Virus record (IMG/VR): IMGVR_UViG_3300008954_003475
Location: 1-64,000 of that record
DNA: 64,000 bases
Reading direction: 5' to 3' (one strand)
Shown: one piece after another, positions 1 to 64,000 of the stretch
Layout: each line of letters starts with the position of its first letter
How positions within the stretch are numbered: position 1 is the first letter of the stretch
Notes under the pieces: generated by a model
Seen by the model: the letters and a program-made list of their open reading frames with translations, nothing else
Database searches by the model: none
Told to the model about the DNA's origin: nothing
Made by a program: the position numbers and the translations under genes

Positions 1-1
1 C

Positions 2-760
2 ATTTGTATCTGTTTTTATATAAAAATCACCTTCACTGCCAGGATCTGTAGAGGTTGGATCATCAGTTCCGTTCAAAATAGTCGCACCGTCTGCACCTGC
101 AGCACCTGCAGGGCCAGTAGAGCCTGAGTCTCCTATTAGTGACGTTGCACTGCCCCAAGCTCCCGAATCGCGAGGTCCATATATATCACTCGTATCTGTC
201 CTTATCCAAAAATCACCATCACTACCATCGGGAGAGCCAGAGCCTTCATCAAACGGAGCGCGATCTCCATTCCAAATTGTCTTTCCATCTATTCCACTCG
301 GTCCTGAAGCACCATCGGAGCCATTGGCCCCGGCATCGCCAGTAGGGCCAGCCGGACCTCTTACGTCTCCTGCATTGATATCAGGCTCTCCACCGCTTCT
401 GGTGAGAATTAAGTTATCACCAGAAATGTTAGCTCCGGTTATAGAGATTCCGTCTGCACCAGAACCACCGCCGCTTGCGGCTGTTGGAGAAGATCCATCA
501 TAAGTTAAGTTTAAACTTTGATTCACATCAAACACCATATCGCCTGTATTCAGGGTTGTAAACTCCCACGCAAGTGTGGTATCGTTGTATGTTGCAACCT
601 TTCCGTCTTGACCAGCCCAAACGTCTGAGCCTGTTCCTACGATGTGGCGATCTCCATCGGATGGAGATAGGGTGGTTGGGTCGTCATGTGTGCTTGCTAC
701 CGGTGGATGTATCTTGCCCGGACCCCAAGGCACTAGTTGGTCTGTTTTTGTATATGACAT
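2..760 (-). CDS. Collagen-like fibre/adhesin protein with N-terminal DUF2793-like domain (partial, runs off left edge; not in ORF track)
   Basis: Manual translation from ATG at 760 (SD AAGGA upstream): MSYTKTDQLVPWGPGKIHPP...SPSDGDRHIVGTGSDVWAGQDGKVATY...WEF. This is followed by Gly-X-Y runs (GPAGPTGDAGANGSDGASGPSGIDG; GDSGSTGPAGAAGADG) and two DGxTIxNG...GDF(W/Y)IxTDT repeats. No stop before position 1. Confidence 0.8.
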   Translation of the reverse strand, partial: MSYTKTDQLVPWGPGKIHPPVASTHDDPTTLSPSDGDRHIVGTGSDVWAGQDGKVATYNDTTLAWEFTTLNTGDMVFDVNQSLNLTYDGSSPTAASGGGSGADGISITGANISGDNLILTRSGGEPDINAGDVRGPAGPTGDAGANGSDGASGPSGIDGKTIWNGDRAPFDEGSGSPDGSDGDFWIRTDTSDIYGPRDSGAWGSATSLIGDSGSTGPAGAAGADGATILNGTDDPTSTDPGSEGDFYIKTDTN

Positions 761-779
761 ATCTGTTATTCCTTATTTG

Positions 780-3700
780 TTAAATTATATACCAGTTTGC
801 ACCATCAGACTGAACTGTAACTGCTACCCATAAGGACGATATCGTCTTGGTTGCTACTCCATCAATGTTTCCTGCGGCAGAAGCTACTATTATATCATTA
901 GCTCCTGCAATCTTTTTAATATTATACAGCCTTCCTTCGCAAAGTGCAGCATCTGGCAATGTGAACGTTATATCACCCCCAGTGTCGTTTTCGCCCAACA
1001 CTGTATAATCACTCTCATCAAGATTTGTGTTTGCATCAGTAACTGTACGAATAGGAAGATTTAACGCACCCTCTGCAGTAACCTCACCATCTACATGCAG
1101 CTTGGTTGCCGGGTTCGTCGTTCCGATGCCGACGTTTCCCTCTACATAAAGACCACTTGTAGGAGGGGTGTTGCTGTGAACATTGTGACCTATTGAGACT
1201 CCACCGGCATCCATATCAACGGCCATTTTGACGTAGCCAGTTCGACCGCCGCGTGCAAATAGGACCTCGCCGCCAGTATTGGCAAAGAGCACCATGTCGG
1301 TACCGTCTTTTTGCGCCATACCCACATCAGATGCACCCAAATGGATCTTATCTTCATTCTGGGTAGTCGAGAAGTCTAATGGTGCGCCTGGACTCGTTGT
1401 TCCGATGCCGACGTTTCCACCGCTATCAATAGTTACTTGGTCGTCAGTGCCATCGGTGCCGAAATGTAGATTATCTGTAGCGTGATTATATGAGATAGCC
1501 CCAGCATGTGCGGATCCTCCGCTGGTACCATCTGCGAAGTAAATAGAGCCCCAATCTGATGAGGTTCCCGCAATGGTTATGCCGCCATTGCCAGCCTCGT
1601 AGATAACAAGGTTATCGGCACTATCATTGTAATCTCCCGGAGAATCTGTTCCGATGCCGACGTTTCCAGCAGAATCGATACGCATGTGCTCCGTTGATTC
1701 TCCTGTTCCGTTTGCTCTGGTAAGGAAAACTAAGTCAGCATCATAGTTTGTGGCTGTTCCGTTTGATTTGGCGGCTCGGATGGTTGCAAACTCTGTTAAA
1801 GAACCCGCGACATCGTAAATGCCTCGGAAAGTAATGCCTCCACCCACGCCCGCAGCTTGGGAGGTGGTATCTGATGCAACTATAGTATACATTCCGAAAC
1901 CACTAGGGTTATGGACATCAAAAGTATAGGCGGGGCTTGTTGTTCCAACTCCAACACGATGGGTGGTGGAATCAACAAATAAAGTGTCTGTATCAACCGT
2001 TAGGTTTCCACCAGAATCTATTGTGGTAACTCCAGACAATGCTCCGCCAGACAGAATGGCCGTACCGTCCGTAAGCGTACCGCCGGTTATTGTGCCGGCC
2101 GATGCTGTTATGTCTGCCACGCCAGTTAAGCTGCCACCAGAAAGGGTGGCCGTACCGTCTGTAAGTGAGGTGCCGGTTATTGTGCCGCTAGAACTAAGGT
2201 TTCCAGTAACGGACAGTCCTGGATTAATATACCAAAGATTTTCCACCATCCCCCAAGAGAGGGTCTTATTTGTATCTCCGAGAAGAGTTATTCCTCCGCC
2301 ATTTGCACTAGAATCATTTGGGGAATCTACTGCGTTTAATGTAATATTCGGATCATCAACAGTCATCTCTTCAGTATTAAGAGTGGTTGTTGTTCCACTT
2401 ACTGTTAGATCATTTACTGTTAGATCACCCGTTATGTTGACATTACCATCTTTATCAATTATCATCCTTGGAGAAAGAGGCGTTGCATCCGCCGGGTCTC
2501 TTGTCCAAAACCGTAATTGACTCTCTCCCGATGGGTCAGTCCAATCGGTTGTAATAGCACCTGCCAAAAGAGGAGTATTCGGCGCGTTTGTTTGTAGCTC
2601 AAATTCGACACCTGCACCAAAACCAGCTACTGGCGTAGCGGAACAGGCGTTAGAAATGCGTTGTCCGTAAGTAATGTTGTCAGAAATAGCGCTTGTGGTA
2701 CTAACCAATAGTGTTTCGGTCCTGGTTTGTCCAACGACATGAAGAGCGGACCCCGGAACGCTTGTCGCAATTCCAACCCGTCCAGCGGAATCTACAGACC
2801 AACCCTGATTAGTGCCATTAGTTTTCGAATACAGCCTTTCAGTATCATGATCATACTTTACAGCGCCCTCACCGGGGATGCCGCTAGCGGATGCAAAATG
2901 CAAGGCATTAACATGCGCCCCATCTGTCGCCTGTATCTTAATGCCTGTATCGTTGACAGAAGGAGAAACTACAAGCTCTTGATCTGGGTCGACCGTACCA
3001 ATGCCAACAAACCCAGCTTGACTGACTGTCATTACCGGGCTTGCAGAAGAGTTTCTAAGCCTAAAGCTTTCAGCATCAGCGCTACCATCTGCGCCCTTAC
3101 TTCCGATAGCCCACTTTAAAGTGCCACCTTCTTCAAATCTTATATTTGTATTATTGGCTGCAGTTGATTCTAGGCCTATGTTGCAAGAATTATTAACATC
3201 AATATTCTTTACAAAAAGCACCTTGCCACCAGGCAGGGAGGGTGAGGCTGTTTCAACATATAATGGATGATCTGTTAAGCTAGAACCTATAGATGCAGTC
3301 GTTGAAACAAACAAATTACTATTAACAGTTGCGGAACCAGCCGTTAAAGCATTGGTAATAGCTGCAGTATCCGCCGTTAAACCTGCCGCAATAGCTGCAG
3401 AATCCGCCGTTAAACCTGCCGCAATAGCTGCAGAATCCGCCGATAAGGTGGAGGAAATTACTGCCGAGAGAGCGGCAAAGTCGAGGACGGTTGTGGCGCC
3501 GGCCGATAAGGCTCCGGCAATAGCTGCCGAGCCTGCTGTTAAAATACCAACATCTGCGGTACCTGCAATATTTGCATTATCGTTCAGCCACAAATCATGC
3601 CATCGCTGGCCATCAATTCCTAAGTTTAAAGTTGCTGACTCAGGTAGAAGATCAGAGTTAATATTCGCAGAGAAAGTAACTGTATCATTGCCCATGATCC

Positions 3701-3863
3701 CATCGGGCTCATTCCCCAATACAATATTTCCGCCTATGGTTATATTGCCAGTTACATCAAGATCTGCGTCTATACTAACATCTTCTGAAAAGTTGAAAGA
3801 ACTGTTTATGGTTATTGGACCACCAGAGTGTGATTCGATTGTATTAACTTTTAACGTACTCAT
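780..3863 (-). CDS. Tail fibre / receptor-binding protein (1027 aa)
   Basis: SD AGGAG; N-terminal MSTLKVNTI; multiple (G)xVGIGT repeats typical of phage fibre shafts; Ala/Thr/Gly-rich; C-terminal fibre-tip-like domain ending SDGANWYII. Confidence 0.8.
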   Translation of the reverse strand: MSTLKVNTIESHSGGPITINSSFNFSEDVSIDADLDVTGNITIGGNIVLGNEPDGIMGNDTVTFSANINSDLLPESATLNLGIDGQRWHDLWLNDNANIAGTADVGILTAGSAAIAGALSAGATTVLDFAALSAVISSTLSADSAAIAAGLTADSAAIAAGLTADTAAITNALTAGSATVNSNLFVSTTASIGSSLTDHPLYVETASPSLPGGKVLFVKNIDVNNSCNIGLESTAANNTNIRFEEGGTLKWAIGSKGADGSADAESFRLRNSSASPVMTVSQAGFVGIGTVDPDQELVVSPSVNDTGIKIQATDGAHVNALHFASASGIPGEGAVKYDHDTERLYSKTNGTNQGWSVDSAGRVGIATSVPGSALHVVGQTRTETLLVSTTSAISDNITYGQRISNACSATPVAGFGAGVEFELQTNAPNTPLLAGAITTDWTDPSGESQLRFWTRDPADATPLSPRMIIDKDGNVNITGDLTVNDLTVSGTTTTLNTEEMTVDDPNITLNAVDSPNDSSANGGGITLLGDTNKTLSWGMVENLWYINPGLSVTGNLSSSGTITGTSLTDGTATLSGGSLTGVADITASAGTITGGTLTDGTAILSGGALSGVTTIDSGGNLTVDTDTLFVDSTTHRVGVGTTSPAYTFDVHNPSGFGMYTIVASDTTSQAAGVGGGITFRGIYDVAGSLTEFATIRAAKSNGTATNYDADLVFLTRANGTGESTEHMRIDSAGNVGIGTDSPGDYNDSADNLVIYEAGNGGITIAGTSSDWGSIYFADGTSGGSAHAGAISYNHATDNLHFGTDGTDDQVTIDSGGNVGIGTTSPGAPLDFSTTQNEDKIHLGASDVGMAQKDGTDMVLFANTGGEVLFARGGRTGYVKMAVDMDAGGVSIGHNVHSNTPPTSGLYVEGNVGIGTTNPATKLHVDGEVTAEGALNLPIRTVTDANTNLDESDYTVLGENDTGGDITFTLPDAALCEGRLYNIKKIAGANDIIVASAAGNIDGVATKTISSLWVAVTVQSDGANWYII
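1120..1667. repeat. Three identical 20-nt dispersed repeats gttccgatgccgacgtttcc (1120-1139, 1399-1418, 1648-1667) encoding GNVGIGT
   Basis: Direct reading of the sequence; copies are identical including third codon positions. Confidence 0.9.
3358..3445. repeat. 33-bp tandem repeat (~2.6 copies) encoding ADSAAIAAGLT
   Basis: Unit atagctgcagaatccgccgttaaacctgccgca at 3358, 3391 and a partial copy at 3424. Confidence 0.9.
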
Positions 3864-3891
3864 CTAATAATTTCTCCTGAGTCAATCATTA

Positions 3892-4518
3892 CTATAATAT
3901 TAGTAAATTAGCATCTTCCTGAATATCTAGCGTAACACCCTCTTGAATATCAATGTCTCCAATCAACATATGGTTCAAACCGGAATAGATATTTAAGTCC
4001 GCTGATAAGTTGGGAACATTGGAATATAAACGAGATTCTGTCATACCCACAACCTCAAGGTATCCAGATACTTGCAATGCCTTTGCCGCACTTGGGTCAA
4101 AAGTTTCTGCATTTGTTCTAGCCCCCGAATTAGTTCTAGATATCTCTAAAGCATTCGTGTCAACGAATGTGCCGGCTGAAACATCATTTACAATTCTTAC
4201 CGCACCACTATCTGCGGTTATTTCCCTTCCAGACCCTCTGACTCTAGGGTCTCGCTCTCTAATGCCAATCCCATCATAGGCTCTATCGAGATGAAAATTA
4301 AACCATGACTCTATATCATCAAGGCGCTCATTTACATCTATAAATTCTTCATCAAAATCTGATATATGTGGAGCAATACCTAATGTATTCTCTATGTTTA
4401 CCGCAGCAGATCGAAGCCTGTTAACGCTTTCTGCGTTAACGGCACTATATCGGTCAACAGCCAGTGGAATCTGGGCATAACCGTCAATTGCTTTGGGATA
4501 AACACTATAATCTGACAT
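3892..4518 (-). CDS. Putative virion/tail-fibre-associated protein
   Basis: 208-aa ORF with SD GAAGG; lies between the basic mini-protein and the fibre gene; C-terminal beta-rich segment (IGDIDIQEGVTLDIQEDANLLIL) of the kind seen in fibre-associated genes. Confidence 0.5.
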   Translation of the reverse strand: MSDYSVYPKAIDGYAQIPLAVDRYSAVNAESVNRLRSAAVNIENTLGIAPHISDFDEEFIDVNERLDDIESWFNFHLDRAYDGIGIRERDPRVRGSGREITADSGAVRIVNDVSAGTFVDTNALEISRTNSGARTNAETFDPSAAKALQVSGYLEVVGMTESRLYSNVPNLSADLNIYSGLNHMLIGDIDIQEGVTLDIQEDANLLIL

Positions 4519-4534
4519 TTAATACCTTCTCATT

Positions 4535-4696
4535 TTAACTAGTCTTTTTTACCACTTTCCCAGTTGACCTTCCAGGAACAGAAATCAGCTTAGAGATCCT
4601 TCTCTTCCTAATTACACTACCAGTTTTTTTAATAGCAGATTTCTTAGCTTTTCTAGCCTTGCTTTTCGCTATTTTTCTGCCACAACCACATCCCAT
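4535..4696 (-). CDS. 53-aa highly basic protein (protamine/histone-like), not in ORF track
   Basis: Manual translation MGCGCGRKIAKSKARKAKKSAIKKTGSVIRKRRISKLISVPGRSTGKVVKKTS*; 19 K/R and no D/E; SD GGAG 6 nt upstream; fills the otherwise empty gap. Confidence 0.75.
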   Translation of the reverse strand: MGCGCGRKIAKSKARKAKKSAIKKTGSVIRKRRISKLISVPGRSTGKVVKKTS

Positions 4697-4724
4697 GAAA
4701 CACTCCGACTACTTCATTAGAATA

Positions 4725-4735
4725 ATTATTATTAG
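4725..4735 (-). promoter_or_regulatory. Candidate late-promoter motif CTAATAATAAT
   Basis: Similar CTA(A/T)TA(A/T)T(A/T)(A/T)T elements lie ~27-41 nt upstream of five virion-type genes (see findings). Confidence 0.4.
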
Positions 4736-4801
4736 TATTACTTATCTAATGTTATTAATTTATATACTTATATAGGAAAGCCTCTTTCCCTTGGACTACA
4801 A

Positions 4802-5599
4802 ATGAGGAAACTTATAAGCTACATTTTTTTACTTTCAGTATTGATTTCTTTGGTCTATATTACTAAAGAAGTTATAAGTTTTTCAAAAAATATCATATCT
4901 TTAAAAGAGTATCAAACAGACGCTATAATAAAACAAGAAAAGATGCTACACCCAACCGTCAGGGTAATTAGCATGGAACGAACCTATGACAGCTCTGCCT
5001 CTGCAGACTCTGGCGATGTAGAGGTTGAGATTATACTGGCTACAGCCACCGGGTTTAGCATTCAATATGATGCAATAAATGATGTTTCTTTTGTAGTCAC
5101 AAATGATCACTTCTGTAACTCAATAATGCCAAGCTCATCTTTGGTAGTGGAAGACTATAATAAAAATTCATTAAATATTTCAGAAAATTATATAAGTTCA
5201 AAAATCTTATACACAGATGAAGGATTAGATCTTTGCCTACTAGCAGCATATGGGTTTATAAAGCCGGCAATTATTGCAGATGTTGATTACACTCCAGAAT
5301 TATTTGAAAAAGTTTTTGTAATCGGAGGACCGACCGGAAACTTTCCAATTATAATAGATACCTATATTTCTGGCTCAAGCGACAGAAGAAGCATAACGGT
5401 TGGAAACTTAGATGCTTCTGGAAATGATTTTTTGCTTATTTCAGAACAAATATTCCCAGGACATAGCGGAAGCCCTATCTTTAACCAAGATGGAGAGGTT
5501 ATTGGAGTAATTTTTGCAGCATTAGAAACATATGGTGGTTTAGCGATATCTCATAGAGATATATTCATGTTATTATTCTATTATCAAAATAGTCTCTAA
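4802..5599 (+). CDS. Trypsin-like serine protease with N-terminal membrane anchor/signal
   Basis: Catalytic triad motifs VVTNDHFC (His), DLCLL (Asp), FPGHSGSPIF (Ser); hydrophobic N-terminus. Confidence 0.85.
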   Translation: MRKLISYIFLLSVLISLVYITKEVISFSKNIISLKEYQTDAIIKQEKMLHPTVRVISMERTYDSSASADSGDVEVEIILATATGFSIQYDAINDVSFVVTNDHFCNSIMPSSSLVVEDYNKNSLNISENYISSKILYTDEGLDLCLLAAYGFIKPAIIADVDYTPELFEKVFVIGGPTGNFPIIIDTYISGSSDRRSITVGNLDASGNDFLLISEQIFPGHSGSPIFNQDGEVIGVIFAALETYGGLAISHRDIFMLLFYYQNSL

Positions 5600-6166
5600 T
5601 TATTTCTTATTCTTGAATTTTTTACCCATCTTCTTTACACGGCTAGAAGCCCTTCTCGCATAAAGGGTGTAAAAAGCAAGATCTACCCTTTTTCCGTCTA
5701 AAACCATCTTAAGCGCTTCGTTGGCAAAATTTGCAGACTTAATAGCCTCGGCCCCAAGAGGGTCTCGTATACCATCACTGTTTTTCTTTGTATATGTTGA
5801 ACTTATTTTTTCAACCTGATTTGCGGTAACTCCACACAAAAGCATATTTGGCTTTAACTCATCAATAACTTTATCTAACTTCTTCTTTTCTTCCAAAACT
5901 TTAAAAAAGTTTTCATTCTTATTATTGGTACATTCCAATGGGCAGGTAAAGCAGCTCTCCTCTAGTCCCATATTCCACAAATCACAAGTATAAAACTGCT
6001 TTACATCCTTTGCTTCATTTCTTATGTTTTCTTCGCAGCCATAAAACACCTGTCCATCCACAACCTTTGCTTTACCGTTGCAAAACTCGCTCTCCCTCAT
6101 GGCCGTTGTCATCTTGCAATTTTTTGTGCAATCAACAATTTTTATTTCGGCTTTTTTATCAGACAT
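5600..6166 (-). CDS. Cys-rich hypothetical protein
   Basis: 188 aa; 8 Cys in the N-terminal half including CxxCxxxC (CFTCPLEC). Confidence 0.6.
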   Translation of the reverse strand: MSDKKAEIKIVDCTKNCKMTTAMRESEFCNGKAKVVDGQVFYGCEENIRNEAKDVKQFYTCDLWNMGLEESCFTCPLECTNNKNENFFKVLEEKKKLDKVIDELKPNMLLCGVTANQVEKISSTYTKKNSDGIRDPLGAEAIKSANFANEALKMVLDGKRVDLAFYTLYARRASSRVKKMGKKFKNKK

Positions 6167-6359
6167 TCTTTATCATTATTTTAGACATTAGAGAAATTAA
6201 CTCTGATATAACCAAATCTACTTGATCTACATCAAATTCTAAAGTCGTTAAGAATATTTTACCATTTTGACCTTTAATCTTACTTGAAAAAATAACTTTT
6301 TCTTTATCTTCAGATATGTCTAGCAAAATATCAGTATTTTCATCTAATTTTATCTTCAA
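6159..6359 (-). CDS. Hypothetical protein
   Basis: 66-aa ORF overlapping both neighbours by a few nt, as in operonic packing. Confidence 0.6.
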   Translation of the reverse strand: MKIKLDENTDILLDISEDKEKVIFSSKIKGQNGKIFLTTLEFDVDQVDLVISELISLMSKIMIKNV

Positions 6360-6586
6360 AGCCTTATTTCATTATTGATTTCAAATTGTTTATCAATATT
6401 GAAATCTATCTCTGGAGAATTTTCAGTTGACTTTACAGGATTCTTTTTTATAGGATATTCTACATCAGAATATTCTTTATGAAGAGGAATTCTTTTATCC
6501 TCTTTATCTTTATCTTCTTTTTGCTTTTTTATAATTGGGAATATAAATCCTCTCATGCTAACCCTCCTATAGAATTTTTGCAGCAT
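6356..6586 (-). CDS. Hypothetical protein (likely true start ATG 6556)
   Basis: Strong SD AGGAGG 6 nt before the in-frame ATG at 6556. Confidence 0.55.
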   Translation of the reverse strand: MLQKFYRRVSMRGFIFPIIKKQKEDKDKEDKRIPLHKEYSDVEYPIKKNPVKSTENSPEIDFNIDKQFEINNEIRL

Positions 6587-7862
6587 AAGCAGCCAGTGGA
6601 CTTCTCTCTCCTTTTAATAATGTAATATGAGCAGAAAGATGAAAATCCTTGAACTTCTCCGCAACGGCTCCTAAGCCAGAAGATGTAGAATCTAAATGCG
6701 GAGCATCTATTTGCTCTAAATCTCCAAGTAAAATTAATTTTGAATTTTCGCCCATTCTAGTTATTACAGCCTTAGCCTCTCTATAAGTAATGTTTTGAGC
6801 TTCATCAAGAATAAAAATAGTATTTGGAAGACTTCGGCCTCGAACATAAGAAAGAGCTTCAATCTCTATAGTTCCCTTTTGCATCATAATATCAAAATAA
6901 TGTTCTGCATTTTTAAATACACATTTAAAGTTGTCCATAATAGGCTGTATCCATGGCTCCATTTTATCAAATTTGCTTCCCGGCAAATATCCTATATCTC
7001 CACTAAGGCTTTGTACAGGTCTTGATATAATGATCTTCTCATAATGTCCTTCATTCAACAAGTGTATTGCCGCAGCTGTTGACATAAGCGTCTTTCCGCT
7101 TCCTGCTCTACCTGTAAGGGTTGCCATGTGTATATCTTTATCTAATAACATTTCTAAAGCAAATGTTTGCTCTTTATTTCTTGGACAAATTCCGTGTACG
7201 TTAAATCCACTTCTGCTTGTAAAGTTAAGCTTCTTAATAAAGCCATTCTTATAAACTGCTAAAGCACTTTGTCTACCACCTTTTAATACAAGATATTCGT
7301 TTGGGTAAAGCCTTTTATCTTCATATTGAAGTTTTCCACATTCATAAAATTTTTCAATTTCATTTGGAGAAAAATGCAATACGCTAACACCGCCATAAGC
7401 CTCTTTTCTGTTTGTTACGGCCTTTTCTCTATAATAATTTTCAGCCTTTAAACCCAAAGAGTCACATTTTACTCTTACGTTAATATCTCTAGAAATAAGC
7501 GCAACATTCTTTTCCTCTCTGGACAAGCCTAAGGCAACAGAGATTATTCTATTATCCCTAGTGTCCTCCATGCCTTCTGGCAAAATATTTAAATCTGATC
7601 TAAGAGAAACAAAGATTTTTTGACCATTTTCAAGAGTAACCCCTTCTGCTAAGTTGCCAATCTTTCTAAGATCATCCAAAAATCTATTTATATATCTGGC
7701 CGCATTTCCAACCGAATCATGTCTTTTTTTCAATCCATCTATTTCTTCCAAAACTTCCATTGGAATTACAATGTTATTTTTTGGGAATGCATGAATTGAA
7801 TCTTCATGATAAACTAGCACTGATGTGTCTAAAACAAACGTCTTTCTATTTCTTCTTGGCAA
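6567..7862 (-). CDS. phoH: PIN-PhoH (PhoH2-type) protein
   Basis: PIN motifs FVLDTSVL, DNRII, ISRDINVRVKC; Walker A GRAGSGKT; RGRS and DEAQN motifs; SD GGAGG before TTG. Confidence 0.92.
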   Translation of the reverse strand: MPRRNRKTFVLDTSVLVYHEDSIHAFPKNNIVIPMEVLEEIDGLKKRHDSVGNAARYINRFLDDLRKIGNLAEGVTLENGQKIFVSLRSDLNILPEGMEDTRDNRIISVALGLSREEKNVALISRDINVRVKCDSLGLKAENYYREKAVTNRKEAYGGVSVLHFSPNEIEKFYECGKLQYEDKRLYPNEYLVLKGGRQSALAVYKNGFIKKLNFTSRSGFNVHGICPRNKEQTFALEMLLDKDIHMATLTGRAGSGKTLMSTAAAIHLLNEGHYEKIIISRPVQSLSGDIGYLPGSKFDKMEPWIQPIMDNFKCVFKNAEHYFDIMMQKGTIEIEALSYVRGRSLPNTIFILDEAQNITYREAKAVITRMGENSKLILLGDLEQIDAPHLDSTSSGLGAVAEKFKDFHLSAHITLLKGERSPLAAYAAKIL

Positions 7863-7892
7863 ACTCTGCCTCCATTTTATTCATATATGTTA

Positions 7893-8282
7893 TTATGCTT
7901 CATCAATCTCTTCTTCTATTATAGACCAATGTTCAACATTGGCTTCAAAATATAAATTTTTATCTTCATCTTCTTTTAGCGTTAAAACAGGCCCAGCCCA
8001 TTCTCCAATCACTTCGCCGTCATGCTTTACCTCTAAAGCATCTAGGCCAACATACTCTATTATCTCAATATCATTATAGATTAGATATTCTACAGCAACA
8101 TCAGAGGGCATATCAGACAACTCGTCTGTATCCACTCCTATGTAAAACAAAAGATCGCCCAACCATTGCTGTCTAACGTCTTTCACGTCTTTGGCAAAGT
8201 TAACACGATCTGTTAAGATTGTTGTGAACATACCACATGCGTTATAAGTAAGAGACGGAACACGATCCGCCGGCACATGCAA
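7893..8282 (-). CDS. Hypothetical protein
   Basis: Acidic 129-aa ORF between RNR and PhoH; start uncertain (possibly ATG 8231). Confidence 0.6.
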   Translation of the reverse strand: MHVPADRVPSLTYNACGMFTTILTDRVNFAKDVKDVRQQWLGDLLFYIGVDTDELSDMPSDVAVEYLIYNDIEIIEYVGLDALEVKHDGEVIGEWAGPVLTLKEDEDKNLYFEANVEHWSIIEEEIDEA

Positions 8283-10104
8283 GCTCTCCGGTCAGGTTTG
8301 TATTATCTTGATATTCTGTTATATAGTCTAAATTTACAGACTTAAGGCTTGACATCATTTTATCATAAGTCTCTTTATCGCAATCTTCAAATGGGGCCTG
8401 AATATATGTATGATCAGAGTAGGGTAAGACAGAAAGTCCATTATATACACCTCTGTTTTCCCACATCCACTCGAAGACCTCTTCCCATTCGTTATCTTTT
8501 ATACTTATTGTAGCAGATACATTATGAGTATTCTGCCCGCGAACATATCCGGGCCTTACCCACTCATTCGTTATTAAACGAATTCTTTCTAATAGATTAA
8601 TTGCACTTTCATCTCTCAGCATAGCTCCATCTGGAGCTTTCTGCGGGACACTTATAACGGCTGTATCGTGCGGCCGAAAATACTCATCCTCAATAAGTTC
8701 AGGATGATTTTTTTCTAAATATTGAAAAATAGCCTCATTCTTTCCAACCCTAAGCCTTCTAATGTAATACTCGTTATGCCAGGCATGAATTCCGCTTGAT
8801 GTACCTAACGTTAAAGACGTTGTTCCAGCAGGCTTCACGCAAGTAGTTCTCGTCGCTTGATTTATCCCTATTATGTTAGCAACTCTTTCGTTTTCTTCCT
8901 TGATAACAGAAACAGCTTTTGGCATATTTAAATTCACAACCTTGCCACTAGCTATGCCGGTCATACTTGCGCCAATCAAAGCATCTTTCTCTGTGCTTCT
9001 CTGCCAAATGGGCCGTAAATAGTGAAAATCAGTATAACTAGCTTGTAACGTCCCTATAAAAGCTGCGGCTCGCGCCCTTGTCTCAAGGTCCTCCTGAGAT
9101 TCAATATTGCTAACATTTATTTCAACCAAATTACAAAATTGAAATGGTCTTAGTCCAATTTCACAACAAGGGTTTGTTCCCCAGTCCTTATCGTTAGTCA
9201 AGTAAAAGCCAGGCTCTCCAGAGCCGCTAATACGAATTCTTTCCCATAAATTAGCAAAATATTTCTTAGTAATTCTATGCCTCATCAATACAGCTGAGTT
9301 ATTTGCGCGACCTCTTTGCGGATTTGTTTCCCACCAGTCTCCGGCCTTAGCTGCAATCATTTCGTCATCATCTGCAGAAAATAAAGAGATCAAAGCCGCA
9401 CGCCTTATCCCTCCGGCCAAGACAGCATCTGCAATATAACAGATCATATCATGAACCTCTATAGACCTAAGCTTGTCGCCGTTCTCCTTGGCGTCTAAGA
9501 TGCCCTCAAGCTTAACCAGACACTCCCTTAGGGGTTGTGGGCCCGGAGCCTTTCCTCCCGAGGTTATAAGCTTTGCCCCCTTTGGTCTAATATCAGAAAA
9601 ATCAAATCTTAACTTTGAAGTTCCCTTGAAATAAGATATAACCAAAGCTTTTACCGCATCTGCCCAACCCTCTATGGAGTCTGCAACAAGAAACCTTCTG
9701 GTTCTAGTATTGCTTGGCTTTCTTATCTCCGGCAAAGCCTCAACATGATGAAACTGAACAGAATACCCAACGCCAGTGCCTCCCAATAACAAAAACATTG
9801 CCTCACTGAATGCGCGAACATCATCTATTGGCATATAAGCACAGTTAAAAATTCTATTTGGAGCTACCTCTATAGACTTTCCGCCAAACTGCATAGAACG
9901 CATTGATGGCAGAACCTTTTTATCGTGAACAAACTCATAAACTGCATCAATTTCGCCCTCAAGAGCCGGAAACTTTTTGATATGCATATTTTTGTTTCTT
10001 GTTACTAATTCGTCCCAATTCTCTCGCCTTAATTCATCATCAAGGTGTCTCGCGTATTTCATGTGAACAGTTATATCTGATAAAATCTGTGACGATAGCT
10101 CCAT
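8242..10104 (-). CDS. nrdJ: Class II (adenosylcobalamin-dependent, monomeric RTPR-type) ribonucleotide reductase
   Basis: RIFNCAY, LLLGGTGVGYSV, TNPCCEI active-site motif, VKPAGTTSL, C-terminal CAGGSC redox pair; no small subunit adjacent. Confidence 0.9.
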   Translation of the reverse strand: MELSSQILSDITVHMKYARHLDDELRRENWDELVTRNKNMHIKKFPALEGEIDAVYEFVHDKKVLPSMRSMQFGGKSIEVAPNRIFNCAYMPIDDVRAFSEAMFLLLGGTGVGYSVQFHHVEALPEIRKPSNTRTRRFLVADSIEGWADAVKALVISYFKGTSKLRFDFSDIRPKGAKLITSGGKAPGPQPLRECLVKLEGILDAKENGDKLRSIEVHDMICYIADAVLAGGIRRAALISLFSADDDEMIAAKAGDWWETNPQRGRANNSAVLMRHRITKKYFANLWERIRISGSGEPGFYLTNDKDWGTNPCCEIGLRPFQFCNLVEINVSNIESQEDLETRARAAAFIGTLQASYTDFHYLRPIWQRSTEKDALIGASMTGIASGKVVNLNMPKAVSVIKEENERVANIIGINQATRTTCVKPAGTTSLTLGTSSGIHAWHNEYYIRRLRVGKNEAIFQYLEKNHPELIEDEYFRPHDTAVISVPQKAPDGAMLRDESAINLLERIRLITNEWVRPGYVRGQNTHNVSATISIKDNEWEEVFEWMWENRGVYNGLSVLPYSDHTYIQAPFEDCDKETYDKMMSSLKSVNLDYITEYQDNTNLTGELACAGGSCSVSYL

Positions 10105-10130
10105 TGTTTTCTCCTGGTATCAAAAAGTTA

Positions 10131-10172
10131 AATAAAAAAAATCTTAGAGCCCCAACATGGAGGTCCTAAGAT
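10131..10172 (-). terminator. Putative intrinsic terminator after the sigma-factor gene
   Basis: Minus strand ATCTTAGGACCTCC-ATGTT-GGGGCTCTAAGAT imperfect hairpin followed by TTTTTTTATT. Confidence 0.6.
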
Positions 10173-10741
10173 AATATGGTTCTAAGCTTGTTTAGGCTGC
10201 AGTTTCTGATTTGTCTTATACGTTCTGTAGAAAGGTTAAATTTCGTTGCTATTTCATTTAGTCTTTTTCCGATAACTAAGTTGTCAATAACAATGTCTTT
10301 TTCTCTGTCGGATAAAATATTATTTTCATCAATAAACATCTTTTTAAATATTATTTTCATCTCTAACTCAACCTCTTTTTCGTTTAAAACATTACCAAAA
10401 TCACAGCTGCCTAATTCCTTTTTAATACCAGATTTTGCAATCGAAAATCGTTTAGAATTTGAATTGTAATCTCTAAGTTTTTTTGAAATATTCCATTGCG
10501 CCCATCTGAAGAAATCAAAGTTTTTTTGATAATCATATGTTAAGATTGCTTCCCACAATCCAATATAGGCTTCCTGAAATAGGTCTTCTTGAGAAGATAT
10601 ATTTTTATATTTTTTCGCTCTAGACTCTGCAAAGAATTTTGTCTGCACAAAAATATCGTGCATCCAATCCTTTGTATTCTTTTCTTCGTTTACGATATAT
10701 GTCATTTTTATATCAAGATTAGATAAATCGTAATAACTCAT
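10166..10741 (-). CDS. Sigma70-family RNA polymerase sigma factor (regions 2 and 4 only)
   Basis: Region 2 DLFQEAYIGLWEAILTYD...FFRWAQWNI; region 4 HTH LSDREKDIV...LNEIATKFNLSTERIRQI. Confidence 0.88.
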   Translation of the reverse strand: MSYYDLSNLDIKMTYIVNEEKNTKDWMHDIFVQTKFFAESRAKKYKNISSQEDLFQEAYIGLWEAILTYDYQKNFDFFRWAQWNISKKLRDYNSNSKRFSIAKSGIKKELGSCDFGNVLNEKEVELEMKIIFKKMFIDENNILSDREKDIVIDNLVIGKRLNEIATKFNLSTERIRQIRNCSLNKLRTILS

Positions 10742-10744
10742 TCT

Positions 10745-11326
10745 TTATTCATCCTCAGGGTTGTACTGATCCACAAACTCTCCGTCTTTCCAAGTCCTAA
10801 CTATAGAGGTTTCTTCTGACAAAGTAAAGACGGCAATAACATCATCTCTGGTCGAAAAAGATGCAGCACTTATGTGTCTAGTCCCACATCCCTCTGGAAC
10901 TTCTAATGCCGGATTGTCAACAAGCAGATATACTCTACCTCCTATAATTTGACCATTTCTATTGATAACAATAGCTCCATCGGCATCTTCTCTAAACAAA
11001 GCTTCTACGCTCTTCTTAGAAGAGGTTGTTGAAATATCTATATATTTTTGAATTGGATTAATCCCAATTTGTCGCATACCCGATACAAGATAATCTTTTG
11101 CTGTATCAAATACGCCAAACACAACCAGTATTCCTAACTTCTTTTGCCTATCTTTGTTTTCTTTAGATATTTCACACAATATATTGAATATCTTCTTTCC
11201 GACCTTCTGATGCTCTCTCGCAGCACTGAATTGGAAAGAAAAGTCAGTAGACGTAACCCTTTTGGGCGGCTCTACTGAAGTTGCCTGAATTTCTTCTTTC
11301 GACATGTACGACTCCATGGTTTCCAT
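10745..11326 (-). CDS. Stand-alone diadenylate cyclase (DisA_N/DAC) domain protein
   Basis: DAC motifs DADGAIVI (DGA) and GCGTRHISAA (RHR variant RHI); LSEET motif; no TM or DisA linker domain. Confidence 0.8.
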   Translation of the reverse strand: METMESYMSKEEIQATSVEPPKRVTSTDFSFQFSAAREHQKVGKKIFNILCEISKENKDRQKKLGILVVFGVFDTAKDYLVSGMRQIGINPIQKYIDISTTSSKKSVEALFREDADGAIVINRNGQIIGGRVYLLVDNPALEVPEGCGTRHISAASFSTRDDVIAVFTLSEETSIVRTWKDGEFVDQYNPEDE

Positions 11327-11335
11327 ATGAGGTAA

Positions 11336-11344
11336 ATTATACCA
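11336..11344 (-). promoter_or_regulatory. Extended -10 element TGGTATAAT upstream of the DAC gene
   Basis: TGn-TATAAT in an AT-rich intergenic gap, 9 nt before the ATG at 11326. Confidence 0.5.
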
Positions 11345-11398
11345 AGGATTTTAAATGTATAATTAAAAAAAATAAAAAAATTTAATTAAAAATAATTA

Positions 11399-12781
11399 TT
11401 AACTAAAGCCTAATTCATCATATGTGTAGTGAATAATGCGGGTCTCTGAATCGACCGTTTTTAAGTTTATTGGCCCACCCCAAACATCGTGGACATATCC
11501 CATAACCATTTCTAAATGTTTGACATCCAAAGTTCCAACATCTACACTGGCATGCTCCAACTGTAAAATTCCATCTTCAACGCCAACAATACAAATGAGA
11601 GGGGCTCTATAATTATAGAGATCTTTTATTATTGTTTCTTTGATAAAATCCAACTCTGTTCCAATTACCTCAATGGCGTCAATTCCATTTGCAGCCTTTA
11701 TTTGCTTAAAGGAAAAAAGCTTAAGATCTTTTGCCAAATCTTCTGTTAAATAATTTCTTATAAAAGAGATATCATCTTCATCTGCAACTATTTGATATAT
11801 TTTCTGAAAACCATTAATTTCAGATTCTCCATTTTTATGCTTTTCGTCCCATTCTTCTCGTATTTTTGTAAATATTGAAAAACCTAAAAAGTAAGGGTTT
11901 ATATTAAGATGATTCGATCCTGGTTGAACTACTTTTTCATGAATTTTACAAAAGTCAAGATATTCATGCTCTTCAACACAGCCTAGTTTTAACATAATCT
12001 CCGCATGAACAAAGCTTGCAAATCCTTCATTCATTATCTTGGTCATATATTGAGGATAAAAATAATAAGACTCTTGTCTTATTATCTCTAAAATATCTTT
12101 CTGCCAAGGCTCCAAGACTCTCGAATAATTAACCAAAAACCAAATAATATCAAACTCTTGAGACGGTGGAAAACCACTTTCTGCAGGAACCTCTTTGTAT
12201 GAAAAATCATGTGTTCCAAAAACATCATCAAATTCATCAAAACTTGTTTTTTTAAAATGTTTTTCGCCCTTTTTATACCTAGCTCTATTTGGCCCTTTAT
12301 GCCAATCTATATGTTTGTCTAAAGCAAATCCGATGTCCATAACTTTTTCAACTGTTTCAATTCCATACTTTTGTATATACTCCTCTATCCTCTGAGCCCT
12401 CTCGGCTGCATGATATACCATCTTGTTATCAGTTTGTTTGAATAAAAAATTATTTTTAAAAAAGTGAACATGACCAACGACATGCGCTGATACCATGGTG
12501 TTTGCTATGTCTGAATTTGTATCCAACAAGAATGCATAAGATGGGTCGTTATTAAGTACAACTTCATAAATCTTTGAAAAACCCATTTCTCCTTGCATTT
12601 TTTGATATTCATATGATTGCCCATAACTCCAGTGTCTAGCACGAGTAGGGAGGCCATAACTGATTACTTCTAACATTGTTTCTTGCGGAACAACCTCATA
12701 ATTTATTGGATAATAATCCAACTCCATATCATCTGCTATTTGTTCAATTTCTACAACTCTGTCTTTCAATAACTGATTCAC
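11399..12781 (-). CDS. spoVR: SpoVR/YcgB family protein
   Basis: LPTRARHWSYG, IYEVVLNNDPSYAFL, AHVVGHVHFFKNN, YFYPQYMTKIMNEGFASFVH. Confidence 0.92.
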   Translation of the reverse strand: MNQLLKDRVVEIEQIADDMELDYYPINYEVVPQETMLEVISYGLPTRARHWSYGQSYEYQKMQGEMGFSKIYEVVLNNDPSYAFLLDTNSDIANTMVSAHVVGHVHFFKNNFLFKQTDNKMVYHAAERAQRIEEYIQKYGIETVEKVMDIGFALDKHIDWHKGPNRARYKKGEKHFKKTSFDEFDDVFGTHDFSYKEVPAESGFPPSQEFDIIWFLVNYSRVLEPWQKDILEIIRQESYYFYPQYMTKIMNEGFASFVHAEIMLKLGCVEEHEYLDFCKIHEKVVQPGSNHLNINPYFLGFSIFTKIREEWDEKHKNGESEINGFQKIYQIVADEDDISFIRNYLTEDLAKDLKLFSFKQIKAANGIDAIEVIGTELDFIKETIIKDLYNYRAPLICIVGVEDGILQLEHASVDVGTLDVKHLEMVMGYVHDVWGGPINLKTVDSETRIIHYTYDELGFS

Positions 12782-12782
12782 A

Positions 12783-13976
12783 CTACACCTCTATCTGCTC
12801 TTTTGATCTGCTGTCAATATTGAAAAATGCCTTAAGAGCATCAAATACTTCTTCTCTAGACTTTATAACTATAGATACAAACCTAGTTCTCTTTATGTTT
12901 TTACTTAAAATTGACGAAAGCCTATTTTCTTCATTCATCCACGGGCTAAAATCTCCATTTGGAGCTATTTCCCCATACCCAATAGCTCTAACCATTGGCA
13001 ATAACTTTTTAACAAACTCTAAGGCACGCAAATTATCCTCCCCCCAATTGTCACCATCACTAAATTCAAAAACATAATTATTCCAAGATGATGGGGGATG
13101 ATTTGCCTGAATATGTTCATAAGCTAACTCAAATGCCGTACTGCAAAGAGTTCCTCCAGAATTTGATACTTTAAAAAACTCCTGCTCATTAACTATAAAC
13201 GCCCTTGCGTCGTGTGCAATAAATATTAACGAAATATTTTTATATCTTCTCTTAAGAAACTGAACCATCCAAAAGTAAAAACTCTTTGCAATATAAGTCT
13301 TCTCTTGACTCATGGATCCGCTGCGATCCATCATCAAGTAAACTGCCGCATTTGAATGATATTCTTTATTTGTTTCCCAATTTCTATATCTTAAATCATT
13401 TTCGTTAATTCCGCCAATCTTTGCATTGCCTTTTGCTGCATTTCTTTTTAAATTTTCAAAAAGAGTTTTCTTGATATCTATATTTGGAAATATACCCTTT
13501 TTCTCTATAGAGGATAAATCTTCAGTTTCCACTTCTATAGCCGAACTTTTATCTGGCTCCATCCAAGGGAGGTTTAGCTCTTCCAGCAAAATATCAACTA
13601 TCTCATCGATAGTAACTTCTGCATCGAAAACTGCCTCACCCTCTTTGTCTCCAGGCTTATCTCCTTCGGGCTTCTTCTCGCCTCTTTTTCTAAGTCGAAA
13701 CTTATCCCCAGGCTTGACATCAATCCCTTGACCAGTTTTGTCTTTATTTTTTAGCTTTCCATATTTAAACTTATATCTGTCTAAAAAACGTATAGGTATT
13801 TTAATCTTTTTATCACCATCTGATGTGATGATATTATATTCCGTTATAAGGTCTTTGCCATTTTTTCTTATGGCATCATTTATAAGCTTCTTATGCCTAT
13901 CGGAATCTCGCTTGCCCCTTTGCTTGAGCTTCCAGATATCCGATAAGCTTTTTTGCGCTTTCGGTGTATTGGACAT
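12783..13976 (-). CDS. yeaH: YeaH/YhbH (UPF0229/DUF444) VWA-like protein
   Basis: KRDSDRH N-terminus, DLRYR, MMDRSGSM (MIDAS DxSxS), SGGTLCSTA, FSDGDNW. Confidence 0.9.
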   Translation of the reverse strand: MSNTPKAQKSLSDIWKLKQRGKRDSDRHKKLINDAIRKNGKDLITEYNIITSDGDKKIKIPIRFLDRYKFKYGKLKNKDKTGQGIDVKPGDKFRLRKRGEKKPEGDKPGDKEGEAVFDAEVTIDEIVDILLEELNLPWMEPDKSSAIEVETEDLSSIEKKGIFPNIDIKKTLFENLKRNAAKGNAKIGGINENDLRYRNWETNKEYHSNAAVYLMMDRSGSMSQEKTYIAKSFYFWMVQFLKRRYKNISLIFIAHDARAFIVNEQEFFKVSNSGGTLCSTAFELAYEHIQANHPPSSWNNYVFEFSDGDNWGEDNLRALEFVKKLLPMVRAIGYGEIAPNGDFSPWMNEENRLSSILSKNIKRTRFVSIVIKSREEVFDALKAFFNIDSRSKEQIEV

Positions 13977-13977
13977 C

Positions 13978-15897
13978 TCAGCCTCTTGCCATTAACGAGC
14001 TTACATACCTTAATAATTTGTTTGCACTTGTTGCTGTATAATTATACTTTTCGCACAAAGTATTAATTACAACATTTATTCTCTTAAGCTCTTCCTCGTC
14101 TGGATTTCTTGCGCTTACAGTTAAACGGATAACGTCTTGTCTTTCATCGAAGAGTTGTCTCTCAAGCGCTTCACGTAACTTTGGATGATTTTTATAGTTA
14201 TAAGCTCCATCGCCAGATTTTGCAGATCTTAACATCTTTCTGTATATCTCTTGTCTAAAAGATTTCTTGCCGGACTCCGTAATTCCAACCTTCTCCTCAA
14301 TGGATCTCATCAGTCTTTCGTTTGGCTCAACATAATCTCCCCACTCATCTTCAATCGTTGTTCCATCAAGAGATGCGCCAACATGGTCCATATAATTATT
14401 AAGAAGACTTTGAACCTCTTCTTCAAAATTAACGAAGAATGCTTTTTGAACTTCATTTCTTGCAATTTTGCTATACTCCTCTATAACTGAGGTTAATATA
14501 TTTTCAAGCTTCTCTATGGCTTTGGGGTCTAATTTTGGATTACTTGCAAATCCGTCTCTAATAGATCTTATTATATCAACTGGAGTAATGCAGTTTGCGC
14601 CATCTTCGGCCAAAGTTGATGAAATCCTATTTATAATATATCTTGGAGATATTCCCGTCATGCCTTCTGAATCAAATTCTTTTCTAAGAAGGGGAACGTC
14701 TGATTGTGAAAAACCCTCAACCTCTTCTTCGTTGTATAAGCGCATTTTGCTCATTACGGATAAGCCTTCATGCTTTGAATCTTTAAGCCTAGAAAGTACA
14801 GCAAACATAGCTGCGCAATAAAGAGTATATGGCGCTATATGCACACCCTCAAAGGTTGCTTGGCCTATTAACTTTTCATATATCTTAACTTCTTCATTTA
14901 CACTTAAATTATATGGAATCTTTATGACAATAATTCTATCGTGCAAAGCTTCCATCTCGTCTTTGGCTAAAAATCTTTTATATTCTGTTTCATTTGTATG
15001 TGCTAGTAAAAATTCATCTGCATAAATGAAGGGATAGCGTCCTGTTTTTATATTCTTTTCTTGAGCCAGTGTTAGTAAGACATATAAGAATTTTTGATCA
15101 ACCTTTAACATCTCAACAAATTCCATAAGCCCTCTGTTGGCTATGTTCAACTCTCCATCAAACCTATACGCCCTCGGGTCTGACTCTGAACCAAATTCTC
15201 CAATTTTACTCAAGTCCATTGACCCGACAAGCTCTGAAATGTCTTGGCTTTTCTTATCCGATGGAACGAAGGTGCCTATCCCAACTCTTGACTGTTCAGA
15301 AAAACACACCCTGCTTACAGGTAGCTCTAAAAAGTCTCCATCATGATTCTCTTTCAGCATCAACTCCATATAGGGGCTTAATTGGCCATCTATTTTGATC
15401 CCATAATCACTCAAAAACTGACCTCTCAATTTATGCGGAATCGCACAAAGAGGGTCTTCAAACATTGGAGAATCTTTTAGACAATATACTGTTCCATCGT
15501 CTGTTCTGGTAAACTCTTCAAGCCCTCTCTTTAGCAATACGGCCAATTGAGATTTTCCAGATGATGTAGGTCCATACAAAAGAAGTATTCTTCTAGAAAC
15601 TTCGCTCCCTGCTGCAGCGGCTCGTAAGTATGACATTATTTCGCCAATTGATTCATTAATTCCAAATAAATCATTTGCAAAGAAAGAATATTCTTCAATA
15701 TCTCCATCCTCACCCCTTACAATTCCAGCACTCTCAATCATCCTTAAGGTTCTTGAGTGCGCATTCATATGAATCTCTGGCTTCTTAATAACAAGATTAA
15801 TATAATCTCGAAGAGTGCCCTCCCACTTCAAAGACGTTGTCTCCTCTATGTGTTCATCTAAGGACTTAAAGAGTTTTGTAGTATTCTTTTTTGGCAT
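13978..15897 (-). CDS. prkA: PrkA/YeaG family AAA+ ATPase/kinase
   Basis: Walker A YGPTSSGKS, DISELVGS, DPRAYRFDGELNIANRGLMEFVEMLK, GISPRY. Confidence 0.93.
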   Translation of the reverse strand: MPKKNTTKLFKSLDEHIEETTSLKWEGTLRDYINLVIKKPEIHMNAHSRTLRMIESAGIVRGEDGDIEEYSFFANDLFGINESIGEIMSYLRAAAAGSEVSRRILLLYGPTSSGKSQLAVLLKRGLEEFTRTDDGTVYCLKDSPMFEDPLCAIPHKLRGQFLSDYGIKIDGQLSPYMELMLKENHDGDFLELPVSRVCFSEQSRVGIGTFVPSDKKSQDISELVGSMDLSKIGEFGSESDPRAYRFDGELNIANRGLMEFVEMLKVDQKFLYVLLTLAQEKNIKTGRYPFIYADEFLLAHTNETEYKRFLAKDEMEALHDRIIVIKIPYNLSVNEEVKIYEKLIGQATFEGVHIAPYTLYCAAMFAVLSRLKDSKHEGLSVMSKMRLYNEEEVEGFSQSDVPLLRKEFDSEGMTGISPRYIINRISSTLAEDGANCITPVDIIRSIRDGFASNPKLDPKAIEKLENILTSVIEEYSKIARNEVQKAFFVNFEEEVQSLLNNYMDHVGASLDGTTIEDEWGDYVEPNERLMRSIEEKVGITESGKKSFRQEIYRKMLRSAKSGDGAYNYKNHPKLREALERQLFDERQDVIRLTVSARNPDEEELKRINVVINTLCEKYNYTATSANKLLRYVSSLMARG

Positions 15898-16187
15898 TAT
15901 AAGGTTTCTCCATATACATCTAATATAGCTTTTGTATCACCTAACTTTATTTTATTAACAATCTTTCTAGCTTCTTCTTTGGCATCAGCCAATATTTCTT
16001 CTTTACCCTTTGATATCTTACTAGATGAAGAATTAAATATTCTAATAAATTTAGATACAGTATCACATTTTTTACATTTTTGATCATATAACACATCTTT
16101 ATTCTCTAAAGATAAATAATCTGATATAGACATAGTTATAGACTCCTCCGTATCACACTTTCCACATTTAAAATTATACTTAGCCAT
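15897..16187 (-). CDS. FmdB-like zinc-ribbon protein
   Basis: YNFKCGKC...CKKC paired CxxC; 1-nt overlap with the prkA start. Confidence 0.65.
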   Translation of the reverse strand: MAKYNFKCGKCDTEESITMSISDYLSLENKDVLYDQKCKKCDTVSKFIRIFNSSSSKISKGKEEILADAKEEARKIVNKIKLGDTKAILDVYGETL

Positions 16188-16377
16188 CTATACTACCTGA
16201 TATATTACTAGTAAAGAAAACTTCATCACCATCAAACTTTAATTGACCAGAGAGAGATAAATCTCTTAAAATCTTCTTTTTAAATTTATTATCAGTAATA
16301 AAAATGACTATCTCCATATCATTTGACTCTGAATCATATTTTATATTTTTTATTTTTCCAACATTTTTTTCCAACAT
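16180..16377 (-). CDS. Hypothetical protein
   Basis: 65-aa ORF packed between neighbours. Confidence 0.55.
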   Translation of the reverse strand: MLEKNVGKIKNIKYDSESNDMEIVIFITDNKFKKKILRDLSLSGQLKFDGDEVFFTSNISGSIDG

Positions 16378-16379
16378 TT

Positions 16380-16766
16380 CTATATACCCTCTAAAGCTTT
16401 TACAATATGAGGATTGGGTCTGTTTGCTAAAAATAACAAATCTGATTTATCTATTTTTGTTAAATTTTCTATCATATAAAATGGTACAGACAAAACAGGC
16501 GCTTCAACCTTATCTTTGTCAGAAAAGAATTGTTCAAGAGGAAGAACGTCTATAAAGCATTGAGATTTACTAACCTGTATAACAAGATATCTCGCCTCTT
16601 GGTTCTCCCAGATTGTACTCATTGAAACAATATCTTTCGATCTTATCTTGGCCACTTTTTCTTTATAATTCATACCTTCATCTACAAGCTTTGCATCAAA
16701 TATCATTCTCGTCTCCAAACTCTTCTGCCCAATCATCTGGAAACTTCTCAATGCGAGATTTATCAA
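16380..16766 (-). CDS. Hypothetical protein (likely true start ATG 16706)
   Basis: SD GGAG 6 nt before the in-frame ATG at 16706 (MIFDAKLV). Confidence 0.6.
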   Translation of the reverse strand: MINLALRSFQMIGQKSLETRMIFDAKLVDEGMNYKEKVAKIRSKDIVSMSTIWENQEARYLVIQVSKSQCFIDVLPLEQFFSDKDKVEAPVLSVPFYMIENLTKIDKSDLLFLANRPNPHIVKALEGI

Positions 16767-18090
16767 AAGCTTTCTTTAAAGACACCTTACCTTTTGCCCC
16801 GTCTCTATTCTTAACTATATGAATCTCCATATCCTCTCTCAAGTCTTCATCTTCTCTATTTCCAATTATCAAAACAATAGCAGCATTATCACCAATCATT
16901 TTGCTTCTACCAAGATCCTCCAAGCTAACATCATCCATCCGCTTTCCGCTTGTCTTTTTTTGAGCAGCCTTTCTTTGGGCCGCCGTAACTACCGGCAAAT
17001 CTTTCTTTCTGCAAAATTCATGCAATTCTTCAGAAACCTTACCGACATCCAGCCAATCTGTATTGGACCTTCCAAGGGTTGGTTTCATTAACTGCAGATA
17101 ATCAATAAATATAGCATCAGGCTTAAATACTCCAAGTATAGTTTCATACTTAGCCTCGATCTCACCCATTGTTGTTCCGCGAGGCATATCAAGTATGTAA
17201 AACTTCTTATCGTGGCCTTCTTGGAACTTTAAACACCTACCCCACCTATCCTCTTCTTCGCTGGTCAGCTGGGCTCTCACTAGGCCTCTGTGCCTAATAT
17301 TAGCAATGTTTGCATCAACCCGTTGTTCCAATTGTTCTTTGCTCATTTCAAGAGAGATAAACAATATATTTTTACCATCATCATATCCGGTCACGCCATC
17401 AGACGGTATATTGCTACCAAGCCAAGCATTGACCGCTATATTCATCATCAACAAAGACTTGCCCGATGAACTAGCTCCTCCGATAACTAACATTTCAGAA
17501 TTTTTAACACCCCAGGTATAGTCGTCAAGCTCTTGATATCCCGATAGAAAGCCCATAATTTGATCAGGATTCTCAGCTGTATATTTATACTGATTAACCC
17601 TGTCCGCAACAGACTCTGTTATGTCTCCTTCTGAAAACACATCTCTTCTGTATAGCCTTTCCGTCTTTGAGATGATCTTCTTAAGCTCATCGTTAAACTC
17701 CTTTACATCTTCATCCTCTTCTTCAATTTCTGATGCCTTTTGAGCAAGACTTTCTATTAAATATTTATTATATCGTTCCTTTATTTCATCTACATAAAAT
17801 CCTATTTCATTTTTTAAACATTCTTTATTAAGAATAAAGTCTGCAAGATCTGAATTGCCACCCTCTTTGTCTAACAAGGACTTTAAAACCTTATAAGATG
17901 GTGGGGTCTTGTGTCTAGAGTAATATGTGTGCAAAACATCTAGTATTTCTTTATATTTTGGAAAAAATATAGACCTTAAAAGATCATATTCCACTTCTCT
18001 ATAAATTTCATTTATATTTATAGAGCCTTGCATCATCCAATTGATTATTTTTGCATCAAGCATTCTTTCTCCTAAAATCCTTTCCGCCAA
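16696..18090 (-). CDS. dnaB: Replicative DnaB-like helicase (likely true start ATG 18063)
   Basis: Walker A GGASSSGKS, FISLEMS, IFIDYLQLM, TAAQ, IVKNRDG; SD AGGAG before 18063; no intein. Confidence 0.9.
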   Translation of the reverse strand: MAERILGERMLDAKIINWMMQGSININEIYREVEYDLLRSIFFPKYKEILDVLHTYYSRHKTPPSYKVLKSLLDKEGGNSDLADFILNKECLKNEIGFYVDEIKERYNKYLIESLAQKASEIEEEDEDVKEFNDELKKIISKTERLYRRDVFSEGDITESVADRVNQYKYTAENPDQIMGFLSGYQELDDYTWGVKNSEMLVIGGASSSGKSLLMMNIAVNAWLGSNIPSDGVTGYDDGKNILFISLEMSKEQLEQRVDANIANIRHRGLVRAQLTSEEEDRWGRCLKFQEGHDKKFYILDMPRGTTMGEIEAKYETILGVFKPDAIFIDYLQLMKPTLGRSNTDWLDVGKVSEELHEFCRKKDLPVVTAAQRKAAQKKTSGKRMDDVSLEDLGRSKMIGDNAAIVLIIGNREDEDLREDMEIHIVKNRDGAKGKVSLKKAFDKSRIEKFPDDWAEEFGDENDI

Positions 18091-18733
18091 TTACGAACAA
18101 CTCCACATGATGACTTCTCAAAGATTTGAATGATTTAGCAAAAAACCCTCCAAATATTTGGTCTACATCTTCATCATTAGAACAAAGAATGGTTGGAAGT
18201 TGGTTTTGAAATCTTGTACGCAAAACATATTCTAAAGAAGAGCCAAAAATCTGCTCAGCTTTATCGGATGGAAAAATCCAATGTGAACTAAATTCATCAA
18301 TTACTAAAAAATCTTTATTTAATAATTCACTATAATACTTAGCAGTATCTAGCTCTTTAGATAGCATATTGGCAACCACATCGGCCATTGTGGTGTAAAG
18401 CCCAGAGTAACCAGATGCAACAGCTCTTTTTAACACACAACATGCCGTATAGGTCTTTCCCGTTCCAAGGCCGCCTGTGAACATAAATGATTTTCCACTA
18501 TCATATAAATTATTTATGTTTTCTATTTTTGTTTTTACAAACTTCTTAAAGTTCGGATCACCTGCAAAGTCTTTGAAGGACAATTCCCAATATTCCACAG
18601 GAATATTTGACAAAGCATATCTGTCAAGCCTGGATGCTTTGGACGAGCATGTGCCACAGCCCATACCGTCACAAGCCTTGCAAGACTCTTTTACCTTCTG
18701 CTTTACTCTGTCAATCTTAGTCTTTGGTATCAT
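18056..18733 (-). CDS. DnaC/IstB-like helicase loader ATPase
   Basis: Zn-finger CKACDGMGCGTC, Walker A GGLGTGKT, Walker B LVIDE, RFQNQLPTILCSN; adjacent to DnaB. Confidence 0.85.
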   Translation of the reverse strand: MIPKTKIDRVKQKVKESCKACDGMGCGTCSSKASRLDRYALSNIPVEYWELSFKDFAGDPNFKKFVKTKIENINNLYDSGKSFMFTGGLGTGKTYTACCVLKRAVASGYSGLYTTMADVVANMLSKELDTAKYYSELLNKDFLVIDEFSSHWIFPSDKAEQIFGSSLEYVLRTRFQNQLPTILCSNDEDVDQIFGGFFAKSFKSLRSHHVELFVIGGKDFRRKNA

Positions 18734-19187
18734 CTTCGCTTACTTTGAAATTTATACTTGTTTTATTTAAAGGCTCAATATCAGCCCCTGATTCATCAGA
18801 TGAGGGTAAGGCATTTCCACCTGCAAAAAATACAGACAAATCATTATCTTCCTCTTCTGGTATATTGCTTAATAACGCCCCCGGTATAGACATACTGGAC
18901 TCATCATAAGATATGCTATTCATGGGGAAAGTGTCAGAAACAGAGTTGCCTCGCCTGCTTTCACCTGCCCTTTCAGAAGAGGAAGAGGCCGCCGCAAGCG
19001 GCATAGTCCTAGCGCTTTCTGACAGCAACAAACAAGCGACCTTTTCCTTAAATACCATAAACAGATTTCCATCCTGCTCAACAGTAAACCTATTATCCTC
19101 AAAAGATTTTACTTCGCCCGTTATTTGCCACCCACCATCTAAAAATAATGTAACAGTTTTTCCGACCAAACTTTCTTTACTATTCAT
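18717..19187 (-). CDS. Hfq/Sm-like fold protein with acidic disordered tail
   Basis: VTLFLDGGWQITGEVKSFED...MVFKEKV aligns by eye to the Hfq Sm1/Sm2 motifs (VSIYLVNGIKLQGQIESFD...MVYKHAI). Confidence 0.6.
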   Translation of the reverse strand: MNSKESLVGKTVTLFLDGGWQITGEVKSFEDNRFTVEQDGNLFMVFKEKVACLLLSESARTMPLAAASSSSERAGESRRGNSVSDTFPMNSISYDESSMSIPGALLSNIPEEEDNDLSVFFAGGNALPSSDESGADIEPLNKTSINFKVSEDDTKD

Positions 19188-19783
19188 ATTAACTCCAATT
19201 CCTTAGCTTTATCTAAAAATAAAAATTCTGTAGAACTATTAGATAAATTATAAAACTCATAATACTTCTTGACCATCTTAATATCCTCTACTTCCTCAAC
19301 CTGATGAAGATCAAATATCTTGGGAACATTATCTTTAGACCAATTCAAAAGAGTATTCATCTTTGTCTTGTTGAGATTCTTCGAAAGATAAGAACTATAC
19401 ATTCTTTCAAACTCATTTATCATTGATGGCATTAAAAATATTTGAGTACCAGTTACAGATCTTTCCCCTCTTCTGAACTTATAATCAAACATCCAATTTA
19501 TATAATTATAAATTTTTACAATTATCTCTTCTTTACTCTTCTTTTTTTCATCAGACGAAAGGTTGTCATACCCTTCTGGCGCAAGCACTTTAAATAATCT
19601 TGCAAAATCACGACTCTCCTTTCCCTTTCCCGGATCACTCTTCCATCTAACAAGTCGAAATTTGACATCATTAGCTTTTTCATACTTATGACAGAAATAT
19701 GCCATAAGGGTTATGTGATTCCATCGACTTTTATCTTGGGAAATCCAATCTGAAATTTTTTGATAAAATTCATCCTGAGTCAT
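19184..19783 (-). CDS. Hypothetical protein in the replication block
   Basis: 199 aa; SD GGAGG; lies between the SF2 helicase and the DnaC/DnaB genes. Confidence 0.7.
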   Translation of the reverse strand: MTQDEFYQKISDWISQDKSRWNHITLMAYFCHKYEKANDVKFRLVRWKSDPGKGKESRDFARLFKVLAPEGYDNLSSDEKKKSKEEIIVKIYNYINWMFDYKFRRGERSVTGTQIFLMPSMINEFERMYSSYLSKNLNKTKMNTLLNWSKDNVPKIFDLHQVEEVEDIKMVKKYYEFYNLSNSSTEFLFLDKAKELELI

Positions 19784-19851
19784 GATAAATCGCCTCCATG
19801 TAAATGGTACCTCTGCTATACAAACTTAACTATTCAAATAAAAATATTATA

Positions 19852-21384
19852 TCAAGCCCAATCAATAGGCTTTCTTTTTGGATACGAATGCAAAACTTTA
19901 TTCTTTGGCATCTTTATGTTAAACCCCGGCTCGCTCCTATAAACCTTAATTCGAGCCTCAGAATGATCTCTTAAATATTTACAATTATCAAAAAACTCAA
20001 CAACTATTGCTTTCTTTTTTCCAGGAGCCTTTCTTATAACTCGACCGATTCTTTGCAACGCTCTTCCGCTTGATTTGCCAGAACCGGCCAAAATTAAGGC
20101 ATCAAGCTCTGGTATATCAATTCCTTGATCAAATATCTTTGAAGCAATCAAAACTTGAATTTTACCATCCCGCACTTCCTGTATTCCTTCAAGCCTATTT
20201 TTTGAGCTTTTTGCTCCATCCAAAAATTTAACAGAATATTCATCCCCTATCATTTTCTGCAAATCCTTTCCATGCTGCACTCTTACTACTAAGATTAATA
20301 CCTTCTTTCCAGCATCTACCAGTTTTTTAGTGGCCTTTAAAATTAAATTATTTCTATCTTCATTCTCAACTATATAATTCTTATAAACTTCGTGATAATT
20401 TTTTCCAACGTTCCTCATCACAGGAACGTTTATAAAATGAATATCAGGAGGCACCAAGTAATCCAAAGATATTAACTTTGTTGCATTAACATCGCAAAAT
20501 TTTGGACCAGAAACGGCCTCTATCAGAATATCATCACCCGTATCCCTCCATGGCGTTCCAGAAAGCAAAAACCTATGTCTCGCAGATACACTTGCCCGGT
20601 GAATAAACTGAAGAGTTTCAGATGCAGCATACTGACATTCATCAAAAATGAATAATTGAGCATTTTGAACCTTTTCTCTCACAATTCTTTTATTTAATAT
20701 CTTTATTTGTGAAGAAGAATCTTGGGTTGTATCGTTATCTGCAATTTTCGCCTTTTTATTAAAAGCTGCTGCAGCAGACCAAATCGTCATAATAGTTACA
20801 GGCTTCGATATATCACACTCTCCCCCACCTACTATGCCGCACTCTATTCCATATGCCTCTTCTAATGTTTTCTTCATTTGATGAAGTAATTCAATTCCAA
20901 TAACATATATTACAGTTGGAATATTATACTTTGCAGCAATAGATGCTATTATTAGGCTTTTTCCGCCGCCTGTAGCAACCTTTATTATTCCGCTACCAGC
21001 TTCTCTGGCAGATTTGACGACACTCTTTTGATAAGGTCGTAACTTAAACTCTTTATTCTTAAGAGGAAGCTCTTTGCCATACTCAATAGATGGCCGAGCA
21101 TCTATAACTTCATATGCAATATTGTTGACTTTAAGCAAATCTTCAGCAATACTTAACAAGCCAATTGGAAAACGCATGGTCTTAGATAGCAACCTGATCT
21201 TGCCGTCCCAACCTCCGTATTTTCCATGAAGACCATAGCCGCCCTTTCCTCCCTTCATAAACATATATCCGGGATGATCATAGCTCATAAGCTTATCAAG
21301 TTTTGATAAAACCTTAGGATCTAATGGTCCATCTATTTTACAATTTACATTATCTATAATAATTCTAATCATAATTTCCCGCAA
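19852..21384 (-). CDS. Superfamily 2 DNA helicase (UvsW/XPB-like)
   Basis: LRPYQ, ATGGGKS, DECQ, SGTP, GIDIP, QRIGRVIR; probable start ATG 21372. Confidence 0.9.
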   Translation of the reverse strand: MREIMIRIIIDNVNCKIDGPLDPKVLSKLDKLMSYDHPGYMFMKGGKGGYGLHGKYGGWDGKIRLLSKTMRFPIGLLSIAEDLLKVNNIAYEVIDARPSIEYGKELPLKNKEFKLRPYQKSVVKSAREAGSGIIKVATGGGKSLIIASIAAKYNIPTVIYVIGIELLHQMKKTLEEAYGIECGIVGGGECDISKPVTIMTIWSAAAAFNKKAKIADNDTTQDSSSQIKILNKRIVREKVQNAQLFIFDECQYAASETLQFIHRASVSARHRFLLSGTPWRDTGDDILIEAVSGPKFCDVNATKLISLDYLVPPDIHFINVPVMRNVGKNYHEVYKNYIVENEDRNNLILKATKKLVDAGKKVLILVVRVQHGKDLQKMIGDEYSVKFLDGAKSSKNRLEGIQEVRDGKIQVLIASKIFDQGIDIPELDALILAGSGKSSGRALQRIGRVIRKAPGKKKAIVVEFFDNCKYLRDHSEARIKVYRSEPGFNIKMPKNKVLHSYPKRKPIDWA

Positions 21385-21412
21385 AAGGAGATTCCGTAGG
21401 AGTCCTCAAAAT

Positions 21413-21441
21413 ATTATACGCCCTTAACCATAAGAGGGCAA
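21413..21441 (-). promoter_or_regulatory. Sigma70-type promoter TTGCCC-N17-TATAAT
   Basis: -35 at 21441-21436 and -10 at 21418-21413 with a 17-nt spacer, in the gap upstream of the helicase/replication block. Confidence 0.6.
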
Positions 21442-21458
21442 CAAACTGATAACTAACT

Positions 21459-22397
21459 TTACTTATCGCTACAGAATAAACTTTGACTGACTTCGCCAAG
21501 AAGCCCTGGCATGTCCATCCCTGCACAATCTATCTTTGTTCTTACAAAGTTATAATGATTAGAGAAGCCTTCAAAACTGCCATCTTCGCAGCCGCTATGC
21601 ACAGTGGTGCATAATGTGCCATCAGAATTTTGCGGATATTCTAATGGAATTCCAAGCCCTAAATGAACAGCTTTCCACAAAGCTTTTAGGGCTTCAATTT
21701 GGACAGGATAAAACCACATAAAAGGTTTTTGTGTTTTTCCATGCACCTGTCCATTCTCTTGCAATGGTCTTTCACCAAACCCATTTTCAACGTACCAGTC
21801 CTGGTACTTTGGATAATAAGCATTGCTTATCTCTATGCCAATACTTTTTTTATTTCCATGGTATTTGCTGCAATGCCACGCCCCATGTTGCGTATCTAAT
21901 AGTTGATATATTGTTCCATCATTGTCTAAACAAAAATGGACTGATATTCCCCTTCTATTCAATATATTTGCACATGTTTCTGCAGACAAACATACATCCC
22001 AATGATTAACAAACATAGAAGGCTCTCTATCTGGCTTTCCGGAGTTATCATAATACTTTCCAGGGGTTATAGCCAAACCATCCGGCTCGTCCCATAAAAC
22101 CACCTGGGGCCAATCAATTGGCAAAAACTTACCATTATGGACAATAAAATTACTTTCATTATTTAATGTAGATCTTTTCTTTGGTTTATAATTTGATATC
22201 TCGACTTGCCTTTCGGTCCATATCCTCCTATAGGTCATTGGACCGACAAGCCCATCTGCCGTTACCTTGTGGGCTCTTTGCCACTTTTTAACTTTGTTTA
22301 CCAAATCTTCATCAAAATGTTCAGCGCCAAACCAACTAGGGCTCCACCCCAACTTTAATGAGCTAGATTCATTATAGAAGTCTTTGTCCACAGCCAC
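21459..22397 (-). CDS. N-acetylmuramoyl-L-alanine amidase (Amidase_2) with N-terminal peptidoglycan-binding domain (endolysin-like)
   Basis: PG-binding VKKWQRAHKVTADGLVGPMT; amidase motifs VNHWD, VHFCLDNDGTIYQ, AWH, SIGIEI, NHYNF...KIDC; SD AGGAGG before GTG. Confidence 0.85.
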   Translation of the reverse strand: MAVDKDFYNESSSLKLGWSPSWFGAEHFDEDLVNKVKKWQRAHKVTADGLVGPMTYRRIWTERQVEISNYKPKKRSTLNNESNFIVHNGKFLPIDWPQVVLWDEPDGLAITPGKYYDNSGKPDREPSMFVNHWDVCLSAETCANILNRRGISVHFCLDNDGTIYQLLDTQHGAWHCSKYHGNKKSIGIEISNAYYPKYQDWYVENGFGERPLQENGQVHGKTQKPFMWFYPVQIEALKALWKAVHLGLGIPLEYPQNSDGTLCTTVHSGCEDGSFEGFSNHYNFVRTKIDCAGMDMPGLLGEVSQSLFCSDK

Positions 22398-24871
22398 TAC
22401 TTCCTCCTTCTCCTATCTATTATAGAAGCCCTACCACTTTTTGACCCCTTTTGAAGTCTATTAAAGCCAGACTTTTTCTTTCTGATCTTTCTATTAACTT
22501 CTTCAGAAACGGCATTAACCTTATCCTCTCCCAAGTCTAAAGTCATAGCAACATCTCTATTCTTTTCTTTTTGAGAAGCTATTACCGCTTGTTGCTGACT
22601 TTCCTTCTTTAAATTATCAATCCTATCCCTAGGAAGCCCAAGGCCGGCGAACCAACTATATATCTTAATTGAATCCGAATCAGAATCTACATTGTAAACG
22701 CCCTGATAAATAGGAGCTCCGTTTGTTTGCTCTGAAATCATATGAAAACAATAATTTATGTTTATAGCAGGCAGCTTCTCCAGCACTTCTTTGGATCCGG
22801 CAACTATAACTCCGCCAGCTCTTGTTTGCGTTAAGTCAAAACCAGAAGCAAGCATGTTGGAGTTTAGGCTGTCAATCACAGCCTCTGCTAGTGCCGTTTC
22901 TTCCATATAATCTTCAACCTCCATAACCCCATATATAGAACAATCTCCACAAGAAATAATCTTACCAAAGTCGCTTGGGTCTAAAGCTGTAAACCTGGAG
23001 GGCTTAGCCGTAAGGGTGTTGAAAATATGAAGAGGCTCTACAATTGCATTATTTGCAGCCTCCCAAAACTTAGATTGACTAAGGTTTGCATAAATCTGCT
23101 CAATTCTTGCATTATCAACAACAATTAAATTTGAAACAATATTATCTGCGGTAAGCCTTGCCAGCCTAGAGAGAGTCTCTATAGAATTCTTCTTAGATTG
23201 AGCATCCTCTGTAGCTTTCGGCAAAACATATATAACCCCGACCGGAGTGCCCGTTTCAAATAACATTGGAATCAATGTATCAACAGAGCTTGATCCAGTA
23301 CCTCCGCCACCAGAGACGGCCAAATATACCATATGATTTCCTTCAATTACTCGATCAAACAAGGGCTGCATCAAATCAACACTTTCTGCAAAAATTTCAC
23401 GACCTAAGTCCAAGTCCTTACCAGTGCCTCCAAGGCTTCCTTCTAACAAAAGCTTTTGGCTGCCTGGAACATCAATAAATTCAAGATCTTGAGCCGAAGT
23501 GTTAACCACAGCTACATCATATCCTTTTTGGTGAAATACCTCTGCCAGCCTAGACCCTGCTTGTCCAACGCCTATAATGGCCAGCTCTATACTGACACCT
23601 CTTGTGTTTACAACCACAGGCATATCTTCCTCCTTCTTCTTTTGCATTTTTTCACGCAACCTTTCAAGAACATCTTCTTCCTGTCCATCATCTTTGGCCT
23701 CAAGAAGGGGTTCTGTTAAATCCTCCAAAACTTGGTCCGCTTCACCCGCTCCAAAAGCAGCCATCAGCGCCTCATTGTCTTGGTCAATATTTTTTTGAGA
23801 TTTTTCTTTTCGTTTAATCTCAATTTCTTTTACTTCATTTTTACTCATTATAAAATCCTCATAATATCTATTAAGTTGCTCTAATATCTTTTTTCTATTT
23901 GTAGTCGCAAACGGAACATGTGTTTCATTTTTATTATACGAAATTACTTCACAAAGGTATTCGGAATGTTTATTCATAGGGTCTGCATCAACTGTGATTA
24001 TGTCACAGTTCATAGCTTTTGCCTCATAAAAGCTTAACCCAAGCCCCTCCCTGGTAGAGGGGGCGATAACACAGTGTGATTTATCATATAATTTTACTAT
24101 ATCCTCTCTCTTCAAAACATCATTTATTAGTATTATATTCTTACACTTTTTTGCTATATTAGACTCGTCCTCAGTTAATCTCCCGCTAACCAACAATGTG
24201 GCATCTGATTTGGACATTCTGGAAAAATCTGAAAACGCTTCTAACGTTTGAATTGTATTTTTCTGATTAAAACCTGAATTTACAGGCCCAGGATGATAAA
24301 ATGATAATTTTTCTAGATCACCCTTATTTGCCTTAGGGACAAATAAAGCTCTGTCTACATAATCCCAAGATACTTGTTTTTTATTTTTATATTTTCTAAA
24401 TATATTATAAGAAGTTTCCGTAAGACACCAAACTTGATCAAAAATACTATATGAATTACTTTGAACAAACCTTTTATTTATCCACTCAGGCATTGGTACG
24501 TCAATAATCTTTATTCCAGTTTTTGCCTTAATATTCGAAACCCACTGCCCCTTCATCATAAAAGTTTCAAAAGAAATAATTATATCAATATCATTATCCC
24601 TCACAAGCCTTAAAAGCTGCTTCTCTACAGTTTTTTCCTTTGATAGAACATGAAAAGAAACATCAGATAATAAACTTTCATCATATGGTTCAGGATAATG
24701 ACGCCTAAATGTGCCGCCAAGGGCCTCTTTCTTATATTTTGCTTTTGAAACATAAGAAACTTCATTATTCTCACTAAGAATATCCCCAAGAGACTTTGCC
24801 AAATACCAGAGTCCAGATTCAGAAAGATATGTTTTTATCAAAATCTTTTTATTCTTTATTTTATTTATCAT
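22397..24871 (-). CDS. Fusion protein: N-terminal GT-B (GT4-like) glycosyltransferase + C-terminal tubulin/FtsZ-family GTPase
   Basis: aa 1-340 PSTREGLGLSFYEA (E-x7-E); from ~aa 430 IIGVGQAGSRLA, VNTSAQDL, GGTGKD, SGGGGTGSS (tubulin signature), VVDN, T7-like LDPSDF; basic C-terminal tail. Single uninterrupted frame. Confidence 0.88.
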   Translation of the reverse strand: MINKIKNKKILIKTYLSESGLWYLAKSLGDILSENNEVSYVSKAKYKKEALGGTFRRHYPEPYDESLLSDVSFHVLSKEKTVEKQLLRLVRDNDIDIIISFETFMMKGQWVSNIKAKTGIKIIDVPMPEWINKRFVQSNSYSIFDQVWCLTETSYNIFRKYKNKKQVSWDYVDRALFVPKANKGDLEKLSFYHPGPVNSGFNQKNTIQTLEAFSDFSRMSKSDATLLVSGRLTEDESNIAKKCKNIILINDVLKREDIVKLYDKSHCVIAPSTREGLGLSFYEAKAMNCDIITVDADPMNKHSEYLCEVISYNKNETHVPFATTNRKKILEQLNRYYEDFIMSKNEVKEIEIKRKEKSQKNIDQDNEALMAAFGAGEADQVLEDLTEPLLEAKDDGQEEDVLERLREKMQKKKEEDMPVVVNTRGVSIELAIIGVGQAGSRLAEVFHQKGYDVAVVNTSAQDLEFIDVPGSQKLLLEGSLGGTGKDLDLGREIFAESVDLMQPLFDRVIEGNHMVYLAVSGGGGTGSSSVDTLIPMLFETGTPVGVIYVLPKATEDAQSKKNSIETLSRLARLTADNIVSNLIVVDNARIEQIYANLSQSKFWEAANNAIVEPLHIFNTLTAKPSRFTALDPSDFGKIISCGDCSIYGVMEVEDYMEETALAEAVIDSLNSNMLASGFDLTQTRAGGVIVAGSKEVLEKLPAININYCFHMISEQTNGAPIYQGVYNVDSDSDSIKIYSWFAGLGLPRDRIDNLKKESQQQAVIASQKEKNRDVAMTLDLGEDKVNAVSEEVNRKIRKKKSGFNRLQKGSKSGRASIIDRRRRK

Positions 24872-25577
24872 ATACTAGTTTGCCACCAAGCCTTTCTTTT
24901 GAGGCCTTTTTTATATCTTCTATATTTTGTTCGAGCTCCTTCTTTCGATCCTTCTGCTGAGTCAAAGAGCCTCCTCTTGGAATTACAGAATAATAATACA
25001 AAATTTGATGAATATATTCTATAGGATATTGCTCAGAAATCCTCAGCCACATGTCGTAGTCTTCTGCAATCCAAAGATCTTCATTAAAAAGACCAACGTC
25101 ATTTAAAACAGCTCTCTTAATTGTGGTAGATCCTGATGCTACAAAATTTTGAGTCATAAGAGCAGAATGGTCTATCCTTATAGGTCTTTTATAAAAAGGC
25201 TTTTTAAGACGAACTCTATTTAATAAAATTTGATAATTTCCACAAGTCATGCCTATATCTGGCCTTTCTTTAAACGCATCTATAGATAATTTTAACTTGT
25301 GCCTATTCATTATATCATCTGCATCCAAAAGACTGACAAGATCTCCGCTTGTTGCTCTAATGCCAACATTTCTTGACGCTCCAGGCCCAATGTTCTTTTC
25401 ATTTCTTATATATTTAACAGTAGGAAATCTCCTCAATAACTTTTTAACATCCTCTGTTGAATTATCATCAACAACTGTAACTGTATACTTTTTATATTCC
25501 TGAGAAAAGCAGCTTCTAATTGCTTGCGTAAGAAATTTTCCAGGATTATAGGCTGGAATGATAATGTCAACCAACAT
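24861..25577 (-). CDS. GT2 family glycosyltransferase
   Basis: IIIPAYN, VDDNST, GPGASRNVG, LDADD (DxD), EDYDMW. Confidence 0.9.
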   Translation of the reverse strand: MLVDIIIPAYNPGKFLTQAIRSCFSQEYKKYTVTVVDDNSTEDVKKLLRRFPTVKYIRNEKNIGPGASRNVGIRATSGDLVSLLDADDIMNRHKLKLSIDAFKERPDIGMTCGNYQILLNRVRLKKPFYKRPIRIDHSALMTQNFVASGSTTIKRAVLNDVGLFNEDLWIAEDYDMWLRISEQYPIEYIHQILYYYSVIPRGGSLTQQKDRKKELEQNIEDIKKASKERLGGKLVYDK

Positions 25578-26523
25578 CTTTCAAAATCCTTAAATACTGC
25601 TCTACAATCAACCTAGGATTAAAACTTTCAAGCATATACTGTCTAGCTCCTAAAGATAAATCTTTTCTTAATTCAGAATTTTCCATTATTTCCGATATTG
25701 CTTCACAATATGAGTCTACGTCTCTACTTATAATAATCCCTGTTCTATAATTCTCTCCATGCAGATAAACTTGTGGATGAGTAACAGAGGGGACTCCGGC
25801 AGACCACTGTTCCATAAGGGCGGTTCCTTTGGTCTCGCTCAAAGAAGTGCAAATATAAAGATAGGCCTTCTTCGCCTCTTCAATATGAGTTTTGTAGTTA
25901 TATGGTCTACCATCTCCCAAAAATAAGAACTCATATTGTTTTAAATTATTTTTTATTTTTTTAGCAAACTCAATATCTTTAACCATATGCCGCGAATTTC
26001 CTTTCCACAAAATGTACTTGCCATACCTATCTGGCGGAGACCACAAATCAACATCTGGGCCAACCATAAAGCTCTCAAGCTTGTCTATCGGCAGTGCGTG
26101 CTTATTGGATATAAGATATCTTAACCTATCATTAACAGTTAATATCTTTTGATATTCTATTTTCTTCAAAAAAGCCTTCTCTTGCTTATACTCTACTGTA
26201 TCAAGCAAGTTTGGACCTAAAATAACTGGCTTTTTATAAGTATTTGCAAGCTGAATTATTGTTAAAAACGTATTTACCAAGCCACTCCAGCAGTGGAATG
26301 CCTTGCACTCTCTTATATCATTTAATAAATCTGTTGCATGTCTTGTTGTTTTTAGTTGAACATTTGGAATGTCCGAAAAAGACTCCAAATGTGTATAAAT
26401 AGACAATTGTACTTTTGGCAAATATTTAGAAACAAATTTTGCAAAATTAAGCAAGTCCATACCAGGACCATTTACAATGCCATTAGATATACCTATATTG
26501 AATGCTAGTATAACAACTTTCAT
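25567..26523 (-). CDS. GT-B (GT4-like) glycosyltransferase
   Basis: TSLSETKGTALMEQWSAGVPSV (E-x7-E) and typical C-terminal helix. Confidence 0.8.
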   Translation of the reverse strand: MKVVILAFNIGISNGIVNGPGMDLLNFAKFVSKYLPKVQLSIYTHLESFSDIPNVQLKTTRHATDLLNDIRECKAFHCWSGLVNTFLTIIQLANTYKKPVILGPNLLDTVEYKQEKAFLKKIEYQKILTVNDRLRYLISNKHALPIDKLESFMVGPDVDLWSPPDRYGKYILWKGNSRHMVKDIEFAKKIKNNLKQYEFLFLGDGRPYNYKTHIEEAKKAYLYICTSLSETKGTALMEQWSAGVPSVTHPQVYLHGENYRTGIIISRDVDSYCEAISEIMENSELRKDLSLGARQYMLESFNPRLIVEQYLRILKDVG

Positions 26524-26578
26524 AAGCTTCCTTGTGACATTTTACTGCCAAAATTGCTTAAAATTTTATATTTTTTGA

Positions 26579-28063
26579 TTATACTTGTTCGTGCGGTGAT
26601 ACGGCTTCTTCTTCGATATTCTCTGCCGGTTCAGCCGCCGTCTTGGACCCCTTTATGTTTGTATCCCAATGGTAATACATCCTGCTCAAAAACTTCTTAT
26701 ATCTCTCTTGTTTTAGTCTTTCTAAAGTTTTTCCATAAATAGGTGTTTTTATAATCTTATCTACCGGCCTTACTTCTAATTGAGCCTTATAGTCGCCAGC
26801 CAAAAATGACATACTCAACATTTCATCAAAACTTATATTCGAAATATCTTCTGGACTCATGTCCTTTGTAGCTTCTTCTATTTGAAAAATAATCTGCTCA
26901 TAATGCGCCTTGCCCTCTTCTCTCGTTAGCAAGTAAAACCCTCTATCGTACGAATACATTTCGTTATAACTTGGTATTAATTTTACTTCACTTTCCGGAT
27001 CAAGCTCCATATTTATAAAAGAACTTTTAGCATACTGTGGAATATCATATATCTGCTGATAAGTTGGTGCAGGACCAGTGCCTGTTAATTCTGAAAATAA
27101 ATTATTATAATTAACCACAAGCAGTCTCTCAACATCTACATTTTCTCTTTTCGCTATAGACTTTAACGTATCTCCCTCTCTAGACAGAGATTGAGAATCT
27201 GCTCTGTTTGGAATCATAAGCTCAAGACCTTGGGGCAAAACTTTTGTTTTAATAGATCTATAAAGTGATTCAATAGCAGAGGTGTCTCCAGACAAAAGGC
27301 CGCTTAATGCATTCATAAATCTCTCCGGAGAAACACCCACGGATGGCTCTTGAATTATTGTATCCATATTTTGAGCAAGAAAACTTCGCGAATCAACCTG
27401 AAGCTTTCTGGCAATATCTTCAATAGATTCTCCGTTTGGATTAAGCACCTCATATCTTTCACCAACTCTGGCCGGCATTTTCATAACATCTTTGACGTGA
27501 ACCTCTTCATGTCTTAAGGTTTCTATAAAATAAGCTTTTACTGCCCTTGTAAATAATCCAAACTCCTTATTAAAATCTCCCATTATCTCAGGAAGCTTTG
27601 ACATATTATTGCCTATCTCTCTCATTGCCGCTTCTTGCAAACTAATATTTGGATTAAAACCAAGCACCACCACCTTTTCAGACTTATCTTTGTCCCAACC
27701 AGTTTGGCCTGGAGGAAGCCCGGGATTGTCTGAAAATAATATCATATATATTCCGGTTATATCCTTTCCGCTAACGTCCTGTCTTTGCCTAACTGTTTTT
27801 GCAGCCAAAGCATTTGCCACATCCTGCCCTACCGAAACCCTTCCAGTTATAATCCCAAGAACATCCAAGGGTGCAATTCCATGAGCCAACATTTTTGCCC
27901 CAATTTCTCCCAAAAGCTCTTCGACTATATCAACAATCTCTGCCCGATTAACCGGCAGAGGTCTGGACATGGCTAACTTTAGATTTTCAGCAACAAGTAT
28001 GGACTCAACCAGAAAGCCTTTGTTGGACAACCACTTTTGTAATTTTTCTATTTTGTTTATCAT
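26579..28063 (-). CDS. HExxH metallopeptidase-like protein with two LysM-like repeats
   Basis: ETLRHEEVH; NGESIEDIARKLQVDSRSFLAQN and EGDTLKSIAKRENVDVERLLVVN. Confidence 0.6.
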   Translation of the reverse strand: MINKIEKLQKWLSNKGFLVESILVAENLKLAMSRPLPVNRAEIVDIVEELLGEIGAKMLAHGIAPLDVLGIITGRVSVGQDVANALAAKTVRQRQDVSGKDITGIYMILFSDNPGLPPGQTGWDKDKSEKVVVLGFNPNISLQEAAMREIGNNMSKLPEIMGDFNKEFGLFTRAVKAYFIETLRHEEVHVKDVMKMPARVGERYEVLNPNGESIEDIARKLQVDSRSFLAQNMDTIIQEPSVGVSPERFMNALSGLLSGDTSAIESLYRSIKTKVLPQGLELMIPNRADSQSLSREGDTLKSIAKRENVDVERLLVVNYNNLFSELTGTGPAPTYQQIYDIPQYAKSSFINMELDPESEVKLIPSYNEMYSYDRGFYLLTREEGKAHYEQIIFQIEEATKDMSPEDISNISFDEMLSMSFLAGDYKAQLEVRPVDKIIKTPIYGKTLERLKQERYKKFLSRMYYHWDTNIKGSKTAAEPAENIEEEAVSPHEQV

Positions 28064-28101
28064 GACTATAATTACTCATATTGGACAAAATTAATAATAG
28101 A

Positions 28102-28476
28102 TCAGCGCCCATAGTCATCCTCTATCCTTATAACATCATCCAGCTGCTTTGTGCTTACCTCAAACAACTCAACATCTTCATCTTTTGCTATAAACCTATG
28201 AGTATAAAATGGTGGAATATGAAATGTCATTCCTTCCTTTAATATAATCGTTCGCCTAGAACCATCAAACCCCTCTGCGGCATGTCCTCCTGTTTCTAGG
28301 TATAGAATTCCAGATTTAACAAAAATAGTCTCCTCTTTTTCTTCATGATATTGAAAAGACAACCTGTGGCCTGCTTTGATAAACAATATTTTGCCCACAT
28401 AGCCATTTTCGCAAGAAGACTTTGCCCAAATTATCTCATGGCCCCAAGGCTTTTCTATTTTTTTACAATATTCCAT
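28102..28476 (-). CDS. Cupin protein (mannose-6-phosphate isomerase type II C-terminal-like)
   Basis: KPWGHE, RLSFQYHEEKEET, HIPPFYTHRF, EVST. Confidence 0.8.
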   Translation of the reverse strand: MEYCKKIEKPWGHEIIWAKSSCENGYVGKILFIKAGHRLSFQYHEEKEETIFVKSGILYLETGGHAAEGFDGSRRTIILKEGMTFHIPPFYTHRFIAKDEDVELFEVSTKQLDDVIRIEDDYGR

Positions 28477-28483
28477 TATATGT

Positions 28484-29368
28484 TTACAGGCCTAACTCTT
28501 TAATAACTTTTTTTGTTAATTCTGGATATATTTCTGATGATAAATCAAGCATTTCTTTATTCTTGAAAATATCTTTAAATTGTTTTGCACACATAAACCA
28601 CATCCATCTATTTAGAACATTCATCTCTTGGGCTTTACCATCTTTTGTCATAACATCAAAACTGCTTCCATACCCATTGCCAGGAACCTTGTTTAGCCCT
28701 CTGTCTGAAAACTTTAATCCTAAATTATTTATTATATTTTTACGATATTTTTTATCTTTAAACCATAAATTATAATTAATCAAAACTTTATCATTGCCTA
28801 AATAATTAGTTTTTCCAAGATACTCTTTGGCATATTCACTCCATCTTTTTACAGCACCTTTGTCGAACCATGAAATATCACTATTTTCATTAGTTTTATG
28901 TGAAAAAGAAAGATTTTTTTTACCAACCTCTTTTCTCAAAGTATTAGACCTATGAAAAAACCTAAGTCTGCTTGAAAACAAATTAAATGGATCTCTTAAT
29001 ATTAAAATTGTGTTTTCTTTTCTCGGAGGAACAATATACAATGTTTTTTTATATTTTGCTTTTATATTTTTTATATTTTCTATAGAAATATCTTCCATAT
29101 TATATATATACCAAGGAAAAATCTCAATCGGCTTTTTACCCTTTGCGTTATGCCATTCTCCCCTATCTTCAAAAGCCTTTTTTCCGCTAAAACATAATAT
29201 ATCATTATGAAAATAGACAGGCTCTTCAACCTGTTGTATAATCCAATTAATTATACCATGCTGCCCAGAACGCATCATTGCGCAAATTTCAAGTTGATTA
29301 TTGATTATTTTGCATTTCTTTTTATAGTTGTTAACCTTTGTAGCCATATTACATTCTTTTGTAACCAA
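28484..29368 (-). CDS. Sulfotransferase-like protein
   Basis: 5'-PSB-like MMRSGQH, 3'-PB-like LILRDPFNLFSS, INYN; probable start MATKV. Confidence 0.55.
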   Translation of the reverse strand: MVTKECNMATKVNNYKKKCKIINNQLEICAMMRSGQHGIINWIIQQVEEPVYFHNDILCFSGKKAFEDRGEWHNAKGKKPIEIFPWYIYNMEDISIENIKNIKAKYKKTLYIVPPRKENTILILRDPFNLFSSRLRFFHRSNTLRKEVGKKNLSFSHKTNENSDISWFDKGAVKRWSEYAKEYLGKTNYLGNDKVLINYNLWFKDKKYRKNIINNLGLKFSDRGLNKVPGNGYGSSFDVMTKDGKAQEMNVLNRWMWFMCAKQFKDIFKNKEMLDLSSEIYPELTKKVIKELGL

Positions 29369-30155
29369 AATAATCTAACTCTTTTTGATATTTAGATAAA
29401 ATATTATTTATACGTCTAATATCATTTGTTCCTAAATTTTTAATTTGATCTGGATTTAGATTCTTTATTGGCATTTCCTTTTTTCCATGCAAAGAGTGAT
29501 GACCAGAAAGCTTGCCTTCAAAGGAAAAGTCATTTAACTCTGGCAACAAAGTTGTTATCTTTGTTTTTACCATCTCTTGATTATCGCATAAATCTGAATA
29601 TTTAACCCATATAACATTATCTAAAATTTTTAAATTTCTCATTTGAAACTTCATTGATTCGCCCCAATGAGTTGCACAACGCTCGATTTTATAGCCCTGC
29701 CTTCGTCTGAGACCTTCAGATAGGGCATATGGATTCCTTACCATAACGATAAAATATGAATTTAGAAAATACTTTTGCAGCAACTCTGCTCTAATTACAT
29801 TTGGAGGTGATTTCTCCAATAAAATCATATTTTTTAAAGGCCTTCCGGCTGACCGCTCCCACGCTTTAAACCATTTTTGTTTAATTATTTTCCAATTATA
29901 ATTTTTATCGTTACTAATCAAATTAGGCTTTTCCGTCCAAAGCCCTAATACGCCGTAGTTTCTCGGATGAGGTATGGCCTTTCCGGCATGATTATGCCCC
30001 TCGGAAGAAGTGGCGTGCTTATTTGTCTTTGGCAGCGGCACTACTGATTTGCAGTTACTTAAATAATGATGCAATAACGTAGATCCGCCATTATTCATAC
30101 AAACAACAAAAAGATGCTTACAATCTTTCTTGCAATTCTCGTAAGTCATTTTCAT
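29349..30155 (-). CDS. Sulfotransferase family (Sulfotransfer_3-like) protein
   Basis: VCMNNGGSTLL (diverged PSB), EKSPPN, MVRNPY, VKYSDL. Confidence 0.65.
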   Translation of the reverse strand: MKMTYENCKKDCKHLFVVCMNNGGSTLLHHYLSNCKSVVPLPKTNKHATSSEGHNHAGKAIPHPRNYGVLGLWTEKPNLISNDKNYNWKIIKQKWFKAWERSAGRPLKNMILLEKSPPNVIRAELLQKYFLNSYFIVMVRNPYALSEGLRRRQGYKIERCATHWGESMKFQMRNLKILDNVIWVKYSDLCDNQEMVKTKITTLLPELNDFSFEGKLSGHHSLHGKKEMPIKNLNPDQIKNLGTNDIRRINNILSKYQKELDYFGYKRM

Positions 30156-31143
30156 ACATTTCCTTTAAAAGCATTTTCCAACTATACTCAGGCTTCCACC
30201 CAAGATCTCTCATAATCTTAGAAGGATTTCCCAATAAGAATGGAACTTCAGATGGTCTCATAAATCTTTCATCAACTTCATAAACATCTTCAAAATTCAA
30301 TTCAGCAAGAGAGCAAGCGTATCTGAACATCTCCTCTATTGTCGCTCCTGTTCCGGTCGCTACAACATAATCACTTGGAAACTCTTGCTGCAGCATTAAA
30401 TACATTGCTTTACAATAGTCCTTCGAATGCCCCTCATCTCTAAACGGAGACAAATTCCCCATTTGCAAAGAATCTTGCAGACCAAGCTTAACGGAGGCTA
30501 CACCTCTAGTGATTTTTCTTGTTGCAAAATCAACGCCCCTCCTAGGACTGCTGTGATTATGTAAAATTCCATTGCAGGCAAATAGATTATATGCTGTACG
30601 ATAATTTCTAACTGCCCAATATGCAGCTAACTTAGCAATGGCATATGGAGATCTAGGATTGAATGTAGAACTTTCATCATATCCCTCCTTTGGACAACCT
30701 ACTCCGCCAAAAAGCTCAGACGTTGACGCCTGATAAAACCTTGTATATGGCGAAATCTGTCTAATTGATTCAAGCTGACCTATAACCGCTCTTGCGTCAA
30801 TATCAAATGTCGAAAGAGGCTCCTTAAAGGACTGGCCCACATGAGACATTGCCGCCAAATTATACCACTCATGCGGCCTATAGGAGTGAAGAACTCTGGA
30901 CACAAGGGTTGTATCACATATATCTCCTTCAATTAATTTAAAATTTTCTAAATCAATCAAATGACTTATGTTTCCATATTTCCTATTGGCGCTAAGCCTT
31001 CTGGTTATTCCAACTACAGAGTATTCTTTGTTTAATAATAACTCTGCTAAATATGAACCATCCTGGCCGGCAACGCCTGTTATAACAGCTGTTAACATAA
31101 TATCTCCTAACCATATTTTACTTATATAGTATACTTTTTCCAA
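30118..31143 (-). CDS. gmd: GDP-mannose 4,6-dehydratase (likely true start ATG 31098)
   Basis: ITGVAGQDGSYLAELL, YNLAAMSHVGQSF, FYQASTSELFG, PRSPYAIAK, GILHNHSSPRRG, FATRKIT; SD AGGAG before 31098. Confidence 0.95.
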   Translation of the reverse strand: MEKVYYISKIWLGDIMLTAVITGVAGQDGSYLAELLLNKEYSVVGITRRLSANRKYGNISHLIDLENFKLIEGDICDTTLVSRVLHSYRPHEWYNLAAMSHVGQSFKEPLSTFDIDARAVIGQLESIRQISPYTRFYQASTSELFGGVGCPKEGYDESSTFNPRSPYAIAKLAAYWAVRNYRTAYNLFACNGILHNHSSPRRGVDFATRKITRGVASVKLGLQDSLQMGNLSPFRDEGHSKDYCKAMYLMLQQEFPSDYVVATGTGATIEEMFRYACSLAELNFEDVYEVDERFMRPSEVPFLLGNPSKIMRDLGWKPEYSWKMLLKEMYENDLRELQERL

Positions 31144-31152
31144 TTTGCATAA

Positions 31153-31782
31153 TTATTTCTTAACTATATTTTCACCAAACTTATATCCAAAATAATCTAT
31201 ATCTTTTTTATACCTTCTAGCAACAATCCTCCTAAGATCATCATCATAATAAAAAGTATAATCTTTTCTTTCTTTTAAATACGAATGTTCTTCAAGCCTA
31301 TGATTCCAATCATTTTCAAGAACAGTATTTGCACCCAACATGTTTGCAACATCTTTCCATTGCTCATTCAATGTTTCATATCTAATTATATAATCCATAA
31401 CTATTTTATTATTTATACTTATAGCATTTAATTGCGGAACAGCATTTGCTTTCACAGAGTTCCTCCATACCGGGTTTTCCCTCCATCTTGTCAGCCAGGT
31501 CTTAAAGTCAACAGTCTTTCCATCCTTATGAAACCAGGGAAAAAAATAATTTGAAACGACAAGGTCCCATGGATTTCTGACAATTGAAAATTTTAAATAT
31601 TCATCCCAACGTTCTTTTCCAAACTTTTCTTTGGCCTCTTTTGCCACAATATGCTTCGGACCGATAGCCGAACTCCACTTAATCTTTTCATTCAGGCCGT
31701 AGTCAAGAAGCGCTTTCTCTACTGACGTACCCCCTGTTCGCTCAATATGAATAAAAATACACTTATATTTATCAGAAATCAT
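31153..31782 (-). CDS. Sulfotransferase family 2-like protein
   Basis: FIHIERTGGTSV, FSIVRNPWDLVVSNY, IIRYETL, VARRYKKDIDYFGY. Confidence 0.75.
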   Translation of the reverse strand: MISDKYKCIFIHIERTGGTSVEKALLDYGLNEKIKWSSAIGPKHIVAKEAKEKFGKERWDEYLKFSIVRNPWDLVVSNYFFPWFHKDGKTVDFKTWLTRWRENPVWRNSVKANAVPQLNAISINNKIVMDYIIRYETLNEQWKDVANMLGANTVLENDWNHRLEEHSYLKERKDYTFYYDDDLRRIVARRYKKDIDYFGYKFGENIVKK

Positions 31783-32717
31783 TTATCTTCTTTCAAATGC
31801 CATCGAACCGTATTTTCGAGACCCTCTTCAAAAGGGGTTTTTATGCTATAATCTAAAATATTTTTTATCTTCGTTATATCTGCTTGAGACTTATCAACGT
31901 CTCCCTGTCTTTTGTCTTCATATCTTGGCGGCAATGTGCCTACTATCTTGGCAAGATTATTTATTGCAATCTTCTGCCCGCACCCAACATTAAAAGATTC
32001 TCCATTTAATTTCTTATTATAATTTGCAGCCAAAATATTTGCAGAAACAACATTTTCAACAAAGCAAAAATCTCTGGTTTGCTCCCCATCACCGTATATG
32101 GTAGGGGCTGTGTTGTTTTTCAGATTATCACAAAAGGCCGAGATAACCGCCGCATAAGCAGAATCTGCACGCTGTCTTGGTCCAAAAACATTAAAATATC
32201 TTAAACAAACCGTGTCGAGATCATAAGCCTCGGAAAACATCTTGCAATATTCTTCTCCAATTTTTTTCTGCAGAGCGTAAGGCGACCTTGGGTTAAGAAG
32301 CACGCTCTCTGGGGTCGGCAAAATATCAGATCCTCCATATACAGAAGAAGATGAGGAAAAAATAACTCTTTTACATTTATACTTTTGAGCAATATTTAAT
32401 ATATTTACTGTACCATTAACATTTATATCATTTGATATAACAGGCTCTTTTATAGACGGAACAACGCCAGAGATTGCCGCCAGATGAAACACTGCGTCGG
32501 GTCTATGCTCGCGAAAAACCGTATCAATCTTTTCTGACCTTATATCATAATATTTTGGAATAAAATTATCATAAGAAATATGCAAATCCATTGTAGATTG
32601 CAAGCCTGAGCGCATATTGTCAATGCCAACAACTTTGCAGCCCTCTTTTAAAAGACCCTCTGTTAAGTGCCCTCCTATAAAGCCTGCAGACCCTGTGACA
32701 ATTGCCGTCTTTATCAT
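31779..32717 (-). CDS. NAD-dependent nucleotide-sugar epimerase (WbpP/GalE-like SDR)
   Basis: TGSAGFIGG, SSSSVYG, SPYALQK (YxxxK), LRYFNVFGPRQ, IYGDGEQTRDF. Confidence 0.9.
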   Translation of the reverse strand: MIKTAIVTGSAGFIGGHLTEGLLKEGCKVVGIDNMRSGLQSTMDLHISYDNFIPKYYDIRSEKIDTVFREHRPDAVFHLAAISGVVPSIKEPVISNDINVNGTVNILNIAQKYKCKRVIFSSSSSVYGGSDILPTPESVLLNPRSPYALQKKIGEEYCKMFSEAYDLDTVCLRYFNVFGPRQRADSAYAAVISAFCDNLKNNTAPTIYGDGEQTRDFCFVENVVSANILAANYNKKLNGESFNVGCGQKIAINNLAKIVGTLPPRYEDKRQGDVDKSQADITKIKNILDYSIKTPFEEGLENTVRWHLKEDK

Positions 32718-33502
32718 TCTTCGTCCCTAATCTTGTTTCTCTCAAGAATAGATGCGTTTAAAACCGCATTAAGAGAATTGCTTTTTTTCATCATATTATT
32801 TAATGCATTTGTATCTTTTGGAAAACATGCTCCGCCATAAGCCAACCTGCCATCAGGGCCTGGCACGGCTACGTGATGAGGGGCAATCCAACCATTTTTT
32901 AACATTAACGCTTTAATATTCTCAAAACTTAATCCGTTTGATTCACATAACAAATAAAACTCATTAAATATCATAACTTTTTGAGCATAAAAAGAATTTG
33001 CAAACAACTTCATAGCTTCAGATTCATCAGATGTGCAAATAGATATTAATGCATCCGGATAAAGCCTTTTGTACAATAAAACCAAAGAGTCAAAAGCCGA
33101 AGAGTCTTCCGTCTTTCCAAGAACTATGTGTTTTTGATTATGAAAGTCCCGAAAAGCTGTGCGCTCTGTCAAAAATTCTGGATTATGAGCAATGTTAAGA
33201 TTATACTTTTCAGCGAATCTTTTTGTCACCCCAGGCTCAACCGTGGACTTGATAACGCATAATCCATTATAATTTAATTCGCTTAACTTTTCAAGACTCT
33301 CACTTATAGCGCTCAAATCAAAACCAGAACTATCTACATAAGGAGTTGGAAGGCATAAAAAAACAATACCAGAGTCTAAAACGTCTTTGATATTACCTAT
33401 TTTTTGAAACTTATCGTAAACAATGGTCTCTATTCCTTTTTCTTTAAAGGATCTATGTAACGCCCTTCCAACGAACCCTTTTCCTATCTGAGATATGCGC
33501 AT
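32714..33502 (-). CDS. UDP-glucose/GDP-mannose dehydrogenase family protein lacking the C-terminal domain
   Basis: GKGFVG, CLPTP, IKSTVEPG, HNPEFLTE, KLFANSF, YGGACFPKD; only 262 aa. Confidence 0.85.
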   Translation of the reverse strand: MRISQIGKGFVGRALHRSFKEKGIETIVYDKFQKIGNIKDVLDSGIVFLCLPTPYVDSSGFDLSAISESLEKLSELNYNGLCVIKSTVEPGVTKRFAEKYNLNIAHNPEFLTERTAFRDFHNQKHIVLGKTEDSSAFDSLVLLYKRLYPDALISICTSDESEAMKLFANSFYAQKVMIFNEFYLLCESNGLSFENIKALMLKNGWIAPHHVAVPGPDGRLAYGGACFPKDTNALNNMMKKSNSLNAVLNASILERNKIRDEE

Positions 33503-33518
33503 AACCTTCTAAGCATCC

Positions 33519-34694
33519 TTATATTAAATCAAAATTTTTCAACATTTCAACCTCAGAAACAGACATGGGAGAAACATTCTTTTCTATATTCTCTAATATT
33601 TTATTTTTAAATCTTTTTGGCAAATTCATCTCTTCCTCATAAGCTTGAGAATAATATCCGTATTCAAAAGAAACATCAACATTAGGATACATATTTGTTA
33701 CAGTAGAAATTTTACGCTTTTGCGCTATAGCCACCATCGAAGCTCCCATTTTTAACGGCTTTTTATTAATGATTTTTTTAACAATCGGAGAAACTGTAAT
33801 TCTTCCACCATGATAAGCATTTTTTCTAAAGCACTTATAACACATACCGCAAGAACCCTTTTCTCGCCTCAAACAAGATTCGGCCGGAATAGAGTTATTC
33901 TTACAAATAATTGTTGTAACTACCTCCGAACATGCGCCGACCGCCCAAAACATAGGCAATCCGGCGGCTTTAAACAGCCTCTTGTGATAATTATAATACC
34001 AAGAATTGGCAAAATCACGATACTTGTGTCCTTTCCACAAATATGTACTATCTAAAATTTGGCCAGTTGTTACATGTGAAAGCCCTAAATGGTCGGCTAA
34101 CAAAATGGCTGGCAAACATACAACATAATCAGTTAAAAACCCAGACATTAAAGGCTTCCCGTCTTTCTTTAGTTTTGATCTTAATAATTCAATATTAGTT
34201 TCTATAGAAAATCCTTTATAGCCACGCTCTTTAAACCACTCTAAGCATCTAAGCTGATTTCCATGCTTTAACTTAGTCTTAAATCCATCTCTTTTCAAAT
34301 AACATAATACAACATCATCTTTTTGCATCAATATTGCTGCCGCAGCAGAATCAACACCTCCAGAAAAAGCTAATCCCACCTTACCATCCTCAATAGGCTT
34401 TCGTTCTATCCAGTTTATTGCCTTAAACAATTCATCTCCACTTTCTGTGATAAATGGAAGAAAAATTAAACTTTCAGCCAAACGCAATAAACTATCCGAA
34501 ACCTCATCAAGCCTCCAGTCTTTTGGCATCTTAAAATAATATGTACCATAAAAAGAGGTCAAATAAAGATGACGACCCTTTTGCGACCATTGTATGTTTA
34601 AATCATTAAATTTCATTTTTTTATTATCCAATTCTGTTTTAAAATAATATGTTGCATAATCTTGGTGAATTATAGATTTGGTTTCTTCTTTCAT
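33519..34694 (-). CDS. PP-loop (adenine nucleotide alpha-hydrolase) ATPase-like protein
   Basis: GLAFSGGVDS PP-loop and a C-terminal Cys cluster (ESCL...CGMCYKC). Confidence 0.6.
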   Translation of the reverse strand: MKEETKSIIHQDYATYYFKTELDNKKMKFNDLNIQWSQKGRHLYLTSFYGTYYFKMPKDWRLDEVSDSLLRLAESLIFLPFITESGDELFKAINWIERKPIEDGKVGLAFSGGVDSAAAAILMQKDDVVLCYLKRDGFKTKLKHGNQLRCLEWFKERGYKGFSIETNIELLRSKLKKDGKPLMSGFLTDYVVCLPAILLADHLGLSHVTTGQILDSTYLWKGHKYRDFANSWYYNYHKRLFKAAGLPMFWAVGACSEVVTTIICKNNSIPAESCLRREKGSCGMCYKCFRKNAYHGGRITVSPIVKKIINKKPLKMGASMVAIAQKRKISTVTNMYPNVDVSFEYGYYSQAYEEEMNLPKRFKNKILENIEKNVSPMSVSEVEMLKNFDLI

Positions 34695-35644
34695 TTTACC
34701 TCTATAAAACTTTTTTTATTAAACCCTTTTACCATAATTTTGCCATTCAAACCAAATGGCATCCTCATAGTTCTGTAATCAAAAAATAAATTTTTTGATT
34801 TTTTATGATATTTTCTAAAAGAATTTGCATACTCGTTCCTCGCAACGCTTCCCCCTCCAAGGTCGGAGCTTCTGGTGAGTGAATTTTTTACATATAAGGC
34901 CCTATAGGTTGCATGGCAAAAAACCCCAATATTATTTGAACCATAATATTTTGCCATACGGTGTCTAAACTCTGTATCTGCACCGCATCTAACCATATGA
35001 TAATACCCTATATCATTTAAAGTCTTTTTTCTATCAAAAAACATAGATGCCTCACAAATCTTTGGCCCAGAAGCCTTCCTGCCAGATGTTGCATATCGAT
35101 TATGCAAAGACAACACAGCGGAAAGATTTTTTGCTTTATAACAAGATATCAATGCTAAAATATGATCTTTATGAATTATATCATCAGCGTCTAAAAAAGT
35201 AGCATACTTTCCTTTTGCAATATCTAATGCATAATTTCTACATGCATATGGTCCATAATTTTTTTTATTTAAAATAATTCTAACTCTATTATCAATTATT
35301 TGCTTTAATATTTTTTCCACATTATCGCTTGATTTATCGTCAATTACTATAATTTCTATATTTTTATATGACTGCCCCAAAGCAGATCGAACAGCTCTTG
35401 CAAGCAATTTGTTTTTATTATAATTTGTAATAATTATAGTAACCATATCATTTAAAGCATTTGCACCAATATTTGGCACAGAAGTAAATATGGTATATTT
35501 ATTTATAGTTTTTAAAATCTTTTTTTTATTTGCATTACCTTTAATTATTAAAAAACCTTTTTCCATAGAAACAGAAATAGGTTTTTTAATATTTTTATTC
35601 GAAACCCTGTATCCCTTCGGCCTTGTTCTTCTAAATCTGGACAT
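34691..35644 (-). CDS. GT2 family glycosyltransferase
   Basis: IIITNYN, IDDKSSD, GPYACRNYAL, FLDADD, GADTEF. Confidence 0.88.
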   Translation of the reverse strand: MSRFRRTRPKGYRVSNKNIKKPISVSMEKGFLIIKGNANKKKILKTINKYTIFTSVPNIGANALNDMVTIIITNYNKNKLLARAVRSALGQSYKNIEIIVIDDKSSDNVEKILKQIIDNRVRIILNKKNYGPYACRNYALDIAKGKYATFLDADDIIHKDHILALISCYKAKNLSAVLSLHNRYATSGRKASGPKICEASMFFDRKKTLNDIGYYHMVRCGADTEFRHRMAKYYGSNNIGVFCHATYRALYVKNSLTRSSDLGGGSVARNEYANSFRKYHKKSKNLFFDYRTMRMPFGLNGKIMVKGFNKKSFIEVK

Positions 35645-35703
35645 ATTTTAATATTTTTTATTGCTCTTATTCTAAATTATATTTATTAAATAATATAAAG
35701 AAC

Positions 35704-36381
35704 TCATGACTTACTTCTGTCTATAAGATCTTTTTTCAAGCCAAGAGTGCTGCCATCATAAGCTTTTTTGTTAATTTGAGTTTTTTTCTTTAAATATTTT
35801 TTTCTAAGATATTCATTAAATCTTTTTGCAGACTTATCATTAGAAAACTTTCTTAATTTCTGAGTATATTCAAAATACTTTTTAAACGCCACCCCTGGGC
35901 TTGGGGCTGAATCATGATCTCCCAAAACCTTTTTTATTTCTATATTTTTATAACCCAATTTAGCAGCTCGCTTTGCATAATCACGATCTCCTCCCAAAAC
36001 GTCTCTAAATTCTAACTTTTGCAGCGGCTCTACACTCCATAGCTTTAAGGATCCAATTTTGCTTTTTAAAAATAAATCATACAAAAGAGATGAAGCATTT
36101 AATATTTTTATCCTCTGTCTTTTTTTATTATTTGCAAACTTTAATAACTCATCTAAAGCGTTTGGATAAAGATACATATCCTCATCTATTTGAAAGCACC
36201 ACTTGTAACCAGCGGAGGCTAACCTCATCTCGTTTAACCACTCTGATTGAGGCTTCTTGTCTCTAATGACCACAACGCTATCTACACGCCGATCTTTTTC
36301 TGCAATTTTATCAACAAGCTTTTTACACTTCGGAAAAGTTGAAGATCCAATTGTTCCTATACATATAATAACATTATTCAC
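35704..36381 (-). CDS. GT-A (GT2-like) glycosyltransferase
   Basis: FQIDEDMYL (DxD), GGDRDY; embedded in the GT cluster. Confidence 0.55.
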   Translation of the reverse strand: MNNVIICIGTIGSSTFPKCKKLVDKIAEKDRRVDSVVVIRDKKPQSEWLNEMRLASAGYKWCFQIDEDMYLYPNALDELLKFANNKKRQRIKILNASSLLYDLFLKSKIGSLKLWSVEPLQKLEFRDVLGGDRDYAKRAAKLGYKNIEIKKVLGDHDSAPSPGVAFKKYFEYTQKLRKFSNDKSAKRFNEYLRKKYLKKKTQINKKAYDGSTLGLKKDLIDRSKS

Positions 36382-37318
36382 TTCTAAGGCCTTTAGTTAT
36401 AAATTTTTCATATAAAGACTTTGCTCTTGAATTTGCAAAATGATTTTCATTTGCATATTTTAATATTTTATTATAATTTGCGCTTTGTTGACTCATTGCC
36501 CTCGCCTTTGCTACCATCTCCCTCTTTCCTAAAAATACTTTTCCTAAAAATGGATTCTCTCTAACCAATTTTGCCTCAGGGACTGTAGCCTCTACCAAAA
36601 CTGGGATGCCGCATCCTATATATTCAAAAAACTTAGATGAACTTTCTATTTGAATTTTTTTGCTGTCCAAACTATAAACAGAGGGTGCAAATCCAATTTT
36701 ATAACCCTTTCTGTTTAAAAGCCTATATAAGCCATTGTGATCAACTGGCTCTACAATATTTGCTAAATTAAATCTTCTTTGTAAAAATTTAAGATTCTCT
36801 CTAGACTTCTTATCTTTATTATGAAATCTTAAAATATCGCCTTTATACCAATATTTTATTGGCAAAATATCTACGTTTATATTCTTAGATAAAATAATAA
36901 GCTTTTTCTCTATTTGTCCCGTAACTCTGCCTAAAAAAATCAATCCCTTTCTGTCTTTATTCAATTCTGCTTCAGATAATTTAATACCCTGGCAATAATT
37001 CAGCATTCTAAATTGATTTTTATGTTTTATTTTATCTGACAAAGTTGTTGAGCAATAATCTGTAGCCCATGATACAACAGGTTTTGCTTCAGAAAAATTA
37101 AGAATACGATTAGCATTAATCTTTCTTTTTGGGACAAACCTATCACATATTGCAAAATCATATTTTATATTATAATTATTTACTTCATATTTAAAATCAA
37201 TAAAATTATTTAACTCATCTAAAATTTTAAATATCTTACAAGGAGAGTTGTGAATACAGCTAAATCTATCTTTTTCTTCTTTATATTTTGTAAAAATACC
37301 TATACTGTAAACCCTCAT
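36374..37318 (-). CDS. Divergent GT-B glycosyltransferase-like protein
   Basis: FLGRV, SSKFFEYIGCGIPVL (GT4-type C-terminal motif). Confidence 0.55.
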   Translation of the reverse strand: MRVYSIGIFTKYKEEKDRFSCIHNSPCKIFKILDELNNFIDFKYEVNNYNIKYDFAICDRFVPKRKINANRILNFSEAKPVVSWATDYCSTTLSDKIKHKNQFRMLNYCQGIKLSEAELNKDRKGLIFLGRVTGQIEKKLIILSKNINVDILPIKYWYKGDILRFHNKDKKSRENLKFLQRRFNLANIVEPVDHNGLYRLLNRKGYKIGFAPSVYSLDSKKIQIESSSKFFEYIGCGIPVLVEATVPEAKLVRENPFLGKVFLGKREMVAKARAMSQQSANYNKILKYANENHFANSRAKSLYEKFITKGLRSE

Positions 37319-38247
37319 CGCTTAACGCCCTCGAACACTCTTTCCCACCTTTCTAAGTAATCTTTTATATGAAAATATTTTTTTGCCTGTTCTCTTCCGG
37401 CGAGCCCCATCTCTTCTTGTAATGATTTAGATTCTAATATTTTATTACAATATTTCAACATATCTGTTTTATTGTTTGCAAAAAAACAATTTATACCATG
37501 TTTTAAATATTTATCTATTCCATAATTATTGGTCGTAACCACAGGAGTCCCACACATAAGGGCCTCGGCCCTTGTTCTGGGCATAGCGCTTTTTGTTGTT
37601 GTATTGAGAAAAGCACTATATTTATTATAATGCCGAACCAAGCCCTCTAGGCCAAAATTACCAATAGATTCTCTTAAACTTTTATTGCCATGACCGATAA
37701 GATCGCACTTCTCCAATTGATTGGAGACCCATCTCCACTCATCAAACCCTAATAATGCGCCTCTTCTTTTAAAAACATTACCTGCGCTAAGAATCCTGCC
37801 ATTTCTTTTAAGGTTTAATAAACCAAACTCATTTGGATCAAAGCCATGAGGTATATAAAAATGTTTTTTACCGGACAATTCTCTTCTAAAGTTATCCATA
37901 GAAACTTTAGAATTCCAAACGCAACACTTCACCCATCTTGGAACATTGAATGGAGTATGTGTCTGCATAACCGCTATTCCCGGCAACCTTCTAGATCTTC
38001 CATGCCTAAAGATGTCATATATCTTTGGATTCACGCCCACCCTGACTATGATTACATCAAACCTTTTTCTTCTAACATCTTTTTCCCTAATATAATTTAC
38101 ATTCTTATTCGCTGGCCTATTGAGATCCTCAGGAGTTGGCGCTGTTCCGTTTAAATTTGTACAATAAAAATCATGACCTGTTTTGAAAAACTCATACTGA
38201 TGTCCGCCGTGTACCAGCCAATCCATAATTTTTAATTTTTTTAACAT
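37315..38247 (-). CDS. GT-B (GT4-like) glycosyltransferase
   Basis: HGGHQYE, IPHGFD, AMPRTRAEALMCGTPVVTT. Confidence 0.82.
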   Translation of the reverse strand: MLKKLKIMDWLVHGGHQYEFFKTGHDFYCTNLNGTAPTPEDLNRPANKNVNYIREKDVRRKRFDVIIVRVGVNPKIYDIFRHGRSRRLPGIAVMQTHTPFNVPRWVKCCVWNSKVSMDNFRRELSGKKHFYIPHGFDPNEFGLLNLKRNGRILSAGNVFKRRGALLGFDEWRWVSNQLEKCDLIGHGNKSLRESIGNFGLEGLVRHYNKYSAFLNTTTKSAMPRTRAEALMCGTPVVTTNNYGIDKYLKHGINCFFANNKTDMLKYCNKILESKSLQEEMGLAGREQAKKYFHIKDYLERWERVFEGVKR

Positions 38248-39368
38248 TATAAAAACCTTTTAAATCTATTTTTTGATAAAATTTGTTCAATCCTTAAGGC
38301 ACAAGAATTTACATCCAAAGAGGCCGCTAGCTTCTTTGCGTTTTCCAACTTATATAAATCACTATTTTTATTCTCAAAAACCGTCCTCATCAACGATCTA
38401 AGGTGTGTAACGCTGGGGTTCGCCCACATTTGATATGATCCATACCAAGGATTCCAATCCATCCTTTTTACCGGCCCGAGCTTATGTTTTATGATACTAG
38501 CATTATCATCATTTAGAAGCTCTGTTATGCCGCCAAATTTTGTAGTTATTACCTTGCTGTCACACAGCATAGCATCATGTATCGGCATCCCCCAGCCCTC
38601 TCCGTGATGCGGCAAAACAAAGGCATCACACAGCTTGTGAAGACCCATCAGATGCTCTCTGCTAATATGCTTCATCATTAAAAATATTTTTGGCAAATCT
38701 TTTTTATTTGCCATTCTTTTTGCTTTTAATATATCAAACTTAATCTTTGAAAGGCCATGCCTTTCTATATTTATTGGATTTACTTTTAATATCAATATTA
38801 CATTATCATTTTCACCAAACTCTTCATAATACGCCCTTAAAAGCTCTCTATATCCCTTTCTTTCATTCCATTGAAATACAGAATAAAATTTAAAAGTTTC
38901 TTCGGATAAAACTAACTCCCTTGTTACAGGAGAAGGTATTTGAACATTATGATAATCAATATTTATATCACAAGGTGTATGCAAAATCTCAACAGGACCT
39001 TTGAATCCAGCTTTAAGACAAGCTTTTCTAGTAAGCTCACACGGTGCCCATATCTCATCAAGATTATTTCTAATATCTTTCGCCCACGATTTCGGAAGAA
39101 CATTTGCTTCCCAATAAAAATATCCAATTTTATAATTTTTAGATATATGTTTACCAAATGGTGGCGTATGTATATAGAAATCAACACTTGTTTCACCGGC
39201 ATGATTATTTAAGCTATTTTTCATACCTTTATTTTTTCCACTTATCTCAAACCTGGTTAAAACATTTGATTTTGAAAACGCTAAACACATATTTGTTGTT
39301 GCATTTCCATACCCACTTGTCCAATAAGGCTTTCCAAAAAATCTAACTGCTGGCAAATTATTTTTCAC
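38247..39368 (-). CDS. GT-B (GT4-like) glycosyltransferase
   Basis: SGYGNA, GYFYWE, FQWNERKGY, PHHGEGWGMPIHDAM. Confidence 0.85.
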   Translation of the reverse strand: MKNNLPAVRFFGKPYWTSGYGNATTNMCLAFSKSNVLTRFEISGKNKGMKNSLNNHAGETSVDFYIHTPPFGKHISKNYKIGYFYWEANVLPKSWAKDIRNNLDEIWAPCELTRKACLKAGFKGPVEILHTPCDINIDYHNVQIPSPVTRELVLSEETFKFYSVFQWNERKGYRELLRAYYEEFGENDNVILILKVNPINIERHGLSKIKFDILKAKRMANKKDLPKIFLMMKHISREHLMGLHKLCDAFVLPHHGEGWGMPIHDAMLCDSKVITTKFGGITELLNDDNASIIKHKLGPVKRMDWNPWYGSYQMWANPSVTHLRSLMRTVFENKNSDLYKLENAKKLAASLDVNSCALRIEQILSKNRFKRFL

Positions 39369-40891
39369 TATATATACTCTCCAACCATCAATTCTGCATC
39401 GCTATCTCTTTCTTCAAAATTAGGTAAATTATTAATTATTTTTTCAAAAAATTTATTAGATATAGTTTCAATATTATGATTATCTATAACATATTCTCTT
39501 AAATTTTGACAATAATTTGACATATTAACCTGGGCCCCGACAAGCTCTCTATCGCCCTCTAAAGAGCCGCTTAATATGTTGAAATTATCTAAACTAGCAA
39601 AATTATTTGCTATTTGTCCTACGCCCGTTGAATAAATCGGCAAACAGCAAGACATTGCCTCCAGAATAGATATTGGAGTTCCTTCCATTTTTGACGTTAA
39701 CAAAAAAGCATCAAAGATATTGTAAAAATCACTAACATTATTCTTTTGACCTAAAAACAAAACATTATCAATATTATGCTCCTTTGCAAACGCTTTTAGT
39801 TTGCCCTCTTGGGGCCCAGAACCAACAATTAGCAGGCGAATATCTTCCAGACCCTTAACGAGTCTTAATGCATATTCAATGTTCTTTTCCGGAGAAAGCC
39901 TGGCGACCATCCCAAATGCCGTTTCTCCTCTAATTCCCAACTCTTTTCTTAACTCTCTGTTTTCTCTTCTTATAAAAACACTGGTATCAATTCCAACTGG
40001 CATTAAGATCTTATTTTTATCTAAAACACCAACAATATCCTTCGTCAATTCTTCGCTTACTTTGAAAATATTATCAACACCTGATCTGCTTCTTGTGTTT
40101 GCAACAGCATCACCCCAAATAAAATCACTATGGTATATCTCAACAACTTTTGCTGTTATTTTCTTGCTTTCTTTTAACTTCGAAATAACATCATATATCT
40201 TTTTGCTATTATAAAAAATAACTGTATCATAATTATGAGATATAAGAGTTGCTGATAAACGATCTAATGTTCTAATGAGCTTATGCTTTATATTTGGATT
40301 TGATAATTCAAATTCTAATTTATTTTTTGATAAATACAAAAAATCTATATGAAACATATCTTTAGTTTTAGAGAAAATATTTTTAATATAGACTTCTCCG
40401 CCGCCATATATGCCATAGGGTATAATAACTGCAATTTTCTTATTAAAAGATATATTTTGCATATAAAGCTCCATCTGCCTAACTTCGTCCAACCGTTTCT
40501 CTTTTGGTTTTTTTATTATAGGCTTAATAATTCTATCATCACTTACGACAACTCTTCCCAATTCTATTCTTCCAAATGAATTTTTTGATCTTGATATTTC
40601 AATTATACAATTATCAATATTTTCTTTACATTCAAAAGAATATTCGGACCAAGAACTTTTTGTAAACTTTATTTCTTTTTGAAAAAATATCTCTCCACTT
40701 TTCTTTTTAATATATAACTTTAATATCCCATTTCCTGAAATCTTTTTACCAATTATTTTTATTTTTGCATTTTTAAAACTTAAAATATCTGTAGACAAAC
40801 TTGACTTTGCAGACATTACAATGTTTTTATCTACAAAGCTAACTCCAGAAGACTTCCATTTAATATTATTATATGAATCTAATATTTTCAT
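39368..40891 (-). CDS. GT4 glycosyltransferase with extra N-terminal beta-rich domain
   Basis: GGGEVY, VARLSPEKN, IVGSGP, TSKMEGTPISILEAM; ~150-aa N-terminal extension. Confidence 0.85.
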   Translation of the reverse strand: MKILDSYNNIKWKSSGVSFVDKNIVMSAKSSLSTDILSFKNAKIKIIGKKISGNGILKLYIKKKSGEIFFQKEIKFTKSSWSEYSFECKENIDNCIIEISRSKNSFGRIELGRVVVSDDRIIKPIIKKPKEKRLDEVRQMELYMQNISFNKKIAVIIPYGIYGGGEVYIKNIFSKTKDMFHIDFLYLSKNKLEFELSNPNIKHKLIRTLDRLSATLISHNYDTVIFYNSKKIYDVISKLKESKKITAKVVEIYHSDFIWGDAVANTRSRSGVDNIFKVSEELTKDIVGVLDKNKILMPVGIDTSVFIRRENRELRKELGIRGETAFGMVARLSPEKNIEYALRLVKGLEDIRLLIVGSGPQEGKLKAFAKEHNIDNVLFLGQKNNVSDFYNIFDAFLLTSKMEGTPISILEAMSCCLPIYSTGVGQIANNFASLDNFNILSGSLEGDRELVGAQVNMSNYCQNLREYVIDNHNIETISNKFFEKIINNLPNFEERDSDAELMVGEYI

Positions 40892-42057
40892 AAAATATCC
40901 AAGATCTGTTTGGCCGCCCTCTCCCAGGTAAACAGCTTCACTGTTTTGTTAGACTCCTTTTTTAAACTCTTCTTTATATCTTTATAGTTCTCATATGCTT
41001 TTGTCATGGTTTCAGACAATGCATCTATATCTGGAATATAAGTTTTGGCCCCAGGAGATGGTCTCCAATATTGATATTTGTCTGTGGCATCAATTTCTTT
41101 TACATCAACTAATAATGAATTTTTATCATTTAAAAAATCTAACTGACCAGTACACCTTGGCGCTATAACGATCATGCCTGCGGCCAAACCCTCCAGCAAT
41201 GGTAGTCCAAACCCTTCAGAAGAAGAGGCGCTAACAAGACATTCGCAAGAATTATATAACGGAACCATGCTTTCGTATCGATGCTGAACAACCTCCACCT
41301 GAGGCAGCCTTCTGCCTTTATGCTTTTTCTGTATTTTAAGAATTTCTTTAACAACATCACATTCAAACCTATATTTTGGCTCATTCAACTTTACTTTCAG
41401 CAAAAGACATACATCATCATCGTCTGTAAATGCACTATAATATGCATCAACAAGCAAATCTATATTCTTTCTATAATGAGGTATAGAGACGTTTAAAAAC
41501 TTAAATTTTCTCTTTGTCTTAAGATTATCAACTTTTGCTTTATTCTTAAAATCCTGAGGATTAATACCATGAGGTACAACTATACATTTTTCTTCTGGCC
41601 ATCCGGCATTTACAAAAATCTCTTTTGAAAAATTACTGGAAGGTAAAGCATAATCTACATGTTGAATTTCTTTTGACCAAACTTTTGGCAAAATACTTGT
41701 TTCATAATTGTAAATTGCTAATTTTAATTTAGAATTTTTATTAAATCTATATTTAAAATTTCTAGGCAATGTATAAGTGAGATCAATATCCGCATTTATA
41801 CCCTCCCTGCAAAGCTCCATCCAATCTTTTGGAAACAAATTATATTTATTTGTACTATTTAAAAACAAATCATGGCCCATTAAGTGAAATTCTCTTAATA
41901 AGCTGCGCATAGTGACCGCCCAACTATGGGAAGTGCCAAGCATCGATTCTGCTCTAATTCTTAATGTGTCCATGGTATGAGAATTATACCAAATAATGCT
42001 TTGTTTTTTTATAAAACTATGGCAAATGGAAGTAGCATGGGAACGGTCCTTCGACAA
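40888..42057 (-). CDS. GT-B (GT4-like) glycosyltransferase (likely true start ATG 41973)
   Basis: YNYETS, VVPHG, PHYRKN, ASSSEGFGLPLLEGL; the MDTLRIR start follows TGGTATAAT and removes the 41-nt overlap with the upstream gene. Confidence 0.87.
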   Translation of the reverse strand: MSKDRSHATSICHSFIKKQSIIWYNSHTMDTLRIRAESMLGTSHSWAVTMRSLLREFHLMGHDLFLNSTNKYNLFPKDWMELCREGINADIDLTYTLPRNFKYRFNKNSKLKLAIYNYETSILPKVWSKEIQHVDYALPSSNFSKEIFVNAGWPEEKCIVVPHGINPQDFKNKAKVDNLKTKRKFKFLNVSIPHYRKNIDLLVDAYYSAFTDDDDVCLLLKVKLNEPKYRFECDVVKEILKIQKKHKGRRLPQVEVVQHRYESMVPLYNSCECLVSASSSEGFGLPLLEGLAAGMIVIAPRCTGQLDFLNDKNSLLVDVKEIDATDKYQYWRPSPGAKTYIPDIDALSETMTKAYENYKDIKKSLKKESNKTVKLFTWERAAKQILDIL

Positions 42058-45000
42058 AGGTTCCGGTTGCTGTACTGCCCGCTATGAAGAAGCACAGATC
42101 ATCATCTTCAAAGTCTGTTTCTTCAACACACACTCCTATGCCTATTCTGCTGAGATCCTTTACACCAACCATTATATCTTCATTTCTGAATCCAGATTTC
42201 TTAAGGTGTACTCCAAATTGCAAAACCGTTCTATTTGAATCATTCAATGTATCATATAATATATTTTTGGTTTGCAATGTAGCAATTCCGGTTGTTGCGT
42301 CCAAACTGACACCAACCTTGAATATAACCCCGGTTGTTACCTCTTCATATTCTATCTCAAAAGACATCTCTGGAGATATAGACATAGCAGTCTCCGCAGA
42401 GCCGCTAGGTTCTATAATTAAAGCTTTATAAAAACCAGGCAGATGTCCAGCTTGTGATAAAAAGTACAATGCCAAGGTAGTGATGTCAACATCTATGGTG
42501 CCGCCAGAGACTAACTCTCCAGGCTGAAAAGTAACAACGAAAGAATCATTGTCTTCTAACGGATAATCTATTACCGTACCTAAGTTGTCTGCATTTAATA
42601 TGTTATATGGAATTATATTATAATCCTCTGCACCGTCTGCAGCCGAAACAGACTCTGTCGTAGTTATAGATAATGTTGCCCCTATAACATTAGTCCTCTG
42701 TGTTAACATCAGAGGGAAGGCGACAGTGGCTCTGTTTATCAAAGAGTCAGAGTCTCTACTTATATCTATAGATGCCTCTTCCAAGTCTGACGAAGAAGAA
42801 TATCCGTGTCTCATAACCAAACTATGCAATGTGCCGGTGAACTGAACTGGATAAGTTGGATATGCATATTGTGCAAGCTCAAAAGATACGCTGGCATCTC
42901 CGGCTCCGGGCTGAACGTCTGGAGTTTCTCCTATTCTTATAAACTGACCTGTTATATTGTCTGTTGAATCTATCAAAGTATCATCATAATACATTGCAAA
43001 AACAGCCTCATCAATTCTTCTTAATCTAAATATTATTTCATCATTTAAATCATCCGCAGCATCTATAGAAAAGTCGAAATCACTTACAACATCGCCATCG
43101 GCATCGCCAAGCGTTATAACTCCATTATAAAACATCTCTGTAGCACCACTTCCCGACAATCTCCATCCGAACTTAAGGACGGATGTTGTTTCGGCATTGG
43201 TAATAGTTATTGTCGTAAAAAATGCAATCTTTCCATGGACAAGAGTACTGTCATCCCAAACTGTTCGCGACATTACAAAATCAATAATAAAATCACCCGA
43301 TAATTCGCTGTCGATTATAGTTGGGACCGAAGGATAATCTAGTTTTGCATATCTCTCATCAGCATTAATTGTCGATAATACAAAAACCGCTGGCTCATTT
43401 GGTCCAGAAAGTGCAGTTACAAAGGCGTCTGACGATGGACTGTCAGAGGCATCTTGCCACTGATTAAAACCATTATCATCAGGATATGTAAAGTCTGTAA
43501 AAGACTCTGATATAACCTCTTCAGAGTCAGCGGCCTCTGTTTCGTCGGCATATCCGTCTACAGCATATCCGTCTACAAAGGCATCTACGTAAAGGCTGGA
43601 AATACACTGACTAAACTTTATTCTGCCTTTTGTCAAATCAGTTTCTGAACCAGAATCTTCGCACCCAACATATGTTCCGTCCGAAAACTTCATAGCAGGA
43701 TATCCCGATTCTGTTTCGCAGGTTCCAGATTCAGCTTTTATAAAATTTGTATATAAATCAATTTGGCAGTCATCAACAGTCCCTGGAGGAAGCGGAATAG
43801 TTATCGTAGAAAACTCTATATCTCCATGATATGGAACTCCAGGTTCCTTGTATATTTCGCCATTCGGTATAAACAAATCATTTGCCAAAACCTTTTGGTT
43901 TTTATAGATAGGAGCGCAATCGCCCTCCTCCATACAGACTTCCTCGTCACAAACACATGATTCTTCATACTCTTCTGTAAAGTTTGTTTCCGAATATCTT
44001 CTTAGATCACATATATCAAGAAAGGTATCATCATGCGGTGCTCCAATATATGTTATTGACCAATTTTTTTCTTCAAATGGTACATTTAAAAGCTTCATAT
44101 TATCGGAATAGGTATTTACCCTGGTCCCGCTTACAATAACAACGTCCCCTAAATCACTAGAGCCAACAAAGGCTACTGCCTCTCCGTCTGTATCTGTAAC
44201 GGACAACTCCACACTTACTCCGTCTGTATCTACTGTCTTGGAATATATAACATATGTGCCAGCAGACGATCCGGAAGATATTGTTATCTGATCCCCAACC
44301 CTCAGGGACAAAGCTTCATTTTCCGTCTCTACCGCAAAACTAACAGTGTCCTCTCCATCGGCTGTGGCCGGAGTGCTTAAAACGCCCCAATCGGAAAATT
44401 CTGCAGAATCAAATAGCGTTGGAAAGTCATCTTCTTCTAAAACATTTTCCAACTTTAATCTTAATACATTAAATGATTCATCTAAGGTGAAATTTACATA
44501 TCCATCTATTGCATCTTCTATAAGCTCTATATCAGAACCATCTACCGTATCATCTTCGTTCAAATCAGCCTGAATAAATGTAACCAAGTCAAGCTCTCCG
44601 CCTAGAATCTTGCGCTCTGTGGTTTCTGTGTTTATTGTGTTACCAACCACATTGAGTAACTCCATTATATCATTAGAAGTTAACTCTTTATCATTATCTA
44701 AGTCTCCAGCATACATTTTGTCGCATATGACACTAACAATTCTATATCTAGAATTACATTCGCAATCTAAATCTGGAATAATAACTCTATTTATTAGATT
44801 TGAAGTTAACAGCTCAGAACTTGGCTCTATAAATACGATTTCATCATTGCCAATATAACCCGGCTTGTCGAAAACTCCCGTTATATCCTGTGCTTCTCTT
44901 ACATTTTTATCCTTTACTCTGGCCAATAAAACGGGTGGATAATCTTCATCGACCTCTGCCCACTCGCCTGCAGTCATTACTGCTACAGATGGAGCATCTT

Positions 45001-46618
45001 GAATTCTTGTATTAACAAAGTTTCCAGTTCTAGGGTGTGTTGCGGGAGTCTCAAAGTTATCTTGCCGCTGCAATACAAGCAGGTTTTCAGTTCCTTCCGA
45101 AACGTCACTCAATGATATATTTCTCAAAAAATAAGACACTTCGGTACTTCCAACGTAATCAACAGTTTTTGGAAGAATTACTGGAAAACCATCTTCGGTA
45201 TATGCTATACCGTCTGTAACCTCTACTGTGTCAGAGTGAACTGCAAACCAAAGTGACGAATCTGAATCATCGACATATACTAAATTATTTGGATCATATT
45301 CAAAAAATCTAGTTGTTTGCTTGTCAAAGCTTTCGAGGACGTTCAGCGTTTGACCATTATCAGTCTTTCTTGAGGGTCTGTCGTAACCTTTCTGCATCAC
45401 AACCGTACCGGTCCTGTTGTCTCCCCGCCTGCTGATAAGTACCGCATAATATTCATCAACATCTAATGATGGTTCAATATTTGGATCAGCGATTAGCGTG
45501 CCAGAGAAGTCAAAGCTTACAACCCGAGGTGTATCATCAAGCTTGACCCCCAATGCTGCAAGATCTGCTTGAGAATATGACATCTCAATAATAGGAGAAG
45601 GGTCAGGGTCAAAGTCTATCAAGTTGTCAGGGGCTGGATCAGTTATGCAACTTATATCGGTTGATAACTTGTGAATTGAAATAACTATATCGCCTGAAAA
45701 ATCATACTCAAGCCCAGAACTTGCATCCTCATCTTCCGAAACAGAAAGTAGTAAATCAATTTTTTGAATATTATTTGCTTTTGCTAAAAACTTCTGTCCA
45801 TAAGTAGTGGTTTGGTCTCCATCTACTTCAAAATAAATCTCCTCTTCCGACTCTAATTCGAAATACAAATCATTAAAATTATATATAGAACCAAGACCTG
45901 TTTTTATTTCATCCTCAATAGACAAATCTGCACTAGAGGTTATAAAGTTTGCAAGATCCATATTTGGAGAATCTGTTTGAAAGGCAGTCTTCGTTCTCGC
46001 AAAGACCTTAAAGGGCTCTGCCTCTCTAAAAACAATTTTTCCACTATCAGAAAGAGTATTTAAGCTTTCCTTTTCTAAACTATGCTCTGTCTTTCCGGTT
46101 CCTCCGGAAAAATTATTAAAAAGTACCGCTATAACGCGTGTATAGTAATGCTCTGTAATCTTTGATATATTTTGCTTAAAGCTTATAACCTCTGAAACAA
46201 GTTCTCCAGAGTCGCTCAGGCTGCTGTATACAGTTCCAAGGATCAAAACCTTAGCTTCGATTCTACCACCAACATCAAGGCCAGAGGCCTCGACCTCTAT
46301 TCTGTTTCCATAAATAATATCACTGGGCTGCCTATCTAAATAGATAGCCCTTCCATCATACTCGCCGGAATCTATAACAAATTCTGATTCATTCTCATCA
46401 TCACTGCTGTCCAAATTACCCGCAGGATCGCTCGTATCTAATAAAACACGGCTTTCAAACAAGCGATCTCTTATGATTCCGCTTCCATGAAAATCCTTTG
46501 TTAAATTAGAAACTAAACCCCTATGGTGAATTTGTTCAGCATCTAAATCAGCCTCTGTTATTCTTTGGCCGTCAAAGAAATTTACTCTGGGAAGTTTTTC
46601 TCTATTAGCCTTTGCCAT
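42017..46618 (-). CDS. Large acidic virion/baseplate-associated protein with dockerin-like Ca-binding pair (1533 aa)
   Basis: N-terminal RVNFFDGQRITEADLDAEQ motif of the kind seen in tail/baseplate proteins; GDLDNDKELTSND and ADLNEDDTVDGSD loops; position downstream of baseplate genes. Confidence 0.6.
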   Translation of the reverse strand: MAKANREKLPRVNFFDGQRITEADLDAEQIHHRGLVSNLTKDFHGSGIIRDRLFESRVLLDTSDPAGNLDSSDDENESEFVIDSGEYDGRAIYLDRQPSDIIYGNRIEVEASGLDVGGRIEAKVLILGTVYSSLSDSGELVSEVISFKQNISKITEHYYTRVIAVLFNNFSGGTGKTEHSLEKESLNTLSDSGKIVFREAEPFKVFARTKTAFQTDSPNMDLANFITSSADLSIEDEIKTGLGSIYNFNDLYFELESEEEIYFEVDGDQTTTYGQKFLAKANNIQKIDLLLSVSEDEDASSGLEYDFSGDIVISIHKLSTDISCITDPAPDNLIDFDPDPSPIIEMSYSQADLAALGVKLDDTPRVVSFDFSGTLIADPNIEPSLDVDEYYAVLISRRGDNRTGTVVMQKGYDRPSRKTDNGQTLNVLESFDKQTTRFFEYDPNNLVYVDDSDSSLWFAVHSDTVEVTDGIAYTEDGFPVILPKTVDYVGSTEVSYFLRNISLSDVSEGTENLLVLQRQDNFETPATHPRTGNFVNTRIQDAPSVAVMTAGEWAEVDEDYPPVLLARVKDKNVREAQDITGVFDKPGYIGNDEIVFIEPSSELLTSNLINRVIIPDLDCECNSRYRIVSVICDKMYAGDLDNDKELTSNDIMELLNVVGNTINTETTERKILGGELDLVTFIQADLNEDDTVDGSDIELIEDAIDGYVNFTLDESFNVLRLKLENVLEEDDFPTLFDSAEFSDWGVLSTPATADGEDTVSFAVETENEALSLRVGDQITISSGSSAGTYVIYSKTVDTDGVSVELSVTDTDGEAVAFVGSSDLGDVVIVSGTRVNTYSDNMKLLNVPFEEKNWSITYIGAPHDDTFLDICDLRRYSETNFTEEYEESCVCDEEVCMEEGDCAPIYKNQKVLANDLFIPNGEIYKEPGVPYHGDIEFSTITIPLPPGTVDDCQIDLYTNFIKAESGTCETESGYPAMKFSDGTYVGCEDSGSETDLTKGRIKFSQCISSLYVDAFVDGYAVDGYADETEAADSEEVISESFTDFTYPDDNGFNQWQDASDSPSSDAFVTALSGPNEPAVFVLSTINADERYAKLDYPSVPTIIDSELSGDFIIDFVMSRTVWDDSTLVHGKIAFFTTITITNAETTSVLKFGWRLSGSGATEMFYNGVITLGDADGDVVSDFDFSIDAADDLNDEIIFRLRRIDEAVFAMYYDDTLIDSTDNITGQFIRIGETPDVQPGAGDASVSFELAQYAYPTYPVQFTGTLHSLVMRHGYSSSSDLEEASIDISRDSDSLINRATVAFPLMLTQRTNVIGATLSITTTESVSAADGAEDYNIIPYNILNADNLGTVIDYPLEDNDSFVVTFQPGELVSGGTIDVDITTLALYFLSQAGHLPGFYKALIIEPSGSAETAMSISPEMSFEIEYEEVTTGVIFKVGVSLDATTGIATLQTKNILYDTLNDSNRTVLQFGVHLKKSGFRNEDIMVGVKDLSRIGIGVCVEETDFEDDDLCFFIAGSTATGTFVEGPFPCYFHLP

Positions 46619-46675
46619 TAAACATCTCCTACCTTTAACCTATATCGATACATCCAAGATTATTAATAGAGCTTA

Positions 46676-49600
46676 TTAGCATGGTTCTCTTGGGAATTTT
46701 ATCAATGCATTCGAATGTGCAGGCTTTAATCTATCGACAAGTTCGACTATCAAATCCTCAACTTCATCACTGTTAATCTTACCAAAATTATCCGCTACTT
46801 CTATATCAAAATTAAAGATACCTTTTGAGGGGTCAACAACCGTTGCATAAAAGTCCTCTTCACTTTCTTGTTCAAAATTCAACATAAGAGTTGTTGCATC
46901 GTCTTTAACCACAGGCATGACGGTATCTGTATTAGATGAATAATTTGGATCAATATAATCTCCTGCAGGATCTTTAAATGTGCTTCTCATCGTTCTGCTA
47001 AATCTTATATTATCCATTCTAGATAATGCCGACTTTCTTTCAAAAGCATCAGACCCAACGCATACTAGTCTAAAATCATCTCCAAGCTTTATATTATAAT
47101 CTATTTGTCTAGAGGCACCTTCTTGTTGTGTGGTTTGCCCATAAACAAACCCTGTACCATATATTACGCCTTCTTGACCATATGTTATGAACCCACTTTC
47201 AACCCCATCTACAAACAGCCTCATCGTATCTGATGCCGAATTTGTCCTATATGTACACATGACTCTATGCCAAGTGTTTCTATTCCAATCTATATCTTTA
47301 CATATTATATTTGTACTACCATTTGCAATTATTGAGAAAACAATCTGACTTCTCTCGTTTTTATAAACAGACACCCTGTCTCCGGATAAGCTGCGCGGAA
47401 TATACGAAACAAGCACATCAACCTTCGATCCTGGCAAAGCATCTGTCAAAAAGAGTCTTTTTCCGTCTGCGGAAAGCTTGCTTCCTATCGAAAAGTCCTT
47501 TTCAATTCCCGTCCCGCCTGTAAGCCGACCTGTTGTTTCGCTTCTATAGATTTCATCAAATAATATTTTATCTATTTCATCCTGAGAATAAAACTCTGAA
47601 AATTCTTGAGAATCTTGCAAAAGCTGCACACTAACAACTTCCTTTGCCGGAGTTGGCAAATCAATTATCGTTGGAGAAAAAGATGTAACTCGCTTTCTGG
47701 TTACCGAATAAATATCAACATAATATCTTTCAACCTCATCTCCGATTGTATCTAAGACTGGACTTATCCAAAACTCAATCGTTCCTTCTTTTCTTCTAAA
47801 ATAAGAAAGCCTATTATTTATAACTAAAGGCTGTGTATTAAAGAATCTTGCTGATAATCCAAAATTATCATTAACGCTGTTTTCGCTAACCAACATATCA
47901 TCGCTTCTAATCAGCTTCGTCTCATTAAATAGCGGCCCATCTTGTGCATAATGACATTCAATATAAGCCTCTATAGCCGTATCTTTATCAAAGCCCATAC
48001 GAACCATTGTTGATACAAACATATCTTCATCATTAATATACTTTAAAAGCTTCTCTCTGTCTTCCAAATCAAGTTTAAATTTAAAATTACTCTCTGTATT
48101 TAAAAACTCTTTTTGCCTTAATCTTCTTGACTGAAGAGCTATTGGGTCATCAAAATGAATCAATGCAAGAGTCTGATCGTCTGGACAGTGTGGATTCGGA
48201 TTCAGAAAATCCTCTGTAACACTTCTCGTTCCATCTGTATCACTTTGTGTAGGCCGTGTATCGCTAGACATCTCCGTTATGATTCTAAACTCATCTATGG
48301 TTCCGCCAAATTGGCCCGCTTCATTCCTATCACACCCTATATAAAGATGATCCCCAACCTTTGGTAGTTTTATATTTAAAAATGCAGGATAATTCAGATA
48401 ATAATCACCAGGATGTAATTCAAACGGATAAAACCCATTGGATCCAGCTGCAGTCAAAATAAGGCTTCCATTTGAATATTCAAATACCTCTGCATATTCT
48501 CCGCCATTATCTGAAACTGTAATTGGATTCGTCTCAATAAGCTCTACAACATACGGCTCATAATCTGGATCTGCCAAATAAATCTCTCCAACCATTTTTG
48601 ATACAGATTTAAATAACTTCTTACCCTTTATTGTTCCGTTTCCTCTTATGGAAAAGACCTCCTCATCCGTTCCGTCTATAGTCTCTCCATATACTGTAAT
48701 CTTATTTGTATAGATATCATCCATGTAACCTTCGGGATATCCTTCTATATCTTTTTCGCAAAAAGCTGTATTGTCTGAATCAAATTTGATCGATAAATAT
48801 CTGCCCAAATTTTTCTTATAAACCTGAACTGGTTGACAAATAAGCAGATGATGACCATCATCACCCTCTAGGTCTATTTCAAAAATTGACCGATGCAAAA
48901 AGTCTTCCTCCTCCACAATGCTGTCTAAAGTAGGAATTGTTCGCGGCAAAACAATCCTTCTTACCGTAACATCTTCCAACGATACTGGCTCTGCAGCGTG
49001 GGCCAAAATAACACTCTTACCGCTCTTTACATCATACGGCTTCTCATCAAGCCTATAATATGAAGAACTAGATAAACTTATTATATCATTACAATTTGCA
49101 TAAACCAAACCAAAGGTTTCTATGTGAATATTTAGATCAGAAAAATCAATCGTACTATTAAAGTTGCAATCAGCATCCTTTCCGACAAACTCTACCACCT
49201 TTGTGGCTATATTAACCCTATATTGTGGATTTATAACATTTTCACCGCTCACAATACTTATTGATCCACCATCTACGGTGTATAATATCCCGCCCAACTC
49301 TGTTTCGTTACCTTCGCAATCTGTTCTAAATATTGCAAAAGAACTATTTCTAAAATCGGTCGCTATATCTTCTTTGATTCCTGCGGTTGGGGGAAACATA
49401 AACTTTATATCAGAAGCAGAAGCGTCAAACGTAACCGTATCCAAGCTTAACCCGCTAACAAAAGTGACATCATCCCCGTCAACGCTGTTTATAATAAACT
49501 CCTGACCAACATATGATGCGGCCACAGTTGACTCCAGGAAGATTATAGACCTTCCTACCATCTCTTGAGAGAAGCCGGCCTTACTTGACGTAAAAGAAGA

Positions 49601-52600
49601 TGAATCAGCCAAAATTGTTCCATCTGTAAAAATATCACAAAACTCTATATTATCAACAAGGAAGTCTTGAAGCATTTCTTTGCTAACATCTGAAAATTTA
49701 TCATTTATCCTAACCGGGACTGGTCCGCCAAACTTATAAATATTTGGAGCTTCAAGGCCATCTACGAATAAATGCATTTCATCTTTTTCATAAAGAGTAT
49801 TTAGCCTCCAACTTGCAGATATATGATGAAGATCTCCTGGCTCAAAGTCTTTTATGTTTGTCGCAATATTATACATATTCACATCACCTCTTGAAGTCTG
49901 TGAATTATCATAAATTCTGAAATTCATAAATCCTTTGCCATCTTTAAATATTGATATTCTATTTTCAGAATCACTTTCGCCGCTATCAAACAAGTATCTT
50001 AATTTATCCGATGTAAAATAAACTTCGTCTACATCATATTCTGATTCTGATGCATATCCATAAGCATCAGCATATCCATCTTCATCACAATCCATATACC
50101 CATCGGCATAAGCATCAGCATATCCATCTGCCTCTCCAATTACGGATAAAGAAAATTCAATTTTAGAATCAGTACTTATAAAGATATCTCCATCCTCTAA
50201 AGTTGTAACCCCATCTTCGTGTCGTCCACTAAACTCTATAAGGCCTATATCTATAAGGTTTCCAGAGTAATTATCATGAAAATTATTTGCATCAACCAAG
50301 GATCCATCAAGCAGGTGTATTCCCAAGAAAGGCTCATTTAATATTTCGCATTCATCTATATCTTTTGATGAAAAATCATCAAAAGTAAGCCTGCTCAAGA
50401 CAAATGTATCAGATTCTATTGTTATTATCTCGTTTTCATAATCTTTTGACAGAATAAGACTATCAAACAATCCTACATCCCAATTCATATAGGCTATATC
50501 CACTATATCGTTGGTATGGCCGTCTAGAACCAAAACCAGCGGCTGCCCTGCATCACTTATTGCTAACGCAACCTTTATATTTAAAGCATCATCATAAACA
50601 TGTATTGGAACAATACCCGTCATAACTCCAGATACCGCCCCTTCAAATCTATCCGATGAAGAGGTTAAAATATCATAATCTAATTCTGACACCTTAAACG
50701 AAACCGTTACAGAATAATCTCCACCATGACATGGGAGTCTTGTGTATACAAAGTTACCATCTGATTCGGCATGATTACAGCTTTCCACATCATAAACTGA
50801 TGGCCCCATCCGATAGACTCCGCCACTCTGAATAGTATCAAAGCCTCCATGCTTCATCCAGAGAGATGACTCAGTTTCTGTGCCTCCAAGCAATATGTTT
50901 ATTAAATCCGAACTTGTTTCGTCAAGCTTTCTCCACCCGCGCCCTGGCTCTTTTCCGTCCAAAACTCCATCGCCGCAATATCTATACTCCGCAGAGCAAA
51001 CAAGGCCCGTTGGGCATCCCGACCCATCCTCATTCCTGTGCGCTCTTACTACAGATGAAAATTCACCATCTGTATTTATAGTTCCTGAAAAAGTATGATC
51101 TATTGGAACATCCGAATAGACAAACTCATAATCTCCGCCCGAGCCTCCGGACGCCTCGCAAACCCCTATTGGAACATTTACCGAGTTTCCAGCCCTGGTC
51201 CTAAAGACCCATTGACCAGCGTCTTCTGCTAGCGGAGATAAGCACAATTCGTCAAACCCTATAAAAACACCCTCTGAAGAATCTGAGTTGTACGGCAATC
51301 CAACCGACGTATCCGGGAAATCATACTTGTTTACCTCAAACGGTACACCTTTAGGGCTTCTTGCTGCAGCGCCAATATAAATATCATTTTCATTAAACCT
51401 ATTATATATTGAATACTTCAACCTTCCTATATCCACTATAGACTTTGCAGACCTATCTAGCGTTCCTGCTGCAATCTTGCCTGATAAAGCACTAGAATTA
51501 TGAACAGAGCTTATGCCATCAGCTGTATTAAACCATTTGTCAATATTAAAGGCTTCATAAATAACATCCTCTTTATCAACCCCGATAAGATCAGTATAAA
51601 ATAGCTTTATAGTCTTTTTCTTAGGCCCAACAGCGCTATTTACAACAATCTCTACCAAATTATTCAAAGGATCCCTTGTAAACTTTAGATCAACAAAATC
51701 TGACATCCAATCTAATATGTAGCTTTTTGCTTCATATCCTAAATACTTTGTAGATTCTGGATTAGCATTTGTAAGAATGGATGCAGTCTGATAAAGCACT
51801 GTTATTTCGCCAGTTGGCAGCAGTGTATTTATTGCGGCCGAACCTTGTGCTGTCACATATTGTTGATTATCTGGAATTCTATTTATTATGAATCCAGACA
51901 CAGAATCTGGAATTCTGCCTTCTACTGTATTTCCATCTTCATCTAGAAACGCATATACTTCATATATCGCACCGCGAGTATCTAAAATTCTAAAAGCAGA
52001 TGGACGATCATCAAACGCGACATCTACATCGCTTATATATGAAAATGGTATACTAAAGTCTAAATCAATCGTAATAGACTGGAAATTCTTATCTCTAAAT
52101 TTAGACAGCTCCTCAAGAGTGTCGTTGACTTTGCAGCTACAATTTCTTGTAGTATGCAGCCTATCATAAGTTGGTATTTCATTACTCTCTATATGCTCAT
52201 ACCCAACTCTAAATGTATATATTCTTCCACTTTCCGGATTGCATAATGGTCTTAATGAAAACAGCATAAACAGCAATTTATTCGTATCTCCCATAGATAT
52301 AAACGCTGGGCTGCTAAACCTAAGAAGGTCTAATTCGCTACCCTCTGCCAAGAGGCCTCTAGAGGAGTCAGACATGGATCTTCCGAGTCCAAGGATACCC
52401 AAGGATGCCTTATTAAACGCAATGTCCTCAGAGGGCTTTCTGCGTGGAGGGTTTATTACTTCTGGGGCAGAAAAATTAGACACCTTTAATGATATGTCCA
52501 TCTCTGTTTTTACAATCCTACTGATAGAATCTTCTTGTTTGACCAAGACAAAAGCACCAATGCTTTCTTCCTCTTCCCCTCCTCGCTCATCAACCCAAGA

Positions 52601-55600
52601 GCTTGTATAGTTATGCAGAGTTATGCTTGGAAGCGAATTGTCCACCCCTCCTATGACATGATCTGAAGCCAAAACCCCAAAATTATTATCATAATTAAAT
52701 GGATTGGTTCCAAGTTTGTAAACATAATTTTTGGTACCAATATTGTCTATATCTATAGTTAAAGTTGCATCATTATCAATTCCGGCCCACTCCGGGCAAA
52801 TCCATGCCGAAAGCGTTCCTTCGCTCAAATTAATATTCGAAAGAGAAGGGGTCTGTATAACGATATCGTCATTTATCATAACCCCCTCATTAAACTTGCA
52901 GGATTTAAACTCCAAAATTCCATCTGCACTCAATGTTCCGGGGTGTAAATAATCTCTGCCCAAAATCCAGCTTCCAAATACAGACTCTGTAATCTCAGGG
53001 GTTATGTCTGTAAAAGATTTTATCAAAGACTTAAAAGAAGGTGTGGTTGGCCCGTTTGTAAAGGCTTGCATCGTTCCCGCTAAAGCATTTCTATAAAGCT
53101 CTCTATCTGCAGTTATTGGAAATCTTTGAAAAAACGGAATCTTAGTTAATATTCCAAAATTTTTCTTCAAAGCATCTCTCAATGCTCCAAATTTGTATGT
53201 AACAAAATATGTTTCACCCTCTGATATTGCACTTCCTATGGACCAATCTACTTCATTATCTCCATACTCATATGAAATATAGATATCGTCATATGAATAT
53301 ACATAGCCAAGGAAAAGCCTGCCAGCCCTGAAGTCAACACCAACTTCGGTTCCTATCTTCGGAACAAAGGTGGTCTTGTATATAACCTCAACTGGATCAC
53401 CAGAATTAACATATGAGTCGGCCGGAATAGTGATTGTGATTCCAGAATCAGCTTTGTCCGTCTGAGCCTTAACGATAACCTGGGCGCTGCCCAAGTCTGG
53501 CGAATCTGCCTCAACATTATTCTCTGCTGGAACAGAAACTGTTATATTGGATAATTCTGCATCAAAACCTGTTATCGCAAATCGACTGCCTCCTTCGTCT
53601 AGTAAGAAATCTCCATCAAAATCTATGTCGTCCAGAATGGGGCCTGACTTTATTTCTACAACAACTTCATCGCCCGATTCTTCTGCAAAAACTATCTCTA
53701 AATCATCTATTTTAACAACATTTAATTTATCATTAAAAATTTCAGAACCTGTTGGCGTATGTATTATTTTATAAATTTCGTCAAATTCAGAATCATTTAT
53801 TGTAATCAAATAATCATCACCACTACTAAGTAACCTTGTGCTATAACTCTTTTTTAAGTCTATAACATTATCTTCAAAAGACATAAATGTAGTATCAAAG
53901 ATATTTCCGCCACCGTCTTTTACGAGCTCCTTTACAACGTCTGACCCCAAGTCTTCAAGCCTACTAGCCTCTGCTTCGTAGGTTAACCTTGACCCCTCTA
54001 AGAGCCCCGTTGAGTACACCCCGTTTACCTCAGAGACTTTCATGGGCAAGACCACTGTAAAGTCATCCAAAACAACACAAACATCTTGAAGGTTTCCATT
54101 AAAATCTATGGCCGTAGTTTCTCCGTCCGGAAGCAAAACAGTATTTTCTAAATCAAGTAAAGAAATAGTGCTGCTAGTATTTGATGGCTCATCATAAATT
54201 TTTGTAGCATCTTCCAAAGTATCTGAAGAAACTAACTTCTTCGAAGCCTCTACAATACTTATTATATTGGTATTGAAAGGCGTAATTGAATTATAATTAT
54301 AGTTAATATAACCTAATTCATAATCTTGATCATAAGATGTTGCCAAATAAACCTGGCCATGCCTATAGTCTACACAGTAATCTCCAACTTTGCGCAAACG
54401 AGATAGGTTTTCAAAAAAGCCTTCTCCTTTTGACGATAATATTTCAGAAGTCAAACTATCATCCGAAGCTCTGCTCACTCCTGGGTTTGAATTAATATCC
54501 CCAAAGTACTTCTCTCTTGCAAAAAGATCTGTTTTTGTAAATTCAATTGATGTATTTATATACGATCCAATTGCATCTCCTGAGCCATTTATAATATAAT
54601 TATTATCCAAGCTAAAGGCCAACCCCTTTGGACCTATAGTTACATCTTCATTCAAACTTGGCGCTGTAGCTGTAGAGTTTATAGACACTGAGCTGATCAG
54701 GTTGTCAGAATCTGGCGTTCCAAAAAACTTAATTTGTAAATCTTCAATATCATCAGAGCCGTCTAACCCCGTACTTCTTATGAAATAATCTTGAGAATTT
54801 TGATCAATTAATTCAGCAGGAATTCCCGGTGAGAATTGAATACTGCTATTAGACGCATTTGCTGTTATGGTTATAGAAAATGTTGGACAAACAAATTCTC
54901 CAATTGGCTCTAATCTTTCCAACTCTATTAAATCAAACTTTGCTAACTCATTCTCTTCTGTCCTGAACTCTGGAGAACGAGAGCCTGTAAAGTAAATCTC
55001 ATCCCTTGTATTATATAGAGGCAGATAAACCTCTCCAGTTGTTTGGTTAAAAACTCTAAATACATTTGTTACTGGCGTATTTTGTGGACTTATGATAAAT
55101 GAAGATACAAAATTATTTTCTACATGCTCGTTAAATACCTCTGTATGGCAAGGAGCTCTGTAATCAACATCCTCGACATAGACCTTATCGTAATTAAAGT
55201 CTATATTTACACCTTCTCCAACTAAGCTTCTGTTGCTTGCGGCAACAAACTCATTATCTTTTATATAAAAATCTAGATTTCTAGAAAATGAATTTCTATA
55301 TAAATATTCTGCAACATTATTATTAGACCCAGTGCCATCCCCGATCTCTTCGGCTCCGACCACTATAACCTCTCCTGTTGCATAATTTACTGCAAACTCA
55401 CCAACTCTAGAAGGTAACTTTGAAGCATTGAAAACAAGCTCTAACTGAAACTCATCTGGAATTTCTGATAAATTCTCTCCTGCCTTAAAAGCTATACCGC
55501 CCGTCTCTGGTATTTCATTTTCATAATTTACTATTGGAGCGTTTTCTAAGAAAAATCTTGTAATATTGGTAGGAATAGACTCTGTTTCGGCTTCTTTAAG

Positions 55601-56635
55601 ATTATATACTTCTATTGAATTTTCATTAACGTCTATCCCTGTATCTCTATAAAGATACGATACCAAAATAGTATCCCCTACAGTTGGTTCGTCTATATTT
55701 CCAAATTCTGATAACAAAACCCCATCTGTATCAAGATCACTGTTGCTAAAAGCATATATTGGATCATATCGATTGTCAGATATTGAATACTTATAAAGTG
55801 AAATACCATACTCTGTGCCTATTTCTCCATCACAGTCTTCTTCGTCTGTAGACTTTATATGCTTTAGACCCACTATCTTTATTACATTTTTATTAACCAA
55901 GGATAGAAGAAAGCCTTTAAACCAATTGCCTTCGGATGAAATAGATATCTCTTCTTCTTCTACATATATTTCTTGCAAAGAAATGGGATGATCCGGAATA
56001 GAATCGTGCATATCTATATCAGAATCTTCACTATATTCTAACGATTTGAAGGTCAAGTTTCCAGCTGTTCTGCTTGAGGAAATACGATCTATTTCATATA
56101 CCCCCTCATTTGCCAGCCGATCTGTTGCTCCAGAGCTTCTCGTTCTACGCTCGTCCTTAACACTTGTTGAGATATAATTATCGCTTAATACTTCTCCAAT
56201 ATGCTTTTGAGCCTGAAACAGCTCTTCTGATTGAGCGTTAATTAAATTATTTATATTTGTATTTTCAAGATCATAAAGCTTTGGAATATTCAAGACCATG
56301 CGGTCTCTAATTGGATTATGATTCTTAAGACCTACAAAGTACAGCTCCCTGCTTACATCGTCATTTATTAACGGAGTACCGGAAGATGCGGCAAAAGGAA
56401 TCTCATCTGTGTCTAATAACTTTAATATATAAAAGTTGCCTGCAACCTGTGGCTTTGTTCTTACAATTACAGACTTCTCTTCCACAGTAACTTGCGTTAC
56501 TTCTAAATTATCTACATTACCACTAACCGACTCAACCAAGAAGTGATCTTGGTTCAGCAGCTCTGTTAACTCTTTATTAAAAGTTACTTTTAGTTCAGTA
56601 CTCGATGGTATTGAAAAAGAAACTGGTCTAAGCAT
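46676..56635 (-). CDS. Giant baseplate wedge-like protein (3319 aa) with Ig-like and LamG/concanavalin-like domains
   Basis: Directly follows baseplate J; C-terminal LVDRLKPAH motif (tail protein I/gp7-like); LamG-like motifs EGTLSAW, HHISASW, EGTIEFW, WHRVMCTY..MRLFVDG, FGGTIDEFRI. Confidence 0.65.
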   Translation of the reverse strand: MLRPVSFSIPSSTELKVTFNKELTELLNQDHFLVESVSGNVDNLEVTQVTVEEKSVIVRTKPQVAGNFYILKLLDTDEIPFAASSGTPLINDDVSRELYFVGLKNHNPIRDRMVLNIPKLYDLENTNINNLINAQSEELFQAQKHIGEVLSDNYISTSVKDERRTRSSGATDRLANEGVYEIDRISSSRTAGNLTFKSLEYSEDSDIDMHDSIPDHPISLQEIYVEEEEISISSEGNWFKGFLLSLVNKNVIKIVGLKHIKSTDEEDCDGEIGTEYGISLYKYSISDNRYDPIYAFSNSDLDTDGVLLSEFGNIDEPTVGDTILVSYLYRDTGIDVNENSIEVYNLKEAETESIPTNITRFFLENAPIVNYENEIPETGGIAFKAGENLSEIPDEFQLELVFNASKLPSRVGEFAVNYATGEVIVVGAEEIGDGTGSNNNVAEYLYRNSFSRNLDFYIKDNEFVAASNRSLVGEGVNIDFNYDKVYVEDVDYRAPCHTEVFNEHVENNFVSSFIISPQNTPVTNVFRVFNQTTGEVYLPLYNTRDEIYFTGSRSPEFRTEENELAKFDLIELERLEPIGEFVCPTFSITITANASNSSIQFSPGIPAELIDQNSQDYFIRSTGLDGSDDIEDLQIKFFGTPDSDNLISSVSINSTATAPSLNEDVTIGPKGLAFSLDNNYIINGSGDAIGSYINTSIEFTKTDLFAREKYFGDINSNPGVSRASDDSLTSEILSSKGEGFFENLSRLRKVGDYCVDYRHGQVYLATSYDQDYELGYINYNYNSITPFNTNIISIVEASKKLVSSDTLEDATKIYDEPSNTSSTISLLDLENTVLLPDGETTAIDFNGNLQDVCVVLDDFTVVLPMKVSEVNGVYSTGLLEGSRLTYEAEASRLEDLGSDVVKELVKDGGGNIFDTTFMSFEDNVIDLKKSYSTRLLSSGDDYLITINDSEFDEIYKIIHTPTGSEIFNDKLNVVKIDDLEIVFAEESGDEVVVEIKSGPILDDIDFDGDFLLDEGGSRFAITGFDAELSNITVSVPAENNVEADSPDLGSAQVIVKAQTDKADSGITITIPADSYVNSGDPVEVIYKTTFVPKIGTEVGVDFRAGRLFLGYVYSYDDIYISYEYGDNEVDWSIGSAISEGETYFVTYKFGALRDALKKNFGILTKIPFFQRFPITADRELYRNALAGTMQAFTNGPTTPSFKSLIKSFTDITPEITESVFGSWILGRDYLHPGTLSADGILEFKSCKFNEGVMINDDIVIQTPSLSNINLSEGTLSAWICPEWAGIDNDATLTIDIDNIGTKNYVYKLGTNPFNYDNNFGVLASDHVIGGVDNSLPSITLHNYTSSWVDERGGEEEESIGAFVLVKQEDSISRIVKTEMDISLKVSNFSAPEVINPPRRKPSEDIAFNKASLGILGLGRSMSDSSRGLLAEGSELDLLRFSSPAFISMGDTNKLLFMLFSLRPLCNPESGRIYTFRVGYEHIESNEIPTYDRLHTTRNCSCKVNDTLEELSKFRDKNFQSITIDLDFSIPFSYISDVDVAFDDRPSAFRILDTRGAIYEVYAFLDEDGNTVEGRIPDSVSGFIINRIPDNQQYVTAQGSAAINTLLPTGEITVLYQTASILTNANPESTKYLGYEAKSYILDWMSDFVDLKFTRDPLNNLVEIVVNSAVGPKKKTIKLFYTDLIGVDKEDVIYEAFNIDKWFNTADGISSVHNSSALSGKIAAGTLDRSAKSIVDIGRLKYSIYNRFNENDIYIGAAARSPKGVPFEVNKYDFPDTSVGLPYNSDSSEGVFIGFDELCLSPLAEDAGQWVFRTRAGNSVNVPIGVCEASGGSGGDYEFVYSDVPIDHTFSGTINTDGEFSSVVRAHRNEDGSGCPTGLVCSAEYRYCGDGVLDGKEPGRGWRKLDETSSDLINILLGGTETESSLWMKHGGFDTIQSGGVYRMGPSVYDVESCNHAESDGNFVYTRLPCHGGDYSVTVSFKVSELDYDILTSSSDRFEGAVSGVMTGIVPIHVYDDALNIKVALAISDAGQPLVLVLDGHTNDIVDIAYMNWDVGLFDSLILSKDYENEIITIESDTFVLSRLTFDDFSSKDIDECEILNEPFLGIHLLDGSLVDANNFHDNYSGNLIDIGLIEFSGRHEDGVTTLEDGDIFISTDSKIEFSLSVIGEADGYADAYADGYMDCDEDGYADAYGYASESEYDVDEVYFTSDKLRYLFDSGESDSENRISIFKDGKGFMNFRIYDNSQTSRGDVNMYNIATNIKDFEPGDLHHISASWRLNTLYEKDEMHLFVDGLEAPNIYKFGGPVPVRINDKFSDVSKEMLQDFLVDNIEFCDIFTDGTILADSSSFTSSKAGFSQEMVGRSIIFLESTVAASYVGQEFIINSVDGDDVTFVSGLSLDTVTFDASASDIKFMFPPTAGIKEDIATDFRNSSFAIFRTDCEGNETELGGILYTVDGGSISIVSGENVINPQYRVNIATKVVEFVGKDADCNFNSTIDFSDLNIHIETFGLVYANCNDIISLSSSSYYRLDEKPYDVKSGKSVILAHAAEPVSLEDVTVRRIVLPRTIPTLDSIVEEEDFLHRSIFEIDLEGDDGHHLLICQPVQVYKKNLGRYLSIKFDSDNTAFCEKDIEGYPEGYMDDIYTNKITVYGETIDGTDEEVFSIRGNGTIKGKKLFKSVSKMVGEIYLADPDYEPYVVELIETNPITVSDNGGEYAEVFEYSNGSLILTAAGSNGFYPFELHPGDYYLNYPAFLNIKLPKVGDHLYIGCDRNEAGQFGGTIDEFRIITEMSSDTRPTQSDTDGTRSVTEDFLNPNPHCPDDQTLALIHFDDPIALQSRRLRQKEFLNTESNFKFKLDLEDREKLLKYINDEDMFVSTMVRMGFDKDTAIEAYIECHYAQDGPLFNETKLIRSDDMLVSENSVNDNFGLSARFFNTQPLVINNRLSYFRRKEGTIEFWISPVLDTIGDEVERYYVDIYSVTRKRVTSFSPTIIDLPTPAKEVVSVQLLQDSQEFSEFYSQDEIDKILFDEIYRSETTGRLTGGTGIEKDFSIGSKLSADGKRLFLTDALPGSKVDVLVSYIPRSLSGDRVSVYKNERSQIVFSIIANGSTNIICKDIDWNRNTWHRVMCTYRTNSASDTMRLFVDGVESGFITYGQEGVIYGTGFVYGQTTQQEGASRQIDYNIKLGDDFRLVCVGSDAFERKSALSRMDNIRFSRTMRSTFKDPAGDYIDPNYSSNTDTVMPVVKDDATTLMLNFEQESEEDFYATVVDPSKGIFNFDIEVADNFGKINSDEVEDLIVELVDRLKPAHSNALIKFPREPC
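50059..50129. repeat. 23-nt direct repeat cataagcatcagcatatccatct (50059-50081, 50107-50129) encoding DGYADAY
   Basis: Direct reading of the sequence. Confidence 0.85.
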
Positions 56636-56643
56636 ACCCTTAC

Positions 56644-59600
56644 CTAATTAATTCTAAATTTGTTTCTAGATACAGCCTCAAAAACAATAGTGCCAGGAGA
56701 TATAGTTTGATTATCTAGCGCTCTAATAAAAGCCTTCCTTCCTGTTTTATCAGACTCATTAAATAATGAAATATTAACTGAGTCAACACCATTTTCTGCA
56801 GCAACAACGGCAATTATATCAGAATAATCAACAACCGTTCCAAGTTTTGATGTGTTTAAAAGGTTTGAAACAGAATTTGTAGCATTTTCAACAATTTTTC
56901 CAGCCTCTCCAAGAGCGTTATCATTTATCAAAATTGTTCCTTCAACGTCTATTGTCAATTCCTCTGCCTCTTTAATAAGAATGTCTGCAGTGACAGGCCT
57001 AACCCTCTCAATCTCTATAGTAGAGCTTGTTATTAGCTTATTAACATTATATGATATTGAAATTCTCTCACCTTCTTTTGGAGCCAAAAAATCATAATCA
57101 ACATAATATGTATTTCCATTTCCAGGCTGACTTATCGGATTAACCTCAATGCTTCCCACCAAGTTTCCTGCAATAGATCTAAATCCAGATGATACAGATA
57201 TCATGTCTATACGGCCAAATTGATTATCGGTAATTCTATGTCCAGAATCCGTAAAATATAATTCTTCATAAGCTTCGCTATTGTATACCAAAATAACTAC
57301 CCTTACTACGTCTGAAGAGCTTAGCGAAATAGAGTTATTATTAGATGTTGACGGCAATGTAACCTCGTAATTTTCCAAATCTGAGTCTACCTGACCTGTG
57401 CCAATATCATATGTTATATCGTTTAGATAATATCCTAGCAAGTCAAACTCTTCATCCATCTCTCCGTCCGAATCCAACGTATATACGTGATCAACCCTTG
57501 CTATGCCTACATTGCCGGGTATAGAAGTAAGGCCCAAAGCTGTTTTTAACTCAGACTCTATATCTAAAGTTAACCCGCTCATAGATACTCCGGCCGCAAT
57601 ATCTATTTCGTACCTATTCATGGTTACCCCAGAAATCTTTACCTTTCCTGGTTTTGAAATTCCAGATATTCCAACATCAATTTTTGTTGGGCCAAATCTG
57701 GCTATAGAAACTTCATCAGAACTTGTATCATAATTGAAAAATATAGGCTGATTTGTGCCAGAAGTCTCTGCCTGCCCCAGTCCTGATAATTCGTTTGAAG
57801 CTCCGCCACCCGTTATTGGAAGGTTTCCCAGGGTGGTTTTTGGATAAATAGAGTTTATATCTGCAACATAACTTACATAAATTGAATCACCAGATAAATA
57901 CAGATCTTCTACTGTATCTAAAACCTCTTCTGTATCTAAAATACTATCTGAAGGCAATGTTATTATATTGTTATAAAATGACCCATCGGTTCTGTCTACA
58001 TCAAACACCTCTACTTTGTTATAGTGTATAATAATCTCATCGTCTATCGCTCCTGGAGAATCTGATGGAAGATAAATAATTCTTGCAACAAATGATCCAT
58101 CTGCCTCCTTTGTATTATAAAGCTCTAGACCATCACTTTCTCTTCTTATTGATATTACATTTTCTATAGCGTCCTCTTCAGAGTCGATCTCTATCCCTAC
58201 AACATCTGTAACCCCTACTGTATCAACTACGCTTATAGATCCTGATAATTCTATTTTCTGATAAGCAGAAATAACCTTATTAATATTATATCCAAGCTCT
58301 ACCTCATAAACCAATTCATCATCTGACTTGGTTATGACAGACTCTTCTTCAAAGATGCCCCCCGATGGAGTCCAGTCTATAGAGTCTGATGCAGATGGAT
58401 CTTGAAACTGCGAAAGACTATCTGATCCACCATAGTCAACATATTTATCATAAACTTGTCTCCATGTATAATTTACACTTAAAACATCCGCAGGAGTTGG
58501 AAGGGATCGTCCAGAAATCTCTATAACGCCCTCATTATTTAGCCCGTCTGAGTCTAAATTTTGATCAACTACAGAATATAGCTCTCCAGTTGTTTTGTTT
58601 TGAACCTTGCTAACTCTAACGGCAGGGGTGTGCATTAATCGTACAAACTCTTTTCCTGCAGAACTAACTTCTGAATTTTCTCCGACCTCATTTATATCCC
58701 TATACACTTGTATTATATTATCTATATCTGTAAAGGAAAGAGGGTCAATACTAAAGGATCCAGCCTTAGTGATTCCTTCTCCTGATACAATCTTTGTATT
58801 AGATACAAAGTGAATTTTATCAAACCCAAAAGGACTTCCTCCAGTTTCTGGATTTAAATCTTTTTCTAATTCAAAATTTCCATGAGTTATTCCATCACTA
58901 TCAACGAATGCCTCTACCAGTGTCCCAGAAGAGCTACCGACTACCGATATTATAGAGTCAATCGGCTGAGCAGGCAATGTTCCGTTTTTAAAAGCTAAGA
59001 CCCTCCTCTCTTCAGAGGTTCTCGTTGGATCCTGTCCTGTTTGGCCAAGTATATGATCATTTCTTTCATCAATAATATTTCCAGAGCCAGATAGGTCTGT
59101 AAAAATAAATGATTCAGAAATTGCCTCTACTTTTCTTCCTAGGATATAGGCATCTACTTTGCCTCCAGTTCCAGAGCTTATGATTCTGTCCGTCCCATCC
59201 CCTGTCTCTAGAGTTTCGGTTCCATCTCTCAGCATCAATGTATCACCGGGCTCTACTATTAGAGCATCTAAAACCCCATTGACGCCCAAGAGGGAGTTTC
59301 TATATCCTGCCGAAGTTCCTACATTTGCTCCGCTAAAAACTGCTAAGATTCTAGACCTAAAAGAATCATCCGTTTCTCTATTTGTTCCACCAGTCATTGA
59401 TGTTAGATTTGTAACAGATACGGCAAATGGAAGATTGGTTGAAACAATCTGAAGAGACGCAACATTGCCTCCGGTTCCTTGCCTAACCGCTTGTACGGGA
59501 ACTTCTAAAACATACGAACTATTAAGTCCGGCTATTCTTAATCCCTTTTTCATCCTACTGGCATTGGCTGCCAATCTATTCTTATCTGTTGCAGACATTA

Positions 59601-59970
59601 CAAAATTACCGATTGTTCTAAACTTTATTCCGTTTCTTGCAGTTACAAGAGTACCGGTTGGTATCGATATGTCTCCAACCAATGTATTTGTACAAAATAT
59701 AACAATCCCATTAGCTGCCGAGCCGGTGTTTCTTCCTGCTCCAAAATTTGCAGCAAGCCTTTCCAGGTCTCTTCCGGAAGTTGTTGCCAAAGACTGCTTC
59801 TCTGCAACAACACCTACTGCTGAATATAATTTTGCAATCTGATCTGCTGGCAAGTCTACAAACAAATCTCTAGAAACAGTTCCAGGCTTTGTATCAAGAT
59901 TTGGCTGAGTAAAGCCTAACCTCTGTATCATCGTAGACACAATTTCACTAAAAGATCTAAACGTAGCCAT
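56644..59970 (-). CDS. Baseplate J-like (gp6-like) wedge protein, expanded (1108 aa)
   Basis: N-terminal LDTKPGTVSRDLF, AANGIVIF, GTGGNV, GGTNRETDDSFRSRI; C-terminal VAAENGVDSV; follows the gp25-like gene. Confidence 0.85.
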   Translation of the reverse strand: MATFRSFSEIVSTMIQRLGFTQPNLDTKPGTVSRDLFVDLPADQIAKLYSAVGVVAEKQSLATTSGRDLERLAANFGAGRNTGSAANGIVIFCTNTLVGDISIPTGTLVTARNGIKFRTIGNFVMSATDKNRLAANASRMKKGLRIAGLNSSYVLEVPVQAVRQGTGGNVASLQIVSTNLPFAVSVTNLTSMTGGTNRETDDSFRSRILAVFSGANVGTSAGYRNSLLGVNGVLDALIVEPGDTLMLRDGTETLETGDGTDRIISSGTGGKVDAYILGRKVEAISESFIFTDLSGSGNIIDERNDHILGQTGQDPTRTSEERRVLAFKNGTLPAQPIDSIISVVGSSSGTLVEAFVDSDGITHGNFELEKDLNPETGGSPFGFDKIHFVSNTKIVSGEGITKAGSFSIDPLSFTDIDNIIQVYRDINEVGENSEVSSAGKEFVRLMHTPAVRVSKVQNKTTGELYSVVDQNLDSDGLNNEGVIEISGRSLPTPADVLSVNYTWRQVYDKYVDYGGSDSLSQFQDPSASDSIDWTPSGGIFEEESVITKSDDELVYEVELGYNINKVISAYQKIELSGSISVVDTVGVTDVVGIEIDSEEDAIENVISIRRESDGLELYNTKEADGSFVARIIYLPSDSPGAIDDEIIIHYNKVEVFDVDRTDGSFYNNIITLPSDSILDTEEVLDTVEDLYLSGDSIYVSYVADINSIYPKTTLGNLPITGGGASNELSGLGQAETSGTNQPIFFNYDTSSDEVSIARFGPTKIDVGISGISKPGKVKISGVTMNRYEIDIAAGVSMSGLTLDIESELKTALGLTSIPGNVGIARVDHVYTLDSDGEMDEEFDLLGYYLNDITYDIGTGQVDSDLENYEVTLPSTSNNNSISLSSSDVVRVVILVYNSEAYEELYFTDSGHRITDNQFGRIDMISVSSGFRSIAGNLVGSIEVNPISQPGNGNTYYVDYDFLAPKEGERISISYNVNKLITSSTIEIERVRPVTADILIKEAEELTIDVEGTILINDNALGEAGKIVENATNSVSNLLNTSKLGTVVDYSDIIAVVAAENGVDSVNISLFNESDKTGRKAFIRALDNQTISPGTIVFEAVSRNKFRIN

Positions 59971-59978
59971 TATTACCC

Positions 59979-60410
59979 CTAAGCAATCCTTACCGTAATA
60001 TTATCCCTTACCTCTGTAAGTTCTTGTGTTAATACGGAAACAAATATATTATAAAGCCTTGGATCAACATCATCTCTTGCTACCGATATCTTGACTATAT
60101 CCATAATAAGTTCTCCAGGAGACATATTCTGCCTTCTGGCCTGAGACCTCTGAAGAGACATAAGGTTTCTAACAGCAGTTCTTGCTGAAGACTCAAGATC
60201 TAGAGAAACTAATTTGTTATCTGCATGATGCCCTATTCGCAAAGCCCCTATATAACTTCCATATTTTGGATGAAACTTATTATCACCAAGCTCTGTTAAT
60301 AGTATTTTAATAATATCTTGACGCAGCTTTGCATTGCCATTTACTGTTTTTACAGAGCCACTAACTCCTATTTTAATATCCCCTCTTTCAAGGGCTAAAT
60401 CAAAAGACAT
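59979..60410 (-). CDS. Baseplate wedge / sheath initiator, gp25/GPW-like
   Basis: LRQDIIKILLTELGDNKFHPKYGS; 143 aa; directly upstream of baseplate J. Confidence 0.82.
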   Translation of the reverse strand: MSFDLALERGDIKIGVSGSVKTVNGNAKLRQDIIKILLTELGDNKFHPKYGSYIGALRIGHHADNKLVSLDLESSARTAVRNLMSLQRSQARRQNMSPGELIMDIVKISVARDDVDPRLYNIFVSVLTQELTEVRDNITVRIA

Positions 60411-60500
60411 ATTATTGTTTCCTAAACTCTGTTTTTTACGTTAAAAATAATAGAAATATTTTTATATAACTCTTGAATTTTAACCCAATTCAAGAATCAA

Positions 60501-62579
60501 TCAGCCAGTTTCTACAGGATGAACAAAGGTTGCAATCTCAGTCATAACTGCATATCTAAATAATTGATAAGCATCATAGGCCCTGAGGGCTATATCATTT
60601 GTAGCCTGAGCTATCGTGTCTCTTCTTTCTAGCTCATCAAAAAAGCCGCTTGGAAACTCTTCCTCAAGATCTGCAAACTGCTCCTCTGTCAATAAGCATA
60701 ATAAAGTTTCTTCTTTTGCTGTGAAAAAGGCAATAAGAAATGCCAATAAGTCTACAGCCCCGACGCCCTTTGATATACCTATCTTCGTTGCTATTTGAGC
60801 CTGAGTTTCGTCCTGAGCTTTTTCTGCTCGTCGCCTTTCATCTTCATCCTTCTTCTCCAACTGAGTTGTAACCCACCTTCTTGGAACATCCATTACAGAT
60901 AAAACCGCGCTCATCATATGTGCATTTTTTACACCACCACTTCTAGCGACACCCTCCTGCAATTCCAATACTTCAGGAACCTGACTGTCTCCCAAGATCA
61001 ACAAAAGAGATTCTTCAATCATCTGCATAGTCTCTAACTGACACCGGCTTCCATGCGCCAATGCATCATCCTCTTTACAATAATCCTTTCTTTCAACAGC
61101 TGTTCTTGCATTATCATTTGTAACTTCAGAGCCAGAAGGTGGCGCATAACCACTTTGGTGTTGCATAGTCTGCAGATCTGTTATCTTGCCTCTGACATCA
61201 ACTGCAAATCCGTGAAGCGCAGAAAATAACCTCGTTATCATCAATGATTCTATTAGCCCCATAGAGTTTGCAACATCACTGTAAGAAATTGGGACATCAG
61301 ATATTCCAACGGTCACCGGAGGAGGTGTGTCTGATCCAGAAAGATCTGGAGCATTAACTGTAGTTCCGCTAATAATATCAAGCCTTATTCTTATTACAGC
61401 TTCTAAAAGTGTAGATCTTAATTTATGCCTATTAACAGTCCTGAGGGTGCTTGGGGCAAATGGAGCAGCCACCATTTTCTTTGGCTCATTAATACACTTC
61501 GCTATTCTTCCATCTTGAATGGGGGGGAATAGTAAATAAGAAAATTTCCAAAAATTCTTTCCTCCCACGAAGCCCTGAAGAGATGGATCCGGCTCTTCCT
61601 TGACTTCTCTATTCCACAAAGAATTTAATAAATCAGTAGAATATTTATTAACCAACGCCGGCTCCATTAATATCAAGGCTTCCGTTACCAGCCAATACAG
61701 GTCGTTCTGGGAACTTCCCAAGGCCCAGGCCGGGGACAAGGCTGAATCTGCTACATAATTTGGATCAAAGCCCATCAAGCTATCTTCCAAACTTGCCAAC
61801 TTATCATCCAATGAACCTTCCGGATCAACGTTCGACACGGCCGGGGCGCTGAGGATTATACCCATTATTTTATTTGCCGCAGCTAAAGTTGTTTCATTTG
61901 CTGTATCTGCTTCTAACAGTTCTTTCACTATATCGACAAGCTCCTGAAGCTCTGGAACATATACAAAGCCTGCCTTTTCTAACCTTGAAAAGGCACTGAC
62001 AGATGCTGAAAGAAAATCATATATAGCATTTGTTGGAGCCCCGGGCCGAGAGGTGACGGATAGCTGTCTGGTGTCTAAAATACTCATATAAGAATAACTT
62101 CCATCTTGCGTAAGGTTTTCCTGTTCACTAATCAAGTTTCCCGTTTCACTTACAGCAATCAATGCCTCATCAGCGTTTAAATCTGCCGAAGAAGGCATTC
62201 CTAACATTCTGAAAAACGCATTCTCATATGACTCCATTACAGCCTCTGCATCCACAACTTCTTCAAGAGTTTTCTCCTCCCCTGTTACAGTTGGAATTTC
62301 CTGAGCCAATTCAAATGGTAAATACGAAGACCTCATTCCGCTAAGTTCAGCAAAAAGTGAAGAAAAATTTTCCGCTACTTCTCCAAACATTTTCGCATAA
62401 GCCTCGCCTTGGCCTCCTGGTGGTACAAAATCATTGTTTACACCGAACTGATCTGCCAAAGAGGCTAGGGCGGTTCCGAGGGCGGCGCTTAATTCGTTTG
62501 TGGTCATACCAGAAGCGTCTACATTTGATTCTGCTTTTGCTATAAGATCTTGAATACCACCCGAGCTTGCAACTGTCAT
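60501..62579 (-). CDS. Hypothetical (probably virion) protein, 692 aa
   Basis: Long ORF with SD GGAG within the structural module; no recognisable motif. Confidence 0.6.
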   Translation of the reverse strand: MTVASSGGIQDLIAKAESNVDASGMTTNELSAALGTALASLADQFGVNNDFVPPGGQGEAYAKMFGEVAENFSSLFAELSGMRSSYLPFELAQEIPTVTGEEKTLEEVVDAEAVMESYENAFFRMLGMPSSADLNADEALIAVSETGNLISEQENLTQDGSYSYMSILDTRQLSVTSRPGAPTNAIYDFLSASVSAFSRLEKAGFVYVPELQELVDIVKELLEADTANETTLAAANKIMGIILSAPAVSNVDPEGSLDDKLASLEDSLMGFDPNYVADSALSPAWALGSSQNDLYWLVTEALILMEPALVNKYSTDLLNSLWNREVKEEPDPSLQGFVGGKNFWKFSYLLFPPIQDGRIAKCINEPKKMVAAPFAPSTLRTVNRHKLRSTLLEAVIRIRLDIISGTTVNAPDLSGSDTPPPVTVGISDVPISYSDVANSMGLIESLMITRLFSALHGFAVDVRGKITDLQTMQHQSGYAPPSGSEVTNDNARTAVERKDYCKEDDALAHGSRCQLETMQMIEESLLLILGDSQVPEVLELQEGVARSGGVKNAHMMSAVLSVMDVPRRWVTTQLEKKDEDERRRAEKAQDETQAQIATKIGISKGVGAVDLLAFLIAFFTAKEETLLCLLTEEQFADLEEEFPSGFFDELERRDTIAQATNDIALRAYDAYQLFRYAVMTEIATFVHPVETG

Positions 62580-62582
62580 ACT

Positions 62583-63998
62583 TTAATTCTCCAATTTCGT
62601 TCCGAAGGTTTGAGGTCCTGGCTTGGCAGACTTGGCGCTTTCATCTCTATCGTCATCTCCATACTTGCCGGAAGCTCCTCCGCCACCGGAGTCGGACCCG
62701 CTCTTAGGTACGAATAAAATAGTAAGTGTTCTATCTACCTTCATTAATTCACCTGGAGCAAAAAGCAACGAATCTGCTTCTGCATCGCCTGTGCTTTCCG
62801 CATCTTCTATGCAATCTACATCGGAAGAGGCCGAAGCATCCTCAGACTCTCCTCTTGTATCAATTATGCCTGACTCTGTAACAGCCTGTATGATAACCGA
62901 ACAAACGGTCCCTCTCATAACAACCTTGCCCGGAGAATCCGCCGTTACAGCCAATGTATATGTTGATTCGTCCTTATCTACCAAATCTTCTTCTCCGGCG
63001 ATAACCTCGATCCGTCTTGCCGAACCTGTGTCGTCCGTCAAAAAGTCTATTTTGATGCTATCGCTTAAATCAAGAGCTTGAGATATTTCTTCATCATAAC
63101 AATCTCTTGGTATAAGTTCAATAAGAACCTTTGATTCGGCCTCTGCAACGATCATATCTCCAACTCCAGAAGCATATTCCATAGCTCCCGTAATAGACGG
63201 GAAGCCTTCCATTTCATCAAAGTCTAATTCGTCAACAATATCGCTCTTAATCAAGGTTGCAAGATCTTTTTGCTCTGGATTTATATATTCCGTAAGCGGT
63301 GTTTCATCGTCATCTCCAAGCAGCTTAAACGTTGTATTCAATGGGTTAATAACAAACCTGCAAGTATCATCTATAGAATTCTCAACGCATGCCTTAAGAG
63401 CGTCATACTTCGTTATAATGAGCGGCATCGGAACGGGATTGAGGGCCAGCTTAAGCTCCCCTGTATCTTCATCCTCAACGGCTCCGATGGCAAGTTCGTG
63501 TCTTAACTTTGGAATAATCCCAAGAGGCACGCCATCGTCATCTAACTCTTCGCTCTTAAAGTGCTGAAGGAATTCCTGCAAACAATCTAATGTGGGGGTT
63601 ATTGCTATGTCTCCCAAGTCTTCTTCGAAGCCTGGAAGGTCCAAGAGAAGCTCCATCGGCCCCGAGGCACCGCAAGCTGATGCGATATCATCGGCAACCT
63701 GTCTAACGTCAACAATGTAAAGCCTTGGGAAGTCAAACACCTTGATTGAATCAAGAGAATTTCCAAGATCCTTTTGTTCTTTTCTGTGACCGCCGCCAAA
63801 ATCATATGCCCATCCAAGCTCTGGAAATGGCATTTTATGTGCATCTTCCCAAGAGACTTCAAGAGTGTCGTCTGCTACAGTCTCCATAACAAGGAAGGAG
63901 GAGGCTGTGGAGGTGGCTGCATCTCCGCTATTTGTCCAACTTATCTCATACCCTTCCACAAAGCCCTCCCCCGCATCTGTATCAGGCTCTCCAGATAT
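62583..63998 (-). CDS. Acidic hypothetical (probably virion) protein, 5'-partial
   Basis: The frame of the track ORF (62583..63959) stays open upstream (ISGEPDTDAGEGFVEGY) to the window edge, so the real start lies outside the window. Confidence 0.65.
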   Translation of the reverse strand: MSGEPDTDAGEGFVEGYEISWTNSGDAATSTASSFLVMETVADDTLEVSWEDAHKMPFPELGWAYDFGGGHRKEQKDLGNSLDSIKVFDFPRLYIVDVRQVADDIASACGASGPMELLLDLPGFEEDLGDIAITPTLDCLQEFLQHFKSEELDDDGVPLGIIPKLRHELAIGAVEDEDTGELKLALNPVPMPLIITKYDALKACVENSIDDTCRFVINPLNTTFKLLGDDDETPLTEYINPEQKDLATLIKSDIVDELDFDEMEGFPSITGAMEYASGVGDMIVAEAESKVLIELIPRDCYDEEISQALDLSDSIKIDFLTDDTGSARRIEVIAGEEDLVDKDESTYTLAVTADSPGKVVMRGTVCSVIIQAVTESGIIDTRGESEDASASSDVDCIEDAESTGDAEADSLLFAPGELMKVDRTLTILFVPKSGSDSGGGGASGKYGDDDRDESAKSAKPGPQTFGTKLEN

Positions 63999-64000
63999 CT

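What the first reader, a model, noticed from the sequence alone, without database searches (positions are those of the whole stretch)
10166..16187. Possible integrated host-state control cassette: Zn-ribbon, PrkA, YeaH, SpoVR, DAC, sigma factor
Seen: six co-oriented genes ending at the terminator at 10131-10172. Known: PrkA, YhbH, SpoVR, a DAC (DisA/CdaS) and alternative sigma factors all act in dormancy programmes in spore-formers. Inference: their juxtaposition may form an undescribed phage system that senses or overrides host starvation/dormancy and reroutes transcription.
Basis: inference. Interest (0 to 1): 0.62.

Follow-up and report, generated by a model that had tools for sequence, protein, structure and literature searches.

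The report
Phage PrkA stress operon with cyclase
A clade of very large marine phages carries an intact, strongly conserved copy of the bacterial PrkA-YhbH-SpoVR starvation-response operon, joined to a phage-type zinc-ribbon gene and a small cyclic-di-AMP-synthase-like gene; it probably lets the phage impose a starvation-type protein-recycling state on its host, and it is not a spore-former dormancy switch.

Summary
The six co-oriented genes exist as described: a Zn-ribbon protein, PrkA, YhbH/DUF444, SpoVR, a DAC-domain protein and a sigma-70-family factor, ending at a hairpin plus T-run.

They are not one six-gene system. The core is the cellular prkA-yhbH-spoVR (yeaG-yeaH-ycgB) operon, in the same order as in 74-78 of 79 cellular loci. 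At least four other phage groups also carry it (Thermus phages, Ralstonia RsoM2USA, huge phages of the LR75xxxx series), so the triad in phages is already on record.

New here:
- A soluble DAC of about 186-193 aa follows SpoVR in 12 of 13 related marine huge-phage lineages that reach that far. It is absent from eight other PrkA-bearing phage records.
- A Zn-ribbon gene sits directly upstream of PrkA, both in this clade and in a distant 595-kb phage.
- Relatives carry inteins inside SpoVR and an intein-like insert in PrkA.
- The SpoVR model resembles zincin metallopeptidases.

The sigma factor is present in only about half of the lineages. The phage is from seawater, so the spore-former framing is not supported.

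Most likely function (inferred): the phage drives YeaG-type bulk proteolysis and stress reprogramming, with cyclic-dinucleotide signalling as a linked or parallel module.

The parts
16380..16766 (-). g128, a small protein of unknown function. Its longest ORF overlaps the DnaB 3' end; it is weakly conserved upstream of the cassette.
   Evidence: ORF. No Pfam, PHROG or PADLOC hit. 26-44% identical orthologues sit in the same position in relatives. dN/dS is 0.12 against L021.
16180..16377 (-). g65, a 65-aa protein of unknown function. It overlaps the Zn-ribbon gene start by 8 nt.
   Evidence: Found in all clade members except L101, at 47-65% identity. dN/dS is 0.18. No family hit.
15897..16187 (-). 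FmdB-like CxxC...CxxC zinc-ribbon protein (96 aa). Its stop overlaps the PrkA start by 1 nt.
   Evidence: Zn_ribbon_8 scores 21 bits, below cut-off. phrog_385 'transcriptional regulator' matches at 3.5e-6. C8, C11, C38 and C41 are invariant in 12 orthologues. ESM-Atlas neighbours are viral FmdB-type clusters. An analogous Zn-ribbon ORF lies directly upstream of PrkA in the distant huge phage LR756511 (L102:11597-11893). None was found upstream of prkA in 79 cellular loci; the single pattern match, L078, is a Cys-poor GC-rich ORF that I take for chance.
13978..15897 (-). PrkA/YeaG-family AAA+ ATPase (639 aa).
   Evidence: PF08298 at 2.4e-112 and PF06798 at 1e-69. Walker A GPTSSGKS with K115, and the aromatic-Gly F235-G236, read and conserved. 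Matches PDB 9xip 'Serine protein kinase' at 1.4e-126. 48-52% identical to Chloroflexota and Acidobacteriota PrkA. dN/dS is 0.04.
12783..13976 (-). YhbH/YeaH (DUF444) vWA-type protein (397 aa) with MIDAS motif D217-x-S219-x-S221.
   Evidence: PF04285 at 4.5e-87. TIGR02877 scores 380.6 bits, below its 468 cut-off. Motif read. dN/dS is 0.08.
11399..12781 (-). SpoVR/YcgB-family protein (460 aa); the model is zincin-like.
   Evidence: PF04293 at 1.6e-108. H50, W51, H100, H104, N251, E252, G253 and H259 are invariant in 43 phage and cellular sequences. AF2 model has pLDDT 81. Most of the 50 listed VIA-wide matches are zinc metallopeptidases, at Z 6.5-11.9. Intein insertion sites in relatives fall in the two conserved motifs. 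dN/dS is 0.06.
11327..11398 (-). AT-rich spacer with an extended -10-like box: TG at 11344-11343 and TATAAT at 11341-11336. It is a possible internal promoter for DAC and sigma.
   Evidence: Read. Similar TATAAT boxes occur in the spacers 19784-19851 and 21385-21458. Consensus only; not tested.
10745..11326 (-). Minimal soluble diadenylate-cyclase-domain protein. It is 193 aa from the first ATG, but more likely 186 aa from Met8 at 11305.
   Evidence: PF02457 scores 51 bits against a cut-off of 27. The best NCBIfam hit is DacZ at 58 bits, far below its cut-off. DGA, GTRH and SEE are invariant, with RHI in place of RHR in 33 sequences. AF2 model has pLDDT 76.7. Foldseek top hits are CdaA, DacA and DisA at probability 1.0. 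178 homologues were found; the 120 listed are 125-207 aa, nearly all about 180-200 aa.
10166..10741 (-). Small sigma-70-family factor with regions 2 and 4 only (191 aa).
   Evidence: PF04542 and PF04545 both exceed their cut-offs; TIGR02937 scores 53.5 bits. phrog_351 matches at 2.4e-16. It follows DAC in only about half of the related lineages, at 30-42% identity.
10133..10172 (-). Intrinsic-terminator-like hairpin (10172-10141) plus T-run. It overlaps the sigma stop codon.
   Evidence: a stem of 8+4 pairs, loop, then T7. The whole 86-nt fold has z = -0.57, so support rests on the hairpin and T-run anatomy, not on energy.

Best explanation
Shown:
- The region is a phage-resident copy of the widespread bacterial prkA-yhbH-spoVR (yeaG-yeaH-ycgB) operon.
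- It sits inside the replication and nucleotide-metabolism block (PhoH-PIN, RNR, DnaB, DnaC-like, UvsW) of a marine huge phage. The record is 222 kb and about 66% complete; complete relatives are 335-395 kb.
- The operon is kept under purifying selection as strong as that on DnaB.
- It is flanked by phage-specific additions. Upstream lie a 65-aa protein and an FmdB-like Zn-ribbon protein. Downstream lies a minimal soluble DAC-fold protein of a family that the word search found only in marine metagenome and virus contigs. In about half of the lineages a small sigma-70-family factor follows.

Inferred mechanism:
- PrkA (an AAA+ ATPase with Walker A and a pore-loop-like aromatic-Gly), YhbH (a vWA/MIDAS adaptor) and SpoVR (zincin-like, with an HxxxH helix and an NEG...H helix) act together as an ATP-driven protein-remodelling or degradation module.
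- This is the module that YeaG-dependent starvation proteolysis needs in E. coli.
- Expressed with the replication genes, it would put the host cytoplasm into a starvation-type recycling state that frees amino acids and energy for phage synthesis in nutrient-poor seawater.
- The DAC makes c-di-AMP or a related cyclic dinucleotide. It would either reset host K+/osmolyte and stress physiology in step with the triad, or serve as a signal against nucleotide-based defence.
- The sigma factor is a separate, facultative piece of the phage's own transcription programme.
For: - Domain identities.
- Same gene order as cells: prkA-yhbH-spoVR in 74-78 of 79 Chloroflexota and Acidobacteriota loci.
- The triad occurs together in every independent PrkA-bearing phage examined.
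- 16 related viral contigs keep g65-Znr-PrkA-YhbH-SpoVR-DAC.
- dN/dS is 0.04-0.08 for the triad against 0.05 for DnaB.
- Inteins with LAGLIDADG domains sit in SpoVR at two invariant motifs, and an intein-like insert sits in the PrkA sensor-1 region. Such elements usually persist in indispensable sites.
- SpoVR model versus zincin peptidases.
- DAC fold and motifs.
- By longest-ORF calls, DAC overlaps SpoVR or lies 21 nt or less from it in seven lineages.
- A Zn ribbon precedes PrkA in the distant phage LR756511.

Literature:
- The YeaG, YeaH and YcgB mutants are cofit in six bacteria (10.1101/072470).
- YeaG is required for bulk starvation proteolysis (PMC13684143).
- The PrkA Walker A motif is needed for function (PMC9512850).
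- PrkA is a clade-III AAA+ protein without its own peptidase site, and the mutant is sensitive to osmotic stress (PMC13001217).
Against: - There are no expression data. No RNA run holds the sequence.
- The host is unknown.
- Conservation within the clade may be inherited synteny rather than functional coupling.
- Outside the clade, DAC never accompanies the triad, either in phages or in the five cellular genomes checked.
- The biochemical activity of PrkA is disputed: weak protease activity in PMC9512850, none in pure protein in PMC13001217.
- SpoVR lacks the Glu of HExxH (it has V101). Its structural Z scores of 8-12 lie in the range that helical models can reach by chance. Foldseek and a profile search of PDB gave nothing.
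- The DAC has RHI instead of RHR.
- The PrkA plus Zn-ribbon complex prediction gave no verdict.
Confidence: 0.5

Rival explanations
1. All six genes form one integrated phage system that senses host starvation or dormancy (as in spore-formers) and reroutes transcription through the sigma factor.
For: The six genes are adjacent and tightly packed and end at one terminator. Each family has a role in Bacillus sporulation (PMC9512850, PMC13001217).
Against: The sigma factor follows DAC in only about 6 of 12 lineages and evolves fast, at 30-42% identity. A second sigma factor lies at 160.5 kb. DAC is absent from eight other PrkA phages and from L101. The source is seawater. The triad works in non-sporulating bacteria. 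No sensor domain was detected.
Confidence: 0.08
2. Only the triad is a unit. The DAC is an independent neighbour whose job is counter-defence. It would supply c-di-AMP or cUA so that Panoptoo-type guard systems (a PanS DAC plus a PanE effector), which fire when their decoy signal is depleted, stay off. Alternatively it would perturb other nucleotide-based immunity.
For: Minimal DAC-only proteins are active synthases in anti-phage defence, and their RHR motif is only partly conserved (10.64898/2026.08.10.743927). The phage DAC is minimal and soluble with DGA and GTRH intact. In this genome it has its own promoter-like box and a 72-nt spacer. It is absent from other triad-bearing phages.
Against: No PADLOC hit, although that library predates Panoptoo. 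In seven lineages DAC overlaps or nearly abuts SpoVR, which suggests co-translation with the triad. No sponge gene or PanE-like partner was looked for or found. The host and its defences are unknown.
Confidence: 0.2
3. PrkA acts as a protein kinase in the manner of T7 Gp0.7, phosphorylating host proteins for takeover. YhbH and SpoVR would be accessory signalling proteins rather than parts of a proteolytic machine.
For: The family was first described as a Ser kinase, and YeaG was reported to autophosphorylate and to phosphorylate AceA (cited in PMC9512850). The C-terminal PrkA domain is present.
Against: No kinase activity was found for the B. subtilis or B. anthracis protein, and the P-loop of the C-terminal domain is degenerate. 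The YeaG phenotype in E. coli is bulk proteolysis.
Confidence: 0.1
4. The triad serves phage morphogenesis, for example prohead or scaffold processing, rather than host manipulation.
For: In Thermus phage Lalka8 the three genes lie between the portal and minor head genes and TerL. In YS40_Isch they lie about 4 kb from the terminase gene.
Against: In the marine clade the triad lies among replication genes. In RsoM2USA and LR756511 it is not next to recognised structural genes. The cellular homologues have no assembly role.
Confidence: 0.05

Closest known systems
Cellular prkA-yhbH-spoVR / yeaG-yeaH-ycgB operon (E. coli SpdA/YeaG starvation-induced proteolysis; B. subtilis and B. anthracis PrkA)
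   Same: It has the same three families in the same order. Walker A, MIDAS and the invariant SpoVR residues are all present. PrkA is 48-52% identical to Chloroflexota and Acidobacteriota proteins.
   Different: It is carried by a virus. All three score below the NCBIfam equivalog cut-offs. A Zn-ribbon gene and a 65-aa gene lie upstream and a DAC downstream, none of which occurs in 79 cellular loci. It sits among replication genes, not in an RpoS or sigma-E regulon.
PrkA/SpoVR/vWA genes of Thermus phages phiYS40, TMA, phiLo and Lalka8, Ralstonia jumbo phage RsoM2USA, and huge phages LR756511, LR756502, LR745206 and LR756504
   Same: The triad is present and clustered in each (SpoVR was not detected in LR756502); identities to the window proteins are 29-36% for PrkA and 22-35% for YhbH and SpoVR. 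LR756511 also has a Zn ribbon directly upstream of PrkA.
   Different: Their whole records contain no DAC. The gene order is rearranged in the Thermus phages. They probably arose by separate acquisitions; RsoM2USA best matches gammaproteobacterial proteins (PMC8504454).
Diadenylate cyclases CdaA/DacA, DisA, CdaS and DacZ, and the minimal defence DAC PanS
   Same: It has the DAC fold, with Foldseek probability 1.0 and target-normalised TM 0.6-0.7 to CdaA. The DGA, GTRH and SEE motifs are present.
   Different: It has no membrane helices, no DisA HhH domain and no PanE partner. The N-terminus is a single long helix with a conserved DFSFQF motif. RHR is replaced by RHI in all 33 sequences. It scores far below every equivalog cut-off. 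The word search found relatives only on marine metagenome and virus contigs.
Phage-encoded sigma factors (phrog_351; ECF-like sigma-70 factors with regions 2 and 4)
   Same: Regions 2 and 4 are present, and TIGR02937 exceeds its cut-off.
   Different: It has no assignable subfamily and is only a facultative neighbour of the cassette.

Membership tests
PrkA/YeaG AAA+ family | AAA_PrkA (PF08298) and PrkA C-terminal (PF06798) domains above Pfam cut-offs | tested here: met
   376 and 235.6 bits against a cut-off of 25.
PrkA/YeaG AAA+ family | Walker A lysine (B. subtilis K108), required for function | tested here: met
   GPTSSGKS with K115, invariant in 11 orthologues. The requirement is from PMC9512850.
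PrkA/YeaG AAA+ family | Equivalog of E. coli YeaG (NF011999, cut-off 576 bits) | tested here: not met
   294 bits. It is a family member, not an equivalog.
PrkA/YeaG AAA+ family | ATPase activity, protein degradation or kinase activity | not testable with these tools
   This needs biochemistry. The literature itself is divided.
YhbH/YeaH (DUF444, vWA-like) | PF04285 above cut-off and a MIDAS DxSxS motif | tested here: met
   293 bits. D217-R-S-G-S221 read.
YhbH/YeaH (DUF444, vWA-like) | Sporulation protein YhbH equivalog (TIGR02877, cut-off 467.95) | tested here: not met
   380.6 bits.
SpoVR/YcgB | PF04293 above cut-off | tested here: met
   363.5 bits. NF008737 scores 225.7 bits, below its 679 cut-off.
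Zincin (gluzincin) metallopeptidases, considered for SpoVR | HExxH helix plus a downstream Glu ligand helix in a zincin fold | tested here: inconclusive
   Fold matches have Z 6.5-11.9 and are mostly zinc peptidases. H100-x3-H104 and N251-E252 are invariant.
Diadenylate cyclase (DAC, PF02457) | DAC domain above cut-off and DAC fold | tested here: met
   51.2 bits against a cut-off of 27. Foldseek matches CdaA, DacA and DisA at probability 1.0.
Diadenylate cyclase (DAC, PF02457) | [quoted passage not shown] | tested here: inconclusive
   DG is invariant and the Ala nearly so. G-T-R-H is invariant, but the second Arg is Ile in all 33 sequences. Active defence DACs also keep only selected residues of these motifs.
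DisA / CdaA / CdaS / DacZ subfamilies | Subfamily equivalog score and accessory domains (HhH, TM helices, YojJ helices, DacZ N-domain) | tested here: not met
   DacZ scores 58 against a 430 cut-off, CdaS 22 against 225, DisA 19 against 201, and CdaA 19 against 189. The only extra element is one N-terminal helix.
Panoptoo (PanS DAC plus PanE effector) | Two-gene operon of a minimal DAC with an S2TM-beta membrane effector | tested here: not met
   The neighbours are SpoVR and a sigma factor or RNR. It is considered only as a possible target of the phage DAC.
Sigma-70 family, group-4-like | Regions 2 and 4 above cut-off | tested here: met
   PF04542 scores 31.8 against 24, PF04545 29.1 against 24.1, and TIGR02937 53.5 against 42.9.
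FmdB-type zinc ribbon | Zn_ribbon_8 / TIGR02605 above cut-off | tested here: not met
   21 bits against 34.4, and 20.7 against 31.3. Even so, the four Cys are invariant and the Atlas neighbours are FmdB-type viral clusters.
A single six-gene 'cassette' | Co-occurrence of all six genes across related and unrelated phages | tested here: not met
   The triad is always present. The Zn ribbon occurs in the clade plus LR756511. DAC occurs only in the clade and is missing in L101. The sigma factor is present in about half of the lineages.

The most novel reading that the evidence does not exclude
The phage carries a self-contained 'starvation-mimic' module with two parts.
- The first is a split, FtsH-like degradation machine. 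PrkA is the AAA+ motor, SpoVR supplies a zincin-type peptidase in trans, YhbH is the vWA adaptor, and a phage Zn-ribbon protein retargets or activates it.
- The second is the first bona fide phage diadenylate cyclase. Its cyclic dinucleotide either coordinates host osmotic and metabolic shut-down or silences decoy-guard immunity.

Together they would convert host protein into phage biomass in oligotrophic seawater.
Probability: 0.15. Interest if true: 0.85.

Novelty: new variant of a known kind. Interest (0 to 1): 0.55.

Why it matters
The YeaG/PrkA-YeaH-YcgB triad is among the most widespread bacterial stress modules whose biochemistry is still unknown. In October 2026 it was linked to bulk starvation proteolysis.

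Several observations argue that the module gives phages a direct benefit:
- Unrelated phages have captured the whole operon repeatedly.
- One abundant marine huge-phage clade keeps it under selection as tight as that on its replicative helicase.
- Inteins sit in its conserved motifs.

The phage versions are compact, diverge naturally from one another, and carry extra partners. The intein sites mark two invariant SpoVR motifs as candidate active-site positions, so the phage genes offer a new handle on the mechanism.

A DAC-fold enzyme that is conserved in phages would also add cyclic-di-AMP-type signalling to the list of messengers that viruses make themselves. That bears on osmoregulation, and on the newly described DAC-based defence systems.

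Tried and rejected
- blastn of the 6-kb region against INPHARED phages found no match.
- tblastn of the phage DAC against the same collection found no match.
- A canonical CdaA-type DAC domain (from Pyrinomonas, L111) hit 22 records. The 20 listed are unannotated records of 2-50 kb (most under 20 kb), from faecal samples or labelled Listeria, Enterococcus or Staphylococcus phage. I take these for host DNA; this was not followed up.
- PADLOC gave nothing except a sigma-region hit to MzaA.
- Complex prediction on PrkA plus the Zn-ribbon protein scored 0.00. This is no verdict, neither for nor against binding.
- Foldseek of the SpoVR model against PDB found nothing at E <= 0.001. A profile of 43 SpoVR sequences against PDB sequences also found nothing.
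- A second viral-contig scan with the PrkA alignment returned only the same clade plus L101. A census of distant viral PrkA loci was therefore limited to the 17 INPHARED records.
- Terminase_6C was not found in G000, G001 or G002. The viral nature rests instead on the IMG/VR record, on complete relatives (CheckV 100%), one with terminal repeats, on a baseplate-wedge hit, and on replication and lysis genes.
- No RNA run holds the region, so read laying was not used and nothing can be said about transcripts.
- 'No cellular close relative of the DAC' therefore rests only on the word-based search.
- Host inference failed. The genome has one tRNA-Leu. SD-like motifs lie upstream of 53% of ORFs against 14% background, which argues only weakly against a Bacteroidota host.
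- A 'Candidatus Pacearchaeota' MAG contig with 89% identical PrkA (L021) has the full phage synteny. I take it for a mis-binned phage fragment, not a host clue.

Full report
**Observation**

The window is the first 64 kb of a 221,878-bp IMG/VR virus record that CheckV rates about 66% complete.

ORF listing shows the six minus-strand genes at the stated coordinates. Family scans confirm what they are:
- PrkA: PF08298 at 2.4e-112 and PF06798 at 1e-69.
- YhbH/DUF444: 4.5e-87, and 380 bits on the spore_yhbH model.
- SpoVR: 1.6e-108.
- A DAC-domain protein: 51 bits against a cut-off of 27.
- A sigma-70 factor with regions 2 and 4: TIGR02937 at 53.5 bits against 42.9.

The Zn-ribbon call is below threshold by score. 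However, its four cysteines are invariant in twelve orthologues, and its nearest ESM-Atlas clusters are viral FmdB-type ribbons.

The terminator is a hairpin at 10172-10141 followed by seven T. It overlaps the sigma stop codon. The consensus scanner missed it.

Co-orientation itself means little, because 146 of 165 large ORFs of the genome lie on this strand.

**Boundaries and likely transcription units**

Genes overlap or lie 3 nt or less apart from 19783 down to the SpoVR stop. In order they are g199, an Hfq-like ORF, a DnaC-like loader, DnaB, g128, g65, Znr, PrkA, YhbH and SpoVR.

A 72-nt AT-rich spacer then carries a TGgTATAAT box at 11344-11336, ahead of DAC and sigma. Similar boxes stand in the spacers at 19784-19851 and 21385-21458.

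The DAC probably starts at Met8 (11305). That start has a GGAG upstream, and a 100%-identical 186-aa form is on record on 10 contigs.

From the sequence I infer two units. The first runs from the replication genes to SpoVR, and the second holds DAC and sigma. Read-through between them is possible. No RNA data exist to test this.

**Context and viral nature**

The flanks are a PhoH-PIN fusion, a class II RNR, DnaB, an IstB/DnaC-like ATPase, a UvsW-like helicase, an amidase and a glycosyltransferase-tubulin fusion. Further along lie a block of glycosyltransferases and a baseplate-wedge homologue.

Relatives include genomes of 335 kb (with terminal repeats) and 395 kb, both rated 100% complete.

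Sequencing runs that hold the region are seawater or marine metagenomes from 13 studies.

**The core is a captured cellular operon**

A genome scan with an alignment of the phage PrkAs returned 79 cellular loci, from Chloroflexota (mainly Ktedonobacteria) and Acidobacteriota (Pyrinomonadaceae), at 48-52% identity. The scan seeds on two peptide patterns, so the donor cannot be named from it.

- 78 of the 79 loci have yhbH and 74 have spoVR downstream, in the phage order.
- None shows the Zn-ribbon gene, g65 or the phage-type DAC.
- In five of those genomes the Pfam DAC family is either absent or hundreds of kb away from prkA.

The literature shows that the three genes form one operon in most bacteria, and that their mutants are cofit (r > 0.7) in six non-sporulating species (10.1101/072470).

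**The triad in phages is not new**

tblastn found PrkA in 17 GenBank phage records. The triad is clustered in every record I opened:
- Thermus phages Lalka8, YS40_Isch and phiLo, in a rearranged order and near packaging genes.
- Ralstonia jumbo phage RsoM2USA.
- Four huge phages of 595-642 kb; SpoVR was below my tblastn threshold in one of them, LR756502.

These genes are annotated as serine kinase and SpoVR in the deposited records and in PMC8504454, without functional study. Repeated capture of the whole operon by unrelated phages is itself evidence of a benefit to phages.

**What the marine clade adds**

Sixteen related viral contigs (PrkA 66-77% identical), plus a mis-binned 'Pacearchaeota' MAG contig at 89%, keep the order g65-Znr-PrkA-YhbH-SpoVR-DAC next to DnaB.

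- DAC follows SpoVR in every lineage that reaches that far except L101, where a cupin gene takes its place.
- By longest-ORF calls, DAC overlaps SpoVR or lies 21 nt or less from it in seven lineages.
- The sigma gene follows DAC in only about six of twelve lineages, at 30-42% identity. In the others an RNR gene follows directly.
- The genome has a second sigma factor at about 160.5 kb.
- Whole-record searches found no DAC in eight other PrkA-bearing phages.
- A Zn_ribbon_8-like 98-aa ORF lies directly upstream of PrkA in LR756511, whose PrkA is only 34% identical. This is the one accessory link seen in two distant lineages.

**Selection and inteins**

Against the 89% relative, dN/dS is:
- 0.04 for PrkA, 0.08 for YhbH and 0.06 for SpoVR;
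- 0.05 for DnaB, for comparison;
- 0.34 for Znr and 0.18 for g65.

Synonymous sites are saturated for the DAC pairs, with dN of 0.10-0.18.

In several relatives SpoVR is a single ORF of 828-884 aa that contains an intein with a LAGLIDADG domain. Two insertion sites are used:
- after residue about 255, in the motif MNEGFA|S;
- at about residues 100-105, in the motif AHVVGHVHF.

One PrkA has an in-frame intein-like insert at LLAH|TNE, the sensor-1 region. Its Intein_splicing score of 21.5 bits is below cut-off.

Free-standing DUF7487 and Vsr-like ORFs are inserted between the genes in other relatives.

The two SpoVR sites coincide with residues that are invariant across 43 phage and cellular sequences: H100, H104, N251, E252, G253 and H259.

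**SpoVR fold**

An AF2 model (pLDDT 81) found nothing by Foldseek. An exhaustive VIA-align search gave a list made up mostly of zinc metallopeptidases at Z 6.5-11.9. It includes oligoendopeptidase F, M1 aminopeptidases, M32 carboxypeptidases, thermolysin, LasB, ACE, M61 and collagenases.

H100-x3-H104 has the spacing of HExxH, and N251-E252 resembles the gluzincin NExxSD ligand motif (from my own knowledge of these families).

Three cautions apply. The residue after H100 is Val, not Glu. Z values in this range can arise by chance for helical models. I could not inspect the coordinates. This is a lead, not a finding.

It fits one report. Pure B. anthracis PrkA is a clade-III AAA+ protein like YME1 and FtsH, has a pore loop but no peptidase site of its own, and shows no protease activity (PMC13001217). 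The phage PrkA has the Walker A motif (K115) and an aromatic-Gly at 235-236. It also matches the solved chains 9xip, 9xiq and 9xir at 1.4e-126.

**The DAC**

The word-based search found 178 homologues. The 120 listed are 125-207 aa, nearly all about 180-200 aa, and come from metagenome assemblies (JGI, ENA, Logan, Tara Oceans). None carries a cellular name.

D116-G117 is invariant and A118 nearly so; G148-T149-R150-H151 and S170-E171 are invariant. The second Arg of RHR is Ile in all 33 aligned sequences.

The model (pLDDT 76.7) has one long N-terminal helix and a DAC core. Its best Foldseek matches are CdaA, DacA, DacM and DisA, at probability 1.0.

A 2026 preprint shows that minimal DAC-only proteins (PanS) are active, make c-di-AMP or cUA, and keep only selected residues of the two motifs (10.64898/2026.08.10.743927). 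I therefore rate catalytic competence as likely but unproven.

My two searches of the paper library for a phage diadenylate cyclase returned no paper describing one.

A canonical CdaA-type query hit 22 phage-collection records. The 20 listed are unannotated and 2-50 kb long.

**How it most likely works**

Shown: the gene identities, the operon structure, conservation, selection, and distribution across phages and cells.

Inferred:
- The triad acts as in cells. In cells YeaG is required for starvation-induced, largely non-specific degradation of cytoplasmic proteins, which supplies amino acids and ATP (PMC13684143).
- A huge phage that replicates in nutrient-poor seawater would gain from switching this on together with its replication and nucleotide-supply genes.
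- PhoH and RNR are next door, which gives a parallel to host DNA recycling.
- The Zn-ribbon and g65 proteins are candidates for phage-specific regulators or adaptors.

For the DAC I cannot choose between two roles:
- Physiological coupling. c-di-AMP controls K+ and osmolyte balance, and prkA mutants of B. anthracis are osmosensitive.
- Counter-defence against decoy-guard systems of the Panoptoo type.

The sigma factor is best seen as part of the phage's transcription programme that happens to sit here in some lineages.

**Verdict**

The spore-former dormancy framing and the idea of one six-gene system are not supported. The triad in phages is already on record.

The conserved DAC partner, the Zn-ribbon association, the inteins and the zincin-like SpoVR model are new, and they make a testable case. 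I rate it a new variant of a known kind, with interest 0.55.

Noticed in passing
L006:14893-17502, L009:14675-17290, L014:18989-21643, L011:13904-16477, L018:12258-14744: SpoVR genes of related phages carry in-frame inteins with LAGLIDADG homing-endonuclease domains. The inteins use two different insertion sites, and both fall in invariant SpoVR motifs.
   Followed up: partly
L018:8039-11062: This PrkA is one 1008-aa ORF with an in-frame insert of roughly 350-370 aa at the sensor-1 region (LLAH|TNE). The Intein_splicing hit scores only 21.5 bits, below cut-off.
   Followed up: partly
L006:13151-14914, L014:11908-13857, L014:16964-18574: Free-standing DUF7487 ORFs, some with Vsr/DUF559-like nuclease or HTH parts, are inserted between the cassette genes in some relatives. 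They look like homing-endonuclease-type mobile genes.
   Followed up: no
window 22397-24871 (-): An 824-aa ORF combines a group-1 glycosyltransferase domain with a tubulin/FtsZ GTPase domain.
   Followed up: no
window 26579-42057 (-): A long run of glycosyltransferase and nucleotide-sugar epimerase genes (phrog_2170, phrog_540) suggests that the phage encodes its own glycan synthesis or modification.
   Followed up: no
window 46676-56635 (-) and 42017-46618 (-): Giant ORFs of 3319 aa and 1533 aa lie next to a baseplate-wedge homologue (56644-59970). No PHROG hit was found for the 1533-aa protein; the 3319-aa ORF was not scanned.
   Followed up: no
window 6567-7862 (-): A PIN-PhoH fusion protein lies two genes downstream of the cassette. 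PhoH is a phosphate-starvation marker gene common in marine phages.
   Followed up: no
window 8242-10104 (-); L008:15051-18248; L016:15802-18249; L101:14864-17296: The gene after the cassette is always a ribonucleotide reductase, but of different types and sizes. It is RTPR-like (class II) here, and longer in relatives, some with inteins and one with a TSCPD domain.
   Followed up: partly
L021 (NZCX01000035.1, 8231 bp): A contig filed under a 'Candidatus Pacearchaeota archaeon' MAG carries the phage synteny DnaB-g128-g65-Znr-PrkA-YhbH-SpoVR-DAC at 71-90% identity. It is probably a mis-binned phage fragment.
   Followed up: partly
L005 (IMGVR_UViG_3300007513_000004, 223,402 bp): A second IMG/VR record is 99-100% identical over the 16 proteins compared in this region. 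It places the region at 123-145 kb rather than 4-26 kb, which suggests a circularly permuted or differently cut assembly of the same phage.
   Followed up: no
window 18717-19187 (-): A 156-aa ORF between the DnaC-like gene and g199 has a weak Hfq-domain match of 23 bits, below cut-off.
   Followed up: no
G000:C1:160470-160664 (-): A second sigma-70-family gene (open frame 280 aa) lies far from the cassette. Relatives have one to three sigma genes each.
   Followed up: partly
L012 record (IMGVR_UViG_3300009703_004110, 332 kb): IMG/VR classes this 99%-complete relative as a provirus. If that is correct, its ends could reveal the host.
   Followed up: no

What the first reader, a model, noticed from the sequence alone, without database searches (positions are those of the whole stretch)
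10745..11326. Phage-encoded stand-alone diadenylate cyclase domain with variant RHI motif
Seen: a DAC fold with DGA and GTRHISAA (canonical RHR), no regulatory or TM domains, and its own extended -10 element. Known: DAC domains make c-di-AMP, which controls K+/osmotic homeostasis and sporulation checkpoints, and cyclic nucleotides are also immune signals. Inference: the phage may reset host c-di-AMP, make a decoy or antagonist nucleotide for anti-phage systems, or use the fold as a nucleotide binder.
Basis: partly seen in the sequence, partly recalled or inferred. Interest (0 to 1): 0.68.

Follow-up and report, generated by a model that had tools for sequence, protein, structure and literature searches.

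The report
Jumbo-phage stand-alone c-di-AMP synthase gene
A clade of uncultured marine giant phages carries a small, well-conserved enzyme of the kind that makes the bacterial messenger c-di-AMP, always placed right behind a three-gene PrkA/YeaH/SpoVR signalling module. I found no phage enzyme of this kind in the reference phage collections or papers I could search.

Summary
Window 10745-11326 (-) encodes a 193-aa protein, probably 186 aa from the ATG at 11305. It has a DAC domain (Pfam 51 bits against a cut-off of 27) and a DAC fold (Foldseek probability 1.00 to CdaA, DacA and DisA). The DGA, TRH, Tyr and SEE active-site residues are intact, and there is no TM or regulatory domain. An exact TGgTATAAT lies 9 nt upstream.

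RHI is not a meaningful variant. The protein belongs to the DacZ/CdaZ-type branch, where the third position is free: R in 6 of 104 domains, and haloarchaeal DacZ equivalogs carry RHM.

The gene is the fourth gene of a PrkA-DUF444(YeaH)-SpoVR-DAC array, often followed by a sigma factor. The array is conserved in all 16 related viral loci (contigs up to 395 kb) and in two more distant RHK relatives.

The family is under strong purifying selection. It was absent from 50,697 GenBank phage records, BFVD and the papers searched.

Best reading: an active c-di-AMP synthase that raises c-di-AMP in the infected cell, expressed with the PrkA module. Activity, product, targets and host are untested.

Verdict: new variant of a known kind, interest about 0.6.

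The parts
10745..11326 (-). DAC gene. The maximal ORF is 193 aa; the probable true start is the ATG at 11305 (186 aa). Stop TAA at 10745-10747.
   Evidence: ORF and translation. Pfam DAC 51.2 bits. DAC fold. M8 is nearly invariant and many homologues start there.
10973..10981 (-). Codons for D116-G117-A118, the DGA motif. By homology with CdaA/DisA, the Asp binds the catalytic metal.
   Evidence: D116 and G117 are invariant and A118 is at least 90% conserved in the 34-sequence alignment A1. They align to the DGA of CdaA chains.
10862..10885 (-). Codons for G148-T149-R150-H151-I152-S153-A154-A155. This is the 'RHR' position, read here as RHI.
   Evidence: T149, R150, H151 and I152 are invariant in A1. 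They align to GTRHRAA of CdaA. The third residue is free in relatives.
10811..10819 (-). Codons for S170-E171-E172, the counterpart of the CdaA SEE(T) phosphate- and metal-binding residues.
   Evidence: Invariant in A1. Aligned to SEET of CdaA chains.
11228..11245 (-). Codons for D28-F29-S30-F31-Q32-F33, an N-terminal motif specific to the stand-alone clade. It precedes the long helix (residues 30-60). Its role is unknown; it may serve oligomerisation or partner docking.
   Evidence: D28, F29, Q32 and F33 are invariant. A hydrophobic-D-[FY]-[ST]-x-Q-[FWM] motif recurs across the stand-alone clade. It is not aligned to DacZ by hhalign. pLDDT is low here.
11336..11344 (-). Extended -10-like element TGGTATAAT in the 72-nt AT-rich SpoVR-DAC spacer.
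   Evidence: Sequence. Position relative to the ATG. The pattern is enriched, 15 against 6.1 expected. It is not conserved in relatives.
11312..11315 (-). GGAG Shine-Dalgarno-like element, 6 nt before the ATG at 11305.
   Evidence: Read directly from the sequence.
11399..12781 (-). SpoVR/YcgB-family gene, immediately upstream of DAC on the same strand.
   Evidence: Pfam SpoVR 363.5 bits. Adjacent to DAC in 16 of 16 related loci.
12783..13976 (-). DUF444 (YeaH/YhbH) gene with a vWA-like region.
   Evidence: Pfam DUF444 293.3 bits. Synteny.
13978..15897 (-). PrkA/YeaG gene (AAA_PrkA plus PrkA C-terminal domain), the first gene of the array.
   Evidence: Pfam 376 and 235.6 bits. Synteny. A 480-nt non-coding stretch with several promoter-like sites lies upstream.
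10166..10741 (-). Sigma-70-family factor gene. It starts 3 nt after the DAC stop codon.
   Evidence: Pfam Sigma70_r2 and r4. PHROG sigma factor. It follows DAC in about half of the related loci and in L021 and L033.

Best explanation
The gene encodes a catalytically competent, stand-alone diadenylate cyclase of the DacZ/CdaZ type. It lacks the N-terminal PK_C-like regulatory domain and instead has a short clade-specific N-terminal motif followed by one long helix. Like other DAC enzymes it should pair head-to-head and condense two ATP into 3',3'-c-di-AMP using a divalent metal. It is transcribed with, or just behind, the phage's own PrkA-YeaH-SpoVR signalling genes, and in this phage also from its own extended -10 promoter together with the downstream sigma factor. 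The most likely consequence is a rise in c-di-AMP in the infected cell. In organisms that use this messenger, that shuts down K+ and osmolyte uptake and retunes turgor, cell-wall and central-metabolism functions for the long infection cycle of a 300-400 kb phage.

Shown here: domain, fold, motif conservation, purifying selection, synteny, restriction to large phage contigs.

Inferred: catalysis, product, oligomeric state, timing of expression, and every downstream effect. The host is unknown.
For: - Domain and fold: Pfam DAC above cut-off; DAC fold.
- Active site: D116, G117, Y133, T149, R150, H151, S170, E171 and E172 are invariant, and A118 is at least 90% conserved, across a family that has diverged to 52% identity. 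These align to the CdaA catalytic residues.
- Type: hhalign against DacZ-class proteins gives 99.6% probability over residues 37-193. NCBIfam's best match is DacZ.
- RHI is compatible with activity by family precedent. The third position is free in the branch, and DacZ equivalogs carry RHM. DacZ of H. volcanii is active (PMC6741144).
- Selection: synonymous sites are saturated (pS 0.65-0.95) while pN is 0.10-0.36.
- Spread: 178 protein clusters of 125-207 aa, most about 180-200 aa, from marine metagenomes.
- Synteny: PrkA-DUF444-SpoVR-DAC in 16 of 16 viral loci, on contigs up to 395 kb, one of them with terminal repeats. The same array occurs in RHK relatives L021 and L033.
- Coupling: the SpoVR-DAC spacer is 0-25 nt in several relatives.
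- No known c-di-AMP receptor domain or riboswitch was found in the phage record, which points to host targets.
Against: - No biochemical data exist for any member of the stand-alone clade.
- RHR to AAA kills M. tuberculosis DacA (PMC3328451). No single-residue test of the third position was found in the papers searched.
- The host is unknown. If it lacks c-di-AMP signalling, as do most alpha- and gamma-proteobacteria to my knowledge, the host-reset story fails.
- No metatranscriptome run was listed that holds the stretch, so expression is unshown.
- The phage record is only 66% complete, so absence of phage-encoded receptors is weak evidence.
- In H. volcanii, host c-di-AMP can trigger a TIR-SAVED antiviral effector (bioRxiv 10.1101/2025.06.19.660554). 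Making c-di-AMP is therefore not automatically good for a virus.
Confidence: 0.5

Rival explanations
1. The cyclase is a working part of the phage's own PrkA-YeaH-SpoVR pathway rather than a tool aimed at host c-di-AMP receptors. Either the module controls the cyclase (by proteolysis, phosphorylation or docking on the conserved N-terminal motif), or c-di-AMP is the module's output or input. On this reading the phage imports a private signalling circuit, possibly into a host that has no c-di-AMP.
For: - DAC sits directly behind SpoVR on the same strand in 16 of 16 loci and in two distant RHK relatives, sometimes with overlapping stop and start codons.
- YeaG, YeaH and YcgB behave as one signalling pathway in six bacteria (bioRxiv 10.1101/072470).
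- The N-terminal motif is invariant yet predicted with low confidence, as expected for a docking element.
- Inteins sit in PrkA and SpoVR of relatives. By general knowledge inteins favour conserved, important proteins, which suggests the phage needs these genes.
Against: - Related stand-alone DACs occur in other large-phage contexts with no PrkA within 8 kb (L022, L030, L032) and in cellular genomes. The enzyme therefore does not need the module.
- PrkA-bearing cultured phages (Thermus phiYS40/TMA, Ralstonia RsoM2USA, huge phages) gave no DAC match.
- No known c-di-AMP-binding domain was found in the phage record.
Confidence: 0.2
2. Defence interplay. The product interferes with cyclic-nucleotide-based immunity, for example by competing at SAVED/STING-type sensors or desensitising them. 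Alternatively it triggers host dormancy to exclude competing phages.
For: - c-di-AMP can be read by a CBASS-type TIR-SAVED effector (bioRxiv 10.1101/2025.06.19.660554), so the messenger does touch antiviral signalling.
- Phages are known to target cyclic-nucleotide signals (general knowledge).
Against: - No PADLOC match for DAC, PrkA, DUF444 or SpoVR.
- No known anti-defence genes were seen beside it.
- The one documented case has c-di-AMP activating, not blocking, the effector.
- Nothing in the sequence distinguishes this role.
Confidence: 0.08
3. The protein is a non-catalytic nucleotide binder, or it makes a product other than c-di-AMP.
For: - The third Arg of the textbook RHR motif is missing.
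- The family is far from CdaA and DisA. Only 433 of 1.84 billion representatives score E <= 0.001 with its profile.
Against: - All residues known to bind metal, phosphate and adenine in CdaA/DisA are invariant.
- The missing Arg is missing throughout the DacZ-type branch, which includes an experimentally active enzyme family (PMC6741144).
- To my knowledge, no DAC-fold enzyme with another main product is known.
Confidence: 0.1

Closest known systems
DacZ / CdaZ (DacY) class diadenylate cyclases of Euryarchaeota and some bacteria (H. volcanii DacZ, M. jannaschii CdaZ)
   Same: - Closest DAC domain by profile: NCBIfam DacZ is the best match, and hhalign gives 99.6% over residues 37-193.
- Shared extra blocks: NP(I/F)Q/E loop, VRxWK/VRxFK, C-terminal DPxxE.
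- A non-Arg third residue in the RHx motif.
   Different: - The N-terminal PK_C-like regulatory domain is absent. The phage protein has about 60 residues there, with its own motif.
- It scores 58.5 bits against the 430-bit equivalog cut-off.
- It forms a separate clade with 100/100 support.
- It is encoded by phages and linked to PrkA-YeaH-SpoVR.
CdaS (sporulation-specific DAC of Bacillus)
   Same: A small soluble DAC of about 200 aa with a helical N-terminal extension in place of TM or DNA-binding domains. It also has a thematic link to 'sporulation' genes (SpoVR, PrkA, YhbH).
   Different: - NF038328 scores only 22.4 bits against a cut-off of 225.
- CdaS has two autoinhibitory N-terminal helices and canonical RHR.
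- It is a different clade.
CdaA/DacA and DisA
   Same: Same fold and catalytic residues.
   Different: - No three-helix membrane anchor (CdaA) and no linker or HhH DNA-binding domains (DisA).
- TIGR00159 scores 18.9 against 188.8. PRK13482 scores 19 against 201.
- RHR in those enzymes, RHI here.
Phage-borne PrkA/YeaH/SpoVR genes (Thermus phages phiYS40 and TMA, Ralstonia phage RsoM2USA, huge phages; viral spoVR in ocean viromes)
   Same: The same three-gene stress and signalling module carried by large phages (PMC8504454; PMC8940887).
   Different: PrkA identity is only 29-36%. No DAC match was found in any of the 50,697 GenBank phage records. The DAC is an addition specific to this marine lineage.

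Membership tests
DAC domain (PF02457) diadenylate cyclases | Profile match above the curated cut-off | tested here: met
   51.2 bits against 27, E 1.1e-13. Same result on the genome.
DAC domain (PF02457) diadenylate cyclases | Mixed alpha/beta DAC fold | tested here: met
   The AF2 model's 50 best PDB matches are all DACs, probability 1.00, TM 0.60-0.70 by target.
DAC domain (PF02457) diadenylate cyclases | DGA motif | tested here: met
   D116-G117-A118. D and G are invariant in the family.
DAC domain (PF02457) diadenylate cyclases | RHR motif | tested here: inconclusive
   R150-H151 are present and invariant, and the third residue is Ile. The third Arg is absent from 98 of 104 domains of this branch, including DacZ equivalogs. 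It therefore defines the CdaA/DisA types rather than the fold.
DAC domain (PF02457) diadenylate cyclases | Ser/Glu metal- and phosphate-binding residues (SEE) and the adenine-stacking Tyr | tested here: met
   S170-E171-E172 and Y133 are invariant and align to CdaA.
DAC domain (PF02457) diadenylate cyclases | Makes c-di-AMP from two ATP in a head-to-head dimer | not testable with these tools
   Needs an enzyme assay. Self-association was not tested.
DacZ / CdaZ class | N-terminal PK_C-like domain | tested here: not met
   Only about 60 N-terminal residues are present. hhalign starts at DacZ column 127. No Pfam PK_C-type domain is found.
DacZ / CdaZ class | NCBIfam NF041371 equivalog score | tested here: not met
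   58.5 bits against a cut-off of 430. True DacZ proteins score 476-490.
DisA | Helical linker and C-terminal HhH DNA-binding domain | tested here: not met
   The protein ends 10 residues after the DAC domain. PRK13482 scores 19 bits against 201.
CdaA | Three N-terminal transmembrane helices | tested here: not met
   The N-terminus is polar. TIGR00159 scores 18.9 against 188.8.
PrkA-YeaH-SpoVR (YeaG-YeaH-YcgB) module | The three families encoded side by side on one strand | tested here: met
   Pfam AAA_PrkA plus PrkA, DUF444, and SpoVR at 11399-15897 (-). Conserved in relatives.

The most novel reading that the evidence does not exclude
c-di-AMP is the missing small-molecule link of the PrkA/YeaG-YeaH-SpoVR/YcgB pathway. 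On this reading these phages carry a self-contained four-gene circuit in which the module controls, or is controlled by, a dedicated cyclase, perhaps through the invariant N-terminal DFSFQF element. The circuit would impose a dormancy- or stress-like state on the host, possibly even in hosts that have no c-di-AMP of their own. That would give a biochemical handle on a widespread bacterial pathway whose mechanism has been unknown for decades.
Probability: 0.15. Interest if true: 0.85.

Novelty: new variant of a known kind. Interest (0 to 1): 0.6.

Why it matters
To my knowledge, phages are known to destroy or sequester cyclic-nucleotide messengers, but a phage-encoded c-di-AMP synthase has not been described. 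None turned up in the papers, GenBank phage records or viral structure library I could search.

If the enzyme is active, a widespread group of ocean giant phages can directly write a host second messenger. That messenger governs potassium, osmolyte, cell-wall and carbon-storage physiology.

The strict linkage to PrkA-YeaH-SpoVR also offers a small experimental system for a conserved bacterial signalling pathway of unknown mechanism: four genes that can be expressed in E. coli, which lacks c-di-AMP.

It also corrects a textbook simplification. The third Arg of 'RHR' is not a feature of the DAC fold as a whole.

Tried and rejected
- SpoVR-DAC complex prediction: no verdict (runs 0.41, 0.00, 0.00; the mark is 0.32 on the median). 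This is not evidence either way.
- Expression: no listed RNA run holds the stretch.
- Paired phosphodiesterase idea: the phage has a DHH/DHHA1 protein (G000:C1:184329-185186, next to PurA) that is conserved in 4 of 4 near-complete relatives. However, homologues at about 40% identity occur in 134 cultured phages that gave no DAC match. The DHH protein near another phage DAC (L032) is not orthologous. Rejected as a DAC-specific partner.
- c-di-AMP riboswitch, PstA/DarA, RCK_C and CBS domains in the phage record: none found.
- Defence-system membership: no PADLOC hit for DAC, PrkA, DUF444 or SpoVR.
- Host inference failed. The record has a single tRNA-Leu. TerL is about 25% identical to any cultured phage. 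DnaB is about 25-29%. RNR II is 64% identical to Microcystis phage Mel-JY01 and 60% to Vibrio and Oceanospirillum phages, which is not diagnostic.
- Cellular homologues of the exact family: one hit among 185,579 species genomes, an 8-kb contig of a Pacearchaeota MAG, most likely a mis-binned phage fragment. The scan used family-specific peptide patterns, so it says nothing about more distant kin.
- dN/dS ratios could not be computed for most pairs because synonymous sites are saturated.
- Papers consulted for the role of the third Arg (PMC11066881, PMC10167629) did not mention the residues.

Full report
**1. What is there**

Window 10745-11326 on the minus strand is an open frame of 193 aa.
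- Pfam assigns residues 61-183 to the DAC domain at 51.2 bits (cut-off 27) and finds nothing else.
- An AlphaFold2 model built on 34 family members (pLDDT 74.6, pTM 0.71) shows a disordered N-terminus (1-20), one long helix (30-60) and an alpha/beta core.
- The model's 50 best Foldseek matches in the PDB are all diadenylate cyclases: CdaA, DacA, CdaM/DacM and DisA. Probability is 1.00 and TM 0.60-0.70 normalised to the target.
- HMMER alignments to CdaA chains pair D116-G117-A118 with DGA, Y133-L134 with the adenine-stacking Tyr-Leu, G148-T149-R150-H151 with GTRH, and S170-E171-E172-T173 with SEET.
- The N-terminus is polar, so there is no membrane anchor.

**2. Start codon and promoter**

- An exact extended -10 (TGGTATAAT, 11336-11344) sits in a 72-nt, very AT-rich spacer after the SpoVR stop. 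It ends 9 nt before the first ATG and has no -35 match.
- The pattern TGNTATAAT is enriched in the window: 15 matches against 6.1 +/- 2.5 in shuffles, 13 of them on the coding strand.
- The third in-frame ATG (11305) has GGAG 6 nt upstream and corresponds to a nearly invariant Met. Many homologues start there. The real product is probably 186 aa.
- The promoter is not a conserved feature. In several relatives the SpoVR-DAC spacer is 0-25 nt, once with overlapping TAATG. Two others have TAGTATAAT in a longer spacer.
- The sigma-factor gene starts 3 nt after the DAC stop.

**3. It is a phage gene, in a large and conserved family**

- The window belongs to an IMG/VR virus record of 221,878 bp, estimated 66% complete. 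It has T4-like baseplate wedge, tail-fibre, DnaB and helicase genes and a divergent large terminase.
- A word-based search found 178 protein clusters from marine metagenomes (JGI, ENA, Tara, Logan). Those listed are 125-207 aa, most about 180-200 aa. They lie on contigs up to 325 kb.
- Across 34 members, down to 52% identity, the invariant residues include D116, G117, Y133, T149, R150, H151, I152, S170, E171 and E172. An N-terminal block (D28, F29, Q32, F33, K44) is also invariant.
- Synonymous sites between loci are saturated (pS 0.65-0.95) while non-synonymous differences are 0.10-0.36. That means strong purifying selection.

**4.

- In all 16 related viral loci (about 12 distinct, on contigs up to 395 kb) the order is DnaB-like helicase, PrkA, DUF444, SpoVR, DAC. 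A sigma factor and/or class II RNR follows, then a small conserved ORF and PhoH/PIN.
- Four relatives are 94-100% complete at 316-395 kb, one of them with direct terminal repeats.
- Two much more distant stand-alone DACs with RHK sit in the same array. In both, two small ORFs lie between SpoVR and DAC. In one, inteins interrupt PrkA, SpoVR and RNR.
- PrkA/YeaG, YeaH and SpoVR/YcgB behave as one signalling pathway of unknown mechanism in six bacteria (bioRxiv 10.1101/072470).
- Viral spoVR is the most abundant 'sporulation' gene in an ocean oxygen-minimum-zone virome (PMC8940887).
- Cultured phages with PrkA (Thermus phiYS40/TMA and kin, Ralstonia RsoM2USA, huge phages) share only 29-36% identity. 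No GenBank phage record gave a DAC match.

**5. RHI is normal for this branch**

- A profile search of 1.84 billion representatives gave only 433 hits at E <= 0.001. First come stand-alone proteins of about 170-210 aa. Then come proteins of 260-450 aa with a C-terminal DAC, which NCBIfam recognises as DacZ-like.
- In a maximum-likelihood tree of 104 domains, a stand-alone clade of 27 rows separates with 100/100 support from the DacZ/CdaZ-like clade of 77 rows.
- The residue after RH is R in only 6 of the 104. It is I, L, K, M, R, H and others in the first clade, and A, I, V, L, T, M, Q and others in the second.
- Three haloarchaeal proteins that pass the DacZ equivalog cut-off (476-490 bits against 430) carry RHM. 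H. volcanii DacZ is an active, Mn-dependent cyclase (PMC6741144). I could not read the H. volcanii sequence itself, so that last step is an inference.
- The one mutational test found, RHR to AAA in M. tuberculosis DacA, removes all three residues (PMC3328451). It says nothing about the third alone.
- hhalign of the phage family against DacZ-class proteins gives 99.6% probability over residues 37-193, starting at DacZ column 127, which lies after the PK_C-like domain.
- The N-terminal motif (hydrophobic-D-[FY]-[ST]-x-Q-[FWM]) is shared by the whole stand-alone clade and is not aligned to DacZ by hhalign.

**6. The stand-alone clade is not only phage, and not only PrkA-linked**

- Other members lie in different large-phage contexts:
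  - L022, with TROVE, DNA ligase, DUF2201/AAA_5 and ClpB.
  - L030, with dCTP deaminase and UDG.
  - L032, on a 152-kb contig with RNR, Rad52, PhoH and DHH.
- A few lie in cellular contexts:
  - Two sit next to aconitase and fumarase genes.
  - One RHI protein sits on a 599-kb contig with MutS/MutL and an archaeal-type KH/beta-CASP gene.
- The enzyme can therefore work without the PrkA module. An RHI-type stand-alone DAC is apparently also carried by a cellular genome.

**7. How it most likely works**

- Shown: the fold, the active-site residues, the selection and the operon position.
- Inferred from the DAC family: two domains meet head-to-head, and the Asp of DGA and the Glu of SEE hold the metal. 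TRH and Ser bind the phosphates, and two ATP become c-di-AMP.
- With no sensor domain, control must come from expression, from the N-terminal element, or from partners.
- Effect on the cell: the phage record has no c-di-AMP riboswitch and no PstA/DarA, RCK_C or CBS domain. The targets are most simply host proteins. A rise in c-di-AMP would then close K+ and osmolyte uptake and lower turgor (established c-di-AMP biology). That is plausible for a phage with a long cycle, but it is not shown.
- The main rival is that the cyclase belongs to the phage's own PrkA circuit.
- A defence-related role has no positive support. Host c-di-AMP can even activate a TIR-SAVED antiviral effector (bioRxiv 10.1101/2025.06.19.660554).

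**8. Novelty**

I found no evidence of a described phage DAC in any resource I could check:
- no tblastn match in 50,697 GenBank phage records;
- only an 18-bit PHROG hit;
- no DAC fold in the BFVD viral structure library;
- no relevant paper.

The tools may omit records very close to the window, and the paper library is not complete. The enzyme class is known. What is new is the domain-less, phage-borne clade with its own N-terminal motif and its fixed place behind PrkA-YeaH-SpoVR. I file it as a new variant of a known kind.

**9. Limits**

- The host is unknown.
- There are no expression data.
- The SpoVR-DAC complex prediction returned no verdict.
- The genome-wide scan of cellular genomes used family-specific patterns.
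- All catalytic and physiological statements are inference from homology.

Noticed in passing
L033:1-7302 and 10546-15285; L032:1-2431; also L003, L011, L015 and L016 between DUF444 and DAC: Inteins (Intein_splicing plus LAGLIDADG) interrupt PrkA, SpoVR and the ribonucleotide reductase in related phage contigs. This explains the split SpoVR matches and the extra 2-3 kb in several loci.
   Followed up: partly
G000:C1:184329-185186 (-), = L025:955-1812 (-), outside the window: A DHH/DHHA1 phosphoesterase (NrnA/CnpB-like, just under the Pfam cut-offs) lies next to an adenylosuccinate synthetase gene. It is conserved in 4 of 4 near-complete relatives. It is also present in 134 cultured phages that gave no DAC match, so it is not a DAC-specific partner.
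   Followed up: yes
window 22397-24871 (-): An 824-aa ORF has a glycosyltransferase-like region and a weak PHROG match to the phage tubulin PhuZ (26.6 bits, residues 429-577).
   Followed up: no
window 42017-46618, 46676-56635, 56644-59970 and 62583 onward (-): A run of giant ORFs (1533, 3319 and 1108 aa, then 2738 aa running beyond the window) lies beside a T4 gp6-like baseplate wedge match. They are presumably virion or tail proteins.
   Followed up: no
whole record G000; window 1-64000: Gene orientation is extremely one-sided: 191 of 203 ORFs are on the minus strand. GC skew is negative throughout. The record has a single tRNA-Leu(TAA).
   Followed up: no
window 1-4000: GC content is 46.6% against about 35% in the rest of the window. 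The stretch lies within the tail-fibre-like ORF 780-3863, which may be a mosaic or recently exchanged receptor-binding module.
   Followed up: no
window 7893-8282 (-): A 129-aa ORF overlaps the 3' end of the class II RNR gene by 41 nt. It is conserved next to PhoH/PIN in nearly all relatives and has no Pfam match.
   Followed up: no
P0184, P0340, P0355 and kin (not in the window): A family of about 440-aa proteins in Spirochaetes and Chitinispirillia MAGs fuses a PTS EIIA (PtsN-like) domain to a DacZ-type cyclase. This would link nitrogen/PTS signalling to c-di-AMP.
   Followed up: no
L036:6001-6528 (NCBI contig of 599 kb): A 175-aa stand-alone DAC of the same clade, also RHI, sits in a cellular genome. 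Its neighbours are MutS/MutL and an archaeal-type KH/beta-CASP gene.
   Followed up: partly
L018 (NZCX01000035.1, 8.2 kb): The only hit to the exact family among 185,579 species genomes is a short contig of a Pacearchaeota MAG. It is most likely a phage fragment binned by mistake.
   Followed up: no
window 10166-10741 (-): The phage sigma factor gives a weak PADLOC match to MzaA (29.8 bits over region 2 only). This is probably just the shared sigma-70 region.
   Followed up: no

What the first reader, a model, noticed from the sequence alone, without database searches (positions are those of the whole stretch)
11399..15897. Complete PrkA/YeaG-YeaH-SpoVR triad carried by a phage
Seen: three intact, contiguous genes with 1-nt gaps (AAA+ ATPase, VWA/MIDAS protein, HxxxH-containing SpoVR), between phage replication and nucleotide genes. 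Known: these families are stationary-phase/nitrogen-starvation genes in E. coli and sporulation genes in Bacillus, with unresolved mechanism. The AAA+/VWA pairing resembles MoxR-type chaperone systems. Inference: the phage manipulates host dormancy or persistence, or repurposes the triad as an assembly chaperone or protease.
Basis: partly seen in the sequence, partly recalled or inferred. Interest (0 to 1): 0.7.

Follow-up and report, generated by a model that had tools for sequence, protein, structure and literature searches.

The report
PrkA-YeaH-SpoVR operon in marine jumbo phage
A widespread family of very large ocean phages carries, as a strictly conserved core part of its replication gene block, an intact copy of the bacterial PrkA/YeaG-YeaH-SpoVR three-gene set, whose biochemical job is still unknown and which here looks like a three-part ATP-driven protein-processing machine rather than a sporulation device.

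Summary
Three intact minus-strand genes, 13978-15897, 12783-13976 and 11399-12781, separated by single bases, encode PrkA (AAA+), YeaH/DUF444 (vWA-MIDAS) and SpoVR. The contig is a real phage, a 222-kb fragment of a roughly 330-kb marine jumbo phage.

The triad is not a recent host pick-up. At least 20 related viral contigs keep it in the same place: DnaC-DnaB-Zn ribbon-PrkA-YeaH-SpoVR-diadenylate cyclase-sigma. PrkA is more conserved than the replicative helicase. dN/dS is 0.04-0.08. The nearest cellular copies are only about 50/40/36% identical. The phage clade is separate from all named bacteria.

Phage triads are already in databases (Thermus phiYS40, Ralstonia RsoM2USA, PHROGs) but have never been studied.

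New leads:
- SpoVR's predicted fold matches zincin metallopeptidase domains (Z 12). It has HxxGH plus NEGxAS motifs but no catalytic Glu.
- Inteins in relatives sit exactly in these motifs and in the PrkA sensor-1 region.
- A complex model supports YeaH binding SpoVR (0.72, best control 0.00).

Best reading: a split AAA+/adaptor/zincin-like machine that the phage uses during the replication phase. Its substrate and its benefit to the phage are unknown. The sporulation or dormancy reading is untested and looks like a naming artefact.

The parts
15897..16187 (-). Small Zn-ribbon protein (96 aa, CxxC...CxxC, weak FmdB-type match). Its stop overlaps the PrkA start (TAATG). It may be a fourth component or a regulator.
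   Evidence: ORF. Pfam Zn_ribbon_8 at 3.5e-4 and TIGR02605 at 3e-4, both below cut-off. Junction read. Kept directly upstream of PrkA in nearly all related contigs at 30-48% identity.
13978..15897 (-). PrkA/YeaG-family AAA+ ATPase (639 aa). Walker A is GPTSSGKS at 109-116. The aromatic-Gly pair F235-G236 lies in the segment that aligns with the pore-loop Y-G pair described for B. anthracis PrkA. The HTN sensor-1 region is near residue 300.
   Evidence: PF08298 at 2.4e-112 and PF06798 at 9.9e-70. phrog_22605 at 7e-141. PDB 9xip 'Serine protein kinase' at 1.4e-126. Motifs. Identity to relatives is 66-97%. dN/dS 0.038.
12783..13976 (-). YeaH/YhbH (DUF444) protein (397 aa). The N-terminal region is predicted to clamp SpoVR. 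The C-terminal vWA domain has a complete MIDAS motif (D217, S219, S221, T276, D307/D309).
   Evidence: PF04285 at 4.5e-87. TIGR02877 at 8e-114, below cut-off. VWA_2 at 0.006. Invariant columns. Interface residues 10-31 and 66-95.
11399..12781 (-). SpoVR/YcgB-family protein (460 aa, GTG start). The N-terminal ~355 residues are predicted to have a zincin-like fold with H100xxGH104 and N251-E252-G-F-A-S256. There is a small C-terminal alpha/beta domain.
   Evidence: PF04293 at 1.6e-108. AlphaFold2 model with pLDDT 79, pTM 0.75. VIA-align top hits are M1, thermolysin, M3 and M32 peptidases, Z up to 12.2. Invariant residues. Intein sites in relatives.
11327..11398 (-). AT-rich 72-nt spacer after SpoVR. 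It carries an extended -10 element (TGGTATAAT, 11336-11344) in front of the next gene. This is the likely end of the triad's transcription unit.
   Evidence: Sequence. TGNTATAAT is found 15 times against 6 expected, 13 of them on the minus strand.
10745..11326 (-). Minimal diadenylate cyclase (DAC domain, 193 aa) with DGA and GTRH motifs. It is conserved immediately downstream of the triad in the lineage.
   Evidence: PF02457 at 1.1e-13. NCBIfam DacZ at 6.6e-16. Motifs. Synteny. No PHROG family.
10166..10741 (-). Small sigma-70-family (ECF-sized) sigma factor. It follows the DAC gene in several relatives.
   Evidence: Sigma70_r2 and r4. TIGR02937 at 2e-14. phrog_351. Synteny.

Best explanation
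The three genes are a functional, vertically inherited core module of a cosmopolitan lineage of marine jumbo phages (genomes about 320-400 kb).

They are translated as a coupled unit: Zn ribbon, PrkA, YeaH, SpoVR. They are probably transcribed together with the replication genes (DnaC, DnaB).

The products most likely form one machine:
- PrkA is a hexameric AAA+ motor. The literature places it in clade III, the clade of FtsH/YME1, and it has no protease site of its own.
- YeaH is the adaptor. Its N-terminal arm grips SpoVR. Its vWA-MIDAS domain is left free to bind the motor or a substrate.
- SpoVR is a zincin-like, probably metal-binding effector.

In effect this would be an FtsH-like ATP-driven protein-processing device split into three polypeptides. 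It follows the same logic as MoxR-vWA-effector systems.

In the phage it would act in the cytoplasm during the replication phase on host or phage proteins, for example to reshape the proteome of a nutrient-starved host.

What is shown:
- Presence, intactness and strong purifying selection.
- Lineage-wide synteny.
- Distance from cellular copies.
- Fold similarity.

What rests on prediction or on published work:
- The YeaH-SpoVR contact (a model only).
- That the three proteins act together (published cofitness in six bacteria).

What is inferred:
- Assembly with PrkA.
- Proteolytic or remodelling chemistry.
- The substrate and the benefit to the phage.
For: Family assignments and motifs are.

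Phage context:
- The phage identity of the contig is supported.
- 16 viral contigs, then 5 more, carry the same gene order UvsW-...-DnaC-DnaB-...-Znr-PrkA-YeaH-SpoVR-DAC-(sigma).
- PrkA is 66-77% identical where DnaB is 48-72%, and 56-60% where DnaB is 32-37%.
- dN/dS is 0.038 for PrkA, 0.078 for YeaH and 0.063 for SpoVR, against 0.049 for DnaB.

Origin:
- The best cellular homologues are 48-52% (PrkA), 36-42% (YeaH) and 31-39% (SpoVR) identical, in Chloroflexota and Acidobacteriota, with the same gene order.
- The phage clade is monophyletic (support 100). Its sisters are metagenomic sequences, and one of them lies on a phage-like 117-kb contig.

Assembly:
- Independent metagenome assemblies bridge the gene junctions with no mismatches.
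- Translational coupling is seen at the junctions.

Structure:
- The SpoVR model matches zincin catalytic domains: LTA4H Z 12.2, thermolysin Z 8.7, and nearly all of the top 50.
- H100, G103, H104, E252, G253, A255 and S256 are invariant from Thermus phages to bacteria.
- Inteins in relatives interrupt exactly HxxGH (two sites), NEGxA|S and the PrkA AH|TN sensor-1 region.
- The YeaH-SpoVR complex model scores 0.72 against a best control of 0.00. That mark was reached by 58 of 80 solved complexes and by 2 of 110 mismatched pairs. The runs agree at 80% or more, and the partner's pLDDT is 81 or more.

Literature:
- yeaG, yeaH and ycgB are each other's best cofitness partners in six bacteria (10.1101/072470).
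- B. anthracis PrkA is a clade III AAA+ protein like YME1 but lacks protease residues and activity (PMC13001217).
- B. subtilis PrkA showed ATP-dependent casein hydrolysis (PMC9512850).
Against: - SpoVR lacks the catalytic Glu of HExxH (HVVGH, across the family), so peptidase chemistry is not assured.
- Foldseek found no significant PDB match. Z of about 12 for a largely helical model is within the range the tool warns can be a common arrangement.
- Metal binding and the proximity of H100, H104 and E252 in the model were not checked.
- No PrkA-YeaH or PrkA-SpoVR contact was modelled because of the size limit.
- The complex score is a model's own confidence. It used my own alignments, so the tool's calibration counts hold only roughly.
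- Expression evidence is one 216-nt metatranscriptome contig, which could be DNA carry-over.
- The host is unknown, so the starvation rationale is conjecture.
- In Thermus phages the genes are in another order and lie next to packaging or head genes, which fits a different role.
Confidence: 0.45

Rival explanations
1. Host-dormancy manipulation. The phage expresses the triad to push the host into, or hold it out of, a stationary-phase, persister or sporulation-like state. It would use the same signalling role the triad has in bacteria.
For: - Cellular homologues are tied to nitrogen starvation, amino-acid use, osmotic stress and sporulation.
- The neighbours are a c-di-AMP synthase and a sigma factor, both plausible host-reprogramming genes, and both are conserved beside the triad.
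- YeaH scores best against the Firmicute YhbH model.
Against: - Sporulation-specific meaning is unlikely. The triad is found in non-sporulating Chloroflexota, Acidobacteriota, E. coli and Thermus, and in phages of Thermus and Ralstonia.
- The phage clade is old and far from any host copy. That is atypical for a host-mimicking accessory gene.
- The mutant phenotypes of the cellular genes are not conserved between species, so there is no defined 'dormancy' output to hijack.
- No host is known.
Confidence: 0.2
2. Virion or replication-factory assembly chaperone. The AAA+/vWA pair acts like MoxR-vWA systems and inserts a cofactor into, matures or remodels a phage structure such as the prohead, portal or a large complex. 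SpoVR would be the maturation factor or protease.
For: - In Thermus phage Lalka8 the three genes lie between the portal and minor head genes and TerL. In phiYS40 they lie a few genes from the large terminase.
- AAA+ plus a vWA-MIDAS partner is the MoxR-type layout (established knowledge).
- Jumbo phages build very large particles.
Against: - In the marine lineage the triad sits in the replication and nucleotide-metabolism block, far from the baseplate and tail genes.
- The same operon exists in many bacteria that have no phage particle to build.
- PrkA has no sequence match to MoxR AAA families.
Confidence: 0.15
3. Ser/Thr kinase signalling pathway. PrkA phosphorylates host or phage proteins, and YeaH and SpoVR are regulators.
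For: - The historic annotation and in-vitro casein phosphorylation by YeaG are cited.
- The PDB entry is named 'Serine protein kinase'.
Against: - Two recent studies found no kinase activity for Bacillus PrkA.
- The conserved features here are AAA+ motifs.
- The inteins target the AAA+ sensor-1 region.
Confidence: 0.08
4. Artefact. The stretch is cellular DNA joined to a phage contig by misassembly, or a bacterial contig wrongly called viral.
For: - One near-identical fragment is deposited in a 'Pacearchaeota' MAG.
- The triad is typical of cellular genomes.
Against: - That MAG contig carries the same phage genes (DnaC, DnaB and others) at 86-90% identity and is itself a phage fragment.
- More than 20 viral contigs share the synteny.
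- GC content and skew are uniform across the region.
- Contigs from other runs bridge the junctions.
Confidence: 0.02

Closest known systems
Bacterial prkA-yhbH-spoVR / yeaG-yeaH-ycgB gene set (PF08298+PF06798, PF04285, PF04293)
   Same: - Same three families, same gene order and same lengths.
- Same motifs: Walker A, MIDAS and HxxGH/NEGxAS.
- Cellular operons in Chloroflexota and Acidobacteriota are collinear with it.
   Different: - Carried by a phage and embedded in its replication gene block.
- Only about 50/40/36% identical to the nearest cellular copies.
- Forms its own clade.
- All three proteins score below the NCBIfam equivalog cut-offs.
- Preceded by a coupled Zn-ribbon gene and followed by a DAC gene. 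Neither was found beside the cellular operons examined.
Triads of cultured phages: Thermus phiYS40/TMA/phiLo/Lalka/MN1, Ralstonia RsoM2USA and huge uncultured phages (LR756511)
   Same: All three families are present and adjacent. They have been annotated in passing as SpoVR and serine kinase (PMC8504454).
   Different: - Only 29-36% identity to the window's PrkA.
- Separate clades in the tree, so at least four independent acquisitions.
- Thermus phages have the order vWA-SpoVR-PrkA, with a shorter vWA protein, near packaging genes.
- RsoM2USA has the proteobacterial YeaG type.
FtsH/YME1 (AAA+ clade III motor fused to an M41 zincin protease)
   Same: - A classic-clade AAA+ motor with an aromatic pore-loop residue (literature).
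- A zincin-like domain is present in the system.
   Different: - The motor and the zincin-like protein are separate polypeptides, with a vWA protein between them.
- No membrane anchor.
- SpoVR has HVVGH rather than HExxH.
- No M41 sequence match.
MoxR-vWA chaperone pairs (RavA-ViaA, CbbQ-CbbO, NorQ-NorD) and MoxR-vWA ternary systems
   Same: An AAA+ ATPase is encoded next to a vWA-MIDAS protein, with a third effector-like gene. The adaptor logic is the same.
   Different: - PrkA gives no hit to the MoxR AAA families AAA_3 or AAA_5.
- It is placed in clade III, not the MoxR clade.
- It has a large C-terminal PrkA domain.

Membership tests
PrkA/YeaG family | N-terminal AAA_PrkA domain with Walker A, plus the C-terminal PrkA domain, over Pfam cut-offs | tested here: met
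   376 and 236 bits against a cut-off of 25. GPTSSGKS at 109-116. Aligns end to end with PDB 9xip.
PrkA/YeaG family | Equivalog of E. coli YeaG (NCBIfam NF011999 cut-off) | tested here: not met
   294 bits against a cut-off of 576. In the tree it lies far from the E. coli YeaG clade.
YeaH/YhbH (DUF444) | DUF444 over the Pfam cut-off and a vWA domain with a complete MIDAS motif (DxSxS...T...D) | tested here: met
   293 bits against a cut-off of 27. D217, S219, S221, T276 and D307/D309 are invariant in 18 sequences.
YeaH/YhbH (DUF444) | Equivalog of the sporulation protein YhbH (TIGR02877 cut-off) | tested here: not met
   380.6 bits against a cut-off of 467.95.
SpoVR/YcgB | SpoVR domain over the Pfam cut-off, with the conserved HxxGH and NEGxAS motifs | tested here: met
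   363.5 bits against a cut-off of 27. Invariant columns. The NCBIfam equivalog NF008737 is not reached (225.7 against 679).
prkA-yeaH-spoVR operon | The three genes adjacent and co-oriented in the order PrkA, YeaH, SpoVR | tested here: met
   The same order is seen in about 75 cellular loci.
Recently host-derived auxiliary gene (AMG/moron) | Close similarity to a cellular (host) copy and patchy presence among related phages | tested here: not met
   The best cellular identity is 52%. The triad is present in every related contig that covers the region. It forms a separate clade.
MoxR AAA+ family | AAA+ domain of the MoxR type (Pfam AAA_3 or AAA_5) | tested here: not met
   No such Pfam hit at E <= 0.001. 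The literature places PrkA in clade III. Structural clade features were not examined here.
Lon protease | C-terminal S16 Ser-Lys protease domain | tested here: not met
   Only the PrkA domains were found by Pfam.
Zincin (gluzincin) metallopeptidases | Zincin fold | tested here: inconclusive
   With VIA-align the top 50 hits are almost all zincin catalytic domains, Z up to 12.2 over about 177 residues. Foldseek found nothing at E < 0.001, and the tool warns about helical models.
Zincin (gluzincin) metallopeptidases | HExxH with a catalytic Glu, plus a downstream Glu as third metal ligand | tested here: not met
   The motif is H-V-V-G-H (no Glu), in phages and bacteria alike. A candidate third ligand, E252 in NEGFAS, is invariant.
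Known anti-phage defence systems | Match to a PADLOC model | tested here: not met
   No hit for PrkA, YeaH, SpoVR, the Zn-ribbon protein or the DAC protein.

The most novel reading that the evidence does not exclude
The PrkA-YeaH-SpoVR triad is a previously unrecognised three-part ATP-dependent metallo-enzyme: an AAA+ motor, a vWA adaptor and a zincin-like effector, in effect an FtsH split into three polypeptides. Several unrelated phage lineages have captured it independently. In marine jumbo phages it has become as indispensable as the replicative helicase. Together with the adjacent phage c-di-AMP synthase and sigma factor it would form a host-takeover module. The compact, highly conserved phage versions, and the culturable Thermus and Ralstonia phages, would then give a direct route to the biochemical function of a gene set that has been unresolved since the 1990s.
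Probability: 0.25. Interest if true: 0.8.

Novelty: new member of a known kind. Interest (0 to 1): 0.55.

Why it matters
The yeaG-yeaH-ycgB / prkA-yhbH-spoVR set is one of the most widely conserved bacterial gene sets that still has no agreed biochemical function. It has been called a kinase, a protease and neither.

Here a cosmopolitan phage lineage keeps all three genes under selection as strong as that on its helicase. That argues the set is a self-contained machine useful outside any sporulation or host-specific regulatory circuit.

The analysis also points to concrete things to test:
- candidate active-site residues, namely the intein-marked motifs, the HxxGH/NEGxAS site and the zincin-like fold;
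- a candidate contact, the YeaH N-terminus on SpoVR.

For phage biology the region adds a conserved block (triad, c-di-AMP synthase, sigma factor) to the list of jumbo-phage functions that have not been studied.

Tried and rejected
- Nucleotide search of the phage collection found nothing. Relatives are only visible at protein level.
The single-protein scan worked, but it is biased to genomes that share one of six 8-residue peptides, so '52% best cellular identity' is a lower-sensitivity statement. The exhaustive search of representatives agrees with it: the best full-length hits outside the clade are 42-44% identical.
- Consensus promoter and terminator scans were uninformative: 45 promoter-like sites against 36 expected, and no minus-strand terminator.
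- Searches of the genome for Pfam Gp23 and Terminase_6C found nothing. The record is incomplete.
It rests on synteny.
- The 'moraphage' paper (PMC12619734) does not describe this lineage or these genes.
- No paper in the library links SpoVR to zincins, or marine jumbo phages to PrkA. No paper was found for PDB 9xip.
- Host prediction was not achieved. The genome fragment has one tRNA. The DAC protein is closest to archaeal DacZ models, while the sigma factor, DnaB and DnaC point to a bacterial host.

Full report
**1. Observation**

The window holds three contiguous minus-strand ORFs at exactly the stated coordinates.
- 13978-15897: 639 aa.
- 12783-13976: 397 aa.
- 11399-12781: 460 aa, with a GTG start.

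Pfam assigns each to its family far above the cut-off.
- PrkA AAA domain (2.4e-112) and PrkA C-terminal domain (9.9e-70).
- DUF444 (4.5e-87).
- SpoVR (1.6e-108), plus a weak SpoVR_C match.

NCBIfam finds the same families, but all three proteins score below the equivalog cut-offs.

The junctions are TGAgATG and TAGtGTG, each with a GAGG-type ribosome-binding sequence upstream. A 96-aa Zn-ribbon gene ends inside the PrkA start codon (TAATG).

The functional motifs are intact.
- Walker A GPTSSGKS.
- MIDAS D217-S219-S221, T276 and D307/D309.
- SpoVR H100-V-V-G-H104.

The flanks need one correction. The immediate downstream genes, however, are a diadenylate cyclase (DAC domain, 1.1e-13) and a small sigma factor.

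**2. Is it a phage, and is the join real?**

The window is the first 64 kb of an IMG/VR virus record of 221,878 bp, which CheckV estimates to be 66% complete.

The window also encodes typical phage proteins.
- A baseplate wedge protein (phrog_6, 8e-44) and tail fibre proteins.
- A UvsW-type helicase, DnaB, DnaC and PhoH.

Nearly all genes are on one strand. GC content and skew are even across the triad.

The same DNA occurs in many marine metagenome runs from several studies. Short contigs from three of those runs match without mismatch and bridge three junctions: SpoVR/YeaH, YeaH/PrkA and PrkA/Zn-ribbon. It is covered by synteny instead.

A misassembly or a cellular contaminant is therefore very unlikely.

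**3. Relatives**

A protein search found more than 120 clusters at 67-97% identity. Many lie on contigs of 200-400 kb, including Tara Oceans data.

Sixteen IMG/VR contigs, and five more found with a profile, carry the triad. A tblastn map shows one conserved layout: UvsW, ORF199, Hfq-like, DnaC, DnaB, small ORFs, Zn ribbon, PrkA, YeaH, SpoVR, DAC, often sigma, then RNR and PhoH.

PrkA is the best conserved protein of the block.
- It is 66-77% identical where DnaB is 48-72%.
- In the most distant members it is 56-60% identical where DnaB is 32-37%.

Against the closest relative, dN/dS is 0.038 (PrkA), 0.078 (YeaH) and 0.063 (SpoVR). DnaB gives 0.049 and DnaC 0.059. Synonymous sites are close to saturation, so these values are rough.

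The triad is thus a core, vertically inherited part of this lineage, not a sporadic accessory gene.

**4. Relation to cellular copies**

I scanned one genome for each of about 185,000 prokaryotic species.
- One 89% match turned up, on an 8.2-kb contig of a 'Pacearchaeota' MAG.
- That contig has the same phage genes in the same order at 86-90% identity. It is a mis-binned phage fragment.
- All other matches were at 52% or below, in Chloroflexota (Ktedonobacteria, Thermomicrobia) and Acidobacteriota (Pyrinomonadaceae).
- Those genomes have the same order PrkA-YeaH-SpoVR, at about 50/40/36% identity.

The exhaustive search of 1.8 billion representative proteins agrees. The nearest full-length proteins outside the clade are 42-44% identical and mostly unnamed.

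In a tree of 80 PrkA sequences:
- The marine jumbo clade is monophyletic (support 100).
- Its sisters are a marine-sediment sequence and a sequence from a 117-kb phage-like contig. On that contig the triad sits among clamp-loader, sliding-clamp, DHFR, dNMP-kinase and sigma-like genes.
- Named bacteria form other clades. Two nearby representatives were checked and are in ordinary bacterial contexts.

**5. Other phages**

tblastn found PrkA in 17 phage records, all at 37% identity or less.
- Thermus phages: phiYS40, TMA, phiLo, the Lalka phages and MN1.
- Three or four uncultured phages of about 600 kb.
- Ralstonia RsoM2USA.
- A 30-kb Enterobacter record with YeaG at its very end.

The partners are adjacent where I looked.
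- Thermus phages have a shorter vWA protein, then SpoVR, then PrkA. In Lalka8 this lies between the portal and minor head genes and TerL. In phiYS40 it is near the terminase. In MN1 it is near the dCTP deaminase.
- RsoM2USA and LR756511 have PrkA-YeaH-SpoVR.

In the tree these phages fall in at least three further places.
- The Thermus phages lie next to Alicyclobacillus.
- RsoM2USA and LR756502 lie with E. coli YeaG.
- LR756511 lies elsewhere.

Phages have therefore acquired the set at least four times.

All three proteins already have PHROG families. The RsoM2USA paper lists the genes without comment on the set. I found no paper that studies a phage triad.

**6. What the proteins look like**

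*PrkA.*
- It aligns over its full length with a solved structure, PDB 9xip/9xiq/9xir, 'Serine protein kinase' (1.4e-126). I found no paper for that entry.
- For B. subtilis PrkA the literature reports ATP-dependent casein hydrolysis and no kinase activity (PMC9512850).
- For B. anthracis PrkA it reports an AAA+ clade III architecture like YME1, but no protease residues and negligible protease or kinase activity (PMC13001217).
- The window's protein keeps an aromatic-Gly pair (F235-G236) in the segment that aligns with the pore-loop Y-G pair described in that paper.

*SpoVR.*
- It has no sequence match in the PDB.
- An AlphaFold2 model built from 18 phage and bacterial sequences has pLDDT 79 and pTM 0.75.
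- Foldseek gave no significant PDB hit. Its weak hits were ACE2, anthrax lethal factor and DPP III, which are all zincins.
- The Foldseek-independent search gave almost only zincin catalytic domains in the top 50, covering model residues 1-355. Examples are leukotriene A4 hydrolase (Z 12.2), M1 aminopeptidases (Z 10-12), DUF885, thermolysin (Z 8.7), the M3, M32 and ACE families, BepA and YbeY.
- The residues invariant from Thermus phages to bacteria fit a gluzincin-like site. They include H100, G103, H104 and E252-G253-x-A255-S256. The HxxGH lies on a helix, and NEGxAS resembles thermolysin's NExxSD.
- The catalytic Glu of HExxH is absent across the whole family.
- I treat 'zincin-like fold, probably metal-binding' as a supported lead. 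I treat 'peptidase' as an inference.

**7. Inteins as natural markers**

In related contigs the genes are interrupted by in-frame inteins with no stop codons.
- PrkA is split between H300 and T301 (LLAH | intein | TNETEY, the sensor-1 region).
- SpoVR is split after H104 and, in another phage, after H100. Both sites are inside HxxGH.
- In two further phages SpoVR is split between A255 and S256 of NEGxAS.

Many of the nearest PrkA representatives are 1000-1570 aa long with two or three matched stretches, which points to the same thing. One relative has two inteins in PrkA. Some Ktedonobacteria SpoVR proteins are about 890 aa.

It is established knowledge that inteins settle in the most conserved functional sites of proteins their carrier cannot lose. 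Here they mark the two SpoVR motifs and the AAA+ sensor as such sites.

**8. Do the proteins work together?**

Published fitness data show that yeaG, yeaH and ycgB are each other's best cofitness partners in six bacteria (10.1101/072470). The phenotypes differ between species and often concern amino-acid use.

I modelled the phage YeaH with SpoVR.
- The score was 0.72 in three runs, against 0.00 for the best of three controls.
- That mark was reached by 58 of 80 solved complexes and by 2 of 110 mismatched pairs.
- The runs agree in at least 80% of their contacts, and the partner's pLDDT is at least 81.
- My own alignments were used, so the tool's calibration counts hold only roughly.
- The interface uses the N-terminal part of YeaH: residues 10-31, which hold the invariant D24, R27 and H28, and residues 66-95.
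- On SpoVR it uses residues 27-58, which hold the invariant H50 and W51 and were a low-confidence loop in the monomer model, together with the C-terminal domain (353-396 and 414-429).
- The vWA-MIDAS domain of YeaH is left free.

This supports binding but does not show it. A PrkA-containing complex exceeded the tool's size limit.

**9. Transcription**

From about 19850 to 11400 the genes overlap or nearly abut.

The extended -10 sequence TGNTATAAT is enriched: 15 copies against 6 expected, and 13 of them are on the coding strand.
- One lies just upstream of ORF199 (19846-19854).
- One lies in the 72-nt AT-rich spacer after SpoVR, in front of the DAC gene (11336-11344).

The likely unit is therefore ORF199-Hfq-like-DnaC-DnaB-...-Zn ribbon-PrkA-YeaH-SpoVR, with DAC-sigma as the next unit. 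This is an inference.

The only RNA evidence is one 216-nt contig inside PrkA in a marine metatranscriptome. That is a hint, not proof.

**10. Interpretation**

The best-supported reading is that the triad is one machine.
- PrkA is the AAA+ motor.
- YeaH is the adaptor.
- SpoVR is a zincin-like effector.

The logic is that of FtsH/YME1 split into separate chains, or of MoxR-vWA-effector systems. The phage makes it together with its replication proteins.

This reading fits the conflicting literature on PrkA, an AAA+ protein that looks like a protease motor without a protease site.

What the machine acts on, and why a jumbo phage needs it as much as its helicase, is unknown. A role in reshaping the proteome or nitrogen economy of a starved marine host is plausible but conjectural.

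The alternatives stand as follows.
It rests on names. The set is common in non-sporulating bacteria, and its phenotypes are not conserved between species.
- An assembly-chaperone role is suggested by the Thermus phage contexts but not by this lineage.
- The triad is not a known defence system.

**11. Novelty and verdict**

The gene set is known. Phage copies have been in databases since the phiYS40 record. This is therefore a new member of a known kind, not a new kind.

What is new and worth following up:
- The set's status as a core, highly constrained module of a cosmopolitan marine jumbo-phage lineage.
- Its repeated capture by unrelated phages.
- The intein-marked sites and the zincin-like fold of SpoVR.
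- The predicted YeaH-SpoVR contact.
- The conserved link to a phage c-di-AMP synthase and a sigma factor.

Interest is moderate, at 0.55.

Noticed in passing
L017:6039-9065 (PrkA), L017:10258-12741, L010:11904-14474, L005:12893-15499, L008:12675-15287 (SpoVR), L129:4186-8388 (PrkA): In-frame inteins of about 370-410 aa, some with LAGLIDADG-like segments, interrupt PrkA and SpoVR of related phages at four different sites. Many of the nearest PrkA representatives are 1000-1570 aa. Some Ktedonobacteria SpoVR proteins are about 890 aa, so cellular SpoVR carries inteins too.
   Followed up: partly
window 10745-11326 (-): The phage encodes a minimal diadenylate cyclase (DAC domain with DGA and GTRH motifs, 193 aa). 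Its best NCBIfam match is the archaeal DacZ (6.6e-16). It has no PHROG family. It is conserved directly downstream of the triad across the lineage. A phage making c-di-AMP would be of interest in its own right.
   Followed up: partly
window 10166-10741 (-): A small ECF-sized sigma-70-family sigma factor follows the DAC gene. A sigma-like gene also lies near the triad on the unrelated phage-like contig L106.
   Followed up: no
window 18717-19187 (-): A 156-aa protein has a weak N-terminal Hfq/Sm-like match (Pfam 5.8e-5, below cut-off) and a long Ser/Asp/Glu-rich tail. It lies between ORF199 and DnaC and is conserved in relatives at 31-41% identity.
   Followed up: no
L020 (NZCX01000035.1, 8231 bp): A contig deposited in a 'Candidatus Pacearchaeota' MAG is a fragment of this phage lineage (DnaC, DnaB, triad and DAC at 86-90% identity). 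It is a binning error in a public genome.
   Followed up: yes
window 22397-42057 (-): A long run of genes includes several glycosyltransferase-like proteins. One is an 824-aa protein with a weak PhuZ/tubulin PHROG match (5.8e-6, residues 429-577).
   Followed up: no
window 46676-56635 (-) and 42017-46618 (-): Giant ORFs of 3319 aa and 1533 aa lie next to the baseplate gene. The 1533-aa ORF has no PHROG match, and the 3319-aa ORF was not searched. They are presumably tail or fibre-related.
   Followed up: no
window, whole; e.g. 11336-11344, 19846-19854, 14570-14578: The extended -10 motif TGNTATAAT is enriched: 15 copies against 6 expected, and no shuffle reached 15. Thirteen of the 15 are on the coding (minus) strand. 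This suggests host sigma-70-type promoters that lack -35 boxes.
   Followed up: partly
L008:16292-17914 and L011:14433-17300: The ribonucleotide reductase gene of relatives is also split into separated matching pieces. This may be another intein or an inserted element.
   Followed up: no
The SpoVR/DAC junction therefore could not be checked with reads.
   Followed up: no
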